Below, one piece after another: positions 1 to 54,512 of a DNA stretch of 54,512 bases. The stretch is from Candidatus Hodarchaeota archaeon (GTDB taxonomy: Archaea > Asgardarchaeota > Heimdallarchaeia > Hodarchaeales > Hodarchaeaceae). The notes below the pieces were generated by a model that was not told the origin of the DNA, ran no database searches, and saw only the letters and a list, made by a program, of their open reading frames with translations. The translations under genes were made by a program, and so were the position numbers. Where the stretch lies: positions 1 to 54,512 of the forward strand of contig JAEOTQ010000202.1 in the NCBI GenBank assembly GCA_016839785.1. Direction: 5' to 3'. Each line of letters opens with the position of its first letter. Position 1 is the stretch's first letter.

Positions 1-2
1 GT

Positions 3-467
3 ATTGGAAGAGAAGAAGATTATTCAATAAAAAGCAGAACTCGTATAGATCAATGGCACGTTGGGCATGTGCTTAGGGACCAACTATCAACATTTCAAGG
101 TGTAACCAGTGATGATGCTGATTACGACATCAACCTCGTTAAAATTTTAATTAGACACCAGTACTGGTTTAAAGATAAAAAATTAACGAATGCAGGAAAA
201 ATCCTTCGTTTACTACTTGCAAATCCCGAAATTCATGATTTTTTAAACATTAATAGATTCCAAGATGTCCTATGGTTTAGTTCCGATAATTTTGAAAAAT
301 TCATAGGTTATCTTGGATTAATTGCCTTAGTTGACATTCTTTCTGCTGATTTTGACGAAGATATAACAAAATTGGAAGTAATGAGGATTCATGAAACCAT
401 TTTCAATTGGACAAATGCTTCTAAGCAGTCCAACTATCAAGTAGAAAAATTACTTAGCTATCTGTAA
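3..467 (+). CDS. C-terminal part of a large protein, probably alpha-amylase family (5' truncated by window edge)
   Basis: Frame is open from base 3. The tail 'FLNINRFQDVLWF...SNYQVEKLL' resembles the C-terminus of large alpha-amylase-family proteins as I recall it; the catalytic domain is not in the window. Confidence 0.5.
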   Translation: MGREEDYSIKSRTRIDQWHVGHVLRDQLSTFQGVTSDDADYDINLVKILIRHQYWFKDKKLTNAGKILRLLLANPEIHDFLNINRFQDVLWFSSDNFEKFIGYLGLIALVDILSADFDEDITKLEVMRIHETIFNWTNASKQSNYQVEKLLSYL

Positions 468-548
468 AATCCTCCTTAGGGACAAAAAAAGATACCATAT
501 AATCATTTCATAACATGATTGAAGTATCGCACTGTACAGTCCTAAAGC

Positions 549-556
549 TATATAAA
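549..556 (+). promoter_or_regulatory. Archaeal TATA box of the Lrp-type regulator gene
   Basis: TATATAAA ends 28 nt before ATG 585 and no Shine-Dalgarno is evident, consistent with a leaderless mRNA. Confidence 0.55.
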
Positions 557-584
557 TCTGGACTCTTATTGTGAATCGGCTCAG

Positions 585-1616
585 ATGAAGGACTACCTCA
601 ATGACAAGACTAGTTTACAGATCCTTGAACTTTTAGTATCTGGTCGTGGTGTAGATGCGAATATCAATCAACTGTCTAAACGTCTTAAACATCATAGAGA
701 AACCATCAAGGAACGATTGAATATAATTTTTTACAATAGAATCTTGGAAAAACCTGTTTATCCATACATTGGTCTTCTCCGATCCTTAAATCTCTTGGTT
801 ATCTCTAAAGCTGAGTTTTGTAGAGATGAGAAGACCACATCGTTTATAAATACGGCTCCTCATTTCTTATCAGCTTTTATATTCAAAGAAGGGGTTTATA
901 ACACCATAACGATACAACTACACAAGGATTTATATTCGTACCAGACTTGGAGCGACAGTGTTTATAAAAATAATCTTGTAACCTCATGTGATAACCAACA
1001 TTTTCCCGAGGCCTTGTTCTTTAGCACAAAGCGAATTTTAAAATTTGATCCTGGGTCTCCTATTGAAATTCTTGAACAAGAATACAAAAAAAATAGTTTT
1101 GGCATTTTGGATGGTTGCGAAATTGATACATTAACATTTGAAATTCTTCGTACTATAGGAAAAGGAGAATGTATCCGTACAAATGAGAATTTTATCGCAA
1201 ATGAGCTCAATATGAGTAGAAAATCTGTAACTCGACGTATCCAGTCCTTACTCGAAGCCAATGTTGTTGCCTTTCCCCGTTCATTTTTCCCCAATTTATT
1301 CGCTCCAACCTGTTTTGTAGTAGTGTTTTCTTTTATCGAAATTAAAAAGCAGGATAATCTAGCCCTTCAATCTCTTTTGACTGATCCACATGTGGTAATT
1401 CTTATTCGTACCAATCAGGGACGATATAATCTCTTTATTGCCAGTACATTTCCAACAATACAGAAATATTTACAGTGGCAAGAAAATCTCAATAATTATT
1501 ATTCAGAAATTTTTGGTGCCATGAAAAGTACTTTTCTTTCACCAGAATTGTCCTTTTCGATTAAACAACATGATTTTGCTACGAATTTTATCAGGGGAAG
1601 AATAGATAATCTATAA
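585..1616 (+). CDS. Tandem Lrp/AsnC-type winged-helix transcriptional regulator
   Basis: Two HTH regions (NINQLSKRLKHHRETIKERL; NENFIANELNMSRKSVTRRIQSL), each followed by a RAM-like segment (EGVYN, QGRYN). Confidence 0.75.
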   Translation: MKDYLNDKTSLQILELLVSGRGVDANINQLSKRLKHHRETIKERLNIIFYNRILEKPVYPYIGLLRSLNLLVISKAEFCRDEKTTSFINTAPHFLSAFIFKEGVYNTITIQLHKDLYSYQTWSDSVYKNNLVTSCDNQHFPEALFFSTKRILKFDPGSPIEILEQEYKKNSFGILDGCEIDTLTFEILRTIGKGECIRTNENFIANELNMSRKSVTRRIQSLLEANVVAFPRSFFPNLFAPTCFVVVFSFIEIKKQDNLALQSLLTDPHVVILIRTNQGRYNLFIASTFPTIQKYLQWQENLNNYYSEIFGAMKSTFLSPELSFSIKQHDFATNFIRGRIDNL

Positions 1617-1946
1617 GTCAAATTGTGGCGCTTTATTTTTGTAACTATTTACATTTAAATTAGCGAAATGTGGTTAAAACCCCTGTGATTGGCTAAAATT
1701 TGATTATATGTTCGCTGGGTTGTCATCGAATTGAATTAGTAGACACTTCACGATATAACTGGTATCGAAATTTCTAGAAAAAAGTATCAGTAATTTACAT
1801 TTGAACTGGCATTTTCAGACTAGAAATGATATTTTTTGAGTCACTAATAGTACCGAAATTCCCTCTCATTGTAATCATGATTTATTAAAGAAATAAGTGC
1901 AATTTTTTATAATAAATCTGTCACTAGAACAAAGGAAATGTAAAAC

Positions 1947-2087
1947 ATGACTAAAGCTAATGTTACTGAAAGATTAGAAACTGTAGATGAAATTTTCCAA
2001 GATCAATTTGATGACACGCAAGAGGATACTACCCAATCAATAAATCTCCTTTTATGCTCCTATCCATTTAGATTTCGATACCATTAA
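1947..2087 (+). CDS. Putative 46-aa small protein, absent from the ORF track
   Basis: Hand-translated: MTKANVTERLETVDEIFQDQFDDTQEDTTQSINLLLCSYPFRFRYH. AAGGA lies upstream and an AT-rich TATA-like tract is near 1905-1915. Confidence 0.5.
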   Translation: MTKANVTERLETVDEIFQDQFDDTQEDTTQSINLLLCSYPFRFRYH

Positions 2088-2261
2088 GATACGAAGGTTG
2101 CTTAAATCTTTTTAATATTACAATGAATCTCCAGATCTCGAAGGTATCATATTTTCTTACTTTTTGGTTGAGTAAATCTAACAATAGTCCACTTTACTTT
2201 GATTGCTGAAGATTGTTTCAGACCTATTCAAATAGGAGAATATCCTAAGAAAAAATGAATT

Positions 2262-2417
2262 ATGGCAATCGATGAAGGAATCATAGAAAGCGACTCTTTG
2301 TTTAGATATATCTATAATTTTGGAATCTCTCACGTTAAGAAGACCGTCAGATCTTCATTTCGGGTATTAGGGGTAGAAGATCTAGCTGATGAGTTCTTCA
2401 CAAACGATTCAACCTAA
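2262..2417 (+). CDS. Putative 51-aa small ORF or gene remnant
   Basis: Hand-translated: MAIDEGIIESDSLFRYIYNFGISHVKKTVRSSFRVLGVEDLADEFFTNDST. Composition is protein-like but no family is recognised. Confidence 0.3.
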   Translation: MAIDEGIIESDSLFRYIYNFGISHVKKTVRSSFRVLGVEDLADEFFTNDST

Positions 2418-2465
2418 AATCCTAACATCAATAACCATAAATATCTCTTCTTTAGATCAGAAAAT

Positions 2466-2981
2466 ATGGTTAAACGTCCAAAGATGACAAGTACTCATCT
2501 GTGCTTGCTGCTTTTCGTCCAAAACACTTGGAATCACTATGAAAGACACTTAATAAAAACTTTAAATCACAAAATGCTTAATTCGAGACAAGCGAGTTTT
2601 CTCATTGGTACTACGAATCTCAAGAATGAAAGTTGTGTCGTTTGTTCTCAGATATTTGATTCAATGATAGAAATTCAAGGTGTGAATGATGGACGCCTTT
2701 TTAAATCACACAATATCTTAGATACTTTTTACATATGGGACCCAGATCATCGGAATGAAGTAATTGATTTCATAAATCAGATTTTAACAGAAAAATCTAT
2801 TAAAAAAATTTACATTCTACAAGTTGGTTCTTTTAAAGCGACTTTGGCACACTTGAAGAATTTTAACCTCAATGCAAGCCTAACAAGACAAAAATATCAT
2901 AAAAAGGAATTCATTAGACTTCTCACTAGGGATAAATTTGAAAACAATGTAATATATGAGATTGGGAAAGACAGCTACTGA
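2466..2981 (+). CDS. Hypothetical protein (true start possibly ATG 2664)
   Basis: 171-codon ORF whose C-terminal ~105 aa look globular; no motif recognised. Confidence 0.5.
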   Translation: MVKRPKMTSTHLCLLLFVQNTWNHYERHLIKTLNHKMLNSRQASFLIGTTNLKNESCVVCSQIFDSMIEIQGVNDGRLFKSHNILDTFYIWDPDHRNEVIDFINQILTEKSIKKIYILQVGSFKATLAHLKNFNLNASLTRQKYHKKEFIRLLTRDKFENNVIYEIGKDSY

Positions 2982-3061
2982 TAAAGAATCTGACCAATGA
3001 AATATCTATACCCATTTTCTTCGTACTATCAGCCACTAAGTACCCGCCAATCCACCCAGGA

Positions 3062-4258
3062 TTATTCGACCCACCATTGCCACTTTTTTCTCTGCATTTT
3101 AACAATGATCCATTCAATACTGAACATAAATCGCGCTCTTTGCCAGAAGAAGGCAAGTAAAACCCAGAATAGAGCATATAATAATCCGAAAAGCATTGAC
3201 ATTTCTAAGGTTGGGATTATAGCTTGAATCAATTCTGATTCAGCAGGAATCCCGTAGGCCAGATTATGTAGTAAATAGACTGTTAAACTAATTTTACTTA
3301 TTAATACCAATGGTAATACAAATTTATTAATTCTAGGGACTCCGTAGAGTGTATCTAAATCTAATAATATCACCCCACCTGTTACAGTTAGAAGATGGAA
3401 ACCTATAGATATAAAAACTAAATTTGAGGAAATTGGTGATTGAACAGGTGGCGATGTGTAGGTTTCAACTCCCAGCAATAAAATTCCAATGATGAAGGAG
3501 ATAGCTCCAATAATGTAGACAGGAATGGCTTTCTTCGGAATTCTAGATTTGTCCTCATTAGGTAAATTAAGATATAGTGCTAAAAATCCCCCTACAACCG
3601 AAAAGGCAAGGTAAGGAACAATCGGTGCCTGACCATAATCGAGTATTATTCGTTCTATTATTGAGGAAAGACTGAGCTCGGATGCATGAGCGATGTTTCT
3701 ACTCTGAGCGTAATCATGGAATACCAAATAAATCCCGAGCACAACTATTATAATGACAAGAAGTTCCACCATAGCAGCTTTTTTAAAATCTCCTAATCCT
3801 TTCCTTTCAGCCATCCATGCTACTTCAAAAATTACTAATATAAAGATCGTAGAAAAGGAAAACATATGAAATAATTCCCAGGTCACCAAATAATTGAGTA
3901 TTGGTTTTCCAAGGAATATTGCTGTAGCAAATTCTCCAAATTCTGCAACAATAAAGAAGATTATAGTTCTTTTCACTAGCCTGTGCCGACTACCTAGGCG
4001 TTCGGCATCAGTTTTTCGCCTTAAGAGAGAATTCGCACTATTAAATGTGTACCAGAATAAAAAACCAGGTGGCACTAAAAAGGCTACAATTAAAAGCAGC
4101 CATGCAGGCAATGGTAGGCTAGGCCATTGAGAATCTAATGTATGATCCCACCATAGGCTTGTATGTCCGATTACAAATAGAAAAACTGAAAATCCCATCC
4201 CAATATCGGTCGTAACCAAGTAGAATGGTTTTTTCTGGGAAGATTGAGCGTTTTCCAT
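3062..4258 (-). CDS. Polytopic membrane protein, acyltransferase-3/DUF418/HGSNAT-like
   Basis: About 10 TM segments; motifs 'DIGMG...GH', 'PIVPY', 'SKISLTVYLLH', 'FSIEW'. Start set at MENAQ. Confidence 0.6.
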   Translation of the reverse strand: MENAQSSQKKPFYLVTTDIGMGFSVFLFVIGHTSLWWDHTLDSQWPSLPLPAWLLLIVAFLVPPGFLFWYTFNSANSLLRRKTDAERLGSRHRLVKRTIIFFIVAEFGEFATAIFLGKPILNYLVTWELFHMFSFSTIFILVIFEVAWMAERKGLGDFKKAAMVELLVIIIVVLGIYLVFHDYAQSRNIAHASELSLSSIIERIILDYGQAPIVPYLAFSVVGGFLALYLNLPNEDKSRIPKKAIPVYIIGAISFIIGILLLGVETYTSPPVQSPISSNLVFISIGFHLLTVTGGVILLDLDTLYGVPRINKFVLPLVLISKISLTVYLLHNLAYGIPAESELIQAIIPTLEMSMLFGLLYALFWVLLAFFWQRARFMFSIEWIIVKMQRKKWQWWVE

Positions 4259-4383
4259 TGTTACTTCAATTTTCCTTAAAATGATGAAGAAGTTAAAAAA
4301 TTCAGGTGTCAACAATAACTAGATAAAAGAATGGAATCGTGTTCAGTCATTTGTCAATCTATCGGTTCTCAAATATTCAGACA

Positions 4384-5283
4384 TTAATTCTCTGATTTCA
4401 TCGTTCGCTCGAACTGGATGAGTAATTTTTCTAAAATGTCTAATGTAATTGTATCTTGATACGGAATTATTATGAAATTCTGTCCTACTCTATTAGCGAT
4501 TTCTGCACGAGCACCTGTGCGAGTATTGAGGTAGTCACGAATAGTTTTTAGAAATGATCTCAGTTTTGCTTCCTCTTGTTCTTGATGCAAAAATAGGCCA
4601 TAATTCCCTATTTCTGGATTATCCTTTAAATAAAATTTCGAGGTTCTTCTAATAAATGGAAAACTCTTGAGAGTAATGATTTTTGAAAAATCAAATGACT
4701 CTGTTACATTAGTTTTCATGATTTCACTTAAAGAACTTTTAGCAGCGCATATAGGACATTTTCCAGTAACTTTCAAGGATTCTGCAAAATGAGGAAGATG
4801 GAAAGGATTCTGACAGGTCGGACAATAAATCCGATCTTCATCCTCTTTAATTATATGTCTACAAACAGAACATGTTTCTTTAACACTTGAGAGAAGAATC
4901 AGTTCTGAATTCATTTGATTGAATTTTTCTGTGGGATGACCAACCCAGAAAACACGATTTCCCCATTGATCTCTTGCATAACTTCCTTCTTTTGGAATTA
5001 AAGGGCTTCTGATTAGAATTTTATCTCCCTTGCTAAGTTTACTCACTGAAGTAATATTTTTTTGATTCGTTGGATTTACCCAGATTAATAACATTCGAGT
5101 AGCAGAACTTTTTTTGTCTGTGACAGGTATCTGACGAAAAGGTGCCATACCATAAGTTATTTCTTTAGAAGAATGGTCTTTGGCATGACATTCAAATTCT
5201 ATGTCCATTATTGCTTCATCAGGGTATTCTTCGGAATCCAATCGTAATATTGCTTCACTAAAGCTAATTTTTTTGTTGGCCAT
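4384..5283 (-). CDS. OB-fold-like plus RING/PHD-like zinc-finger protein
   Basis: C138-x2-C-x12-C-x2-C-x4-H-x2-H-x10-C-x2-C179. N-terminal 'VTD...LLIW...LSKGDKILI' resembles an RPA-type OB fold. Confidence 0.65.
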   Translation of the reverse strand: MANKKISFSEAILRLDSEEYPDEAIMDIEFECHAKDHSSKEITYGMAPFRQIPVTDKKSSATRMLLIWVNPTNQKNITSVSKLSKGDKILIRSPLIPKEGSYARDQWGNRVFWVGHPTEKFNQMNSELILLSSVKETCSVCRHIIKEDEDRIYCPTCQNPFHLPHFAESLKVTGKCPICAAKSSLSEIMKTNVTESFDFSKIITLKSFPFIRRTSKFYLKDNPEIGNYGLFLHQEQEEAKLRSFLKTIRDYLNTRTGARAEIANRVGQNFIIIPYQDTITLDILEKLLIQFERTMKSEN

Positions 5284-5513
5284 TTTCCTCTCTTAACTCG
5301 CCTCTATCATTCTTTCCATTTTCTCTCATCATCTAATAATCTTACTTTTCACGGTAATGAATATTCTTTGTAGTCCGAATAGATTTCATTATCCTGAGAA
5401 AATGGGTCACCTTTGATCATGAGGAGTATGTATTTTAGCTCAATCTCCCAAAGATTTATACGAACCTTAACTCCATTATTCCAAAGATTCTCATATAAAT
5501 GGTGAATTAACGA

Positions 5514-6185
5514 ATGACTCCCACACCCGATTCAGAAGCTGCATTAGCAATTTTGCGCTTGTGGCCAGATGATTTCAAATGGTACCTCATACCTCTATTC
5601 GCGATAGTTGTTTATATGTATGCAGTAGAGATTGAGAAAAAAAATTGGAACAGAGTATTTGCAGGCCTCGCATTTTGGGGTATGGATTGGTTTAATGAAA
5701 TCTGGAATGCTCTAATCTTGTATTTCACTGATTATCAGGCATTCTGGACTTGCAGCGGTGAAACGGGATATCTTATTTTTGTAGGATTAAATATTGAGAT
5801 AAGCATGATGTTTGCAATGGCCGGTATTGCATTTACGAAAATGCTTCCTGAGGACAAGAACTATAAATTTGACCTCACTCCACTCAAGATTCCGCTTAAG
5901 ATTCCCAATCGATGGGCATTAGCAGTTGGAAACTCAATCTTCTGCGTATTTGTAGAAGTAATATTGAATGATGCAGGTGCTCTGCTTTGGGTTTATGATT
6001 TTTGGAAGGCTAGTCTTTTAGGAGTCATTCCTATCATTATATTTGGCTATCTTCATTTTATGGTCGTTTCTTTCTGGGTTTATGATATGAAAGAGCGAAA
6101 AAATCAAATCCTGACACTAGCGGTTATATATACTGTAGATATTATTGCTATTGTTCTTTTCGCTGGAATTCTAGACTGGATTTGA
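5514..6185 (+). CDS. Conserved-type integral membrane protein of unknown function
   Basis: About 6-7 TM segments with 'MDWFNEIWN' and 'GLNIEI' motifs. Confidence 0.75.
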   Translation: MTPTPDSEAALAILRLWPDDFKWYLIPLFAIVVYMYAVEIEKKNWNRVFAGLAFWGMDWFNEIWNALILYFTDYQAFWTCSGETGYLIFVGLNIEISMMFAMAGIAFTKMLPEDKNYKFDLTPLKIPLKIPNRWALAVGNSIFCVFVEVILNDAGALLWVYDFWKASLLGVIPIIIFGYLHFMVVSFWVYDMKERKNQILTLAVIYTVDIIAIVLFAGILDWI

Positions 6186-6196
6186 AATATATGGCA

Positions 6197-6230
6197 GAAG
6201 AGACCAGTCTCTTCAACCCCTCCTTTTTTT
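6197..6230 (+). terminator. Hairpin plus T-tract between convergent genes
   Basis: GAAGAGAC-CA-GTCTCTTC inverted repeat (6197-6214), followed 9 nt later by T7. Confidence 0.55.
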
Positions 6231-6270
6231 CTCATTCCCCCTTTTCAAGTAACTGGTAGAAGTTTACATT

Positions 6271-6477
6271 TTATCTCCTTAAACGAACTAGCAACCCCCC
6301 AACGATTCCCAATCCACCTAACACCATTAAAGCAAGATAAATAATAGGAAACTCTCCATCAGATGTCGGAGGAGGAGAAGGAGAGGTAGGTTCTAAGAAA
6401 AAGGCAATTATAGCTAGAATAAACGTTAAAAGTAGCAGAAAGCCAATGAACAGTTGAATATATATTTTCTGTGCCAA
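6271..6477 (-). CDS. Small 2-TM membrane protein with Pro-rich loop
   Basis: Two hydrophobic helices separated by PTSPSPPPTS, with a basic tail. Confidence 0.55.
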   Translation of the reverse strand: MAQKIYIQLFIGFLLLLTFILAIIAFFLEPTSPSPPPTSDGEFPIIYLALMVLGGLGIVGGLLVRLRR

Positions 6478-6603
6478 AAGGAGTCCACATTAGTATATCA
6501 TTTGTTTTGTAACATTGGTATTTCTCTTCTTAAATAAGCTTGAGATAGGGAGAATTGTTCCGTGATTTTCCGTGTAATTATGAAGAAACAACAATTTTGT
6601 CAC

Positions 6604-9600
6604 TTATAAACTTCGTTTCAATAATGGTAGGAATTTCTGGATTATGATTAAGAAAGAAGTTACTCCAACCAAACTAATAATTAGTAACACTAATGTAATC
6701 ATCATTGTACTATCTTGAGGATTACTTGTACCTTCCTCTGCATTTATCCAATCAATGATGTTACTAAAGAATATATTATTGTCCCCATGATGAAGAATTT
6801 CATTTGGATGGCATGCAAAAAGTAATATTTTTCCAATTCCCTCATACTTCGCAATTATTGAGTATTCACCTGAGGGATCGTAGACGATACTAGCTGATGG
6901 TACACTCACACCGAGATGAAGAATGGTTGTAGGAACCCAGAAATTGGTAACATTCTTGAATAACGGATATCTATGACTGTGATACGTAGTCAATCCACCT
7001 TCAATCTCGTCAGGTATTAAAGAAAGTCCGTAGTTTGCTAGAAAATTAACTATCCCCACAGGTAAACCCTGTGGAGTAAATATTAACACTGTGCCACCCT
7101 TATTAAGATAATCAGTAAGAGCGCTCAGCTCAGAAGGTTCCCACGTTTCACTTCCACCACAAATAATCACAATATCAGCAGTAGAAAGATGTGTTTCGTT
7201 TATGGGTTCGTAACGTATCACTTTTTGAATACTTAGATTCTGATATAATTCGGTGAGATATCCTGAATAATATTCATTGTGACTTCGGACATATAGGATT
7301 TCAGGAACTACGACATTTACGTTAATAATCGCGATATTGGTATTTCCAGCATTATCGAAAACTATTATACGTAATTTTAATGTCCCAGATGATTCGATAT
7401 GGTAAGAAAAGGTAGTTTCCAACGTCTGACTCACGAGGTTCCATTTCTGTTGTGCCTCATCCCAATCCTCAATCCGATGGGTGTTGATTCCTGACCCAAT
7501 GTCTGATGATACCCAAATAAGATCTAGATAAATCACATCTACGTCGCTACTATCTACCGGTGATAGAATATCAATTGCAGGATTAACAGTATCAACAATC
7601 ACCGTCTGTTCATATAGAATCTCTTCTAAATTGCTTAAAGATGCAATAATCTTTATGGTATGTTGGCCTTCTTCAAGATTGGTAAGAAGATACTGCGTAT
7701 CTGACGTAAAACCAACAGTAACTCCATCAAGTACTACAATATACTCAAGGACAGTAGTTTCATTTGGAGGATTCGCAAACCAGACCACGTCATAACTAGT
7801 GGCATTGATAAAAATTGTTGGCCCTCCTTTAACTCGAATGCCAGAGAATTCCCCATATGCTTCTAGCAGAATATTGTTAAAATACTGTTCATTATCTCCC
7901 TCAAACATATAATAAGTGATATCTCCTGAAAAAACCAGAAGTTTACCCATACTATCGTATGAAGCTCCAATAACATATCCAGCATATGATATCATTGAGG
8001 AAGCTGGAATAGATACAACGAGAGATTGCTCAACATCTCGGAAATAAAGGGTCTCAACATCATTCATCAATGAGTCTAATAAGTTTAAATCCGAAGTAAC
8101 AACATTTTCATTTGGACCTTCGTCTGATTTTCCTATTCCTTTGGTTACAAACCAATCATATAAATTAGAAGTATACGAATCGCGATTGACGAATAAAATC
8201 CAACCTCCTGCATCTAAGTAAGCATCTAAAGCATCAAATTCTAATGAAGTCCATGTGTTATCCCCACCATATCCTATAAAAACTATATCAAACTGCATTA
8301 GCCACGTATAGGTTACAGTGTCAGGGAAAAATAGATACTCATACTGAATATTCTGATAATTAAGATAATCTAGCAAGTTATATAAGCGATTTTCATTATG
8401 GTTTTCAACAAAACCTGCATTTAAAACATCTACATCTAACTCTAATTGTAATGTCCCTAGATTTCCAGCTCTATCCCAAACTAAAAAATTAAAGGAGTAT
8501 TCTCCTTCAATAGGGAAATAAAAATAAATAATAAAAGGATCATAATAATTCAGGCTAATTTCAGTCCAATTAGACTCATCTGAAATCTTCCAGAATACTT
8601 TAAGGATCGAAATACCTGATGAATCATCTGTAGCATTCCAAATAACAGTTTGATATAAATTCATTATTCGTGTGGACTCGGGAGAACTAATGTAAATCTC
8701 TGGAGCAATTAAATCAACAAGTATTATTCGAGAGTGATTGAAAACTTGAGAATTATTGTTATACATCTTGATTGTAAAATCGTAATAACCTTCTACCAAG
8801 TTATTCAATTGCCAATTTGAATTCGTTGTATTTCCTTGTAGGACACCATCTAAATAAATTTCGAATCTGTCTAAGGATGTATTTTCTAAGTACCAGTTCC
8901 ATTTGATAATAGGATCGGTCCGATTTATATACAAACTCGAATATTGAATTGATATTCCTTCTCGATGGCGAATAGATTCATCAAGGATATTTAATAAGAA
9001 TTGCTCATTATCGGAATAATACGTTCTATAGTTTATATCCCCTGATAAAGCAATTAATCCTCCTAAACCCTCCACAAATGCTCCAACAATATATGACCAA
9101 TCATTCGACCATATAATGGGCTGAGCATCTCCTGATAGAGTCCAGGATGCAAAGGTGTATCTTAGATATAGCTCATTGATTCCGTTAAATAATGGTAGTA
9201 CATTTTCAAAGGTTGATGTATAGATCGTTCCTGGACCATTATAAGTGAAAGTTATTCCTTTCGTACCCAGCCAGCTTTCTAAGGGAGTAGAATATGTATC
9301 ACGCCCCACATACACCACCCAACCCCCTGAGTCCAAATAATTCTCTAAAGCTGTCAATTCAGTACTAGTCCAGCTTCCTGATCCACTATAACCAATGAAA
9401 ACGACATCGAATCTAGTTAACCACGAGAAAGTAACACTTTCCCCTGAATTTAAATATTCCACCAGAAATCCTTGGTTGTTGTAGAAAGAGGAAATTCCTC
9501 CTAAATTATCTTCAAAATGAGACTGAATTATTCCTATGGTACGAATATCTACGAGAACTGGTAAAATTTCGTCATGCCTATTACCAGCATAATCCCAAAC

Positions 9601-12600
9601 TGATATCTTAAATTCATATTCTCCTGTTTCATAGAACGAAAGATAAGCATAAGAGGGATTCCATGGTTCTATATACAGTTCAGTCCATGAAGAATTCGAG
9701 GGGCGTTTAATGTATGCTTTTTCATCAGCAATGCCAGTAAGCGCATCACTGGCATTCCATGACAAATAAGAATAAGTCTGGTTGATAATACTTGTATACG
9801 GATGAACGACTTCAATTATAGGACTAGTAAGGTCAACAATTAGATTTCTTGAATCATAGAATACATTTGAATTGTTATCATACATATAAACAATAACATT
9901 ATGAACACCCTCTGTTAAATTGCTAAGCAACCAAGAATCGCTAGTAGTATTCCCTTGAACTAGTGAATCAAGTAATATTTCAAAATAGTCAAGGGAAGTG
10001 TTTTCAAGATACCAATTCCAGTTAACCATAGAAGAAGTTCCATTTGCCATCAAACTTGAGTAAGTAAAAGCTATTCCCTCATTAATCATATTAGCTTCCT
10101 TTAGAATATTGTCAAGAAATTTTTCATTATTCGCATAGTAGGTATAATAATCTATATCCCCTGACAAAGCAAGCAATCCTCCTAATCCTTCTACAAACGC
10201 CCCGACTATGTAGGTCCCATCTTCCGACCAGATAATTGGTTGAGCATTTCCTGAAAGGGTCCAAGTTCTGTAAGTATATCGAAAATAGAGTTGGGTGACA
10301 TCTTGAAAGAGAGGGTGGGAGGTATAGAAATTCGTAGTATAGAGCGAACCAGGACCATTTTGATTGAAGGATATCCCTTTAGTACCAAGCCAGCTTTCCA
10401 GAGGAGTTGCATATGTATCGCGGCCTACATACACCACCCAACCCCCTGAGTCCAAATAATCTTCTAATACTGACAATTCGGAACCAGTCCAGCTTCCTGA
10501 TCCTCCATATCCTATAAAAACGACTTCAAAACGTGTTAACCATGAAGTAGTCACCTCAATTTCATAGTTTAAATGGTCAACTATATATCCTTGACCCGAA
10601 TAGTAATTTGATATCCCACCCAAATTATCTTCAGAATGAGTCTGAATAATCCCAATTGCAGGAATATCAACTAGAATATTAATAATTTCATCCTTTCTAT
10701 TACCAGCATTGTCCCAAACTGATATTTTGAACTGATATTCTCCTACTTCATAGAACGAAAGATAAACATAAGAGGGATTCCAAGGTTCTATGTATAGTTC
10801 AGTCCACGAAGAATTTGAAGGGATTTTAATAAATGCTTTTTCATTAGCAACGCCAGTTAGCGCATCACTGGCATTCCATGACAAATGTGAATATGTTTGA
10901 TTGAACACACCAGATAATGGGTGGATTATCTCAATAATAGGCGTTGTTAAATCAACAATGAGATTTCTGGAGTCACTGAACGAATTTGAAGCATTATCAT
11001 ATAAATTGATAGTAATGTTAAAGACTCCTTCTGTTAATCCACTCAGAGGCCAATAATCGTTTGTTGTATTTCCCTGTAGCAAAGAGTCGAGATATATTTC
11101 AAAATAGTCAAGAGTAGTGTTTTCTAAATACCAATTCCAATCAATTGAAATCGTGGTTTCATTTGCCATCAAACTTGAGTATGTAAGAGCAATTCCCTCA
11201 TTTACCATTTCAGCTTCTTTCAGAATATTATCAAGAAAACCTTCATTATTCGCGTAATGAGTATAATAATCAATATCCCCAGATAAGGCAATTAATCCTC
11301 CTAAACCCTCCACAAACGCCCCGACTATGTAGGTCCCATCTTCCGACCAGATTATTGGTTGAGCAGATCCTGAAAGGGTCCAAGTTCTGTACGTATATCG
11401 AAAATAGAGCTGAGTGATATCTTGGAATAGAGGGTGGGAGGTATAGAAATTCGTAGTATAGAGAGAGCCAGGACCATTTTGATTGAAGGATATCCCTTTT
11501 GTGTTGAGCCAGCTTTCCAGGGGAGTTGCATATGTGTCACGGCCTACATACACCACCCATCCTCCTGAGTCCAAATAATCTTCTAATGCTGATAATTCGG
11601 AACCAATCCAGCTTCCTGATCCTCCATATCCAATAAACACAACGTCAAATCGGGAGAGCCATGAAAATGTAATAAAGCTGTCAGAATAAATATATTCATA
11701 GATATAACCCTTACTACTATAATAAGAAAGAATTCCCCCTAGATTATCCTCATAATGGTTTTGTACAAATCCCACGGAAGGTATATCTACAGTTATTAAG
11801 AAAATTTCATCTTTTCTATTACCTACTCTATCCCAGACTGATATTTTGAAGGAATATTGGCCAATTTGAGGGAAATATATTTGTGAATATGTCTGGTTGA
11901 ATAATGCTAATTCTGACCAAGAACTATTAGATGGAGATATCATGAATAATTTTGTCTGAATAATGAACGTAGTGGTATCTATGGAACTCCAATGAATATT
12001 CAAGTAATTTATTGTAACAATAGCTCCATCAGATGGACTTTCAAGAGTAATCACTGGTGCTGTTAAATCGATAAGAACATTTCTTGTAGTAACGTATTTT
12101 TTAGACTGATTATCACACAGAAGAACTGTGAGATTATGGGTTCCCTCTGTCAACCCAGAAAATGTCCAATTCTGACTTGTAGTATTCCCTTGTAGAATTT
12201 CATCGTAATATACTTCGAAATAGTCTAATGTAGTATTCGTTAATGTGTACCTCCAACCAATATTTGCTGTTGAAGTATTGATCAACAATTGTGTTTCGTA
12301 AAGGTATACACCCTCCTTTGAATCTTGATTCGATCCTGATATTATATTTTCTACTAGTTTTACATTATCTACATTATATAGAGAATAATCTAAGTCGCCT
12401 GCTGAGACAAAAATTGCCCCATTATATTCAAGGGCGCAAATTGTTTGATAAAATCCATCTTGGCTCCAAGCAATTGGTGAAAAGTCTCCTCCTAGGAAAT
12501 TCCAAGATCCAGAATACCTCAGATAGAATTGACTCACATTTTCAAATATGGGATGATTATGAAGGAACGTAGAACTATATGCACTTCCAGGACCTGAATC

Positions 12601-15348
12601 CTTCTGTTCTAGGCCTAATAAATTGAACCATTGCATCAATGGAACGGAATACCCTTGTCTCCCATTATAGAATATCCAACCACCACTTTCATAATACCGT
12701 GAAAGTGCTTGAATCTCCGACCTTTCCCAGAGATTTCCACCATATCCGATCCAGATAAGGTCAAACTGATTCAACCACTCGAGTGTTACCATCTGTCCTG
12801 AATATAGCGTTTCTACTCGTCCATTTAGTGTATAACAATAATTCTTTACATTACTAAGAGACCCCTCATAATGCGATTGTATAAAGCCGATAGAGAAGAA
12901 ATTAATTTCAATTTCAACCATAATTGTAGCAAGATTACCAGCCCAATCAGAAATTTCTAATTTAAGAATATGGACTCCTTCCTCTTGAAAAAATAGAGGT
13001 ACTCCATTACCAAAGGGATCGGGGAATTGTTTAGTTAAATTGGTGGTAGGAGATTTTAGCATCAGATTTTCTGTTATAACCCCTGTGTGATTATCCCAGC
13101 TGATCCAAGTCGAGTTACTGAATACTACCGTAATTTCAGTTCCATTCAGAGGCCTGAAAGAGGAAATACTTGGTGGTGTTTGATCAACTGATAGAACTTG
13201 ACTGTCTCGGAAGTGGTGAGTCTGATTATCGTGTATGATAATGGTTATGTTGTAATTTCCCTCATTTAATCCATGTAGAGTTACTGAATGGTTAGTTACA
13301 CTCCCAATAAATGATTCATTAACCCAAATATCAAGATGATCCATTTCTGCACCGCTAAGACTCCAATTCCATGATATTTCCTTCTGGGTGCTATTAGAAA
13401 GAAGTGATGCTGGATTAAAGAAGACCCCATCAGTAGTAGTATTGATTGCAGCATCTAATATATTCATAAGAAATTGACGATTATCCGCTTGATAAATCCC
13501 ATCATTAAAATTCCCTCCTATGGCTAAAAATGTTCCTAACTTAACAATTGCTCCAACAAATATTTTAGATCCGCCTTGATCCCAGATTACAGGATTAAAT
13601 GAATCACTAATTTGCCACTCACTAGCATCATCAAAATAAAGTGTATTAACATTCTCAAAGAGAGGAAAAGAAGTATTGAAATTGGAACTGTATGATGATC
13701 CAAGTGCATTTCCGAACTGTAAGCCAATTTTAGTTAACCATTTCGAATAAGATAGACTATTACTTGTCCCTCCTACCTGTAGAACCCACCCACCATTTGT
13801 AAACCACTCTTCAATATCTAATAATTCTTGGCGGGAATATGATTCAAAGCCTGAACCACCTATCAGTACTAGGTCTTTATTTTCAAACCATTCGGATGTC
13901 AATTCAGTAGATTCATTAAAAATATCAATATAGCATCCCTCATTCTGATAGTAATTTTGTATGTTCCACAGACCATCCTGAGCGTGATTTAAGGGAATAC
14001 CTATAACAATAATTTCTGCATTCACAATCAATTTGGTGATGTTTGTATTTCCCGCATTATCCATAATCCTGATTTCAAGAATATATGTCCCACTTTCATT
14101 AAAAGTTGTTTCTGCTGTACCACCATATATTGGATGGCTCCAAAAGGTAATATCTTGGTATATTGAGGAATTTTGAATATGTTGATAAACAAATTGTGTC
14201 TTTATCCCAGATAAATTATCGTTGACAGTCCAATTGAAGTCTAGGTACGCTTTTCGATGAAGCGTATTGTTTTCAAGTGAAATATATGTAATTTCTGGGA
14301 TAGTATAATCGAATGTCACTAATTGCCAAGCGTGATAGAAATTTGAAAAATCTGTCTCTACTGTAACAGAAATATTATAATCCCCTTCTAAAGGTGCAGT
14401 AACAATAAAAAAGGACTCTGAAGTACTCCCTTGAAAAATATCATCCAGAAAGATCTGTGTCACGACATTTGTTTCATTTTCTTTGAAATTGTACTTCCAT
14501 GAAAGGTTATAATCATTATTACTGTATTTAGAGGAGTAAATCTCGACTATTGGACTCCGTTCTCTCCAAGATATCATATTTCTAAAAAATTGGCTATTGT
14601 CATCATTATACAAGCTATAATAAAATTCCCCTGCTAAGATTAATAATTTTCCATCTCCAATATCAATGGATGTACCATAAACTCCTGTATTTGTCGAATC
14701 CCACAAAATTGACTTAGCTGGTTCTGCAACTATTAGTGAAGAAGAACCTGAGGGGATATAAAGTGAGCTGACATTCTCCATTAAGGGATGATTGGGATCA
14801 ATAATTGTTGTTGTCCCATGAACACCTTCACTAAACCCTGGTAACGATATTCCATACTTACGGGCGACTTCGATTGGTCCAGAATGTAAGTTCACATTTT
14901 CAATTGCGATGAAAATCCCTCCATTAGTAATATACTCTTCTAATGCTTCAATTTCCTCAGTGGACCAGAAATCTCCCTCTCCAGCGAACACGATCTCATA
15001 TGGAGATAAACTTTTTACAGAGATATTGGAATAGATAAGTTCCACAGAATATCCAGCTGATTCAAAAAATGATACAATGTGTTCACTCCCGAAGTTGTTA
15101 TGGACCATAAGGAAACCGATCTCAGAAATGTTATTTAATATCTTAGAATCATGTTTAGTATCCAATGGTAGAGAATTTACCAGATTATCAACAATAGAAG
15201 ATGTACTAGACTCTTCATCAAAGGGAGCAAGTCGGGAGATTTCTATTGAATTCAAGACATCAGAGGAATTAGAAATAATAAAATTAGAACCAAAAATTGG
15301 GCAAATAATAAGTAAAATTAAAAATATATTGAAAGATAACCCTCTCAT
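6604..15348 (-). CDS. Giant membrane-anchored surface glycoprotein: 8 GATase-fold (GIFT/DUF4350-like) domains alternating with 7 pairs of Ig-like domains
   Basis: Signal peptide, C-terminal TM and basic tail. Eight modules follow 'IG..xxHxE...W...EL..L..YL..GG...N..FL.NIL'. Seven Ig-like pairs carry 'D.T.P.I...W...D.AGN'. Many N-x-S/T sequons. Confidence 0.85.
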   Translation of the reverse strand: MRGLSFNIFLILLIICPIFGSNFIISNSSDVLNSIEISRLAPFDEESSTSSIVDNLVNSLPLDTKHDSKILNNISEIGFLMVHNNFGSEHIVSFFESAGYSVELIYSNISVKSLSPYEIVFAGEGDFWSTEEIEALEEYITNGGIFIAIENVNLHSGPIEVARKYGISLPGFSEGVHGTTTIIDPNHPLMENVSSLYIPSGSSSLIVAEPAKSILWDSTNTGVYGTSIDIGDGKLLILAGEFYYSLYNDDNSQFFRNMISWRERSPIVEIYSSKYSNNDYNLSWKYNFKENETNVVTQIFLDDIFQGSTSESFFIVTAPLEGDYNISVTVETDFSNFYHAWQLVTFDYTIPEITYISLENNTLHRKAYLDFNWTVNDNLSGIKTQFVYQHIQNSSIYQDITFWSHPIYGGTAETTFNESGTYILEIRIMDNAGNTNITKLIVNAEIIVIGIPLNHAQDGLWNIQNYYQNEGCYIDIFNESTELTSEWFENKDLVLIGGSGFESYSRQELLDIEEWFTNGGWVLQVGGTSNSLSYSKWLTKIGLQFGNALGSSYSSNFNTSFPLFENVNTLYFDDASEWQISDSFNPVIWDQGGSKIFVGAIVKLGTFLAIGGNFNDGIYQADNRQFLMNILDAAINTTTDGVFFNPASLLSNSTQKEISWNWSLSGAEMDHLDIWVNESFIGSVTNHSVTLHGLNEGNYNITIIIHDNQTHHFRDSQVLSVDQTPPSISSFRPLNGTEITVVFSNSTWISWDNHTGVITENLMLKSPTTNLTKQFPDPFGNGVPLFFQEEGVHILKLEISDWAGNLATIMVEIEINFFSIGFIQSHYEGSLSNVKNYCYTLNGRVETLYSGQMVTLEWLNQFDLIWIGYGGNLWERSEIQALSRYYESGGWIFYNGRQGYSVPLMQWFNLLGLEQKDSGPGSAYSSTFLHNHPIFENVSQFYLRYSGSWNFLGGDFSPIAWSQDGFYQTICALEYNGAIFVSAGDLDYSLYNVDNVKLVENIISGSNQDSKEGVYLYETQLLINTSTANIGWRYTLTNTTLDYFEVYYDEILQGNTTSQNWTFSGLTEGTHNLTVLLCDNQSKKYVTTRNVLIDLTAPVITLESPSDGAIVTINYLNIHWSSIDTTTFIIQTKLFMISPSNSSWSELALFNQTYSQIYFPQIGQYSFKISVWDRVGNRKDEIFLITVDIPSVGFVQNHYEDNLGGILSYYSSKGYIYEYIYSDSFITFSWLSRFDVVFIGYGGSGSWIGSELSALEDYLDSGGWVVYVGRDTYATPLESWLNTKGISFNQNGPGSLYTTNFYTSHPLFQDITQLYFRYTYRTWTLSGSAQPIIWSEDGTYIVGAFVEGLGGLIALSGDIDYYTHYANNEGFLDNILKEAEMVNEGIALTYSSLMANETTISIDWNWYLENTTLDYFEIYLDSLLQGNTTNDYWPLSGLTEGVFNITINLYDNASNSFSDSRNLIVDLTTPIIEIIHPLSGVFNQTYSHLSWNASDALTGVANEKAFIKIPSNSSWTELYIEPWNPSYVYLSFYEVGEYQFKISVWDNAGNRKDEIINILVDIPAIGIIQTHSEDNLGGISNYYSGQGYIVDHLNYEIEVTTSWLTRFEVVFIGYGGSGSWTGSELSVLEDYLDSGGWVVYVGRDTYATPLESWLGTKGISFNQNGPGSLYTTNFYTSHPLFQDVTQLYFRYTYRTWTLSGNAQPIIWSEDGTYIVGAFVEGLGGLLALSGDIDYYTYYANNEKFLDNILKEANMINEGIAFTYSSLMANGTSSMVNWNWYLENTSLDYFEILLDSLVQGNTTSDSWLLSNLTEGVHNVIVYMYDNNSNVFYDSRNLIVDLTSPIIEVVHPYTSIINQTYSYLSWNASDALTGIADEKAYIKRPSNSSWTELYIEPWNPSYAYLSFYETGEYEFKISVWDYAGNRHDEILPVLVDIRTIGIIQSHFEDNLGGISSFYNNQGFLVEYLNSGESVTFSWLTRFDVVFIGYSGSGSWTSTELTALENYLDSGGWVVYVGRDTYSTPLESWLGTKGITFTYNGPGTIYTSTFENVLPLFNGINELYLRYTFASWTLSGDAQPIIWSNDWSYIVGAFVEGLGGLIALSGDINYRTYYSDNEQFLLNILDESIRHREGISIQYSSLYINRTDPIIKWNWYLENTSLDRFEIYLDGVLQGNTTNSNWQLNNLVEGYYDFTIKMYNNNSQVFNHSRIILVDLIAPEIYISSPESTRIMNLYQTVIWNATDDSSGISILKVFWKISDESNWTEISLNYYDPFIIYFYFPIEGEYSFNFLVWDRAGNLGTLQLELDVDVLNAGFVENHNENRLYNLLDYLNYQNIQYEYLFFPDTVTYTWLMQFDIVFIGYGGDNTWTSLEFDALDAYLDAGGWILFVNRDSYTSNLYDWFVTKGIGKSDEGPNENVVTSDLNLLDSLMNDVETLYFRDVEQSLVVSIPASSMISYAGYVIGASYDSMGKLLVFSGDITYYMFEGDNEQYFNNILLEAYGEFSGIRVKGGPTIFINATSYDVVWFANPPNETTVLEYIVVLDGVTVGFTSDTQYLLTNLEEGQHTIKIIASLSNLEEILYEQTVIVDTVNPAIDILSPVDSSDVDVIYLDLIWVSSDIGSGINTHRIEDWDEAQQKWNLVSQTLETTFSYHIESSGTLKLRIIVFDNAGNTNIAIINVNVVVPEILYVRSHNEYYSGYLTELYQNLSIQKVIRYEPINETHLSTADIVIICGGSETWEPSELSALTDYLNKGGTVLIFTPQGLPVGIVNFLANYGLSLIPDEIEGGLTTYHSHRYPLFKNVTNFWVPTTILHLGVSVPSASIVYDPSGEYSIIAKYEGIGKILLFACHPNEILHHGDNNIFFSNIIDWINAEEGTSNPQDSTMMITLVLLIISLVGVTSFLIIIQKFLPLLKRSL
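8870..12230. repeat. Intragenic tandem repeat, period 1119 bp (373 aa), about 3 closely related copies
   Basis: TACACCACCC recurs at 9311, 10430 and 11549. CCCGACTATGTAGGTCCCATCTTCCGACCAGAT occurs at 10201 and 11320. Outer limits are approximate. Confidence 0.85.
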
Positions 15349-15613
15349 TTCATCTAACTTCCGAAAAATTTACTCAGGATCGCTGTGTGTAATTATAAGG
15401 AGCAATCATGTTTTGTTCTCGAGATGCCTAGGAAATTGTAACATAATAGGGCCCCTCTTAATTCTTCTTCAGATTCAGCACTAGAGATTATAAGTGTAAT
15501 TTCGAGATCCTTGTTTTATAAGGAGTATTTAAGTGTGGAAATCCTTTTGAACGTAATTAAGTTCAAATCGAAGAATGTCACCAATTTTTTGATTTCTTTT
15601 GAGAGTGAACGGT

Positions 15614-16021
15614 ATGACAACAGAATTGAAAGAAGAGTCGAGTATTAGAGTTATTATGTTAGGACTAGTAGCGATGTTAGTATTACTAGTATTAGCGGGA
15701 ATAACTAAAGCATTAATTGTTCCAACAGGTGTAGTGGTTGAAATAGATACTTTGTTCTATAGTATGTTTTTTGCGGCAAGTTTAGGTGTTTTTTCAATCG
15801 CTTTTATTAGCCAAGGGTTGTCTGAGGATAACAATCTTATAAGAATTATTTGTTTCACGTTTGGGTTCCTATGTGCAATTTCTACCTTATTTGGATTTGA
15901 TTTTGTCGTTGTAGGACTTCTCACAGGTGTTGGTGCAATATTAATCGCTGAATTATTCGTTTTTGCTGCATTAGGATTTGCAATAACTGCTACAGGCATT
16001 TATCTAATCAGGAGGGCTTAA
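15614..16021 (+). CDS. 4-TM membrane protein
   Basis: Four hydrophobic helices; first gene of a tightly packed operon; ATG 15614 chosen as start. Confidence 0.75.
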   Translation: MTTELKEESSIRVIMLGLVAMLVLLVLAGITKALIVPTGVVVEIDTLFYSMFFAASLGVFSIAFISQGLSEDNNLIRIICFTFGFLCAISTLFGFDFVVVGLLTGVGAILIAELFVFAALGFAITATGIYLIRRA

Positions 16022-16022
16022 A

Positions 16023-16391
16023 ATGTCTACACTAGAAGAATATTTGAAACCTTCAGTTATTGCAAAGCTATCATTTTGGTTAGGAGGCGTCCTAGCAGGA
16101 ATCTCGATGCTATTTTATGTTCTCCAAATTGCTAGGTTAAATGCAGAATTTTATGTCCTACAGGCCCCATTTGGGGTGCTATTCCTATTGTTGGTAGTTG
16201 TGATAATCGCAGTTGGAATTTTTGTACTTACAAACATTTACGATCTATTGAATCGACTTGAAGATGCTGGATATTTCTCGCCAGTTACAAAAACTCTACT
16301 ATTGACGATGATCTTCTTGATAATTACAAGTATTGAACTAGTAGGATTGATGGTCTATTATTTAATCCGAATACCATTTATTGGTACTTAG
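16023..16391 (+). CDS. 3-TM membrane protein
   Basis: Three hydrophobic helices; starts 1 nt after the upstream stop. Confidence 0.75.
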   Translation: MSTLEEYLKPSVIAKLSFWLGGVLAGISMLFYVLQIARLNAEFYVLQAPFGVLFLLLVVVIIAVGIFVLTNIYDLLNRLEDAGYFSPVTKTLLLTMIFLIITSIELVGLMVYYLIRIPFIGT

Positions 16392-16440
16392 GAATATAAT
16401 TCTAATCCATCTCCTTCTTTTTCCCAAGAAAGGTTCTTCT

Positions 16441-17262
16441 ATGAGGCCTCTTAAGCGTTTAATGGCAATAATTCTCGTAGTAATCCCCCTGATGACTTCT
16501 GTATTAGTAAATTCACGTTCCATTCTTGGGAGCCCAAATGATGGAATCTTCCCTCCTGAAGGTTCTTATTTAAATTATGGATTAGCTTATGAGAGAATTC
16601 TTCCAAATGGGAACTTTTTAGGCATCGTTGGGAATGCTGAAGTCAATTACTTCAATAGTGTGAATTCTACTCATATTCAGATGAGACTTGAAGCTGTAGT
16701 TGATCTATCTTGGATCCAAGACAAGCAGGATCTAAATATGACACAGCATATAATCACACGAAGTATCACGATCCAGAATCACCAAGGAAAAATTATAAAT
16801 GGGGTCCTCTTTCATTTTGGTAATGAAATCCAAATATATAATCCCATTTTTATACCTTTAGAAAATATCAGTAACAAGTCGGATGTCATTTTATGGTCAT
16901 ACAACGCATTTTATTCTCAAACACGTTCAGTTCAATGGAATTATAAAGAGATAGAAGTAGCAGAATATTTCTTCAAAGATGAAGCATATTCAAAACTCAG
17001 TGTCAACGCGAGTTTTCACCTTTCCACAGGAATCTTAATCCACGCACGATGTCACTTTCTGGAAAATGCTTTTGAGGGCAAAATTCAACATGTTCTTTAT
17101 GTAATTCTAGAAAATACTAATATTCCTATAATGGGAATCCCAGACATCTCATCTTTATTTTTATTTATCGGATTTGCCTCGATTTTTTCAATACTTCCGT
17201 TTTTCATTCTTATCATTCGGTTTTCTAAACGATCAAAGATTATTTTGGAAGGAGGCAAATAA
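16441..17262 (+). CDS. Secreted beta-rich protein with C-terminal TM anchor
   Basis: Signal peptide MRPLKRLMAIILVVIPL, a 'GSYLNY...FHLSTGILI' beta-rich domain and a C-terminal TM. Confidence 0.75.
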   Translation: MRPLKRLMAIILVVIPLMTSVLVNSRSILGSPNDGIFPPEGSYLNYGLAYERILPNGNFLGIVGNAEVNYFNSVNSTHIQMRLEAVVDLSWIQDKQDLNMTQHIITRSITIQNHQGKIINGVLFHFGNEIQIYNPIFIPLENISNKSDVILWSYNAFYSQTRSVQWNYKEIEVAEYFFKDEAYSKLSVNASFHLSTGILIHARCHFLENAFEGKIQHVLYVILENTNIPIMGIPDISSLFLFIGFASIFSILPFFILIIRFSKRSKIILEGGK

Positions 17263-17908
17263 AACGATTCTAAATGTTGATCAAATATCGAAAATTCATG
17301 GAAGCAGATTTTCACGAATCCGAATAAAAGCTTTGGACAGAGTATCACTCTCAATAGATCAAGGAGAGCTCGTGTGCATAAGTGGAGGCAATGGATCTGG
17401 AAAATCAACATTCCTGAGAATTATTGCTGGTTTAAGTTCTCCGACATCAGGAACAATTAAAATAAAATTGAATCAGGAAATCAGGAAGCCCTCACCTAGG
17501 ATTGGATTCTGTCCAGATAATCCAGAAATCTATCGTAACGTATCAGTTTCAGACTTTCTCAATTTTATTTCATGTATAATTCCATTAGAGATAAGAGAAT
17601 CGCAATTAATTGAATTTGTTAGAATATTTGACCTAATAAAATGGTTAAATGTACCAATTGGAACATTGTCGAAGGGAATGTTGCATAAAGTGGCCTTAAT
17701 TGCATCAATGATTGATAGCCCACAATTACTTATACTAGATGAGCCATTTTCTTCACTCGATGAGAAAAGTGCAGATGTATTGATAAAAAAACTAAGATCA
17801 CTAGCGTCTATGGGTTCTAGTATAATATTCGCAGATCCTAGTAGGGACCGATCCGAAAAAATGGCTGATAAAACATTTAATCTCGATAAGTCAAAGGTGA
17901 TGTCTTGA
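17174..17908 (+). CDS. ABC transporter ATP-binding protein (start uncertain; H-loop atypical)
   Basis: Walker A GGNGSGKST, signature LSKGM, Walker B/D-loop LLILDEPFSSLD. The H-loop region reads IIFADP. Confidence 0.88.
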   Translation: MPRFFQYFRFSFLSFGFLNDQRLFWKEANKTILNVDQISKIHGSRFSRIRIKALDRVSLSIDQGELVCISGGNGSGKSTFLRIIAGLSSPTSGTIKIKLNQEIRKPSPRIGFCPDNPEIYRNVSVSDFLNFISCIIPLEIRESQLIEFVRIFDLIKWLNVPIGTLSKGMLHKVALIASMIDSPQLLILDEPFSSLDEKSADVLIKKLRSLASMGSSIIFADPSRDRSEKMADKTFNLDKSKVMS

Positions 17909-18684
17909 GTATCAAAGAAATTATTAAATTTGATATCAAACGGTCATTCTCATCCTTATTAGTAATATCCATATTGCCTATCTCATTACTACTCATTCTA
18001 GTTCTATATTTCTATTTAATATTCTCAGGAGCGATTTTAACAACATCTAATCAAAAGGAAATCTTATATCTTGTAGCACGTATGTTTGCTTTTATCCTCC
18101 AATTCATATTAAGTATTTACTCCATCATCGTAGGCACTTACCTCCTTGATGACTCATCTATGTCATTCATTATAACCAGTCTAGGTAGTAGGCGAAAACC
18201 ATATTTGGCACGTATTGTGAGCACTAGCGTATTGTTAACGTTAGTAAACATAACATTTCTGACAATTTTTTACTGCTTTTCCTTTATATTCATAACCCCC
18301 CCAAGTTTGGGTTTAATTCTTGTATTTTTTAGTGTAGGGTCAATGGACATTCTTACATTCTCTTCAATAACGTTTTTAGGGTATATTCTTATTAAAATGG
18401 TCGGAATACGTCCAGTACTATCATCTCTTGTTCCACTATCCATTTTATTTGTTCTTCCACAGTTTTTGTACAATGGAATTTCTGTAGGTATATTACCAAC
18501 CATTTTTTACTCCCTCACACTGCAATTTCATCTGTCTACTATAGCGAATTATTTAATTCCCTCCCCATATATTATTCCAGTAGCCACGGACTTATTACTA
18601 GTTTCATTGATAACAATTTCAATTTGTGTTGTATCTACATATGTTTCTGGTTTAGTATTAGCAAAATTTCTGGAGTATCAATAA
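17905..18684 (+). CDS. ABC-2-type exporter permease
   Basis: Six TM segments and 'TSLGSRRKPYLAR' (like the P.SR..I...K motif); overlaps the ATPase stop by 4 nt. Confidence 0.75.
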   Translation: MSIKEIIKFDIKRSFSSLLVISILPISLLLILVLYFYLIFSGAILTTSNQKEILYLVARMFAFILQFILSIYSIIVGTYLLDDSSMSFIITSLGSRRKPYLARIVSTSVLLTLVNITFLTIFYCFSFIFITPPSLGLILVFFSVGSMDILTFSSITFLGYILIKMVGIRPVLSSLVPLSILFVLPQFLYNGISVGILPTIFYSLTLQFHLSTIANYLIPSPYIIPVATDLLLVSLITISICVVSTYVSGLVLAKFLEYQ

Positions 18685-19386
18685 ATGAACCATGTTCTAC
18701 ATTATAATCAAGTAAAGACTCAAATTTTAGCAAAGTCAGCTATATTGACACGCGAAACCGATAGCTTTCTGATTTTCTTCTTCATTTTCACTGTAGTCTT
18801 AATTACTATTTCATTTTTATCGATAAAAATTGTACCTTTAGTAAAATTCTTGCTAATTGGTGATATAAAAGAAGAAGAAAAGAATTTAATAATGAAAAGA
18901 GCTATTAAAGCCTTAACAGAGGGTAAAAATGTACGACTTGATCCAATATCAGAAAAACTAAAACTTACAGCAGTTAACACATTAAAACTTCTTAAACAGA
19001 ATATCCCTATGGAGATAAAGCAAGATAATCTTCTTGTTTCAACTTTCCCTTCATTTTCTTTACTGAAACTTCCAATTAAAAGCCAAGTTTGTGCTATTTG
19101 CTTAAATCCTATCCAAATTAATGTTTATCAACAGTGTATGACTTGTAATCGATTTTTTTGCTTGGATCATCATCACGAAACAATCGAGGCATCGAATCTA
19201 TGTCCCGACTGTTCTGGAAAGCTGGAATTTTTTCCTAAATGCTGTGATAACTGTGGATTGGAATTCGCTAACCTTTCACAACTACCTGATCTCCATAAGT
19301 GCCCATTCTGTAATTCAGAGGATATAATATCCCCATTTCAGGTCAAAGTTGAATTGAAACCAGATAGTTCATTAGAAGTTACTTAG
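18685..19386 (+). CDS. Membrane-anchored protein with RING-like finger and zinc ribbon
   Basis: TM, then a possible wHTH, then C-x2-C-x11-C-x2-C-x4-C-x2-H-x10-C-x2-C, then CDNC...CPFC. Abuts the permease stop. Confidence 0.7.
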   Translation: MNHVLHYNQVKTQILAKSAILTRETDSFLIFFFIFTVVLITISFLSIKIVPLVKFLLIGDIKEEEKNLIMKRAIKALTEGKNVRLDPISEKLKLTAVNTLKLLKQNIPMEIKQDNLLVSTFPSFSLLKLPIKSQVCAICLNPIQINVYQQCMTCNRFFCLDHHHETIEASNLCPDCSGKLEFFPKCCDNCGLEFANLSQLPDLHKCPFCNSEDIISPFQVKVELKPDSSLEVT

Positions 19387-19640
19387 AATATCTCATCTCA
19401 ATCAACATGATCATTTCAAAAGTCAAACTAAGATCGTTCAATGACTGTATGTATATTTCCTTAATTCAGCTATTTTCTTCGATTAGCTGTTTCGTAATAA
19501 ATTCGATTTTCTTGTCACATTGACTTAAGATTGTGGATAGACATTTCTAATCGTGAGTATAATCTGTGTTTTTTGTTTAACAATCGTTAAAAAAACTATC
19601 GTGAAGAACGTACATAGTCATTATTTAGAGGTTCATTTAC

Positions 19641-20888
19641 GTGAAAGTCTTTTTAGATAATAACGCGAGCACAAGAGTCGATGATGCCGTATTGGAAGCG
19701 ATGACACCATTTTTTACAGAGATAATAAGCCCCCCCAGCTCTGAATATGGAAATTCATTTGGAGTTGAAGCCCAAGAAGCCTTGAGTAATGCCAGAGAAA
19801 TCATTGCAAACAAACTAAACGTTGATACTTCGGAAATTATATTCACTTCAGGACAGGCCGAATCAAATAATACCGCTTTGAAAGGTTTTGCATTAGCAAA
19901 TGAGAAATCTGATTCTAAACTTATTTTAGCCTCAGCAGTATCACATTCTACTGTAATGGATCCTTTAAAATCTTTAGTTAAACATCATGGATTTGAATTA
20001 GAACTTATAGAAGTCAACAAAGAAGGGTTTATAAAACACGATCATTTACGTCAGTTGTTAAAGAAGAAACCCTTATTAGTTACCATACCACATGGGAATG
20101 TGGAAATTGGAACAATAGAGGATATTAATATCATAGCAAACATATGTCATGAAAACGATGTTAAATTGCATGTTGATATGACATATTCCTTCTGTAAAAT
20201 AGAAACAGATGCGTCTGTTGTTGATATGGCGACAATTGCCAGTCACCTTATTCATGGTCCAAAAGGTGTTGGTGCTCTTTATCTGAGAAAGAAACAGAGA
20301 CTACGTCCATTAATAGATGGTGGTTTTCAGGAAAACAGGAAACGAGCTGGTACCGAGAACATTCCTGGAATTGTTGGATTTGCTGAAGCGGTTAAACAGT
20401 TCACACCTGAAGTCATTTCTAAAATTACCGAGTTAAGGGATTATACACAGGAATTATTTAACAAAAACTTAACTGAATTTTCAATCACTGGGGCCAAGGA
20501 TAAGAATAAGCGTTTACCTGGGCATTTTTCTGCGGTTATTAGCTATGTTGAGGGTGAATCAATTTTATTGTACCTGGATATGTTAAATTTTATGGTAGCA
20601 ACTGGATCAGCATGCTCATCCAAACAACTCAAAGCAAGTCACGTCTTATCAGCTATTGGCCTTCCAACTGAAATTAGCCATGGCAGTATTCGCCTTGGTT
20701 TAAGTAAATATAATGAAAAGGAACAACTTGATGAATTTATTGTGCAACTAGGCCAGATCGTTGAGAGATTGCGAGCAATGAGTCCAGTAGATCAAGATTT
20801 TATGCGTGAGTGGAAAGAAATGAAAGAAAACGGCGAATATACTGAAGAAGACCATCACCATCACGATGATGACGAATCGGAGGAATAA
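19641..20888 (+). CDS. iscS: Cysteine desulfurase-like protein (IscS/NifS group I) lacking the PLP lysine
   Basis: FLDNNAST, IIFTSG.AESNN, RAGTEN, ATGSACSS and SHVLSAIG are present. The PLP motif reads SHLIHGPKG instead of HKxxGPKG. Confidence 0.92.
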   Translation: MKVFLDNNASTRVDDAVLEAMTPFFTEIISPPSSEYGNSFGVEAQEALSNAREIIANKLNVDTSEIIFTSGQAESNNTALKGFALANEKSDSKLILASAVSHSTVMDPLKSLVKHHGFELELIEVNKEGFIKHDHLRQLLKKKPLLVTIPHGNVEIGTIEDINIIANICHENDVKLHVDMTYSFCKIETDASVVDMATIASHLIHGPKGVGALYLRKKQRLRPLIDGGFQENRKRAGTENIPGIVGFAEAVKQFTPEVISKITELRDYTQELFNKNLTEFSITGAKDKNKRLPGHFSAVISYVEGESILLYLDMLNFMVATGSACSSKQLKASHVLSAIGLPTEISHGSIRLGLSKYNEKEQLDEFIVQLGQIVERLRAMSPVDQDFMREWKEMKENGEYTEEDHHHHDDDESEE

Positions 20889-20892
20889 ACAA

Positions 20893-21294
20893 ATGGGTAT
20901 GTATACAAAAGAAGTTATGGATTTATTCTTAAAACCAGAGAACATGGGCGAAATTGAAGATGCTAGTGCTATCGGAAAAGTCGGCAATCCCGTCTGTGGA
21001 GATATCATGTGGGTTTATCTCAAAATTGATGAACAAGACATTATTCAGGATGTGAAAGTGAAGACTTTTGGTTGCGTTGCAGCAATTGCTACAAGTTCTA
21101 AAACTACAATGATCATCAAAGGAATGACAATTAAAGACGCATATAAGGTTACAAAGAAGCAGGTTGCAGAGGAACTTGGTGGGTTACCAAAAACCAAGAT
21201 GCATTGTTCAAATTTAGCTGTCGATGCAGTTCAACGTGCCATTCAAGACTACCTCAAAAAAACTGGCAGATCTCTTGATGAATTGGAGAGCTAG
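20893..21294 (+). CDS. iscU: Fe-S cluster scaffold IscU/NifU-N
   Basis: GNPVCGD, FGCVAAIA and LP..KMHCS motifs. Confidence 0.95.
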   Translation: MGMYTKEVMDLFLKPENMGEIEDASAIGKVGNPVCGDIMWVYLKIDEQDIIQDVKVKTFGCVAAIATSSKTTMIIKGMTIKDAYKVTKKQVAEELGGLPKTKMHCSNLAVDAVQRAIQDYLKKTGRSLDELES

Positions 21295-21302
21295 AAACCA
21301 AA

Positions 21303-21557
21303 ATGCCTGAATCGAAGGAAAATCTTATTATCGACATAACAGGATTCAAATGTCCAGTTCCATTAATAAAAACTCGCAGAGCTGTCAAACAATCACCCGA
21401 TAATCAAATCATAAAGTTTATTGGATCCAAAGAAGAAGAAATTTCACGAAAAGAGATTTTAGTCGCTTTAGAGTCAATGAAGCAACCAATCATCAATGTG
21501 GAAATTGACAATTCCACAGGTAATTGGCAAATTATAACGAAAAAACAGAGTACTTGA
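21303..21557 (+). CDS. TusA/SirA-family sulfur carrier
   Basis: IDITGFKCPVP (CPxP motif); 84 aa; follows iscU. Confidence 0.85.
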   Translation: MPESKENLIIDITGFKCPVPLIKTRRAVKQSPDNQIIKFIGSKEEEISRKEILVALESMKQPIINVEIDNSTGNWQIITKKQST

Positions 21558-21770
21558 AATTTGTTTTAATAGCTCTCTAAGAGATTTTCTACTAGTATTT
21601 TCTAGCAGATATGTACAAAATTAATTTATTTCGAGTTCTTTTCCTTAGCTTAGTTTCTTCAGGCATCTAGTGTTAAACGGATGAGGGATTGGAGAATTTC
21701 AATTTGTAAACAAATAAATAGCTATTTCTGTTGGACAAAGCCTAATAGAGAAAACATTAGTTGTTACACA

Positions 21771-22607
21771 ATGGACGACCTTGTTGTTTTTGGATTAATT
21801 GTTTTATCAATAATAAGGGTTTTTGGATTTTTAATATCTTTAGACTTTTACGTGAACCTACGAAACAATCGGTACATATTTCTCATATTAGGCTGGTTTT
21901 GTTGGTTTCTAGCTGGATTATTTCCATTAATTGCAGATTTTACTATTGAATCTTTCTTAACGGAATTCTTTATAGTTCTCAATGGGATGTTTGTCACCTT
22001 AGGGGCTTTCCTTATCGTTCTCGGTATTACAAATGTGTTTCGTTCCTATCAACCAAGATTAGTTATTAGTATCATTGCTTTCCTGGTAATTCTTCCAGTG
22101 ATAGTAAATTTAAGTGGAGGAAACAAGCTAGTTAGCATAATTTCATCAATCATTGTATTTTTTTCTTATTTCATTATCATGATTCTTGATTCTTTGGTAG
22201 GAGAAGATTTCAAAGAAAAGGTGGGAAACTCACATAAATGGTTTATCTTCTTACGAGTAGTAGTTGTTCTTCAGATACTAATTATGATTTATGCCATTTT
22301 CAAAGGAGGTTCATTCGGTCTTTATGATTCTTCAGATGCATTACTCATAATTCTCAATTATGGAGTAGGGATCGCACTTTCTCTGGTCATTGTCATATTA
22401 ATGATCCATTTTGAACACTCGGTTACAACTTTCCAGAAGGATTATCTAAAGGATACTTTCACCCACGATTTAGGAAATATTCTACAAATAATTAGTAGCG
22501 CAACAGAAATGCTCGAAGTTCCTGACGATTCACGAGAAAAATCTGAACTTATATTGAAAAAAAGTAATGAAGCGTCTAAATTGATTAATAAGATTAAAAA
22601 TTTATGA
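21771..22607 (+). CDS. 7-TM sensor with HisKA-like H-box but no HATPase domain
   Basis: Seven TM segments, then TFTHDLGNILQII. The ORF ends after the second DHp helix with no N/G boxes. Confidence 0.75.
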   Translation: MDDLVVFGLIVLSIIRVFGFLISLDFYVNLRNNRYIFLILGWFCWFLAGLFPLIADFTIESFLTEFFIVLNGMFVTLGAFLIVLGITNVFRSYQPRLVISIIAFLVILPVIVNLSGGNKLVSIISSIIVFFSYFIIMILDSLVGEDFKEKVGNSHKWFIFLRVVVVLQILIMIYAIFKGGSFGLYDSSDALLIILNYGVGIALSLVIVILMIHFEHSVTTFQKDYLKDTFTHDLGNILQIISSATEMLEVPDDSREKSELILKKSNEASKLINKIKNL

Positions 22608-22646
22608 AAATCTGAATATAATTGAAAAATTAATTGAGGAGTTACC

Positions 22647-23000
22647 ATGGCATCAGTTTTAATCGTTGATGACGACCCAGATATCGTCACCCTGTTTCAG
22701 GAATTCATAACTCTCAGGGGACATACTATTCTCGGTAAAGCCTCTGATGGAGAAGAAGCACTTGAGCTTCTTCAAAGCTTTGAATCCCTCCCTGATGTCA
22801 TTTTTATGAATCATCGTATGCCCCAGATGACAGGATTAGAGGCTTCAAAAATTATTTTTAGAATGTATCCAACATGTAAGATTATTTTCATAAGTGCCGA
22901 TCAAAATGTCAAAAGCTCGGCCTTAGACGCTGGAGCTCAAGCATTCTTAGTAAAACCAATAAGTTTCACAAAAATCTTAGCACTTCTTGATGAAATCTAG
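22647..23000 (+). CDS. Stand-alone CheY-like receiver with phospho-acceptor Asp->Asn
   Basis: VLIVDDD, PDVIFMNHRMP, ISA and FLVKP motifs; GAGGAG ribosome-binding site upstream. Confidence 0.9.
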   Translation: MASVLIVDDDPDIVTLFQEFITLRGHTILGKASDGEEALELLQSFESLPDVIFMNHRMPQMTGLEASKIIFRMYPTCKIIFISADQNVKSSALDAGAQAFLVKPISFTKILALLDEI

Positions 23001-23053
23001 CGCAATCTTCATTCTACCATGATAAAAAAGAAAAAAGAAAGGATTGGAGGATT

Positions 23054-23869
23054 TTAGAGGAGAGGTCTAAAAAATACTATAAATGAAGCTCCTGAATACA
23101 AAACAAAATCCACCACTAGAAGTGTTATTAATGTCGAAGCGGGAATTAGAATGTTGTCTAAATCTGCGGGAGAAAAGGCTTCTACTACCATTCCCACAAA
23201 ACAACAAGAAATAATTACAATTAATATTTCTAGTAACTCTACTCCGGGATCAGCGAGAACAGGGGTATCTAATGCTCCTAATACGCCTAGAAAGATCCAA
23301 AATAAGAGTGATCCTAATAATGCGATAACAAAGAACCCTAGTGATCCTTCTAATGTTTTTTCTCTTCCCAAAGTTGTGTATTTACGTGAACCAAAACGTT
23401 TACCTATGTACGGAGCAATTCCATCTCCCCATCCTACAACAGCCATCATGAGGAATCCCGCGTAAGATCCAAAGAAGATTGTACCTGCGATCATCATGAT
23501 AATTGTAAAGTATAATGTCCCTTTGAGGAGCTCCCGAGGATCACCTGTACGAGACATCGTTTTTACATCTTTATCATCAGGAGAACCACGGTACCCTTTA
23601 TATAAAAACGTAAAGAAGAAAAGTAAAGGTACGGCAATGTTAAACAAGGAGGTAATCCCATCAGAAGTATCAATAAACAACCAAATCCAAATAAATGAAC
23701 CAGCAGCAATGTGAATAACTTTTCTGCTGAGATCAGAAGAAAGTTTCCCATTCGTGACCATTTTTTCCATTAACAAGATGATTCCTTGAACGTAAACCAG
23801 TGCAACGACTACACCGATGATAAAATTCCATATCAAGGGATCATTTGGCATTAGTGTAATAAAACCCAT
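23054..23869 (-). CDS. CTP-dependent polyprenol kinase (phytol/dolichol/DGK1 family)
   Basis: SRKVIH, GWGDGIA..IG..FG, KTLEGS and DNILIP motifs. Confidence 0.85.
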   Translation of the reverse strand: MGFITLMPNDPLIWNFIIGVVVALVYVQGIILLMEKMVTNGKLSSDLSRKVIHIAAGSFIWIWLFIDTSDGITSLFNIAVPLLFFFTFLYKGYRGSPDDKDVKTMSRTGDPRELLKGTLYFTIIMMIAGTIFFGSYAGFLMMAVVGWGDGIAPYIGKRFGSRKYTTLGREKTLEGSLGFFVIALLGSLLFWIFLGVLGALDTPVLADPGVELLEILIVIISCCFVGMVVEAFSPADLDNILIPASTLITLLVVDFVLYSGASFIVFFRPLL

Positions 23870-24108
23870 TTTATCCTATCCTATTGGCATTTTGATGTAA
23901 GTAGCACATTTTTTCCTCTATTACTAGAAAAAGTTTTTGGTAAATTGGATGGTGCAGAAATATTTACACTTTAAAGGAGAACTTTGGTTTTTCCTTGTAT
24001 TCGATAAGAATTCTGTTAATGTTCATATTATCAAAAAATGCATAAAATCAATCTAGGTGTCACTTGACTTAAAAGGGGAATATAAGGAAATTTCAGAAGA
24101 CTATTACT

Positions 24109-26169
24109 TTAAAATTGTATTTCCTTGAAGTAAGATAGAATCTTTCTTTTTTGGCTTTCTAAGTCAGAATTTTTCTTGTTATCACTAATCTGGAACTGAT
24201 CCAAGATGTATTCCAGCTCTCTGTAAGTTAAATTATACGTTCTAGCCACCAAAGCGTCAAGGAATGCACGCTTCTGGGAATATGTTATTTCTGAAAATTT
24301 CATTTCTCCTGACGTTATATCTCGGTTGATCTCAGGAACCTCACAATATATAGCCCTAACTAGTGCTACTATCTCTGAATAGGTATCACCTTTTTTATTT
24401 CTCGGAAGAGGCATATCACGAATGATAAACATATTTAAATTTTGAGAAACCTTGAGTCGGAGCAGATAGTCAAATACAAAACTATTAAAAATTCCTAGTA
24501 AATACAGAAGCTCACTAATTCTCATTAATTTTTGATTCGATTTGTTAAAATTCTTCACATACAGAATTGAATTACTACAGCAACTATTTGCAGGGATCAA
24601 TGTTGCTATCATCGTTCTCCTATTGGTACTCGCAGCAATAGCTCTAAAACCGATTCTAACTTGTCTATATTCTAAATAATCATTGTGATATTTCTTCTTC
24701 AATTCTGATTTTTCGATCCAATATCGTGGTTTTTTATATTGGTGAGTAAATTGCTCAATCATTTTCCCCTCATATATAGGTAACCCTTTGCTATCCGCAT
24801 TGAACAGATGACTGTCAATTGTGACGTCTAATTCCCTTGAAAATACAATTTCTGAAAAACCAGATATCGATTCTGTAAGAACTGGATATTGGTACATCTT
24901 TTCGGTGATTTTAATATCAAGATTATTCTTGAACTCAATAATTGACCAAGCACTTGGGGAAAAACGTTTAATCTTCTCCCATGAAACTGTCAGAGTTTCA
25001 CATTGGTCCTGATTCAAAAATTCAGGATTCCTTTGCATAAAAGTAGTCTGAAAATTTGTTGTTTTCGTTTGATTTTTCCGAAATATCAAAATATCAAACT
25101 TAAATGATTTATGAATTGATGGAAATATTCCTTGTCTATTTTCAAATGAATAAAGCACTGTAACTTCATTTTCTTCAAAAATAAGTTTCCTTAAACCCTT
25201 AGTTCCAGCATCACTATGAATTCCAGATGGAAGAATAATTCCACATACACCATTCTCCGTTAACAAGAAAAAAATTCGTTCTAGGAATAATTTATAAAGA
25301 TTTAGATCCCCACTGACTCTCCTCGTATCCCTCCCTACTTGAATCAAACCAGATTGGAATCGATAGTATTTTCGATAATATTCAGACTGCTTTTTAATAT
25401 TAGATTCATAATTTATCCATTTAGGATAAATCGTATGATCAGATTTTAATCTCTCAATAATTTTTTGCGCTTCTTGTTTGTCTACTCGATATTTAGAGAG
25501 GTATGGATCATATTGAGAAAAAAACTCCTTTTCTAATGGTTTTAGAATATTCCAGGGTGGATTTCCGACACACACAGTAAATCCTAGACCTTGTGCAATG
25601 TCAGGAAATTCTTCAGGCCAATTGAACATAGGAAATTGTTGTATTGGAGGGGGCTTTTCTCCTATAAAGCTTCTTCCAATAAGCGTATTACCTATCTTTA
25701 CATGCAATTTAAGTTTTGAAACGACTATTTGTGCGTCAATTTCCTTGTTATTATCGTATGCAAGACGAGCTAGATTTTCACGACATAATTTGACAGCTTT
25801 TTCAGAAATATCCACACCGAAAAGATTGTTTTTTACGATTTCCAAACGAATTTGATCGACTGGTTTCTTCTGTACCCCCAATTCAATTAGAGAGATATGA
25901 AGTTTTAATAGAACATCAAATGAAGTCTGAAGAAAAAACCCTACACCCACTGCAGGATCTAAAATTCTAATTCCTTCAATAAGAGTTAATGCTTTGTCAT
26001 ATGTCTCGGGTGGAAGATCAGTAAACACGAGTATACCTTGTATCTTTGATTTGCGGTTCAGATGATCAAGAATAAATGTATGGATTGTAGTCCTACAAAT
26101 AAATTCAACCAAAATCCTTGGTGTATATACCACTCCCAAGTCTTTGTGATCTTGGGAAAGAAGTGTCAT
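24109..26169 (-). CDS. Orphan N6-adenine DNA methyltransferase, Eco57I/type IIG-like with TRD
   Basis: GVVYTP, ILDPAVGVGFF (motif I), GVDI, GNPPW (motif IV), NLYKLFLE and a C-terminal TRD. No nuclease domain is evident. Confidence 0.85.
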   Translation of the reverse strand: MTLLSQDHKDLGVVYTPRILVEFICRTTIHTFILDHLNRKSKIQGILVFTDLPPETYDKALTLIEGIRILDPAVGVGFFLQTSFDVLLKLHISLIELGVQKKPVDQIRLEIVKNNLFGVDISEKAVKLCRENLARLAYDNNKEIDAQIVVSKLKLHVKIGNTLIGRSFIGEKPPPIQQFPMFNWPEEFPDIAQGLGFTVCVGNPPWNILKPLEKEFFSQYDPYLSKYRVDKQEAQKIIERLKSDHTIYPKWINYESNIKKQSEYYRKYYRFQSGLIQVGRDTRRVSGDLNLYKLFLERIFFLLTENGVCGIILPSGIHSDAGTKGLRKLIFEENEVTVLYSFENRQGIFPSIHKSFKFDILIFRKNQTKTTNFQTTFMQRNPEFLNQDQCETLTVSWEKIKRFSPSAWSIIEFKNNLDIKITEKMYQYPVLTESISGFSEIVFSRELDVTIDSHLFNADSKGLPIYEGKMIEQFTHQYKKPRYWIEKSELKKKYHNDYLEYRQVRIGFRAIAASTNRRTMIATLIPANSCCSNSILYVKNFNKSNQKLMRISELLYLLGIFNSFVFDYLLRLKVSQNLNMFIIRDMPLPRNKKGDTYSEIVALVRAIYCEVPEINRDITSGEMKFSEITYSQKRAFLDALVARTYNLTYRELEYILDQFQISDNKKNSDLESQKRKILSYFKEIQF

Positions 26170-26193
26170 CGGTCTTGTGACTCACAACAATTG

Positions 26194-27165
26194 TTAGATG
26201 AGTTCTATCTTATGTAAGACGTACCAAATTGGTACAATTAGAACAAAACTAATGAAGATCACGATCCAAAAGGAGTATGGATTATCAGAAAGTGGTAAAG
26301 GTGTTAAATTCATACCGTAGAGACTCGCGATTAGGGTTGGTACCATCACAATTAAAGAGATTGAAGTCAGTACTTTGATTAGATCGTTTTGATTATTAGA
26401 GATAACAGAAGCATATGCATCAAGACTACTTTCAATCAGGTCACGGTAAATTCGAAGAAGATCAGCTTGTTGCTGCAAATCTATTGATAAATCTTCTAGA
26501 TCATCCAGTAGCTCTGGTAATTCCTTAAATTCAGGTGCTTTTTGAAGCTGATAAAATGCTCGAACATTTCCTCTAAGTGCCGCATCTAAATAGGTCGCTT
26601 CTCGGGAAAGAGTAAACACTTGCTCAATCGATTTAGATTTTACTGATTTAAAAATCACTTGTTCTAAAGATGCAAGCTCTTGATCTATAATATCCACACC
26701 TAGCTCATAAGATTTGACAACGCTTTCTAACCAATCGAGAAGGACTAAAATAGTCGGTTTTGATCTTTTTCTTCGTGAACCAATTGGTTTCCTAACTCTT
26801 TTTGCTTCAATTGCTTGATATTGTATTGTTATTAAATGAGAACCTGTTAAAAATACAGTCGCAGGGAGTGTGGTCTGACGAGATTGAAATAAATCAGTCT
26901 TCTTGAACTGTTCTCCAGAAGGGACTCTCAATACTAATTTAATAAATGGAGGGTCGTTTTCAGGTGATAATTCCAACCGAGGTCGTTCATCAACATCCAG
27001 AGAATCCTCTAAATCCTCCCACGGTATTTTATATGTATTTTGAATCGCTTTTAATTCTTCCATTGAAGGCTTAGTGCAAATCATCCAAGTGGGAACATTT
27101 GGGAGAATTCCCTGTATATAATCGGTAAATGTTAATCCAGTTTCGAGATTTTTTACTTCAATCAA
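26194..27165 (-). CDS. corA: CorA-family Mg2+/Co2+ transporter
   Basis: ERPRLE and PTLIASLYGMN motifs with two C-terminal TM segments. Confidence 0.92.
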   Translation of the reverse strand: MIEVKNLETGLTFTDYIQGILPNVPTWMICTKPSMEELKAIQNTYKIPWEDLEDSLDVDERPRLELSPENDPPFIKLVLRVPSGEQFKKTDLFQSRQTTLPATVFLTGSHLITIQYQAIEAKRVRKPIGSRRKRSKPTILVLLDWLESVVKSYELGVDIIDQELASLEQVIFKSVKSKSIEQVFTLSREATYLDAALRGNVRAFYQLQKAPEFKELPELLDDLEDLSIDLQQQADLLRIYRDLIESSLDAYASVISNNQNDLIKVLTSISLIVMVPTLIASLYGMNLTPLPLSDNPYSFWIVIFISFVLIVPIWYVLHKIELI

Positions 27166-27284
27166 TACTGATAACCTCCAAGAATACTCAATCTTTCATA
27201 TCTAATAAGCTATTTCGTCCTGCTATATAAAGAAATGAACCAAATATTTAATATTTTTCTATTAGGGCCTATCGCCGTACTAAA

Positions 27285-27920
27285 TCATTTCTTCTTAATT
27301 GGTTGTCGGATAACAGTACGTAATTTTTCAGGTTTGGTACGTCGTGGATCTGAGAGATAAATCTCATGGTGCTTATTATGTAAAAGAAAGCCGTTTTCCT
27401 CTGCATATTTGTGCATATTTTCTATTACTGGCCCTTCTTCACTAAAAGGTCCAATATGCAGTACTTGAACCACAGTACCTTCAGAATACTTCTCATAGCG
27501 AAGTTTGTCAATATTTGATGGATTTTTCTTCTCTTTGAAGATCTGAAGAGCCTTTTTGATTTGTTCCTCATTTACAAAATCAGGGATTCGAATCATTGAG
27601 GTCCATTTCCATTCATCTTTTCTCTCCATAAATGATTCAGTAAAAACTCCCATATCATCCGCCCACCAGAGTCCTTCAAGAGGGGGGATAACGTAATCTT
27701 TTCCAGTTGGTTTCATGACACTCATTTTGAGAGTAAAGGATGCACCATAAAGTAATTGCATTGCTTCTTGATACAAAGGGTTATCTCCTGGATAACCCGC
27801 CCCGTCTACCATGAAAAACCACATATCGGGGATGTCAATTATATGTGGATCTCTAGCAGGATTGTACAAGTTTGGAAACTGTTTTTTTAGATCAGATTTC
27901 TTAACTGGCATTCTTTTCAC
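27285..27920 (-). CDS. GyrI-like small-molecule binding protein
   Basis: PPLEGLWW, HIGPFSEE and HHEIYLSDPRR motifs. Confidence 0.88.
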   Translation of the reverse strand: MKRMPVKKSDLKKQFPNLYNPARDPHIIDIPDMWFFMVDGAGYPGDNPLYQEAMQLLYGASFTLKMSVMKPTGKDYVIPPLEGLWWADDMGVFTESFMERKDEWKWTSMIRIPDFVNEEQIKKALQIFKEKKNPSNIDKLRYEKYSEGTVVQVLHIGPFSEEGPVIENMHKYAEENGFLLHNKHHEIYLSDPRRTKPEKLRTVIRQPIKKK

Positions 27921-27931
27921 CTATTTGAATA

Positions 27932-28522
27932 TTAAGCACTTCTAACTCCCTTCTCCAACTTACCTATTAATTTGTTCAAAAAATCATTATTTGCGTTTAG
28001 CGAGTGAAACGCATAGCTAAATAGTGCCCAAACATGAATTGGTAGGATCTCTTTCTGATTTTGCTTACTATCTTCAATAAATCGTCCACGGACAATTTCA
28101 ATTCGTTCATCAATTCGTCTTTTGTAATTTCTAATTGTTTCTAGAAATTCTTTTTCGGTAAACACAAAAGCAGAGGCTAAAGCAAGATTCATCTCTTCAT
28201 AATTCATGTCTAAATTTCTAAAATAATGTATAACAGTATTTTTTAATACCTTTTGACCTACTGAGGTCACTAAGAATGATTTTTGGGGTGCCCCTACCTC
28301 ACCTTGTAAATTTGAATCAGGATCTGAATCTTTTACTCTTAACAGTTTCTTTTTTTCGAGTTGATTCAACGTATAATAGACAGATGAGAAAGAAAGTTTG
28401 GACCACTGTTGAATATTTCTTTCTTCTATTAATTTGTTTAACTCCGTTCCACTGACACCCGTATTATCGAATGGGGGATGAGCAACCATTCCTAGGATGA
28501 GGAATTCTTTAGCAGAAATCAT
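27932..28522 (-). CDS. PadR-family transcriptional regulator
   Basis: 'SFSSVYYTLNQLEKKKLL...VTSVG' winged helix and a C-terminal dimerisation helix. Confidence 0.8.
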   Translation of the reverse strand: MISAKEFLILGMVAHPPFDNTGVSGTELNKLIEERNIQQWSKLSFSSVYYTLNQLEKKKLLRVKDSDPDSNLQGEVGAPQKSFLVTSVGQKVLKNTVIHYFRNLDMNYEEMNLALASAFVFTEKEFLETIRNYKRRIDERIEIVRGRFIEDSKQNQKEILPIHVWALFSYAFHSLNANNDFLNKLIGKLEKGVRSA

Positions 28523-28536
28523 TTTGATTCAGTATC

Positions 28537-29619
28537 CTATATCACAAAATTAAGTAGCTTATTTGCTCCTTCCTCTTCGAGTTTTCTAATCTCTGATAAG
28601 TCAATTTTGATATCGTTCAATGTTCTTTTGGTTTCATCCTTTTCAAGACCTCCTCCAATATGAGTAAATGACTCCGCACAGATCTCCCACTTACGTCCTA
28701 ATTTTTCATAGAAGGAAGCCAATTGGTGTAAAAGCTCATTATTTAGTTTTATGGAAATTTCTTCAAGAAATTCTGCAAATAAATACCGAAACAATCCACC
28801 ACCAGTACCATAATTATGTTCTTTCGTACCAATAAACCCAGCCTGCTGCATACATCTAAATTGTAACTTTTCATCTGATTGTTTCAGCCATCGATCAAGA
28901 TCCTTGATCAACACATCTATAGCAGTCGTACCACTGTGAATACCCATTATTCTAAGCATACGACCACCTTTTGAGGTAAGATACTTACCAGTACGATGCA
29001 AAACATCTTCTATTATCGTAGAAAGTTCGGGCATTTTTACAGGAAAGTCAAATTCGTAAATCAAATTATTTGGGGCCATAAATCTATCAATTGTGGAATT
29101 TCTCCCTTTACTGAGCTCATCATACGTCACTTCAAGAAGCTGGGAAAAATTGGTATCAGCGACGAAAACTGTGTTCTGCTTTGAATTAAATCCACAAATA
29201 GCTATGGTATGTCCGCCAAAATGGAAATCATCCGACGGAAGACTGGATTTTTGATAGTTAAGATAACCCATGTCTATTTCGATAGCAGAAGGTGTCTTCT
29301 CATTTAAATGTCGTTTCAATCTTCTCCAGCCTTCAGTTTCGTTTTTCGATTTAAATTCATTCAGTGAAACCGATAAAGAACTGCAAAGATCTGCTACAAA
29401 GTCTTTATTCCGACCCCCAAAGAACGGTATCATTTTTGGAATTTTTAGATAGGCTAGAGTCATTCCACTTCCTAAACCGAAAATTAATGCTTCACTCATT
29501 TTCCATCCATGGAATTCGAAAACATCTCTTACAGCAGATGAAGTACAATGAACACCAGGTTCATGTTTAAATCCCTCTATAACACCATCAAACTTATCTA
29601 TTTTTTGAATTTCACTCAT
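28537..29619 (-). CDS. BtrH N-terminal/DUF4872 papain-like protein
   Basis: HCTSS, SEALIFGLGSG, HFGGH, VAD and GTGGGLFR..FA.FL motifs. Confidence 0.85.
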   Translation of the reverse strand: MSEIQKIDKFDGVIEGFKHEPGVHCTSSAVRDVFEFHGWKMSEALIFGLGSGMTLAYLKIPKMIPFFGGRNKDFVADLCSSLSVSLNEFKSKNETEGWRRLKRHLNEKTPSAIEIDMGYLNYQKSSLPSDDFHFGGHTIAICGFNSKQNTVFVADTNFSQLLEVTYDELSKGRNSTIDRFMAPNNLIYEFDFPVKMPELSTIIEDVLHRTGKYLTSKGGRMLRIMGIHSGTTAIDVLIKDLDRWLKQSDEKLQFRCMQQAGFIGTKEHNYGTGGGLFRYLFAEFLEEISIKLNNELLHQLASFYEKLGRKWEICAESFTHIGGGLEKDETKRTLNDIKIDLSEIRKLEEEGANKLLNFVI

Positions 29620-29643
29620 TCACTTCACCATCAATGAAAAATA

Positions 29644-29696
29644 AATTATTCAAATCTTGAAAAATTATTTAAACAATTATTTAAACGTATATATAC
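29644..29696. promoter_or_regulatory. Direct-repeat operator/promoter candidate of the BtrH-PadR-GyrI operon
   Basis: AATTATTTAAAC occurs twice (29663-29686), with an imperfect copy at 29644 and the palindrome GTATATATAC at 29687-29696. Confidence 0.4.
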
Positions 29697-29778
29697 CTAA
29701 TTTTTAAGATTTTCTATATTCACAAGTATTTATGAATTTTTCAAAAATGGAAAAATAAGAAAAATGGGAAAAAAATGA

Positions 29779-30717
29779 TTAAAACAATAGTTTAGGATTG
29801 AATTTAGACACTTCATGGTTTAGTCGAGAGAGTTGAGCTTCTGTTAAACTCAATTCTGCTGCTTTAACATTCGCCTCAAGCTGTAAAATGCTCTTTGCTC
29901 CAGGGATTGCAACAACTTGTTTGTTACGAATTAACCAACTTAAAGCTACTTCTGCCATTGTTACATTATGTTCTTGAGCGACTAACTTTAATTCCTCCAG
30001 CAATGGGACACCACGTTTAAAATTACTCTTTCTAAATAGACGGTTTCTTCGTCGAGTTCCGCTTGGAGTATTGTTCGGATTATATTTACCTGTAAGATAC
30101 CCCTGTCCTAATGGAGAATATGACATGACCGTTATTTCATGCTCCTCCGCATAAGGTAAGAAAGAATTTTTTACTTTTGATTTTGCCATAGAATAATTAA
30201 GTTGATCTACTTCAATGGTATATTTTTTCATCTTGGATTGGGCTTTTTGAAATCGTTTTAATCCAAAATTACTAATTCCAATATGCCGAATCAGTCCATC
30301 ATCGACCATTTTTTCCATATGTTTCAAAGTTGCTCCTAATGGAAGTAGAGGGTTTGGCCAGTGAATCAGATAAACATCTAAATAATCTATTTGTAACCGT
30401 TTAAGACTTTTAGTTAAAGCACGCTTAACTGCGGATGGACGAATGGTTGCAGGCAAAAATTTTGAGACAATCACTATTTTTTCCCTTTCATATCCTTCCA
30501 ATGCTTGACCTATAATTCTTTCCGACTCTCCCATTCCGTATACTTCTGCTGTGTCAATGAGGTTAACACCTAGCTCCAGAGCTCTGTGAACAATTCCTAT
30601 TGCATCCTTTTTGTTAAAATCTGTCTCGAAACCCCACCCTTTTGATCCAAATTGCCATGTCCCCAATCCTATTTGTGAAATCTTGGTTTCACTTTTACCC
30701 AAAGTTGTAAATCGCAT
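29779..30717 (-). CDS. Aldo/keto reductase
   Basis: GLGTWQ, DTAEVYG, SK, YLIHWP, GISNF, YSPLGQG and IPGA motifs. Confidence 0.95.
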   Translation of the reverse strand: MRFTTLGKSETKISQIGLGTWQFGSKGWGFETDFNKKDAIGIVHRALELGVNLIDTAEVYGMGESERIIGQALEGYEREKIVIVSKFLPATIRPSAVKRALTKSLKRLQIDYLDVYLIHWPNPLLPLGATLKHMEKMVDDGLIRHIGISNFGLKRFQKAQSKMKKYTIEVDQLNYSMAKSKVKNSFLPYAEEHEITVMSYSPLGQGYLTGKYNPNNTPSGTRRRNRLFRKSNFKRGVPLLEELKLVAQEHNVTMAEVALSWLIRNKQVVAIPGAKSILQLEANVKAAELSLTEAQLSRLNHEVSKFNPKLLF

Positions 30718-30903
30718 TATAATTTACCTTGATCTGCAGGTCCATTCTCTCTTTCAAAAGAATTCAGGTTGGGAAAAAGTAGAGTCTTTTGAGAATGGTG
30801 AGTTTTCAGTTATTTTATAGTGCAAAAAAGTTTTGAATTCACTTCATAGCACAGTTTCCAGAAAACTATTCTTCATAAATAGACAACGGCGGTTTTTAAT
30901 ACA

Positions 30904-32271
30904 ATGGTTAATCCGACAATATTAAGTCAAATTCAATTCTATATAACAATTGGATTTCACTTTATCTTTCCTCCTTTATCAATCGGGCTCTCTTGGTATA
31001 TTGCTTACCTATTAACCCGATATATTCGGTCAAAGGATCAGTATTATAAGGACATGGCATGGTTCTGGATCAAATTATTTGCAACAACGGTAGCTATTGG
31101 GATCCCTACAGGCGTACTTATGGAATTCCAATTTGGAATGAATTGGAGCGAGTTCTCACGCTTTGTTGGGGAAGTATTTGCTACATTGATACTCCTGGAA
31201 GTATTTTTTGCCTTTTTCTTAGAGTCAGTCTTTCTTGGAGTAATCCTTTCAGGAATGCGGACAAAAAAGATCTCTGATCGAATTTTATGGTTCTCCTCCA
31301 TGATGGTAGCTCTTGGAACAACACTCTCATCATTCTGGATATTAGCGGCAAACTCTTGGATGCAAACACCAGGTATTCCTGGGGAACCAGGATCAGGATG
31401 GGATATCGTGGGAGATAAAGCAGTATTGACTAATTTTTGGGATGTAGTATTTACTCCTTCCATGTTCGCCAGATTTTTTCATACCGTTAATGCCTGTCTT
31501 ATTGCTGGTGCTTTTTTTATTATCGGTATTAGCTGTCTCTATTTACTAAAGGATCGACATCATAAATTTGCCTACGATTCTTTAAGAGTTGCTTTGGTTG
31601 TCAGTATTGCTCTCTCAATAATCCAAGGATTCTTTGGCCATTGGCAATCCACGATTGTAGCTACTTATCAACCCGCGAAATTCGCAGCTCAAGAAGGGCT
31701 TTTTGAGACGACAGCGAGTGCCCCACTAGTCATTTTTGCGATTCTCGATGATTCTCGAGTATTCTTTGAACTAGGTATTCCATTTCTACTTAGTTTTCTA
31801 ACGTGGGGAGACCCCAACGCAACCGTAACTGGACTAGATGCTTTTGCACTAGAAGATCGGCCTTCAGTTCTTCTCTCATTTTATCCGTTTCACCTGATGG
31901 TCATGATTGGTATATTTCTAGTTGGTGTAGCTGCATTGGGCGTCTATCTACTTTGGAAAAAAGGTTTGACTGATCAATCCTCGAAATTAAGAAAGTGGTT
32001 TTTACGGTTAGGAGTTCTAGCAGCACCATTAACTCTTATTTCAATAAACTTAGGTTGGATTACAGCTGAAAGCGGACGTCAACCATGGATTATTCAAGGG
32101 GTTCTTCGCACAGCCGATGCTGCATCTGCAGCACCAGGAGAAGAAATTATTTTCTCATTGATTACATATATCCTAACTTATATTGTTCTATTTATTGCAT
32201 GGATTCTTGTTATGAGACGGATTTTCAATAAAGGACCTTCGCTCGGTAAAATAGAAGAGGTGGTCGTATGA
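30904..32271 (+). CDS. cydA: Cytochrome bd quinol oxidase subunit I
   Basis: FHFIF, EFQFGMNW, NSWMQTP, RFFH, QPAKFAAQEG, FHLMV and ESGRQPW; short Q-loop. Confidence 0.96.
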   Translation: MVNPTILSQIQFYITIGFHFIFPPLSIGLSWYIAYLLTRYIRSKDQYYKDMAWFWIKLFATTVAIGIPTGVLMEFQFGMNWSEFSRFVGEVFATLILLEVFFAFFLESVFLGVILSGMRTKKISDRILWFSSMMVALGTTLSSFWILAANSWMQTPGIPGEPGSGWDIVGDKAVLTNFWDVVFTPSMFARFFHTVNACLIAGAFFIIGISCLYLLKDRHHKFAYDSLRVALVVSIALSIIQGFFGHWQSTIVATYQPAKFAAQEGLFETTASAPLVIFAILDDSRVFFELGIPFLLSFLTWGDPNATVTGLDAFALEDRPSVLLSFYPFHLMVMIGIFLVGVAALGVYLLWKKGLTDQSSKLRKWFLRLGVLAAPLTLISINLGWITAESGRQPWIIQGVLRTADAASAAPGEEIIFSLITYILTYIVLFIAWILVMRRIFNKGPSLGKIEEVVV

Positions 32272-33311
32272 CAGCGCTCCAAGAAGTTTGGTTTCTATTT
32301 TTGGCCGTAATTGTGATAGTCTACGTGATCTTAGATGGTTTCGATCTTGGTGTTGGGTTTTGGTTTATTTTCGCTAAAGATAAACATGAAGAAACTACAC
32401 TCAATGAAAGAAAGGAAATAATTCAGTCGATTGCCCCATTCTGGGACGGGAATGAAGTTTGGCTTCTGGCCGCAGGAGGAATATTATTTGCTGCTTTCTC
32501 GGATGTGTATGCAACAGTATTTAGTGCTTTTTATGTTCCATTAATCCTGGTGGCTTTCTGTTTAATAATTCGAGCCGTCTCAATCGAATTTAGAGAAGAA
32601 TTCCCATCACCGACCTGGCATAAAATTTCTGATATTGCGTTTATTATTGGCAGTTTAGGTCCTGCAATAGCTTTTGGGGTCTTAATTGGTAATTTAGTTC
32701 AAGGGATTGCGATTGATGCTAATAAACAATTTACAGGTTCATTCATTGACTTTTTCAATCCTTACGCAATTCTTATCGGTTTCTTAGCATTATCTATGAT
32801 TATAACGCATGGAGCAGTGTACTTACGGGTTAGAGCAACAGATAAATTAGCAGCAAAGGCTACTCAGTGGGCTAAATTAGGGATTATAAGCTTTCTTGCC
32901 ATTTCATCCAGTTCATTAGTAGTCAGTTTGATATTCCATCCACATATTATTGATAATTATGTTGATCTCCCAATTCTCGTAATCATCCCATTAATTGGCT
33001 TTACATTCATTCTTTTAGCTACTTACTTCATTTGGAATGAAAAAGATGCCAAATTGACATTTCTTCTTTCATCTCTGTCCATTGCATTTAGTATCTTGGG
33101 TGCTGGGGCTGCAATTTATCCCAATTTAGTCTTCTCTTCCTTAAATGAAGCATATAGCCTTACAATTCATAATGCTTCAGCAACAGACACAGGATTAATG
33201 GTAATGCTTATAGTAGCTATTATAGCTCTTCCTCTCATCCTAGTGTATACTTTATGGGTCTATAAAATGATGGGAACGAAATTAGAGGATGAAGACATTA
33301 CGGGGTACTAG
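32268..33311 (+). CDS. cydB: Cytochrome bd quinol oxidase subunit II
   Basis: LDGFDLGVG and PFWDGNEVWL motifs; ATGA overlap with cydA. Confidence 0.96.
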   Translation: MTALQEVWFLFLAVIVIVYVILDGFDLGVGFWFIFAKDKHEETTLNERKEIIQSIAPFWDGNEVWLLAAGGILFAAFSDVYATVFSAFYVPLILVAFCLIIRAVSIEFREEFPSPTWHKISDIAFIIGSLGPAIAFGVLIGNLVQGIAIDANKQFTGSFIDFFNPYAILIGFLALSMIITHGAVYLRVRATDKLAAKATQWAKLGIISFLAISSSSLVVSLIFHPHIIDNYVDLPILVIIPLIGFTFILLATYFIWNEKDAKLTFLLSSLSIAFSILGAGAAIYPNLVFSSLNEAYSLTIHNASATDTGLMVMLIVAIIALPLILVYTLWVYKMMGTKLEDEDITGY

Positions 33312-33316
33312 CAGGA

Positions 33317-34429
33317 ATGATTAATGAGAAGGAACTTGACAATATTCGAAAATTTGCTACTCCTTCACGCGAAACAGGGTATACCCGATCAATTTACAGC
33401 TATCCAGCAAAATTTCTTTCACGACTTCCTCGAGAGCTAATAAAGACATTCACTCAAGAAGGTGATCAGATCTGCGATCCTTTTGTAGGAGGAGGTACAA
33501 CAGGATTGGAAGCCATGCTCTTAAACCGACAATTTTTTGGGTATGACATCAATCCTTTTGCTCTACTCATTTCTAGAGTGAAAACGGCATATGTCTCGAA
33601 AGTAAACCTCCAAAAAACCCTGGAGATTATCCTGAGGGACATTGATCTTTCACGTGTTCCGACATCAAATTTTCTTGATTCAATTGATAAATTATGTCTA
33701 GGCCCTTTACTATCAAACGAAATTAATAAAATTGCTTCCATCGTCAAAACTTCAAACTTTAACACAAACCTGCAAGATTTCTTCAATTTAGCGTTAATTC
33801 ATGTTGTTAAAATTGTAGGGAGGAGAGATTTTGAAGAACGCAAGAATTGGCAATACCAATCCATCATTCCAATGTTCAATCGTAAATGTAACAAAATGAT
33901 CGACGCGGTCTCCTCCTTACCACATTCAGTTCAATACCCACCAAAATTATTTTTAGGTTCAAATCACAATATGGACATTCCAGATCATCATATAGATTTT
34001 ATTCTCACTTCACCTCCTTATTTAGAAGTAGATGTTGAATATCAACATATCCAGATCCAGAGAAGGAGTATTAAAAAATCGAAAAGAACAAACTTCATTA
34101 GTCATTTACTAGAGACAAAGCCGCTCCCAAAGAAAGATTTATGTTGGTCTGGGAAAGGAGGGAACAGCTATTGGATGAATTTGGAAAATAGTCTGAATGA
34201 GTGTTATCGGATTCTTAAGCCCAATCATTATATGTGTTTATGGACGGGATTTAAGAAGAAAGAAGATCAAGCAAAATTGATTAGTTTAATTGAGAGAGTT
34301 ACCTTTAATATGGTTGAGACTATCTCGATACCGCAGAGTAACAACCGAGCAGCTTCCAGTCGATCAACTCATCATACACGAGATACAAGAATGTTTAAAC
34401 AGGATTCAATCTTCATTCTGAGAAATTAA
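33317..34429 (+). CDS. Orphan amino-methyltransferase (N4-C/N6-A DNA MTase type)
   Basis: YPAKF, DPFVGGGTT (motif I), GYDINP, TSPPY (motif IV) and RILKP. Confidence 0.85.
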   Translation: MINEKELDNIRKFATPSRETGYTRSIYSYPAKFLSRLPRELIKTFTQEGDQICDPFVGGGTTGLEAMLLNRQFFGYDINPFALLISRVKTAYVSKVNLQKTLEIILRDIDLSRVPTSNFLDSIDKLCLGPLLSNEINKIASIVKTSNFNTNLQDFFNLALIHVVKIVGRRDFEERKNWQYQSIIPMFNRKCNKMIDAVSSLPHSVQYPPKLFLGSNHNMDIPDHHIDFILTSPPYLEVDVEYQHIQIQRRSIKKSKRTNFISHLLETKPLPKKDLCWSGKGGNSYWMNLENSLNECYRILKPNHYMCLWTGFKKKEDQAKLISLIERVTFNMVETISIPQSNNRAASSRSTHHTRDTRMFKQDSIFILRN

Positions 34430-34519
34430 TTCTTATAATCTTATAAAATCTATCTTAAAACAATCTTTAATTAGCGCTTATTTGACAAAAATTAAGTGAA
34501 AAGGGTATTGAGGAATACT

Positions 34520-35803
34520 ATGATACTAGGAACAATAAATGAGACAGGTCTTCTAATTGGAGTACTTGAAATCGGTGCAGTCATAATTTTTTCTCTTATT
34601 GTAGCAAGAGTGCTTGGAAATCGTGGAATTCCTCAAGTATTAGGTCTGATTACTGCAGGAGTAGTTATCAGAGGATTAACAATTTCACTAGGTTTCCCTA
34701 CAGCTCCAATTCCAGAATTAATTTACTTAATTACGACGGGAGCCCTTGGTTTCATCGGTTATAATATTGGGGCTCATATCGATATTTATAAGTTACGAGA
34801 TGCCTCCTGGGGATTACCCTTGGTGTTAATTGGAGAATCTATTGGAGCTTTTCTAGCTGTAGCAATCTTAGTGATTCTCCTACTTCAAGATTTTGTATTA
34901 GCTTTACTACTAGGCTCAATCGCTATGGCAACCGCCCCTGCTGCAACATCAGAAGTAATACGGGAATATAATGCACACGGATCACTAAGCCAAACAATCT
35001 TATTTATTGTCGCATTTGATGATATTTTGGCCATCATTTTCTTCAATATTGCACTAGGCTACGCTGAGTCCACTTTTGTAACTTCTACTCTCTCAATATT
35101 TGAAATATTCTTTCCTATCGCCATTGAGGTGATTGGCTCAGTACTCATCGGAACTACCCTTGCATTCGCTCTAAGGCCATTTCATATAGAAGGTGTGAAA
35201 GCATCTGAATCGGCGGAATACGTCTTTCCCTCAGTTTTAATCTGTATTTCCTTGGCAGGCTTACTACATTTTTCTGTAATTTTAAGCTGCATCGTGTTTG
35301 GCTTTGCATTGAGTACACTGGCTAAATGTGAAAATAGTGCTTGTGTTCGTGGTGTAGAAAGGCTTTCTAGTCCAGTAATTGCACTTTTCTTCATCATTGT
35401 CGGATATGAAATGGAACTAAATCTACTAGTTTCACCTTTGATATTTACTATCTTGCTCTATTTCTTTGCTAGAGCAATTGGAAAGTCTACTGGATCATAC
35501 GTGGCTTCTTCTTTGACTGACATGCCTCAAAAAGTAACACGCTATCTTCCTTTCTCACTATTAAGCCAAGCTGGTGTAGCTTTAGGGTTAGCTGCTTATG
35601 CTTATACCCGATTATTTGAATTAAATGTTCCAGCTGCCAGTGACATTGCAATTGTTTTGATAGATGTAATTGCAGTAAGTGTTCTTATTGCAGAAATCAT
35701 TGGACCACTTCTATTAAAAAAAGCGTTAATCAGAGCCAAGGAGATCAAAGATCCTATTCAAGGACCAGTAATTGAGAACCATACAGAATCTCATGTAAGT
35801 TAA
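34520..35803 (+). CDS. Cation:proton antiporter (CPA2-like)
   Basis: ATAPAAT, VAFDD, R..GK and QAGVALGL motifs; about 12 TM segments. Confidence 0.9.
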   Translation: MILGTINETGLLIGVLEIGAVIIFSLIVARVLGNRGIPQVLGLITAGVVIRGLTISLGFPTAPIPELIYLITTGALGFIGYNIGAHIDIYKLRDASWGLPLVLIGESIGAFLAVAILVILLLQDFVLALLLGSIAMATAPAATSEVIREYNAHGSLSQTILFIVAFDDILAIIFFNIALGYAESTFVTSTLSIFEIFFPIAIEVIGSVLIGTTLAFALRPFHIEGVKASESAEYVFPSVLICISLAGLLHFSVILSCIVFGFALSTLAKCENSACVRGVERLSSPVIALFFIIVGYEMELNLLVSPLIFTILLYFFARAIGKSTGSYVASSLTDMPQKVTRYLPFSLLSQAGVALGLAAYAYTRLFELNVPAASDIAIVLIDVIAVSVLIAEIIGPLLLKKALIRAKEIKDPIQGPVIENHTESHVS

Positions 35804-35843
35804 AATAGATCATCTCTTATCTATTCTTCTCGCTCTTTTCTCA

Positions 35844-36176
35844 TTAACCATAATAAGGTGGTGGTGAGGAATCAGATTTCTGTTTCTGTTGTCCTATTTG
35901 AATTTCACCATGCATATTTTCGTAGCGTTTCACATGTTCCGACATCCAGATAGCCATTCGTTTGAATATTAAGGGACTCATCTTGATATTTGCTACAAAC
36001 TCATGTTCAACTGTATCTAATACAATTTGACCATTAGCACCTAGCTGAGGCACTAATTTATCCGAAAAAAAGCTAATACTACCTTCATTGGGATTTATAC
36101 CTCCAAAAAATCCAGATATAGCAAAACTCGGCACTTCTTCAAATTTTACGCTTCTACGGGGTAAACCTTGGGACAT
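35844..36176 (-). CDS. DUF3467-like small protein
   Basis: 'IKMSPLIFKRMA..M..HVKRYE..HGEI' signature. Confidence 0.7.
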   Translation of the reverse strand: MSQGLPRRSVKFEEVPSFAISGFFGGINPNEGSISFFSDKLVPQLGANGQIVLDTVEHEFVANIKMSPLIFKRMAIWMSEHVKRYENMHGEIQIGQQKQKSDSSPPPYYG

Positions 36177-36255
36177 CTTGAATACTTCCTATATTAATAC
36201 TTCATTTCAATCAAAATTATTATCTTTTCGTTTTCTCCTCAGATGTGTGGAAAAA

Positions 36256-36642
36256 ATGACTTTCTGCAAAAACTGTGGTAATAAACTGACAGATGAAGCT
36301 TTTATGGGTTATTGCAGTCTTAATTGTCTTGGAGGATTTTCTAAGGGGCAAACCCATCCAAAACGAGAAGAATTTACCTCAGTTCATCCCTTTTTATCAT
36401 TTGATTATCATGGTATTCCTCTCTATGAAGCAAAAACAAGAATTGTCGACGATATTATTGAGTCATTTGAGAGTGGAGTAGAGGAAGTACGTTTAATTCA
36501 CGGATACAAACATGGTCAAGCAATCAAAGCCTACATTTGGCAAAAAAATGGTTTACATCGTGAAGTTCGAGCACTACGACCTGATATCAGCTTTCGCATT
36601 CAGAAAGGTTCTACTCGGGGAGTAAGTCTCATTAGATTCTAG
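36256..36642 (+). CDS. Zinc finger plus Smr-domain protein
   Basis: CKNCG...YCSLNC, then 'DYHG...EA...LIHGYKHG...GVS' (Smr). Start set at MTFCKNC. Confidence 0.7.
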   Translation: MTFCKNCGNKLTDEAFMGYCSLNCLGGFSKGQTHPKREEFTSVHPFLSFDYHGIPLYEAKTRIVDDIIESFESGVEEVRLIHGYKHGQAIKAYIWQKNGLHREVRALRPDISFRIQKGSTRGVSLIRF

Positions 36643-36745
36643 GTATAAATTTGAATAATTCTTGATTGATGTTATAATTACCTAAAAGTTCGTTTATCCA
36701 GAGTATATTCAAAGGGGTACCGATTCTTTCAAGGAGTAATCACAG

Positions 36746-39202
36746 ATGGCAGTATCATCAGATCTAGTATTAGGAATATTTTTAATAGTCCTTGCTATGA
36801 TAGTGGTGGTCGGTTTAGCTGGTTATTCGCTTATTCAAGTTCTCTTTTACGGTAGAAAGAGGTACGTTCTTCAAAAAACTCCTTCTAAAGGGGCAGATTC
36901 CGTATTGACTGGAGCTGACTTATCAAGAGATATGACGGTGACTCAAGCTACCATGACGGGAGTTGGAGCCATGATCGGAGCAGGAATATTTGTATTAACA
37001 GGAATTGCTGCTGGAATTGCTGGTCCAGGACTTTTAGTTGCTTTTGCGTTTAACGGTGTTATCGCCACTTTGATTGCCATGGTTTATGCAGAACTAGGTT
37101 CTGCAATGCCGGAAGCGGGTGGAGGCTATATTTGGGCTCGTGCTGGTCTTGGAGAAACTCAAGGTTTTTTTTCTGGGTGGATGAGCTGGTTTGCAGCAGC
37201 AGTTGCGGGGTCTCTTTATGCTCTGGGATTTGGAGCATATTTTGTAGCATTTTTATCGAATATTGGGATAGGGATCCCCGAAAACTCTATTTTTATTGTC
37301 GAAAAAACGATCGCCGTTATTATAATTATTCTTTTTCTACTCATTAATCAATTAGGTTCCTCAGTAATGGGTAAAGCCGAAGTATGGATTTCTGGAGCCA
37401 AAATTTTGATTCTGGTGTTCTTCATTGTGACAGGGCTTTTAATAATGACTGGAAATCCCACTCAAGCACTAAATAATATTGATAACTTTTTTCCGAAGGG
37501 ATTTTTTACTATTTTCATGGCAATGGGTTTCACATTTATCGCATTTGAAGGATATGAAGTTGTATGCCAAACTGGGGAAGAAATCTATGATCCAAAAGTA
37601 AGCATCCCAAAATCTGTAATTTTATCGGTCTTAATTGTCATTCCAATTTATCTACTTGTTGGACTTGTCTCATTAGGTGCATTTACTGCCCCTGGTGGAA
37701 TACAAACCTATGAATTTCTTAGTCAACATCAAGAACTTGGATTGTTATTTGCCGCAGAACAAATGCTCCCAGGATTGGGATTAGTTGTAATCCTCTTTGG
37801 AGGGTTGCTTAGTACCCTTTCTGCATTGAATGCAGCAATTTATTCTTCAACTCGGGTGGCCTTTGCTCTAGGTCGAGATGGCTCACTTCCATCAAAACTC
37901 GGAACTGTTTCTCCAAAGCGTCATACTCCAATGACATCGATTAATGTCACAGGACTTCTTATATTAATTATGGCGGTAATAATTCCTATTGACACCGTTG
38001 CAGCTTCCGCAGACTTTATGTTCATGATTTTATTTGGTCAAGTCTTATTAGCCTCTGTAATAATTCGGAAGAAGGTTCGGAAGTCTAGGGAAAAACTTGA
38101 TTATGGATATAAAACCCCAATTTTCCCTCTAATTCCTCTAATGGGTGGGATAGCTCTAGCCATAATCTTTGTTTTCACACTAATCCTGCACATTGAAGCT
38201 TTCATTACCACTTTAATTTGGTTAGCTCTGGGTTCGATGGTTTATTTTGCTTTTGCTCGAAGTAGAACCCCCATGAAAGTATCTTCAAGATTAGAAAAGC
38301 ATACAAAAATTAGAGCAGATTATATCCCTGAGGCTTTCTTTACCACAGTCTGTGAGAATATCCTTGTCCCTTTAGCAGGAAAGGATTATGAATGGGACGC
38401 ATTCCGGATAGCAGTTCACATTGCCCATGAATTCGGGCAGAAAATAACTCTTTATCACTATGGTTTCGAACTCGAAGAGAAATTTGAGACATATACTAAA
38501 AGATTACTTGAATTCCATATTCCCTACGAACTGAGGATTTTTAATCCAGAAAAGCATACATATAAGCCACAGGATATTGTCCAACATTTATGTGATATCA
38601 CTTCGACTGGAATTTATCAACTAGCTATCTTACCGTCTCGTAGGAATCGAAAATTTTTCCAAAGAAGTTTATCTCATGATTCTATTCGTAAAATGCCAAT
38701 TCCTGGTCTTGAAGTGTTTCCCTGTCAAGACTGTAAGAAAAAGGAACATTTCACATTCAATCAAGTTGGAGCATTAACTCCAGGTACGAAACGTGATCAA
38801 TTCCTGCTTCAGATTGGGATTTCCGTTGTTTCATCTACGAAGATGTCAGATTTAGTCGCGTATCACTGGACTGAAGTGCCCGATTTAATTACTCCTAAAG
38901 TCATGTCAGAAGCACCAGGAGTTCAAGAGAATACAGCGATCTTTTTACACAATATAGGAGAAGCCCTCAGAATGGGAATTCCTATTCAACAGCGTCATGT
39001 TCTTGGACACAATTTCGTGAGAAGTATCAGCGATATAGTCCAAGAAGATAATCTTGATCTCCTAATTTTGGGGTATGGAAAACCCAGAATGAGTAAGCGG
39101 CCGTCAGAAAAGCTAGTTAATAATATCAAATGTACTGCAGTAGTATTTCATGGTCGTCCTGAATTTAAATACAAACACGGACTCAATCCCTCTTTATCCT
39201 GA
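36746..39202 (+). CDS. APC-family amino acid permease with C-terminal USP-like domains
   Basis: GAMIGAGIF, YAELGSAMPEAGGGY and FIAFEGYE. The cytoplasmic tail has 'NILVPL' and 'DLLILG'. Confidence 0.9.
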   Translation: MAVSSDLVLGIFLIVLAMIVVVGLAGYSLIQVLFYGRKRYVLQKTPSKGADSVLTGADLSRDMTVTQATMTGVGAMIGAGIFVLTGIAAGIAGPGLLVAFAFNGVIATLIAMVYAELGSAMPEAGGGYIWARAGLGETQGFFSGWMSWFAAAVAGSLYALGFGAYFVAFLSNIGIGIPENSIFIVEKTIAVIIIILFLLINQLGSSVMGKAEVWISGAKILILVFFIVTGLLIMTGNPTQALNNIDNFFPKGFFTIFMAMGFTFIAFEGYEVVCQTGEEIYDPKVSIPKSVILSVLIVIPIYLLVGLVSLGAFTAPGGIQTYEFLSQHQELGLLFAAEQMLPGLGLVVILFGGLLSTLSALNAAIYSSTRVAFALGRDGSLPSKLGTVSPKRHTPMTSINVTGLLILIMAVIIPIDTVAASADFMFMILFGQVLLASVIIRKKVRKSREKLDYGYKTPIFPLIPLMGGIALAIIFVFTLILHIEAFITTLIWLALGSMVYFAFARSRTPMKVSSRLEKHTKIRADYIPEAFFTTVCENILVPLAGKDYEWDAFRIAVHIAHEFGQKITLYHYGFELEEKFETYTKRLLEFHIPYELRIFNPEKHTYKPQDIVQHLCDITSTGIYQLAILPSRRNRKFFQRSLSHDSIRKMPIPGLEVFPCQDCKKKEHFTFNQVGALTPGTKRDQFLLQIGISVVSSTKMSDLVAYHWTEVPDLITPKVMSEAPGVQENTAIFLHNIGEALRMGIPIQQRHVLGHNFVRSISDIVQEDNLDLLILGYGKPRMSKRPSEKLVNNIKCTAVVFHGRPEFKYKHGLNPSLS

Positions 39203-39265
39203 TGACAAAGTTTTTTGGTAAAAAAGAATTTTCTAATTTACTTAGAAATAGGAGGATTTAGAGCA

Positions 39266-40288
39266 TTGAGCAATTATAAACGCGTAGCAATTTACCTACA
39301 AGATAAGCACAGTATACCTGAGTCGATGGAATTCGCTAAATATGCTGAAAAAAAAGGATTCGAAGCAATTTGGCAGGCAGAAAGTCGATTAGCTAGAGTA
39401 GCATCGGTACCAATGGCCGCTATGGCAGCTGTTACAAAAGAAATAAAACTAGGATCGGGAGTTATAAATAATTTAGTTACAGTAGCCCCTGCAGTTGCTG
39501 CTACATTTTCTACTATGGATCAAATGGCACCTGGAAGATTTATTTGTGGAATTGGCGCTTGGTGGGAACCACTTGCAAGTAAAGTTGGTACACCTAGGAC
39601 AAAACCACTAAAAAGAATGAGAGAGTATGTTACTGTATTAAAAAAGCTCTTTAATATGGAAACTGTTACTTTTGATGGTGAATTTGTAAAAGTTGACGGA
39701 ATCACCCTAGATATTGTTCATGGAGACCCTGATAAGGCCAGAGAGGTTCCAATCTACATAGGAGCTACAGGCATGAAGATGATGGAATTAACAGGGGAAC
39801 TATGCGGCCAAAAGCTCGCCGATGGTGTTGTCCTGAATTATATGGTGACACCTGATTATAACAAAACTGCTTTAAAACACCTTGAAATCGGAGCCAAACG
39901 CGGTGGAGGATCGCTAGATGATATAGACCGTCCTCAACTAATCGTTTGTTCAATGGATCACGATCGAGACAAGGCATTAGATGCGGCCCGTGAATTGCTC
40001 ACACAATATATGGGACAGCAGCCACATTTAATGAAAGCTAGTAAAATGCCACAAGACATCTTAGATAAAATACATGCAGAACTTACGTGGCCAGCTACCA
40101 GGGAACAAATTAGAAAAGCCATGAGACATATCCCTGATGAAATTGTTCAGAAAATAACTGCAAGTGGGACTCCTGATGAGTGTTATGATCGTGTTCAACA
40201 ATGGGTTGATAATGGTTGTACATGTCCTATTCTCTATCAACTCTCTGATGATGTTAAGTTAATGATCGATACCTTTGCTCAAAAATAA
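39266..40288 (+). CDS. LLM-class (Mer-like) flavin/F420-dependent oxidoreductase
   Basis: [23 protein letters not shown] and [11 protein letters not shown] start follows GGAGG. Confidence 0.9.
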
Positions 40289-40306
40289 AGAAAGAAATCT
40301 TTAATA

Positions 40307-40339
40307 GAAGTAGATAATAAATTCTACTTCCCTTTTTTT
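40307..40339 (+). terminator. Hairpin plus T-tract terminator
   Basis: GAAGTAGA-N8-TCTACTTC followed by CC-T7, between convergent genes. Confidence 0.6.
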
Positions 40340-40367
40340 CGAAGAACTTGAATATGAGAATCTTTCC

Positions 40368-40988
40368 TCAATGGAGAAATTCTAGCATCATCACGAGAAT
40401 TGCTGTTACAACTCCAGCCACAATCATCCTGAGACCATAAAGGAATTTGTTCTCATCAGATATAACCCCCAAATAAGCCCCCAAAACAAATAACGTAGTG
40501 GCTGTCAATAAGATCGAACTAACAAAAGCAAATTCAATATCAAATTTAAATAATGGTGCAAAGAAATAAGGCATAAAACTGATTGATGCAGCTACAAAAG
40601 GACTGATACCATCGACGATAGCTACGAATATTGAGGATACCTGAGCTGCCTGATCATGAACAGTGTCATTAATTTCCTCTAACATTGCACTTTCTTTTTC
40701 TGCTAGCTCTTGTTTTTTCACAGCCGATTCAGTTAAGTATGCACCAAATCCACCGCTAACTCCCATCGCAATACTTGCCCCTAGACCTGCTAACAATATT
40801 GTCGAAGGTTCCTCGACATTTGCTAACATCGATCCAATAATTATTCCCAACGCAGTTAATGATCCATCAAAAGAATTCATTACCATATAGCGTCTCGCTA
40901 TTCCACCTGTTCCTCCCATGGATAAGAGCTCTTTAAGCTTTGAAATTGAAATCACAGATAATTCCGCACAAATACTGGGAATATTCAT
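40368..40988 (-). CDS. VIT1/CCC1-family metal transporter
   Basis: NSFDGSLT and AMGVSG..GAYLTE motifs; five TM segments. Confidence 0.85.
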   Translation of the reverse strand: MNIPSICAELSVISISKLKELLSMGGTGGIARRYMVMNSFDGSLTALGIIIGSMLANVEEPSTILLAGLGASIAMGVSGGFGAYLTESAVKKQELAEKESAMLEEINDTVHDQAAQVSSIFVAIVDGISPFVAASISFMPYFFAPLFKFDIEFAFVSSILLTATTLFVLGAYLGVISDENKFLYGLRMIVAGVVTAILVMMLEFLH

Positions 40989-41055
40989 CCTATTTGAAAG
41001 AATTATGTTCCTAAAAATGTTCTAGAAATTTCTTTACAATTACTTAAACTAGTAG

Positions 41056-42339
41056 TCACTTCTTCATACGACCTAATAATTGTTTTAACTTTTCTAAATC
41101 GGGTGTGATCGCATCATATATCGTCACGTTCTCAAAAACGACTTCAGGATCTTTAAAACCAGTACCTGTAATAGGAAGTACAACAAAATCACTCGGATCA
41201 ATAGTTCCATCGTTTACTAATGCTTCTAATCCCGCTAATGCGGCTGTCCCTGATGGTTCTCCAAAAATTCCCTCATCTGCTGCTAACCAGCGTTGAGTTC
41301 TCAATATATCTGATTCGTTTACAGCCACAGCAGACCCTTGACTCTCATATATTGCTTCTAGTGCCTCATTCCCGTCCCAAGGGTGGGGATCTGCCAAACC
41401 TCCAGCGACTGTATTTGGTGTTTTCGTCCAATCTATGAAATTCAAAGGCTTAACCTTCTTATTTACAGAGTTAACAATCGGTGCACATTCTGCGGGTTGA
41501 ACAGCGACCATTTTAGGCAATTTATCAATAAAGTCTAAGTGTTGAAACTCAATAAATCCTTGGAAGGTACCCGCAAGAAGACCACCACTTCCTGTATTGC
41601 ATAATATCCAATCTGGTACTTCCCATTTACTTTGTTCACATATTTCAAATCCTAAACTCTTTGTTCCTTCAAACTGGAATGGATTAAATGGTCCGAATGA
41701 AGGGCTAGGAGTCCAATTGTACTCTTTATAGGCCTTTTTAAATAAAGCAACTGTCGGATCTTCCCCTTCCTTCACAACAGAGACTTTTATAACCTTTGCT
41801 CCAAGAAATATTAACTGAGCTATTTTTCCTTGAGGTGCATGTTCAGGTACAAATACAACTGCATCCAAATTCGATCGTGCTGCAAATGTTGCCAAAGCTG
41901 CAGCTGCATTACCACTAGATGCTGCGGTAACTGTTGTAGATCCTAGTTCTTTTGCTTTCGAGACACCTACTGAAATGGGTCGATCTTTAAAACTTCCTGA
42001 AGGATTGGCTGATTCAATTTTTAGAAAAAGATTCTTCACTCCAATCTTCTTCGCAATTTTCTCCGTTTTGAGAAAAGGTGTCCCTCCAGTCCCTAACTTA
42101 ATCAAATTATCTGTTTTTTTCAATGGGTAAAATTCTACATATCGTTCATGGTTGAAAGGTCTTTTATCAAGTAAATTCTTTGTAATTGCTTCTCTCAGCT
42201 CATCATACTTAAATGATATTTGTAACCTGTAACCACAACCACAGTATTTCTTAATAAAATCTTCTTCCTCAATTTTAGCTCTACATTTTGGGCATATAAG
42301 AACCGAATCATAAAATTGCTGGGATCCTCTTTTCAACAC
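41056..42339 (-). CDS. thrC: Threonine synthase-like PLP enzyme
   Basis: N-terminal Cys knuckle, NPSGSFKDR, ASSGN, EGTKS, TGSGG and ITGTGFKD. Confidence 0.85.
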   Translation of the reverse strand: MLKRGSQQFYDSVLICPKCRAKIEEEDFIKKYCGCGYRLQISFKYDELREAITKNLLDKRPFNHERYVEFYPLKKTDNLIKLGTGGTPFLKTEKIAKKIGVKNLFLKIESANPSGSFKDRPISVGVSKAKELGSTTVTAASSGNAAAALATFAARSNLDAVVFVPEHAPQGKIAQLIFLGAKVIKVSVVKEGEDPTVALFKKAYKEYNWTPSPSFGPFNPFQFEGTKSLGFEICEQSKWEVPDWILCNTGSGGLLAGTFQGFIEFQHLDFIDKLPKMVAVQPAECAPIVNSVNKKVKPLNFIDWTKTPNTVAGGLADPHPWDGNEALEAIYESQGSAVAVNESDILRTQRWLAADEGIFGEPSGTAALAGLEALVNDGTIDPSDFVVLPITGTGFKDPEVVFENVTIYDAITPDLEKLKQLLGRMKK

Positions 42340-42383
42340 AATTACACTCCAAATAAATTCAAATTCTATTCCAGTTGATAGTC

Positions 42384-43853
42384 TTAGAGGATACCCACTT
42401 TTGTATTAAACTGGTTGATTAACTCATCCAGCTGAGGAGTCATTTTATGGATAGAGGACCAATATGAGTCATCATACCACTGCCGATTTAATTCCTCTAA
42501 AGTTTTACCTTGCTGTTCAATCCAAGTGAAATACTTCAGATTATGAACTCGTTTCTTTTGGACATAATCAAGTTCAAGGATGTAGTCGGTTTTGATTGAT
42601 TGGATAGAACGGTGATAATCAATGGCTGCGTGAATTTTTTCATACTGCCCAAAATGTTCTCGGAGTTCTTTCACACGAGATTGGTACATTTCCATTGAGT
42701 CAGTAAATACTGTAACAATCATATCTTTATTTGTCATTTCATAATATTTTGCCATTTTGATAGCAAACAGTACGTTAGCCATACTAGAAATTCCAAGGAG
42801 ATGTAATTGATTCACGATATTCTCTGAGACACCAATATCATTTTTCAAGTATTTAAGTCCTGCAGGTTCATTAAATAGGCGAACCCAGTTCATGGCATCA
42901 GCATCATCAATAGCAACAATAAAATCAGTGTTTTTGACATTGTGCACCCAGGGTACATGTTTATCCCCAATCCCTTCAATCCGATGGGCACCGAATCCAT
43001 TCATATATAATGTGGGACACTGTACTGATTCCCCAGCTGCAATAAAGCCGGTTGGAAAATGTTCTTTCAAGAAATCTCCTGCAGCAAGAGTTCCAGCACT
43101 TCCAGTGGTAAAAACACATCCTCTGTACGACCCACCATGGATTTCCTTATCTATGACTTCTTTAATCGCATTACCCGTGACTTCATAATGCCACAGATGA
43201 TTACCAAATTCATCAAATTGATTAAAAATAGCAATATCATCTCCTCTCTCTGCTGTTAATTCGTGACATTTATCATAAATCTCCTTAACATTGGATTCAC
43301 TTCCTGGAGTAGCAATTACTTCACCAGCAACCGTACTAAGCCATTCAAATCGTTCTTTACTCATTTCTTCGGGTAAAATAGCGATCGATTCACATGCTAG
43401 AATACTTGAATCATACGCACCACCTCTACAGTAATTTCCTGTACTTGGCCATACTGCTTTTTGAGACGTCGGATCAAATTGACCTGTCACTAGCCGTGGA
43501 ACCAAACACCCAAAGGCTGCCCCTACCTTATGTGCTCCAGTTGGAAACCATTTTCCTACCAAAGCAATGATTCGGGCCTCAACTCCTGTCAATTCAGGTG
43601 GTAGTTCAATATAGTTAGCTAGTTCTCGATATCCTCCACCCTTCTCTATTGGTTGATTTTTCCATGAAATTCGGAAAAGGTTTCTCGGAGCAACCTCCCA
43701 CAAACTCAACGCTTTAATTTCCTCTTTAATACGGTCTGGTACATATTTTACTGGATTCTTTTGTTCCTTATAAGTTGGAATGATAATATTTCTTTCTTTT
43801 GCACGTTCTACAGCACGTTTTAGGATTTCTTCATTCTTTGTTAAATCTATCAA
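42384..43853 (-). CDS. PLP-dependent fold-type II enzyme (cysteine synthase-like)
   Basis: FPTGAHKVG, PSTGNY, GSAGT and HRIEGIG motifs. Confidence 0.85.
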   Translation of the reverse strand: MIDLTKNEEILKRAVERAKERNIIIPTYKEQKNPVKYVPDRIKEEIKALSLWEVAPRNLFRISWKNQPIEKGGGYRELANYIELPPELTGVEARIIALVGKWFPTGAHKVGAAFGCLVPRLVTGQFDPTSQKAVWPSTGNYCRGGAYDSSILACESIAILPEEMSKERFEWLSTVAGEVIATPGSESNVKEIYDKCHELTAERGDDIAIFNQFDEFGNHLWHYEVTGNAIKEVIDKEIHGGSYRGCVFTTGSAGTLAAGDFLKEHFPTGFIAAGESVQCPTLYMNGFGAHRIEGIGDKHVPWVHNVKNTDFIVAIDDADAMNWVRLFNEPAGLKYLKNDIGVSENIVNQLHLLGISSMANVLFAIKMAKYYEMTNKDMIVTVFTDSMEMYQSRVKELREHFGQYEKIHAAIDYHRSIQSIKTDYILELDYVQKKRVHNLKYFTWIEQQGKTLEELNRQWYDDSYWSSIHKMTPQLDELINQFNTKVGIL

Positions 43854-44210
43854 AATTGTTACCTCAATTCCAATTGACTGGTAAATGCGAATTTGTTATT
43901 CAAGATAAGGTAATTCCTGAAATCAAACCTTATCACAATTTTGGGGTGTATAAAGGCCATCTCTTGAAATTATATTAATATTATCCGACAAACAATTAGA
44001 TAACTCCTCTCAATTGTCAATATTCTTTTTACGCTTGATAAAATTCAAGAATTTTCTGACAACATCATCTAGAAAAGTAAGAATTTCATCAATCCTAAAC
44101 TGCAGAACATTAAAAAGTGACCAAAACCATGGTGAAGGCAAAGCTTTAGATAAAATAATTCCAGATAATACACGTTTCTTATCATTTGTTTCAATGGAGA
44201 CTAAATATGT

Positions 44211-45350
44211 TTACCTTTTCCTTCTTCTGTACACCATTATTGAGACAAGGGTCATAGTATTCAGTAGGATATTCGAAAATCCTGAAGTTATTTGTGTTAT
44301 TTGAGAGGTTGTAGTTGTAGCAGTAGTAGTGGTAGTAGTAGTAGACGACGGCGTGGAAGTCTTTTCTTTGATAACACTAATCATTAAATTATTTACAACG
44401 TAATTACCAAATTCATCGTAGACTGTTAATTTTAGGAGATAATTTCCAATTGAAAATCCGTTAAAGCTAATCGAAATGGAATTCTTCTGCAGATATGCAG
44501 TTTGTAACTCGACACCGTCTAGAAATATTGAATACGAAGATGGATGTTCCTCATTTATTGACCAATTTACAATTACCTGATCATTTTCATATACTGTAAC
44601 TAAATCTACAGCATCTATTATCACAGGAGGTTGAGTATCATTTTCATTTACTGGAAAAGTAATATAATTTGTATATGCCATTTCCACAATCCAATCCTGC
44701 TCTGATGGTGAGCGATCCATTTCTAGTTTTTCATCCCATTCGGGAATATTTGGAGGATTCAAAGATTCATTATACGCTATATACACATAGTCCCAATCAA
44801 TAGTTGCCTGATAACTCCTTGACCATAATACACCAAAACGAACTTCATTTAATGATTCTCTCTCGTCAGCTCTACGTTGGGTCGTCCAAGGTCCTCCTAA
44901 AGATTGATTATCCACATAAACATTTAAATCTCCCGAAAGAGCTGTTATACGATAGGTGTGCCATTGGGAGGCATTAAAAGAATCGTTATCGTTCCATCTG
45001 AAATATTGGTAAGTAGCATATTCAACATCGATAAAATGGTGGCCAATAGATACTATGAACCAATCTACACCATCTGACACATAAATCCCCATTGGTCCAT
45101 GAACACCCTCTAAATCTTCAATAAGCCGTGATCTAATGTCGATAGTAATTCCATCATCTCGGAAAATTGAACCTGGTTTGTAATAATTACAACTAAGATC
45201 TGAATGATCAATCATCCTCATAAAATCCTCGGTCTCTTCATTTATGTCTTGAGAACCACTTGAATTTTCGCTAGTCTCTATGATCCCAACATAAGAGAAG
45301 GAGAGGATTACTAATACTCCTAACAGAAAAATTCTTTTCATTGATTTCAC
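44211..45350 (-). CDS. Surface protein, copy A: ConA/LamG-like domain, Ig-like domain, Thr-rich linker, SGF-TM-basic anchor
   Basis: Signal peptide; WHTYR...VYVD...RFG...WDYV; D.FGN; poly-Thr; TSGF followed by TM and RRRKR. Confidence 0.8.
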   Translation of the reverse strand: MKSMKRIFLLGVLVILSFSYVGIIETSENSSGSQDINEETEDFMRMIDHSDLSCNYYKPGSIFRDDGITIDIRSRLIEDLEGVHGPMGIYVSDGVDWFIVSIGHHFIDVEYATYQYFRWNDNDSFNASQWHTYRITALSGDLNVYVDNQSLGGPWTTQRRADERESLNEVRFGVLWSRSYQATIDWDYVYIAYNESLNPPNIPEWDEKLEMDRSPSEQDWIVEMAYTNYITFPVNENDTQPPVIIDAVDLVTVYENDQVIVNWSINEEHPSSYSIFLDGVELQTAYLQKNSISISFNGFSIGNYLLKLTVYDEFGNYVVNNLMISVIKEKTSTPSSTTTTTTTATTTTSQITQITSGFSNILLNTMTLVSIMVYRRRKR

Positions 45351-45416
45351 CCACTTATGTTACAATATGTTCTACAACACCATATTAAAACTCTTATTCC
45401 AGATTCAGGGATCACA

Positions 45417-45842
45417 CTATTGGACATTTTGAACAATTGTGGCGATACCAACCCCTCCGCCCCCACATAGAGTTTGAATACCGTAACGTTGGTTCGTATT
45501 AACAAGAAAATGTACCATATTAGTGAAGAATTGAACTCCAGACGAACCAATCGGATAACCAATTGCAATTGCTCCTCCATAAGGATTTACTCTTGGATCA
45601 TCAAATGAATAGTCAAAATGCTTAGCAAACGCCAAACAGGGAGAAGCAAATGCTTCATTGGGTTCTATACAATGCATATCAGCCATCGTCAAATCTCCTG
45701 CCCTAGTTAAAGCTCGTTCCATGGCAGGAATGGGTCCAGTAAGCATTAATTGTGGATCGTCCCCAGCTACAGATGTCGATAAGACTTTAACAAAAGGTTT
45801 GAGTCCCAATTCATCTGCTTTCTCTCGTGCCATTAACATCAC
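45417..45842 (-). pseudogene. Thiolase 3' fragment with catalytic His->Tyr
   Basis: 141 codons with 14 aa differences from the last 141 aa of 50792..52078. GYPIG replaces GHPIG and the N-terminal domain is absent. Confidence 0.85.
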
Positions 45843-48124
45843 GAAATCTTTCTTTTTTTTCTAAATATAATCAGTAGTATGAGAAGTGGAATAATAAAAG
45901 TCATTCCTGGAACACTAGATTCAGTCATATCAGGAGATGATGGATATGAAGTAGATGATGGATATGAAGTAGATGATGGATATGAGCTATTAATAACAGA
46001 AGAAATATCTGTAGTTACGGAGATACTCGAAGAACTACTTATAATATCTGGTTCAATAATCGCAGGCAGAATGTTTACTTGTATAAGATAAGCAGCAAAA
46101 TCACATTCGGTAAATACTACCACTAAATCAAGTTTAGGATGTATGTAGATATAATGCCCATTAAGACCTGATGCATAATAATGATCTGGTTCTATCCACC
46201 ATTGATACCCATATCCCGTACTACTATTGATTGATCTTTGTACCCACTCCTTTGAAATGATTTGGTGTCCATTCAGACTACCATTGTTCAGGTAAAGGTA
46301 ACCAAATCTTGCTAAGTTACGCGGTGAAAGAAATAGATTTGAGTGGCCTCTATTTATCCCATTACGGTCAGTATCCCAGGTAACTTCGTCTTCTTTTATT
46401 CCTAGGGGATCAAACAAATTCTTTTGGGCAAATTCCAATGTAGATTGCCCTGTTACTCTATTAATTATTGCTGAAAGAAGATGAGACGCTCCAGAACAGT
46501 ATTCGAACTTTTCACCAGGTTTAGATTCCATAGGTTTATCAAGAATATACTGAATACTATTATTACTGTCAAGCATTTGGTCTGCAAGATCTCCTGGCCC
46601 TTCATACCCAATAGCATGTTCTGGCCAATCAAGACCAGTTCTCATCCTTAGTAAATGTTCTATTGTCATTTCTGACTTCCAAACACTCATATTTTTGAAT
46701 GTAAATTCAGGGAAAAAATCGATTACTTTTTCGTTTACGCTGAGAATAAATCCTTTATCAATTGCAATTCCTATCAAAGCTGATGTAAAACTTTTCGTAA
46801 CCGAATGTGTCTGATGCGGGTCTTCCATTATGTAGTGATGGCCGCTCTCATTATAGTATTTTTCTCCTACAATAACTCCATGCCTCATAATAATCATACC
46901 ATGTGCCTCATATCCATAAACTTCCGCTAGTCTTCTATATAACGCTTTAAGCTTGGTACTATCCATTCCCTGTTCTTCGGGTAATGAGGATGGCCAATCA
47001 TTAGAATTTTCTTCAAATGATCCGATATTGCCCCAAAGCTTTACTCTCCAGTCCCAGCTTCCTGAAAGCAATGTTAATCCATCCTTAGAATAATCCAAGG
47101 AAGTTATAACATTAGTATGTCCTATCAGGGTTTTTATTACTACTCCTGTAGATATATTCCATAAAAAAATACTTGCATTATATTGATCATATAAGTCTAA
47201 ACTCTCATCAAAATATCCCGATGCAAGAATTTCACCATCTGGTGAAAAATCCAAGCTGTGGAATTCATTGTTGCCAATTAAAGTTTTAAAGAGTAAACCT
47301 GTTGTAATATTCCACAAATTTATAGAACCATCCTCACTAGCAGAGGCTAGGATTTGACTGTCAGGAGAAAATTGAACTGTCTTAACCGATTCTGAATGAT
47401 TTGAGAACATCTGTCGTAATGACCGTGTAGATACATTCCAAAGTTTAACGTTTCCATTTTCATCTCCCGAAGCTAATAAGGAACCGTTAGGAGAATAATT
47501 TAAGCTATTAATAGAGGAAGAATGTTCCCCTAGGAGTAATTCTTCTTCACTTACAATGTTCCATTCTTTAATCCAAGATATTCCATCTAAAGAATTCTCA
47601 GCATATGCTATCACATTATCATTCAATGAAAAGGTAGCACCCCAGTACCAGCTGCCAATTTTTTCATATTTTTTAATGAATGATCCAGAAGTGACATTCC
47701 AGACGTGGAGTGATGTTTCTAGTGACCAATCTCCCCCAGGAGGAGATCTGAACCAATAATATCCACTGGTAACTAACAATGAACCATTTGGAGAGAACGA
47801 AACGGAATTGACTACTATATATTTTTGATGTCTTAAGAGATGAATTATTTCACCAGTTGATGCATTCCATATTCTAACCGTACCATCACAAGCTGCTGAG
47901 GCTATTACTGAATCATCAGGAGAAAAAATAGCTCTAAGAACACCATTACCATGACCTAAAAGAGTTTCATGATTATTTGTGAAATCATGATATATATGCA
48001 TTTTTTGCCAAGGGTTCAGTTTTAATTCGTCCTGTGAACCATTTAGAAATATCGACTCGTTCTCGTAGAGGAGTAGACAAATAATTATTATAATAACGTA
48101 TGAAGAAAATCTGAAATGCATCAT
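45839..48124 (-). CDS. Secreted WD40-repeat plus beta-lactamase-family serine hydrolase with PGM-TM-basic anchor
   Basis: About 7 GH...FSPDG...W[ND] repeats; HSVTKS (SxxK), FEYCS, ASG; Ser-rich linker; VPGM followed by TM and RKKRK. Confidence 0.9.
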   Translation of the reverse strand: MMHFRFSSYVIIIIICLLLYENESIFLNGSQDELKLNPWQKMHIYHDFTNNHETLLGHGNGVLRAIFSPDDSVIASAACDGTVRIWNASTGEIIHLLRHQKYIVVNSVSFSPNGSLLVTSGYYWFRSPPGGDWSLETSLHVWNVTSGSFIKKYEKIGSWYWGATFSLNDNVIAYAENSLDGISWIKEWNIVSEEELLLGEHSSSINSLNYSPNGSLLASGDENGNVKLWNVSTRSLRQMFSNHSESVKTVQFSPDSQILASASEDGSINLWNITTGLLFKTLIGNNEFHSLDFSPDGEILASGYFDESLDLYDQYNASIFLWNISTGVVIKTLIGHTNVITSLDYSKDGLTLLSGSWDWRVKLWGNIGSFEENSNDWPSSLPEEQGMDSTKLKALYRRLAEVYGYEAHGMIIMRHGVIVGEKYYNESGHHYIMEDPHQTHSVTKSFTSALIGIAIDKGFILSVNEKVIDFFPEFTFKNMSVWKSEMTIEHLLRMRTGLDWPEHAIGYEGPGDLADQMLDSNNSIQYILDKPMESKPGEKFEYCSGASHLLSAIINRVTGQSTLEFAQKNLFDPLGIKEDEVTWDTDRNGINRGHSNLFLSPRNLARFGYLYLNNGSLNGHQIISKEWVQRSINSSTGYGYQWWIEPDHYYASGLNGHYIYIHPKLDLVVVFTECDFAAYLIQVNILPAIIEPDIISSSSSISVTTDISSVINSSYPSSTSYPSSTSYPSSPDMTESSVPGMTFIIPLLILLIIFRKKRKIS
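45935..45985. repeat. 18-bp tandem repeat (~2.8 copies) encoding a YPSSTS linker
   Basis: AGATGATGGATATGAAGT repeated. Confidence 0.9.
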
Positions 48125-48149
48125 GATCTTCTAATTCGAGCAAAAATAC

Positions 48150-48157
48150 TTTTATAA
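48150..48157. promoter_or_regulatory. Candidate shared TATA box for divergent genes
   Basis: TTTTATAA sits in a 55-bp gap, 22 nt from ATG 48180 and 25 nt from the minus-strand ATG at 48124. Confidence 0.5.
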
Positions 48158-48179
48158 GAGTTGCGCATGTGGCAAATTA

Positions 48180-49295
48180 ATGCAAAAAAACCTAGATATA
48201 AAAGACTATCAAATAGTCAAAGCTTTGTTTGAACATGGTTTTAATTCTTCCAGTCGTTTTTTAAGTAAGAAATTAAACATTCCAGATAGAACCATAAGCT
48301 TTCGGATAAAAAAAATGAAGGAAAATGGTTTATTGCAAGCTTACCCTTTAATGCACGAACGACGGCTTGGATTAGGTGATTGTTGTATTGTCATTCAAGA
48401 ATCGGAGCACTTCAAATCAAGTTCCCTTTTCAAAATATTAGAAGAAATTCCTTATTTCTATCTTATCTCATCAACATATGGAAGATTTAATGGTATTTTA
48501 TGCTATTGCGTCTATTCTTTGAAATCAAAGCATCCTAGAGAATTTATTCGCCAATTAAAATTAGAGGGACTAATAAAGAATTTCTGGATCGTAGAGATTC
48601 GAGAACATATTGTATGTGAACCTTTCCTTGAGTATTTTGATGTAGAGCGAAGGAAATGGATTTGGAATTGGAAAGACTGGAAAAAGGGTATTAGTACAAA
48701 ACTGAAACAAGAAAGGAAAAAAAAGACCAAATTTAATTTGGATTTCACTCCAGAAATTATTGATTTTAAGGAAATTGATGTAGAGATTTTGAGACTAATC
48801 AAACAAGTCCAGCATGAGGAAACAGGAAGATTAACTCACTCTGAAATTGCTCAAAGACTTGGAACATCTACATACATCATTAAAAAACGAATTCAACATC
48901 TTTCCACAAGCGGAGTGATAAAACATTACCTGATTAATTTTTTCTCTCCTCAGGAAGGCGATATCCTTTTTATTTTTCTTTTTATGGAAATATCCAACTC
49001 AGATTTCAGTGACAATCTCCTTGAGCTACTTTCTGAATTACCTTTTCAGGTAGATTTCTTCCTAGAAACTAAAACTAAGATTTGTTGTTATCTTCGTCTA
49101 TCTGCACAAGATTGGACTGCTTTCTTAGGATGTTTTGAAATAATAAAGGATCAACTTAGAGATTATTTCTTCCAAATTGTCCCACACTACTATAATGAAC
49201 GGCACCATCTTTTTAATGCTTATAATCAGAAAAACAAACAGTGGGAAACGCCTTTCGATCTTTATATTCCTTTAATTTCCAAAAAAGAAGGATAA
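48180..49295 (+). CDS. Tandem Lrp/AsnC-type transcriptional regulator
   Basis: D.KD..I...L, LSKKLNIPDRTISFRIKKM and RLTHSEIAQRLG...RIQHL...GVI motifs. Confidence 0.8.
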   Translation: MQKNLDIKDYQIVKALFEHGFNSSSRFLSKKLNIPDRTISFRIKKMKENGLLQAYPLMHERRLGLGDCCIVIQESEHFKSSSLFKILEEIPYFYLISSTYGRFNGILCYCVYSLKSKHPREFIRQLKLEGLIKNFWIVEIREHIVCEPFLEYFDVERRKWIWNWKDWKKGISTKLKQERKKKTKFNLDFTPEIIDFKEIDVEILRLIKQVQHEETGRLTHSEIAQRLGTSTYIIKKRIQHLSTSGVIKHYLINFFSPQEGDILFIFLFMEISNSDFSDNLLELLSELPFQVDFFLETKTKICCYLRLSAQDWTAFLGCFEIIKDQLRDYFFQIVPHYYNERHHLFNAYNQKNKQWETPFDLYIPLISKKEG

Positions 49296-49299
49296 GATA

Positions 49300-49324
49300 A
49301 AACTTGGGTTTTATGACCAAGTTT
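49300..49324. terminator. Hairpin directly after the regulator stop
   Basis: AAACTTGG-N9-CCAAGTTT; a second hairpin CTGTCAT-N9-ATGACAG lies near 49373-49395. Confidence 0.4.
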
Positions 49325-49537
49325 GTATCCCTATCGTATTATTAAAAGACACTTTCAACAACAGTAGCGACCCTGTCATGCCTTAAAGATGACAGCTTTA
49401 CTGCAAAATCTACCTAATATCCAACAACCGATATTACTTCTTGTAGACTCAGTTGCTGGTCATGGTGCAGGTAGACCTTTAGATAAAGTAATAAGAGATA
49501 GTACACGTTTCTTATCCTTTTTCCAATGGAAACTAAA

Positions 49538-50734
49538 TTAATATCTAGGCACATCCTTTCTTCTTCTATGAATAATGAGAGAGGAAAGGGTAATTGCAAA
49601 TAGTAGGAAGTTCGAGAATCCTGGAGTAATTATCTGAGAAGTAGTTGACATTGTAGAACTCGTAGAAGTGGTAGTGGTCGTAGAAGTGGTAGTGGTCGTA
49701 GAAGTGGTAGAGGTTGTGGAAGTCGTCGTGGACGATGTTGGAATTGTCTTTTCTACAACAACTATGGTTATCTCGTTTACAATAAAATTCCCAAATTCGT
49801 CGTAAACTGATAAAGACAGGAGATAATTTCCAATAAAAAAACCGTTAAAACTTATTGAAATTTCATTTTTCTGGAGATATGATGTTGTAAGCTCGACACC
49901 ATCTAAAAATATTGAATAAGATGATGGATGTTCCTCAATAATATCCCAATTTACGTCAAACTGCTCATTTTCATATGCAGTTATAATATCTACAGAGTTT
50001 AAAATTACAGGTGAAAGTGAATCATTCTCATTGAATGGAAAAGTAATATAGTTCGTATGAGCCATCTCTGCAATCCAGTCTTGCTTAGATGGTGATCGAT
50101 CCATCTCTAGCTGCTCATCCCATTCTGGTGTATTTGGAGGATTAGTCGATTCATTGTACGCAATATAAACATAGTCCCAATCAATAGTTGCTTGATAGGT
50201 TCTTGACCACAAAACACCAAATCGTACTTCATTTATTGACTCTCTAGAATTTGCTTGACGCTGGGTCGTCCATGGACCACCAATCGATTGATTATCCACA
50301 TATACATACAAATCGCCTGAAAGAGTTGTTAAACGATATGTATGCCATTGGGAAACATCAAAAGATCCATTATCGTTCCAAATATGGTATTGGTAAAGAT
50401 CATATTCAACGTTGAGAAAATGATGGCCAATAGAAACAATGAACCAGTCCACACCATCGGAAATATAGACTGCCATGGGTCCACGAATTCCTTCTAAATC
50501 CTCAACAAGTCGCGATCTAATGTCAATAGTCAATCCCTCATCTCGGAAAATTGAACCTGGCTTGTAATAATTGCAGCTCAGATCTGAATGATCAATCATT
50601 CTCATATAATTCTCTTTCTCCTGGGTCATGTTGTAAGAATTATATAAACTTGAGTTAACATTCCCTATTCCAAGAAATAAAATTGCAAAGATTAGAAATA
50701 TACCTATGAAGAAAATATTTTTCATGTAATTCAC
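49538..50734 (-). CDS. Surface protein, copy B: ConA/LamG-like domain, Ig-like domain, Thr-rich linker, PGF-TM-basic anchor
   Basis: Shares long identical runs with 44211..45350 (e.g. MRMIDHSDLSCNYYKPGSIFRD). Ends in TPGF, TM and RRRK. Confidence 0.82.
   Translation of the reverse strand: MNYMKNIFFIGIFLIFAILFLGIGNVNSSLYNSYNMTQEKENYMRMIDHSDLSCNYYKPGSIFRDEGLTIDIRSRLVEDLEGIRGPMAVYISDGVDWFIVSIGHHFLNVEYDLYQYHIWNDNGSFDVSQWHTYRLTTLSGDLYVYVDNQSIGGPWTTQRQANSRESINEVRFGVLWSRTYQATIDWDYVYIAYNESTNPPNTPEWDEQLEMDRSPSKQDWIAEMAHTNYITFPFNENDSLSPVILNSVDIITAYENEQFDVNWDIIEEHPSSYSIFLDGVELTTSYLQKNEISISFNGFFIGNYLLSLSVYDEFGNFIVNEITIVVVEKTIPTSSTTTSTTSTTSTTTTTSTTTTTSTSSTMSTTSQIITPGFSNFLLFAITLSSLIIHRRRKDVPRY
49661..49710. 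repeat. 18-bp tandem repeat encoding a Thr/Ser linker
   Basis: CGTAGAAGTGGTAGTGGT, about 2.8 copies. Confidence 0.85.
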
Positions 50735-50791
50735 CTAATTTTGTCACATAATCATTAATTTTGCTTTAAAGGAGAGATTATGCTTAATCTT

Positions 50792-52078
50792 TTATTTTGT
50801 CCGCTCTACAACTGTTGCGATACCAACACCACCGCCACCACAAAGAGTTTGGATACCATAACGTTGGTTAGTATTAAGTAGATAATGCACCATATTGGTA
50901 AAGAATTGCACACCAGAGGAACCGATTGGATGACCAATTGCAATTGCACCACCATATGGATTTACCCTTGAATCATTAAACGCATAATCAAAGTGTTTCG
51001 CAAAGGCCAGACATGGTGAGGCAAATGCTTCATTAGGTTCTATACAGTTCATTTCAGCCATGGTTAAATCTCCAGCCCTTGTTAAAGCTCGTTCCATGGC
51101 AGGTATAGGCCCAGTGAGCATTAATTGAGGATCATCCCCCGCAACTGCTGTTGATAACACTTTTACAAAAGGTTTGAGCCCTAATTCATCTGCTTTTTCT
51201 CGTGCCATTAACATTACTGCTGAAGCCCCGTCAGAAATTTGAGACGAATTTCCTGCTGTAACTCTTCCATCTTCACGAAAAACGGGATTTAAGCTTTTCA
51301 TTTGCTCCCAAGCGGTTTCAGGATCATCCAGACATATTTCTCTAATAGTTTGATCCTTTGTTACTGTTTTCGTCTCTGTTGATCCATCAGGCTGTTCAAT
51401 CTCGATTTCAATGGGGATAACCCGTTTTTCATACTCTTGTGTGTTTCTCATACCTTTAGTTGCTTTTTGATGCGACCATATGCCAAATTTATCCATATCT
51501 TCCCTTGTTAGTCCATATTTATCTGCAACTTGTTCTGCTGATTCACCTTGCACAAAGCTCATCCGTTCTTGTAGATCTGACATACGATTTGAAAACTGAG
51601 CATGAATTTGTTCTACATCAATAAAGGTACCTAACTGTATATCAATTCCCATTGAATAATGAGTCAAATTTTCGACTCCCGCGGCAATCATAATATCTCC
51701 ATCCCCAACCTTGATGGCATTCGTACAAGTGTTGATAGCCTGTAATCCTGCATTGCAATAGCGATTCACTGTTGCACCAGCTACAATATCTGGGAGATTT
51801 TTCGCCATTAGTTGGGCAATTCGCGCAATATTCCCTCCTTGATCTCCTATCTGGGATAATATCCCTACTTGAACATCCTCGATTTCATGAGCATCAAAAC
51901 TACTAGATTTTGATTCAACTCTATCTACTAACGATTCTAATACGCTTACCAGCATATCTTGTGATGATGTATTTCTATAATAACCACCAAATTTGTCCAT
52001 TTGTGCACGACTGGATTTTCCTATAGGCAATCTAATTGCTTCTACTACTACGACCTCTCGGATTTCATTTCTCTTCAT
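50792..52078 (-). CDS. Acetyl-CoA C-acyltransferase (thiolase), intact
   Basis: NRYCNAG, TAGNSSQISDGA, NEAF, GHPIG and CGGGG motifs; GGAGG ribosome-binding site. Confidence 0.95.
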   Translation of the reverse strand: MKRNEIREVVVVEAIRLPIGKSSRAQMDKFGGYYRNTSSQDMLVSVLESLVDRVESKSSSFDAHEIEDVQVGILSQIGDQGGNIARIAQLMAKNLPDIVAGATVNRYCNAGLQAINTCTNAIKVGDGDIMIAAGVENLTHYSMGIDIQLGTFIDVEQIHAQFSNRMSDLQERMSFVQGESAEQVADKYGLTREDMDKFGIWSHQKATKGMRNTQEYEKRVIPIEIEIEQPDGSTETKTVTKDQTIREICLDDPETAWEQMKSLNPVFREDGRVTAGNSSQISDGASAVMLMAREKADELGLKPFVKVLSTAVAGDDPQLMLTGPIPAMERALTRAGDLTMAEMNCIEPNEAFASPCLAFAKHFDYAFNDSRVNPYGGAIAIGHPIGSSGVQFFTNMVHYLLNTNQRYGIQTLCGGGGVGIATVVERTK

Positions 52079-52158
52079 TTATTATCCTCCAACTAGATTT
52101 CAGATTAACCACTTAATGTTGTGGATTTTCTCTTAAGTGTACCCTTACCTTTAAGAGG

Positions 52159-53217
52159 ATGTTTACAGTAATCATAATTATGCTCACAGACGACATTTCA
52201 GAGTTTCAGAGGAGAACTAGTAAACTTCTTGTTTCCGTACTTCCTGATTTTTACATTGACGTTATAATTGATCCACATAGATCGTTTAAAGAATTAAACA
52301 AGGAACTACAAGAAGTTTATGCACGCGGTGGAGGTAATATTATTGGTACAGAGGTTAAATTCGTACCAGGGGGAAACGGAGGAAACGTAGCGAAGACACT
52401 AGCTAGATTAGGTGCTGAGACCACATTTCTTACTCAAACCTCCGATTTTGGAATAAATGTTCTAGAGCATTTTATGACTCCATTAGGAATTAAACTCGAA
52501 GCTACATCATCAGGCAATATAGCGAGTTCGGTTATTCTTGAGCTATCATCTGGAAAACGTGATAAATCCAATATTATGCTCTCAAGTGCTGGTAGTGTCG
52601 CAGGTTTCTCCTCATCAGCTCTTACAAATGAACAATGGAGTGTTCTGAGGAATAGTGGAATTATAGCATTAACTAATGCTCAAAATCTCGAGCTTGAAGA
52701 TTTAACAGAGGGTATTCTCCAAAATACTCCCAAAGAAATTATTGTGAGCTTAGACTTCTCTGATTTGACTCCACATTTATCTAGAATTGATGGATTTCGT
52801 GAACGTTTACTAAATCACCTAACACGCCCTCCAAACCTCGTGTTAGGTAATGAAAATGAATTTCGTCTTTTAGCAAAGTTACCAAAGGCATCTGCTATGG
52901 AAGCGGGTCAGGCATTATCATCAGATTTTCCAGAAGTATTCTTCGCCTTGCATACAGCAAATCAGGTATATTTATGGCATAGAACTCACTTACTCGCCAC
53001 CCAAAAGTGTCATCTTGTAAACTTACAACATGCAACTGGAGCAGGTGATGCATGGCATGCAGGTTTTCTAGTAGGATGGCAGGTAGGTTTGTCATACAAA
53101 GATGTACTGGCCTTTGCAAATGCAGTGGCTGGATATCAACTATCTAGGGGGGAAGTCGGAAAATTAGCTGATATTCTTCAATTTATGAAAGAAACACCTT
53201 TGCAGGAGACCAATTAG
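52159..53217 (+). CDS. PfkB/ribokinase-family carbohydrate kinase (start may be 52180)
   Basis: GGNGGNVA..LARLG, NENE and ATGAGDAW.AGF motifs. Confidence 0.88.
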   Translation: MFTVIIIMLTDDISEFQRRTSKLLVSVLPDFYIDVIIDPHRSFKELNKELQEVYARGGGNIIGTEVKFVPGGNGGNVAKTLARLGAETTFLTQTSDFGINVLEHFMTPLGIKLEATSSGNIASSVILELSSGKRDKSNIMLSSAGSVAGFSSSALTNEQWSVLRNSGIIALTNAQNLELEDLTEGILQNTPKEIIVSLDFSDLTPHLSRIDGFRERLLNHLTRPPNLVLGNENEFRLLAKLPKASAMEAGQALSSDFPEVFFALHTANQVYLWHRTHLLATQKCHLVNLQHATGAGDAWHAGFLVGWQVGLSYKDVLAFANAVAGYQLSRGEVGKLADILQFMKETPLQETN

Positions 53218-53339
53218 AAGAAAAAAGTGACCTGTATTGCCCATAGGGGTGAAGGATTATTTTATAAACCTTCTTCTTTACCGCTATTTTTAGGACATTC
53301 CGCGGATATAATGTTATTAAAACTGACGAGGTATGCATT

Positions 53340-54452
53340 TTGGGAAATACTAACACGGTATTGGTAGTAGGAACAGGTACAATCGGAGAACCACTGACAG
53401 GACTCTTAAGTGATAAAAATATATCCAAAGATCTAGGAATTGATGAATTAATTTTTTATAAACATTCACCTCGTCTAACTGATCGACCTATGATGAAAGG
53501 ATTGCTATCAAAAGGATCCCAGATGGCTGCACAACGAGAAAAGTTTGAAGCATTCCGTGAATTGGGTATAGAACCAACTTATACTTTTGAAGAAGCACTT
53601 GAAAAATCGAGAGTTATTGTTGATTGTTCCACTGAGGGAATGGGAGTCAGAAACAAATTACTTTTTTATGAGAAAATGCAGGATTCAGCGAGTGCCTTTT
53701 TAGCCCAAGGGAGTGAACATGGATTCGGACTTCCTTACGGTGTGGGACTTAACGATGATGTATTGACGAGGAAGAAAAACAAATTCATCCAAGTAGTGTC
53801 CTGTAATACTCATAATGCTTCACGAGTTCTAAAGAACCTGGCATTTGATAAGAATGGTAAGAATAAATTGAGTGAAGGGAGATTTGTTTTTATGCGTCGG
53901 GCAACTGATGTTTCCCAAGCTGGAAAATTTATTGCTAGTCCATCAGTTGGTCCACATAAGGACAGTACCTTTGGCACGCACCATGCGAAGGATGTCTACC
54001 GACTTTATTCCACACTTGGTTATCATTTGAATGTTTTTTCCAGTGCTATTAAACTCAATACTCAATACATGCATGTAGCCTCTTTTCATCTAGTTCTGGA
54101 TAATCATGACTGTGATTGTAATTTGGAAGATGTTGAAAGAAAATTCCGTGATGATCCTTACGTAGCGGTTACAAACAAAACAGATGCTAATGTTATCTTC
54201 AGTTTCGGACGTGAATACGGTCACTTTGGTCGGATTTTAAACCAAACGGTTATAGTTCTTCCTTCCCTATTAGTTCGGAAAAGTAATCTCTTTACTGATA
54301 AAGTTGAAGTGGTAGGTTACTCTTATACTCCCCAAGATGGCAATTCTCTTCTAAGCTCCACCTCCGCTGTCGCCTATTTCTTGAACCCCGAAGAAGTTGT
54401 CTTAGGAGAGCCTCTTCCCTGTTTACGACCATTCATATTCACTGAAGTTTGA
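53340..54452 (+). CDS. Divergent archaeal type II GAPDH-like dehydrogenase
   Basis: VVGTGTIG Rossmann motif, VDC, QGSE, VVSCNTH, RRATD, THHAKDV and MH. Confidence 0.75.
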   Translation: MGNTNTVLVVGTGTIGEPLTGLLSDKNISKDLGIDELIFYKHSPRLTDRPMMKGLLSKGSQMAAQREKFEAFRELGIEPTYTFEEALEKSRVIVDCSTEGMGVRNKLLFYEKMQDSASAFLAQGSEHGFGLPYGVGLNDDVLTRKKNKFIQVVSCNTHNASRVLKNLAFDKNGKNKLSEGRFVFMRRATDVSQAGKFIASPSVGPHKDSTFGTHHAKDVYRLYSTLGYHLNVFSSAIKLNTQYMHVASFHLVLDNHDCDCNLEDVERKFRDDPYVAVTNKTDANVIFSFGREYGHFGRILNQTVIVLPSLLVRKSNLFTDKVEVVGYSYTPQDGNSLLSSTSAVAYFLNPEEVVLGEPLPCLRPFIFTEV

Positions 54453-54512
54453 TCTTTTTTGACAATAAGCTGTAGATGAGAATCATTCTGCTGATAAATT
54501 ATCTAGAGGAGA

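Follow-up and report, generated by a model that had tools for sequence, protein, structure and literature searches.

The giant protein encoded in this stretch of DNA (the window, 54,512 nt in all) adds a new member to an uncharacterised yet recognisable kind of surface protein, and it lies beside an ABC transporter in one genome only. We think that its position there probably reflects a lineage-specific rearrangement in a variable slot, which placed three unrelated units next to one another: the giant, an exporter operon, and a paralogue of a receptor-like family. This removes a tempting look-alike of the GldA-GldF-GldG system. The first-pass annotation had placed seven open reading frames here, with the giant divergent from six closely packed plus-strand genes, and all seven are confirmed; the divergent intergenic region, put at about 265 bp, measures 250 bp between the open reading frame borders (15349-15598).

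The five-gene operon and the 233-aa gene

Comparison across genomes indicates that the conserved unit on the plus strand is made up of five genes, which encode a 4-TM protein, a 3-TM protein, a bitopic protein with an ectodomain, an ABC ATPase, and a permease. The first of these (140 aa, 15599-16021) has four hydrophobic segments and orthologues at 71-72% in the sister genomes G004 and G019 and at 48% in G021, with gene order unchanged; the second (122 aa, 16023-16391) has three hydrophobic segments, and its orthologues stand at 71-73% and 44%. The bitopic protein has an open reading frame at 16381-17262 (293 aa) and a database start at 16441 (273 aa). It carries a TM segment at each terminus and, between them, a beta-rich ectodomain of ~205 aa with five sequons. 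Its family is very small: four proteins were found among 5.8 billion clusters, and its profile is matched in 8 of 83 genomes of the class. A distant homologue in G035 adjoins another ABC ATPase. A structure model built from five sequences reached a pLDDT of 43 and was set aside. On the strength of the two-anchor topology, we infer that this protein may serve as the auxiliary ectodomain subunit of the transporter.

The DrrA/CcmA-like ATPase (17174-17908, plus strand) matches ABC_tran with an E value of 2.5e-26 (93.3 bits). Its true start probably lies near 17270; the G021 orthologue begins right behind the stop codon of the preceding gene. The best NCBIfam models for this protein all score far below their cut-offs. 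Specifically, it reaches 93.2 bits against the GldA equivalog model (TIGR03522), for which the cut-off is 402.6, and 99.9 bits against the DrrA subfamily model, for which it is 312; the DrrA, CcmA, and lantibiotic-protection models score it about as the GldA model does. The polytopic permease (259 aa, 17905-18684, plus strand) overlaps the ATPase stop codon by 4 nt, with orthologues at 55-59% and 39%. The 4-TM, 3-TM, bitopic, and permease proteins have no match in Pfam or NCBIfam, the permease having been searched at E<=1. Thus, of the initial assignment of an ABC ATPase and an ABC-2 permease, the ATPase stands by its ABC_tran match, and the permease is probably of the ABC-2 type, with gene order, topology, and language-model look-alikes as the whole basis of that label. 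The look-alikes score 0.95-0.96, and in two clusters ABC2_membrane families are found on 14-49% of members.

G021 has all five genes, in unchanged order and in different surroundings, and the ATPase and permease are kept as a pair in G004, G019, and G021, as is expected of an ABC-2/DrrA-type exporter. We predict that the five genes form a small, self-contained exporter operon of the ABC-2 type that moves as one block, with export as the likely direction of transport.

The sixth plus-strand gene (233 aa, 18685-19386) encodes a protein with one TM segment and clusters of cysteines. Seven cysteines are invariant (C136, C139, C151, C154, C159, C173, and C176) and are followed by a zinc ribbon; a conserved eighth zinc ligand is absent in the five aligned sequences. 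Although this protein had been taken for a RING-like subunit, no RING model matches it, and the best Pfam hit has an E value of 0.084 (DZR_2). It shares a 49-aa BLASTP match (E 5e-5) with the neighbouring 299-aa protein, which scores 22.8 bits against Prok-RING_1, below the cut-off of 29.1. The C-terminal third of WD40 proteins of 705-779 aa also aligns with it, at 25-30%, and its sequence points to a paralogue, truncated and diverged, of a receptor-like family of 705-790-aa WD40 proteins. Members of this parent family would combine an extracellular WD40 propeller with DxDxDG repeats, a TM segment, and a cytoplasmic zinc module. We also considered a 164-aa double-zinc-ribbon protein, found near giants in G037 and G027, as a link between RING proteins and giants, and rejected it because it is present at just two of 12 giant loci.

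The variable slot and the linkage of giant and operon

The proposed slot would be bounded on the left by a gene for a conserved 223-aa membrane protein (5514-6185, plus strand) and on the right by NifS-like and NifU-like genes (19641-21294, plus strand; Pfam Aminotran_5 and NifU_N). The left-edge protein is matched in 13 of 22 genomes of the genus (E<=1e-20), with 89-92% identity in G004 and G019, and the right edge is collinear in G004, G019, G012, G010, G015, and G013. In the last four of these, the slot holds an aminoacyl-tRNA synthetase-like gene and an arginase-family gene. The sister genomes G004 and G019 keep the gene order of the window here, at 50-94% identity, but have neither the giant nor, at the corresponding position, the 233-aa gene; the 223-aa gene and the 4-TM gene are there separated by 217-219 bp. 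A 68-aa ORF with two TM segments, located downstream of the giant (6271-6477, minus strand), has homologues in both of these genomes (69-75% identity by tblastn) beyond the other end of the operon, between the genes for the permease and NifS. The giant is not flanked by direct repeats (6101-6700 and 15301-15650 have no word longer than 10 nt in common), and the window contains no tRNA genes. Public contigs over 4500-20500 are short, and most junctions are neither bridged nor contradicted by them. The rearrangement could have been an insertion in the line of the window's own genome, G000, or a loss in the line of G004 and G019.

The giants of G004 and G019 sit elsewhere, with housekeeping genes as neighbours: an aldolase gene, a His phosphatase gene, and an ECF-like cluster, and G000 retains the aldolase/ECF-like block with no giant in it (11 of 13 proteins matched). 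A link between giants and ECF-type genes, which lie ~1.5 kb apart in G004 and G019, was rejected because the G000 cluster has no giant. Comparison of gene neighbourhoods, the check put forward with the initial proposal of a joint system, went against that proposal: the syntenic loci of G004 and G019 have no giant, and at 12 giant loci in ten relatives the genes for the 4-TM, 3-TM, 293-aa, permease, and 233-aa proteins were found in none. Giant and operon are adjacent in one of the four genomes that carry the operon. No operon match was obtained in G012 (96% complete) or in the closed, one-contig genome G010, both of which have giants, and no giant match in G021 (88% complete), which has the operon; for G021 and G012, these negatives are limited by genome completeness and by the queries used. 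Pattern searches with unit 4 of the giant alone, or with the permease alone, returned matches, yet tblastn confirmed no relative among them; the alignment of all eight modules contained no stretch of sufficient conservation for such a search and yielded no related locus. The giant is not kept with the ATPase and permease across genomes, as an auxiliary gene would be.

The adjacency might instead mark a recent functional capture, in which giant and operon came to be co-regulated from the 250-bp region in this lineage only, without an ancestral complex. The exporter might, for example, serve envelope remodelling when the giant is produced. The divergent layout and the short shared region are consistent with such a capture, as is a promoter-like element upstream of the 4-TM gene (15516-15551) that is kept in G004 and G019 (blastn, 80.6% over 36 nt against L025, and 88.9% over 27 nt between L025 and L026); the operon retains this element as its own, so two promoters would stand back to back. 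However, no RNA run matches 12000-19500, just one genome shows the arrangement, and ABC genes are frequent: with 85 ABC_tran matches in 4.04 Mb, adjacency to an ABC gene by chance is cheap. We consider capture unlikely.

The first-pass annotation had gone further and joined giant, operon, and a cytoplasmic RING subunit into a GldAFG-like ABC machine, with the giant as an amplified GldG-like auxiliary part. The modules of the giant are GIFT-like, giant and operon are divergent across the same short region, and in Bacteroidota GldG is encoded together with GldA and GldF. In addition, G000, G004, and G019, which share the closest form of the operon, all carry multi-module giants somewhere in their genomes; a partnership in trans may exist, although kinship alone explains the co-occurrence. 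Against this reading stand the adjacency in a single operon-bearing genome and at none of the relatives' giant loci, the giants of G012 and G010 with no operon match, and the 233-aa gene, a truncated paralogue that is missing from the syntenic loci. The profile scores also oppose it, as the ATPase is far short of the GldA cut-off and ABC_transp_aux (PF09822) gives 29.6 bits for the whole giant, below its cut-off of 34.7, and 20.5 bits (E 3.2e-4) for the best single module. A shared machine of this kind is thus decidedly improbable. If three unrelated units were juxtaposed, as we favour, the giant would not have the role of an auxiliary subunit.

Architecture and fold of the giant

The giant (2914 aa, 6604-15348, minus strand) consists of a signal peptide, eight GIFT-like modules, 14 Ig-like domains, a C-terminal TM anchor, and a short basic tail, as delineated by translation of the ORF, repeat dissection, Pfam, and hydrophobic segments. 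The Kyte-Doolittle profile has one hydrophobic segment at the N-terminus (aa 1-19) and one at the C-terminus (aa 2878-2896), the latter placing the anchor at ~nt 6649-6717. Segment-wise BLASTP, a six-frame search of the giant's own genome, and MAFFT alignment established eight homologous modules of ~195 aa, which start near aa 74, 449, 816, 1188, 1558, 1931, 2305, and 2681. The repeat period is ~372 aa (~1119 nt); Tandem Repeats Finder returned nothing because this exceeds its longest period of 500. Behind seven of the eight modules lie ~180 aa that are predicted to fold as two Ig-like beta-sandwiches. The protein has seven cysteines in 2914 aa, none of them invariant in the modules, and 63 N-x-S/T sequons compared with 39.0 +/- 5.6 in shuffles; we predict that it is probably heavily N-glycosylated.

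The repeats differ in apparent age. Unit 1 (a GIFT module and two Ig-like domains, 14023-15138, minus strand) was placed by alignment and by the module tree, where it clusters with modules of other families, apart from units 2-7; it appears to represent an old module type. Units 4, 5, and 6 (8431-11787, minus strand) look like recent internal tandem duplicates: DNA identity by blastn is 82% between units 4 and 5 and 70% between either of these and unit 6, and their clade has support of 99/95 in the module tree. Unit 8, the last GIFT module, has no Ig pair and adjoins the membrane anchor (6730-7311, minus strand; Pfam and tree); it pairs with the final module of the G012 giant with support of 99/97. 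Internal tandem duplication would be the means by which the giant lengthens and shortens.

The modules had been called GIFT-like, and both sequence and predicted fold bear this out. Pfam IFT52_GIFT (PF23355) matches the whole giant at 65.3 bits (E 5.7e-18; cut-off 27.2). Taken singly, only unit 8 reaches the cut-off, at 27.4 bits; one other module falls below it, and six have no match at E<=0.01. A profile of the eight modules matches IFT52 chain 5fms_A with an E value of 1.4e-5, and also 5fmr and 8bd7_B. In an AF2 model of unit 4 (pLDDT 93.4, pTM 0.84), residues 1-200 retrieve IFT52-N, OST48/Wbp1, and ThuA-like chains with Foldseek, and the part beyond residue 200 retrieves SiiE/Fn3 pairs. 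The module adopts a flavodoxin-like/GATase1-like alpha-beta fold in this model and superposes on a solved GIFT domain.

Enzymatic activity of the modules, of the class-I glutamine-amidotransferase or ThuA-like type, would make the giant a multi-headed surface hydrolase, but this is very improbable. The modules lack a conserved Cys, the residues invariant in all eight are H11, E64, G75, G76, G98, G163, N181, and N187, and the best structural matches are the non-catalytic domains of IFT52. Over 37 aligned rows of modules, only G75, G76, and G163 are invariant.

A metagenome assembly artefact, in which the repeat-rich giant was misjoined to the operon contig, would fit the 70-82% identity of its internal DNA repeats, the ends of the G004 and G019 giants at contig ends, one short public contig that diverges from the window at 15328, just inside the 5' end of the giant, and the lack of a bridge over 15402-15599 among the contigs listed, but it is exceedingly improbable, as a second-run contig covers 14990-15402 across the start codon with no difference, the switch of the 68-aa ORF to the other side is not explained by a single false join, GC content is even across the junctions with no step at the giant, and bins on both junctions show depth in two runs.

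Under the rearrangement that we favour, the giant would be a type-I anchored rod of 22 extracellular domains, with a length that we put at roughly 80-90 nm from the number of domains, in which eight non-catalytic GIFT domains are spaced by Ig-like pairs and offer carbohydrate- or protein-binding sites ~10 nm apart. To our knowledge, no biochemical activity has been established for a GIFT domain, whatever the protein; the GIFT-plus-Ig unit provides a well-folding construct for asking what the domain binds. Sugar binding has been proposed for the domain in a passage of PMC7226087, and this proposal, together with the architecture, suggests that the giant may serve in binding or as a scaffold on the Asgard cell surface. 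Two separate leads are the five-gene ABC operon and the receptor-like family with WD40, TM, and zinc parts.

Comparison with known systems

OST48/Wbp1 (7oci_G, 6ezn_G, 6s7o_G, and 8b6l_N) scores below IFT52 against the giant module. OST48 is present as a single copy in a defined enzyme complex, the oligosaccharyltransferase, and the scan of window proteins revealed no STT3/AglB gene.

Like the GldA-GldF-GldG system of Flavobacterium, the window has an ABC ATPase, a polytopic permease, and a GIFT protein in one neighbourhood; in contrast to that system, its proteins miss the curated cut-offs and the linkage is not conserved. GldG has a single GIFT region between two TM segments, and this two-anchor topology belongs here to the operon's own 273-aa protein, not to the giant. 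In the passages that treat it, GldG is described as an auxiliary subunit of a transporter (PMC5898192) and linked to the GIFT domain (PMC7226087).

The topology of the giant, and that of its last module plus anchor, is shared with the arCOG01314/DUF4350 proteins (PF14258), which the relevant section of Makarova et al. 2015 (PMC5898192) describes as having a signal peptide, a single C-terminal TM segment, and an extracellular flavodoxin-like domain that resembles GldG. Those proteins, as portrayed in that section, contain a region of this kind once, and their genes are associated with those for MoxR ATPases and vWA proteins. The whole giant scores 30.3 bits against DUF4350, just under the cut-off of 30.4, and Pfam found neither MoxR nor vWA among the 21 other window proteins scanned. 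IFT52 (PDB 5fmr, 5fms, and 8bd7_B; PF23355) is a cytoplasmic, eukaryotic protein of the IFT-B complex with a single GIFT domain, whereas the giant is membrane-anchored and has eight extracellular copies that alternate with Ig pairs; identity between the two is ~15%.

The amplification of GIFT domains is not unique to the window giant: tandem GIFT giants also occur among other library proteins. At E<=1e-3, 888 library proteins match the giant modules; among the best 150 of these, 147 have at least one near-full module, 85 at least two, 11 at least five, and four have eight. The tandem DUF4350/GIFT and Ig giants of the library (P0004, P0005, P0006, P0010, P0012, and others) have 3000-4000 aa and 5-8 GIFT-type modules, and they share with the window giant the design of GIFT-type modules interleaved with Ig-like domains. 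They differ from it in having Ig domains of the HYDIN/ASH type and FlgD_ig or Por_Secre_tail ends, which we take to mark type-9-secreted bacterial proteins, where the window giant has Big_13/PKD-like Ig pairs and a TM anchor. The tandem GIFT design thus recurs in other giant proteins, and Asgard archaea have surface giants that evolve fast, expand by repeats, and are built from the GIFT domain also found in eukaryotic IFT52 and OST48.

The giant protein and its modules

The giant open reading frame (2914 aa) occupies the minus strand at 6604–15348, and six closely packed open reading frames run away from it on the plus strand at 15599–19386, within a window that has 35% GC and in which no tRNA genes were found. 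This divergent layout agrees with the first-pass annotation, as does the existence of a gap between the two strands' genes, but the first of the six starts 250 bp upstream of the giant rather than the ~265 bp given there. When pieces of the giant are compared with the whole protein, eight homologous modules emerge with a period of ~372 aa. Unit 4, a module and its two Ig-like domains, used as the query in a six-frame search of the entire genome (4.04 Mb, 248 contigs, 84.5% complete), matched exactly these eight places and nothing else. Modules 4 and 5 share 82% DNA identity and either shares 70% with module 6; the remaining pairs are 22–42% identical at the protein level. Hydrophobic segments lie at the N-terminus and at aa 2878–2896, the latter followed by a partly basic tail of about ten residues. 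The protein contains seven cysteines in total, and 63 N-x-S/T sequons against 39.0 ± 5.6 expected from 500 shuffles.

Scanned whole against Pfam, the giant matches IFT52_GIFT best (E 5.7e-18, 65.3 bits against a cut-off of 27.2), then DUF4159, ThuA, DUF4350 and ABC_transp_aux, with Ig-type families in the spacers. Scanned singly, the modules match weakly, and only one of the eight reaches the IFT52_GIFT cut-off. Among solved chains, the top three matches to a profile of all eight modules are mouse IFT52 (5fms_A, E 1.4e-5), Chlamydomonas IFT52 (5fmr_A) and 8bd7_B. We modelled unit 4 (373 aa) from a 37-row alignment of the eight window units, 24 modules of relatives' giants and five short library proteins. 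The model (pLDDT 93.4, pTM 0.84) has an alpha/beta domain at residues 1–195 followed by two beta-sandwiches; Foldseek aligns the former with IFT52 N-domains, OST48/Wbp1, ThuA-like proteins and GH42 middle domains, and the latter with SiiE and Fn3 pairs. No cysteine is conserved among the eight window modules or across the 37-row alignment, and the modules therefore lack the amidotransferase triad. By Pfam family, IFT52 profile match and the fold of unit 4, the modules are GIFT domains, much as the annotation's "GIFT-like" label had it.

An ABC operon beside the giant

The first five plus-strand genes encode a 4TM protein, a 3TM protein, a bitopic protein, an ABC ATPase and a permease. The bitopic gene, a 293-aa reading frame, appears in the protein collection as a 273-aa entry starting at 16441, and comparison with the relative G021 puts the probable start of the ATPase near 17270. 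This enzyme is an unexceptional ABC_tran protein, whose top-scoring curated models, those for DrrA, CcmA, lantibiotic protection and GldA, all reach 93–100 bits, far below their cut-offs. The permease matches no family in Pfam or NCBIfam; its look-alikes by language-model features fall in unnamed and ABC-2 clusters. The 273-aa protein has a transmembrane segment at either end and a beta-rich middle, its family has four members in a collection of 5.8 billion clusters, and its language-model neighbours are Asgard clusters. Matches to the 293-aa form occur in five of 41 genomes (the window's own, G004, G019, G021 and, weakly, G035) and to the permease in four of 41; a 273-aa profile matches eight of 83 genomes of the class, four closely (this genus) and four distantly (another family). 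In G035 the distant homologue adjoins an ABC ATPase and a 231-aa protein that matches no family. G021 (88% complete) carries the five operon genes in a different context and has no module match; there (L027:4076–7749) the operon comes immediately after another ABC-2 transporter, made up of a DrrA-like ATPase and two ABC2_membrane_3 permeases.

The first-pass annotation had proposed that giant, operon and a RING-like subunit form a single GldAFG-like system. Two sister genomes, G004 and G019, have an operon neighbourhood collinear with the window at 50–94% identity. Genes for 171-aa, 417-aa, 299-aa RING-like and 223-aa proteins precede the five operon genes, and nifS, nifU, a histidine-kinase-like gene, a response regulator and a 271-aa gene follow. 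The 4TM gene lies 217–219 bp past the 223-aa gene with no giant between them, and nifS lies 452 bp past the permease, the 233-aa "RING" gene being absent. A promoter-like element before the 4TM gene (window 15516–15551) is kept in all three genomes, and the operon therefore has its own promoter. What lies between the 223-aa gene and nifS varies among genomes. In four further relatives (G010, G012, G013 and G015), this interval spans 2.9–3.1 kb; that of G010 contains genes for a class-II aminoacyl-tRNA-synthetase-like protein and an arginase-family protein, and that of G012 is filled by reading frames of similar size. A 68-aa two-TM reading frame downstream of the giant (6271–6477, minus strand) lies on the opposite side of the operon in G004 and G019 (L025:12003–12206 and L026:9551–9727), so more than one rearrangement of this interval separates the arrangements.

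Searching the window's genome and 40 relatives with the module profile, we found matches in 25 of 41 genomes at E ≤ 1e-3, with strong multi-module giants in ten relatives (E 2e-32 to 8e-72). Twelve loci around relatives' giants were each searched with 11 window proteins; the 4TM, 3TM, 293-aa, permease and 233-aa genes occur in none of the 12, and some ABC ATPase, at 27–31% identity, occurs in four. Two of these four represent the same ECF-like cluster (G004 and G019), and a third is a fused exporter at a distance of 7 kb. With 85 ABC ATPase domain matches at E ≤ 1e-10 in the 4.04-Mb genome, such domains are common, and a giant next to one is unremarkable. The G004 and G019 giants, only 26–31% identical to that of the window, lie on contigs other than the operon's, among a class-II aldolase, a histidine phosphatase and the ECF-like cluster; the window's genome keeps this block (11 of 13 proteins matched, 68–93%) with other genes in place of the giant. 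Neither G012 (96% complete), with a giant of 2320 aa, nor the one-contig genome G010, with one of 1104 aa, has an operon match. Given the collinear loci without a giant and the absence of operon-specific genes from all 12 giant loci, the proposed system is not supported: it is a juxtaposition seen only in this genome, and the five operon genes make up an ABC unit of their own.

The giant–operon junctions are based on one assembly and short supporting contigs. A contig from one public run (X2) covers 14990–15402 with zero differences; another (X1) agrees with the window as far as 15328, a little way into the giant's 5′ end, where 255 nt of unlike sequence take over; strain variation, a paralogue or a contig artefact could account for this. 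The public runs containing the stretch are all DNA, from marine or sediment metagenomes.

Zinc-motif proteins and other genes

The 233-aa TM/Cys-rich protein (18685–19386, plus) has seven invariant cysteines followed by a C-x2-C...C-x2-C ribbon. It aligns at 25–30% with the last third of 705–779-aa proteins, which share its cysteine pattern and also carry a signal peptide, a WD40 propeller (PF00400, 214 bits), DxDxDG repeats and a TM segment (full-length at L034:1078–3195, L035:986–3322, L036:960–3299, L037:2857–5193 and L038:2780–5107). Of the 21 other genomes of the genus, 19 have matches to it, never beside a giant. No RING model matches it, and it is missing from the syntenic loci of G004 and G019; it is a truncated paralogue of the longer proteins. 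These make up a receptor-like family in which the WD40 propeller is predicted to lie outside the cell, the DxDxDG repeats are thrombospondin-like, and a single TM segment is joined by a Cys-rich zinc module in the cytoplasm. The pairing of extracellular WD40 and cytoplasmic zinc module in one protein looks unusual.

The soluble 299-aa protein (4384–5283, minus) carries a C-x2-C...C-x2-C-x4-H-x2-H...C-x2-C motif and matches Pfam Prok-RING_1 below cut-off (E 8.9e-5). It is kept at 70% in G004 and G019, adjoining the 223-aa and 417-aa membrane proteins. The 164-aa double-zinc-ribbon proteins found next to giants in G037 and G027 match its cysteine region as well.

Elsewhere in the window are cytochrome bd oxidase subunits I and II (30904–33311, plus; Pfam E 4e-142 and 3e-89), here in an Asgard genome, and a BtrH_N + DUF4872 protein (28537–29619, minus) adjoining PadR-like and GyrI-like genes. 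An Eco57I/MmeI-type methylase-like protein of 686 aa (24109–26169, minus) and an N6_N4 DNA methylase (33317–34429, plus) are possibly parts of restriction-modification systems. The genome also has a gene for a full-length actin (PF00022, 440 bits, positions 5–407 of 410).

Tandem GIFT-Ig proteins

In a search of 1.84 billion representatives, 888 proteins matched the module profile at E ≤ 1e-3, of which 177 passed 1e-10 and 38 passed 1e-30. Among the best 150 of the 888, 147 have one or more near-complete modules, 85 have two or more and 11 five or more; four, the window's giant included, have eight. A hydrophobic C-terminal segment is present in 34 of these 147. We scanned 19 of the best library proteins for Pfam domains. 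Seven are 2600–4100 aa long, with 5–8 DUF4350/GIFT modules between HYDIN/ASH-type Ig domains and a C-terminal FlgD_ig or Por_Secre_tail domain, both characteristic of bacterial proteins secreted by the type-9 route. Eight combine subtilase, CARDB and GIFT domains, and the other four, the G012 giant among them, are different mosaics. In a different family of the class, the giant is followed by a further large anchored protein (L018:12272–15178 in G037, L019:3211–5865 in G031); that of G037, a 968-aa subtilase with CARDB, recalls the subtilase-GIFT fusions among the library matches.

In a tree of modules, the final modules of the window's giant and of the G012 giant are paired (99/97), units 4–6 group together as a clade (99/95), unit 1 stands apart among modules of other families, and the G004 and G019 modules pair position by position. 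The giant gene lineage therefore predates the juxtaposition, and the arrays expand independently. The giant adds a new member to a kind of tandem GIFT-Ig surface protein that is recognisable though uncharacterised. Most likely it is a glycosylated rod that serves in binding or as a scaffold.

Full-text searches of one literature library turned up no paper on archaeal surface proteins with GIFT domains in tandem. In passages of one preprint, OST48/WBP1 is among the Asgard-eukaryote homologues, and IFT52, GIFT and GldG go unmentioned (bioRxiv 10.64898/2026.10.28.762692). The GIFT domain was defined from GldG, IFT52 and Wbp1, and sugar binding by it was proposed by Beatson and Ponting in 2004, as reported in PMC7226087. 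The archaeal arCOG01314/DUF4350 proteins, as outlined in PMC5898192, combine a signal peptide, a GldG-like flavodoxin-like ectodomain and a C-terminal TM segment, with MoxR/vWA neighbours.
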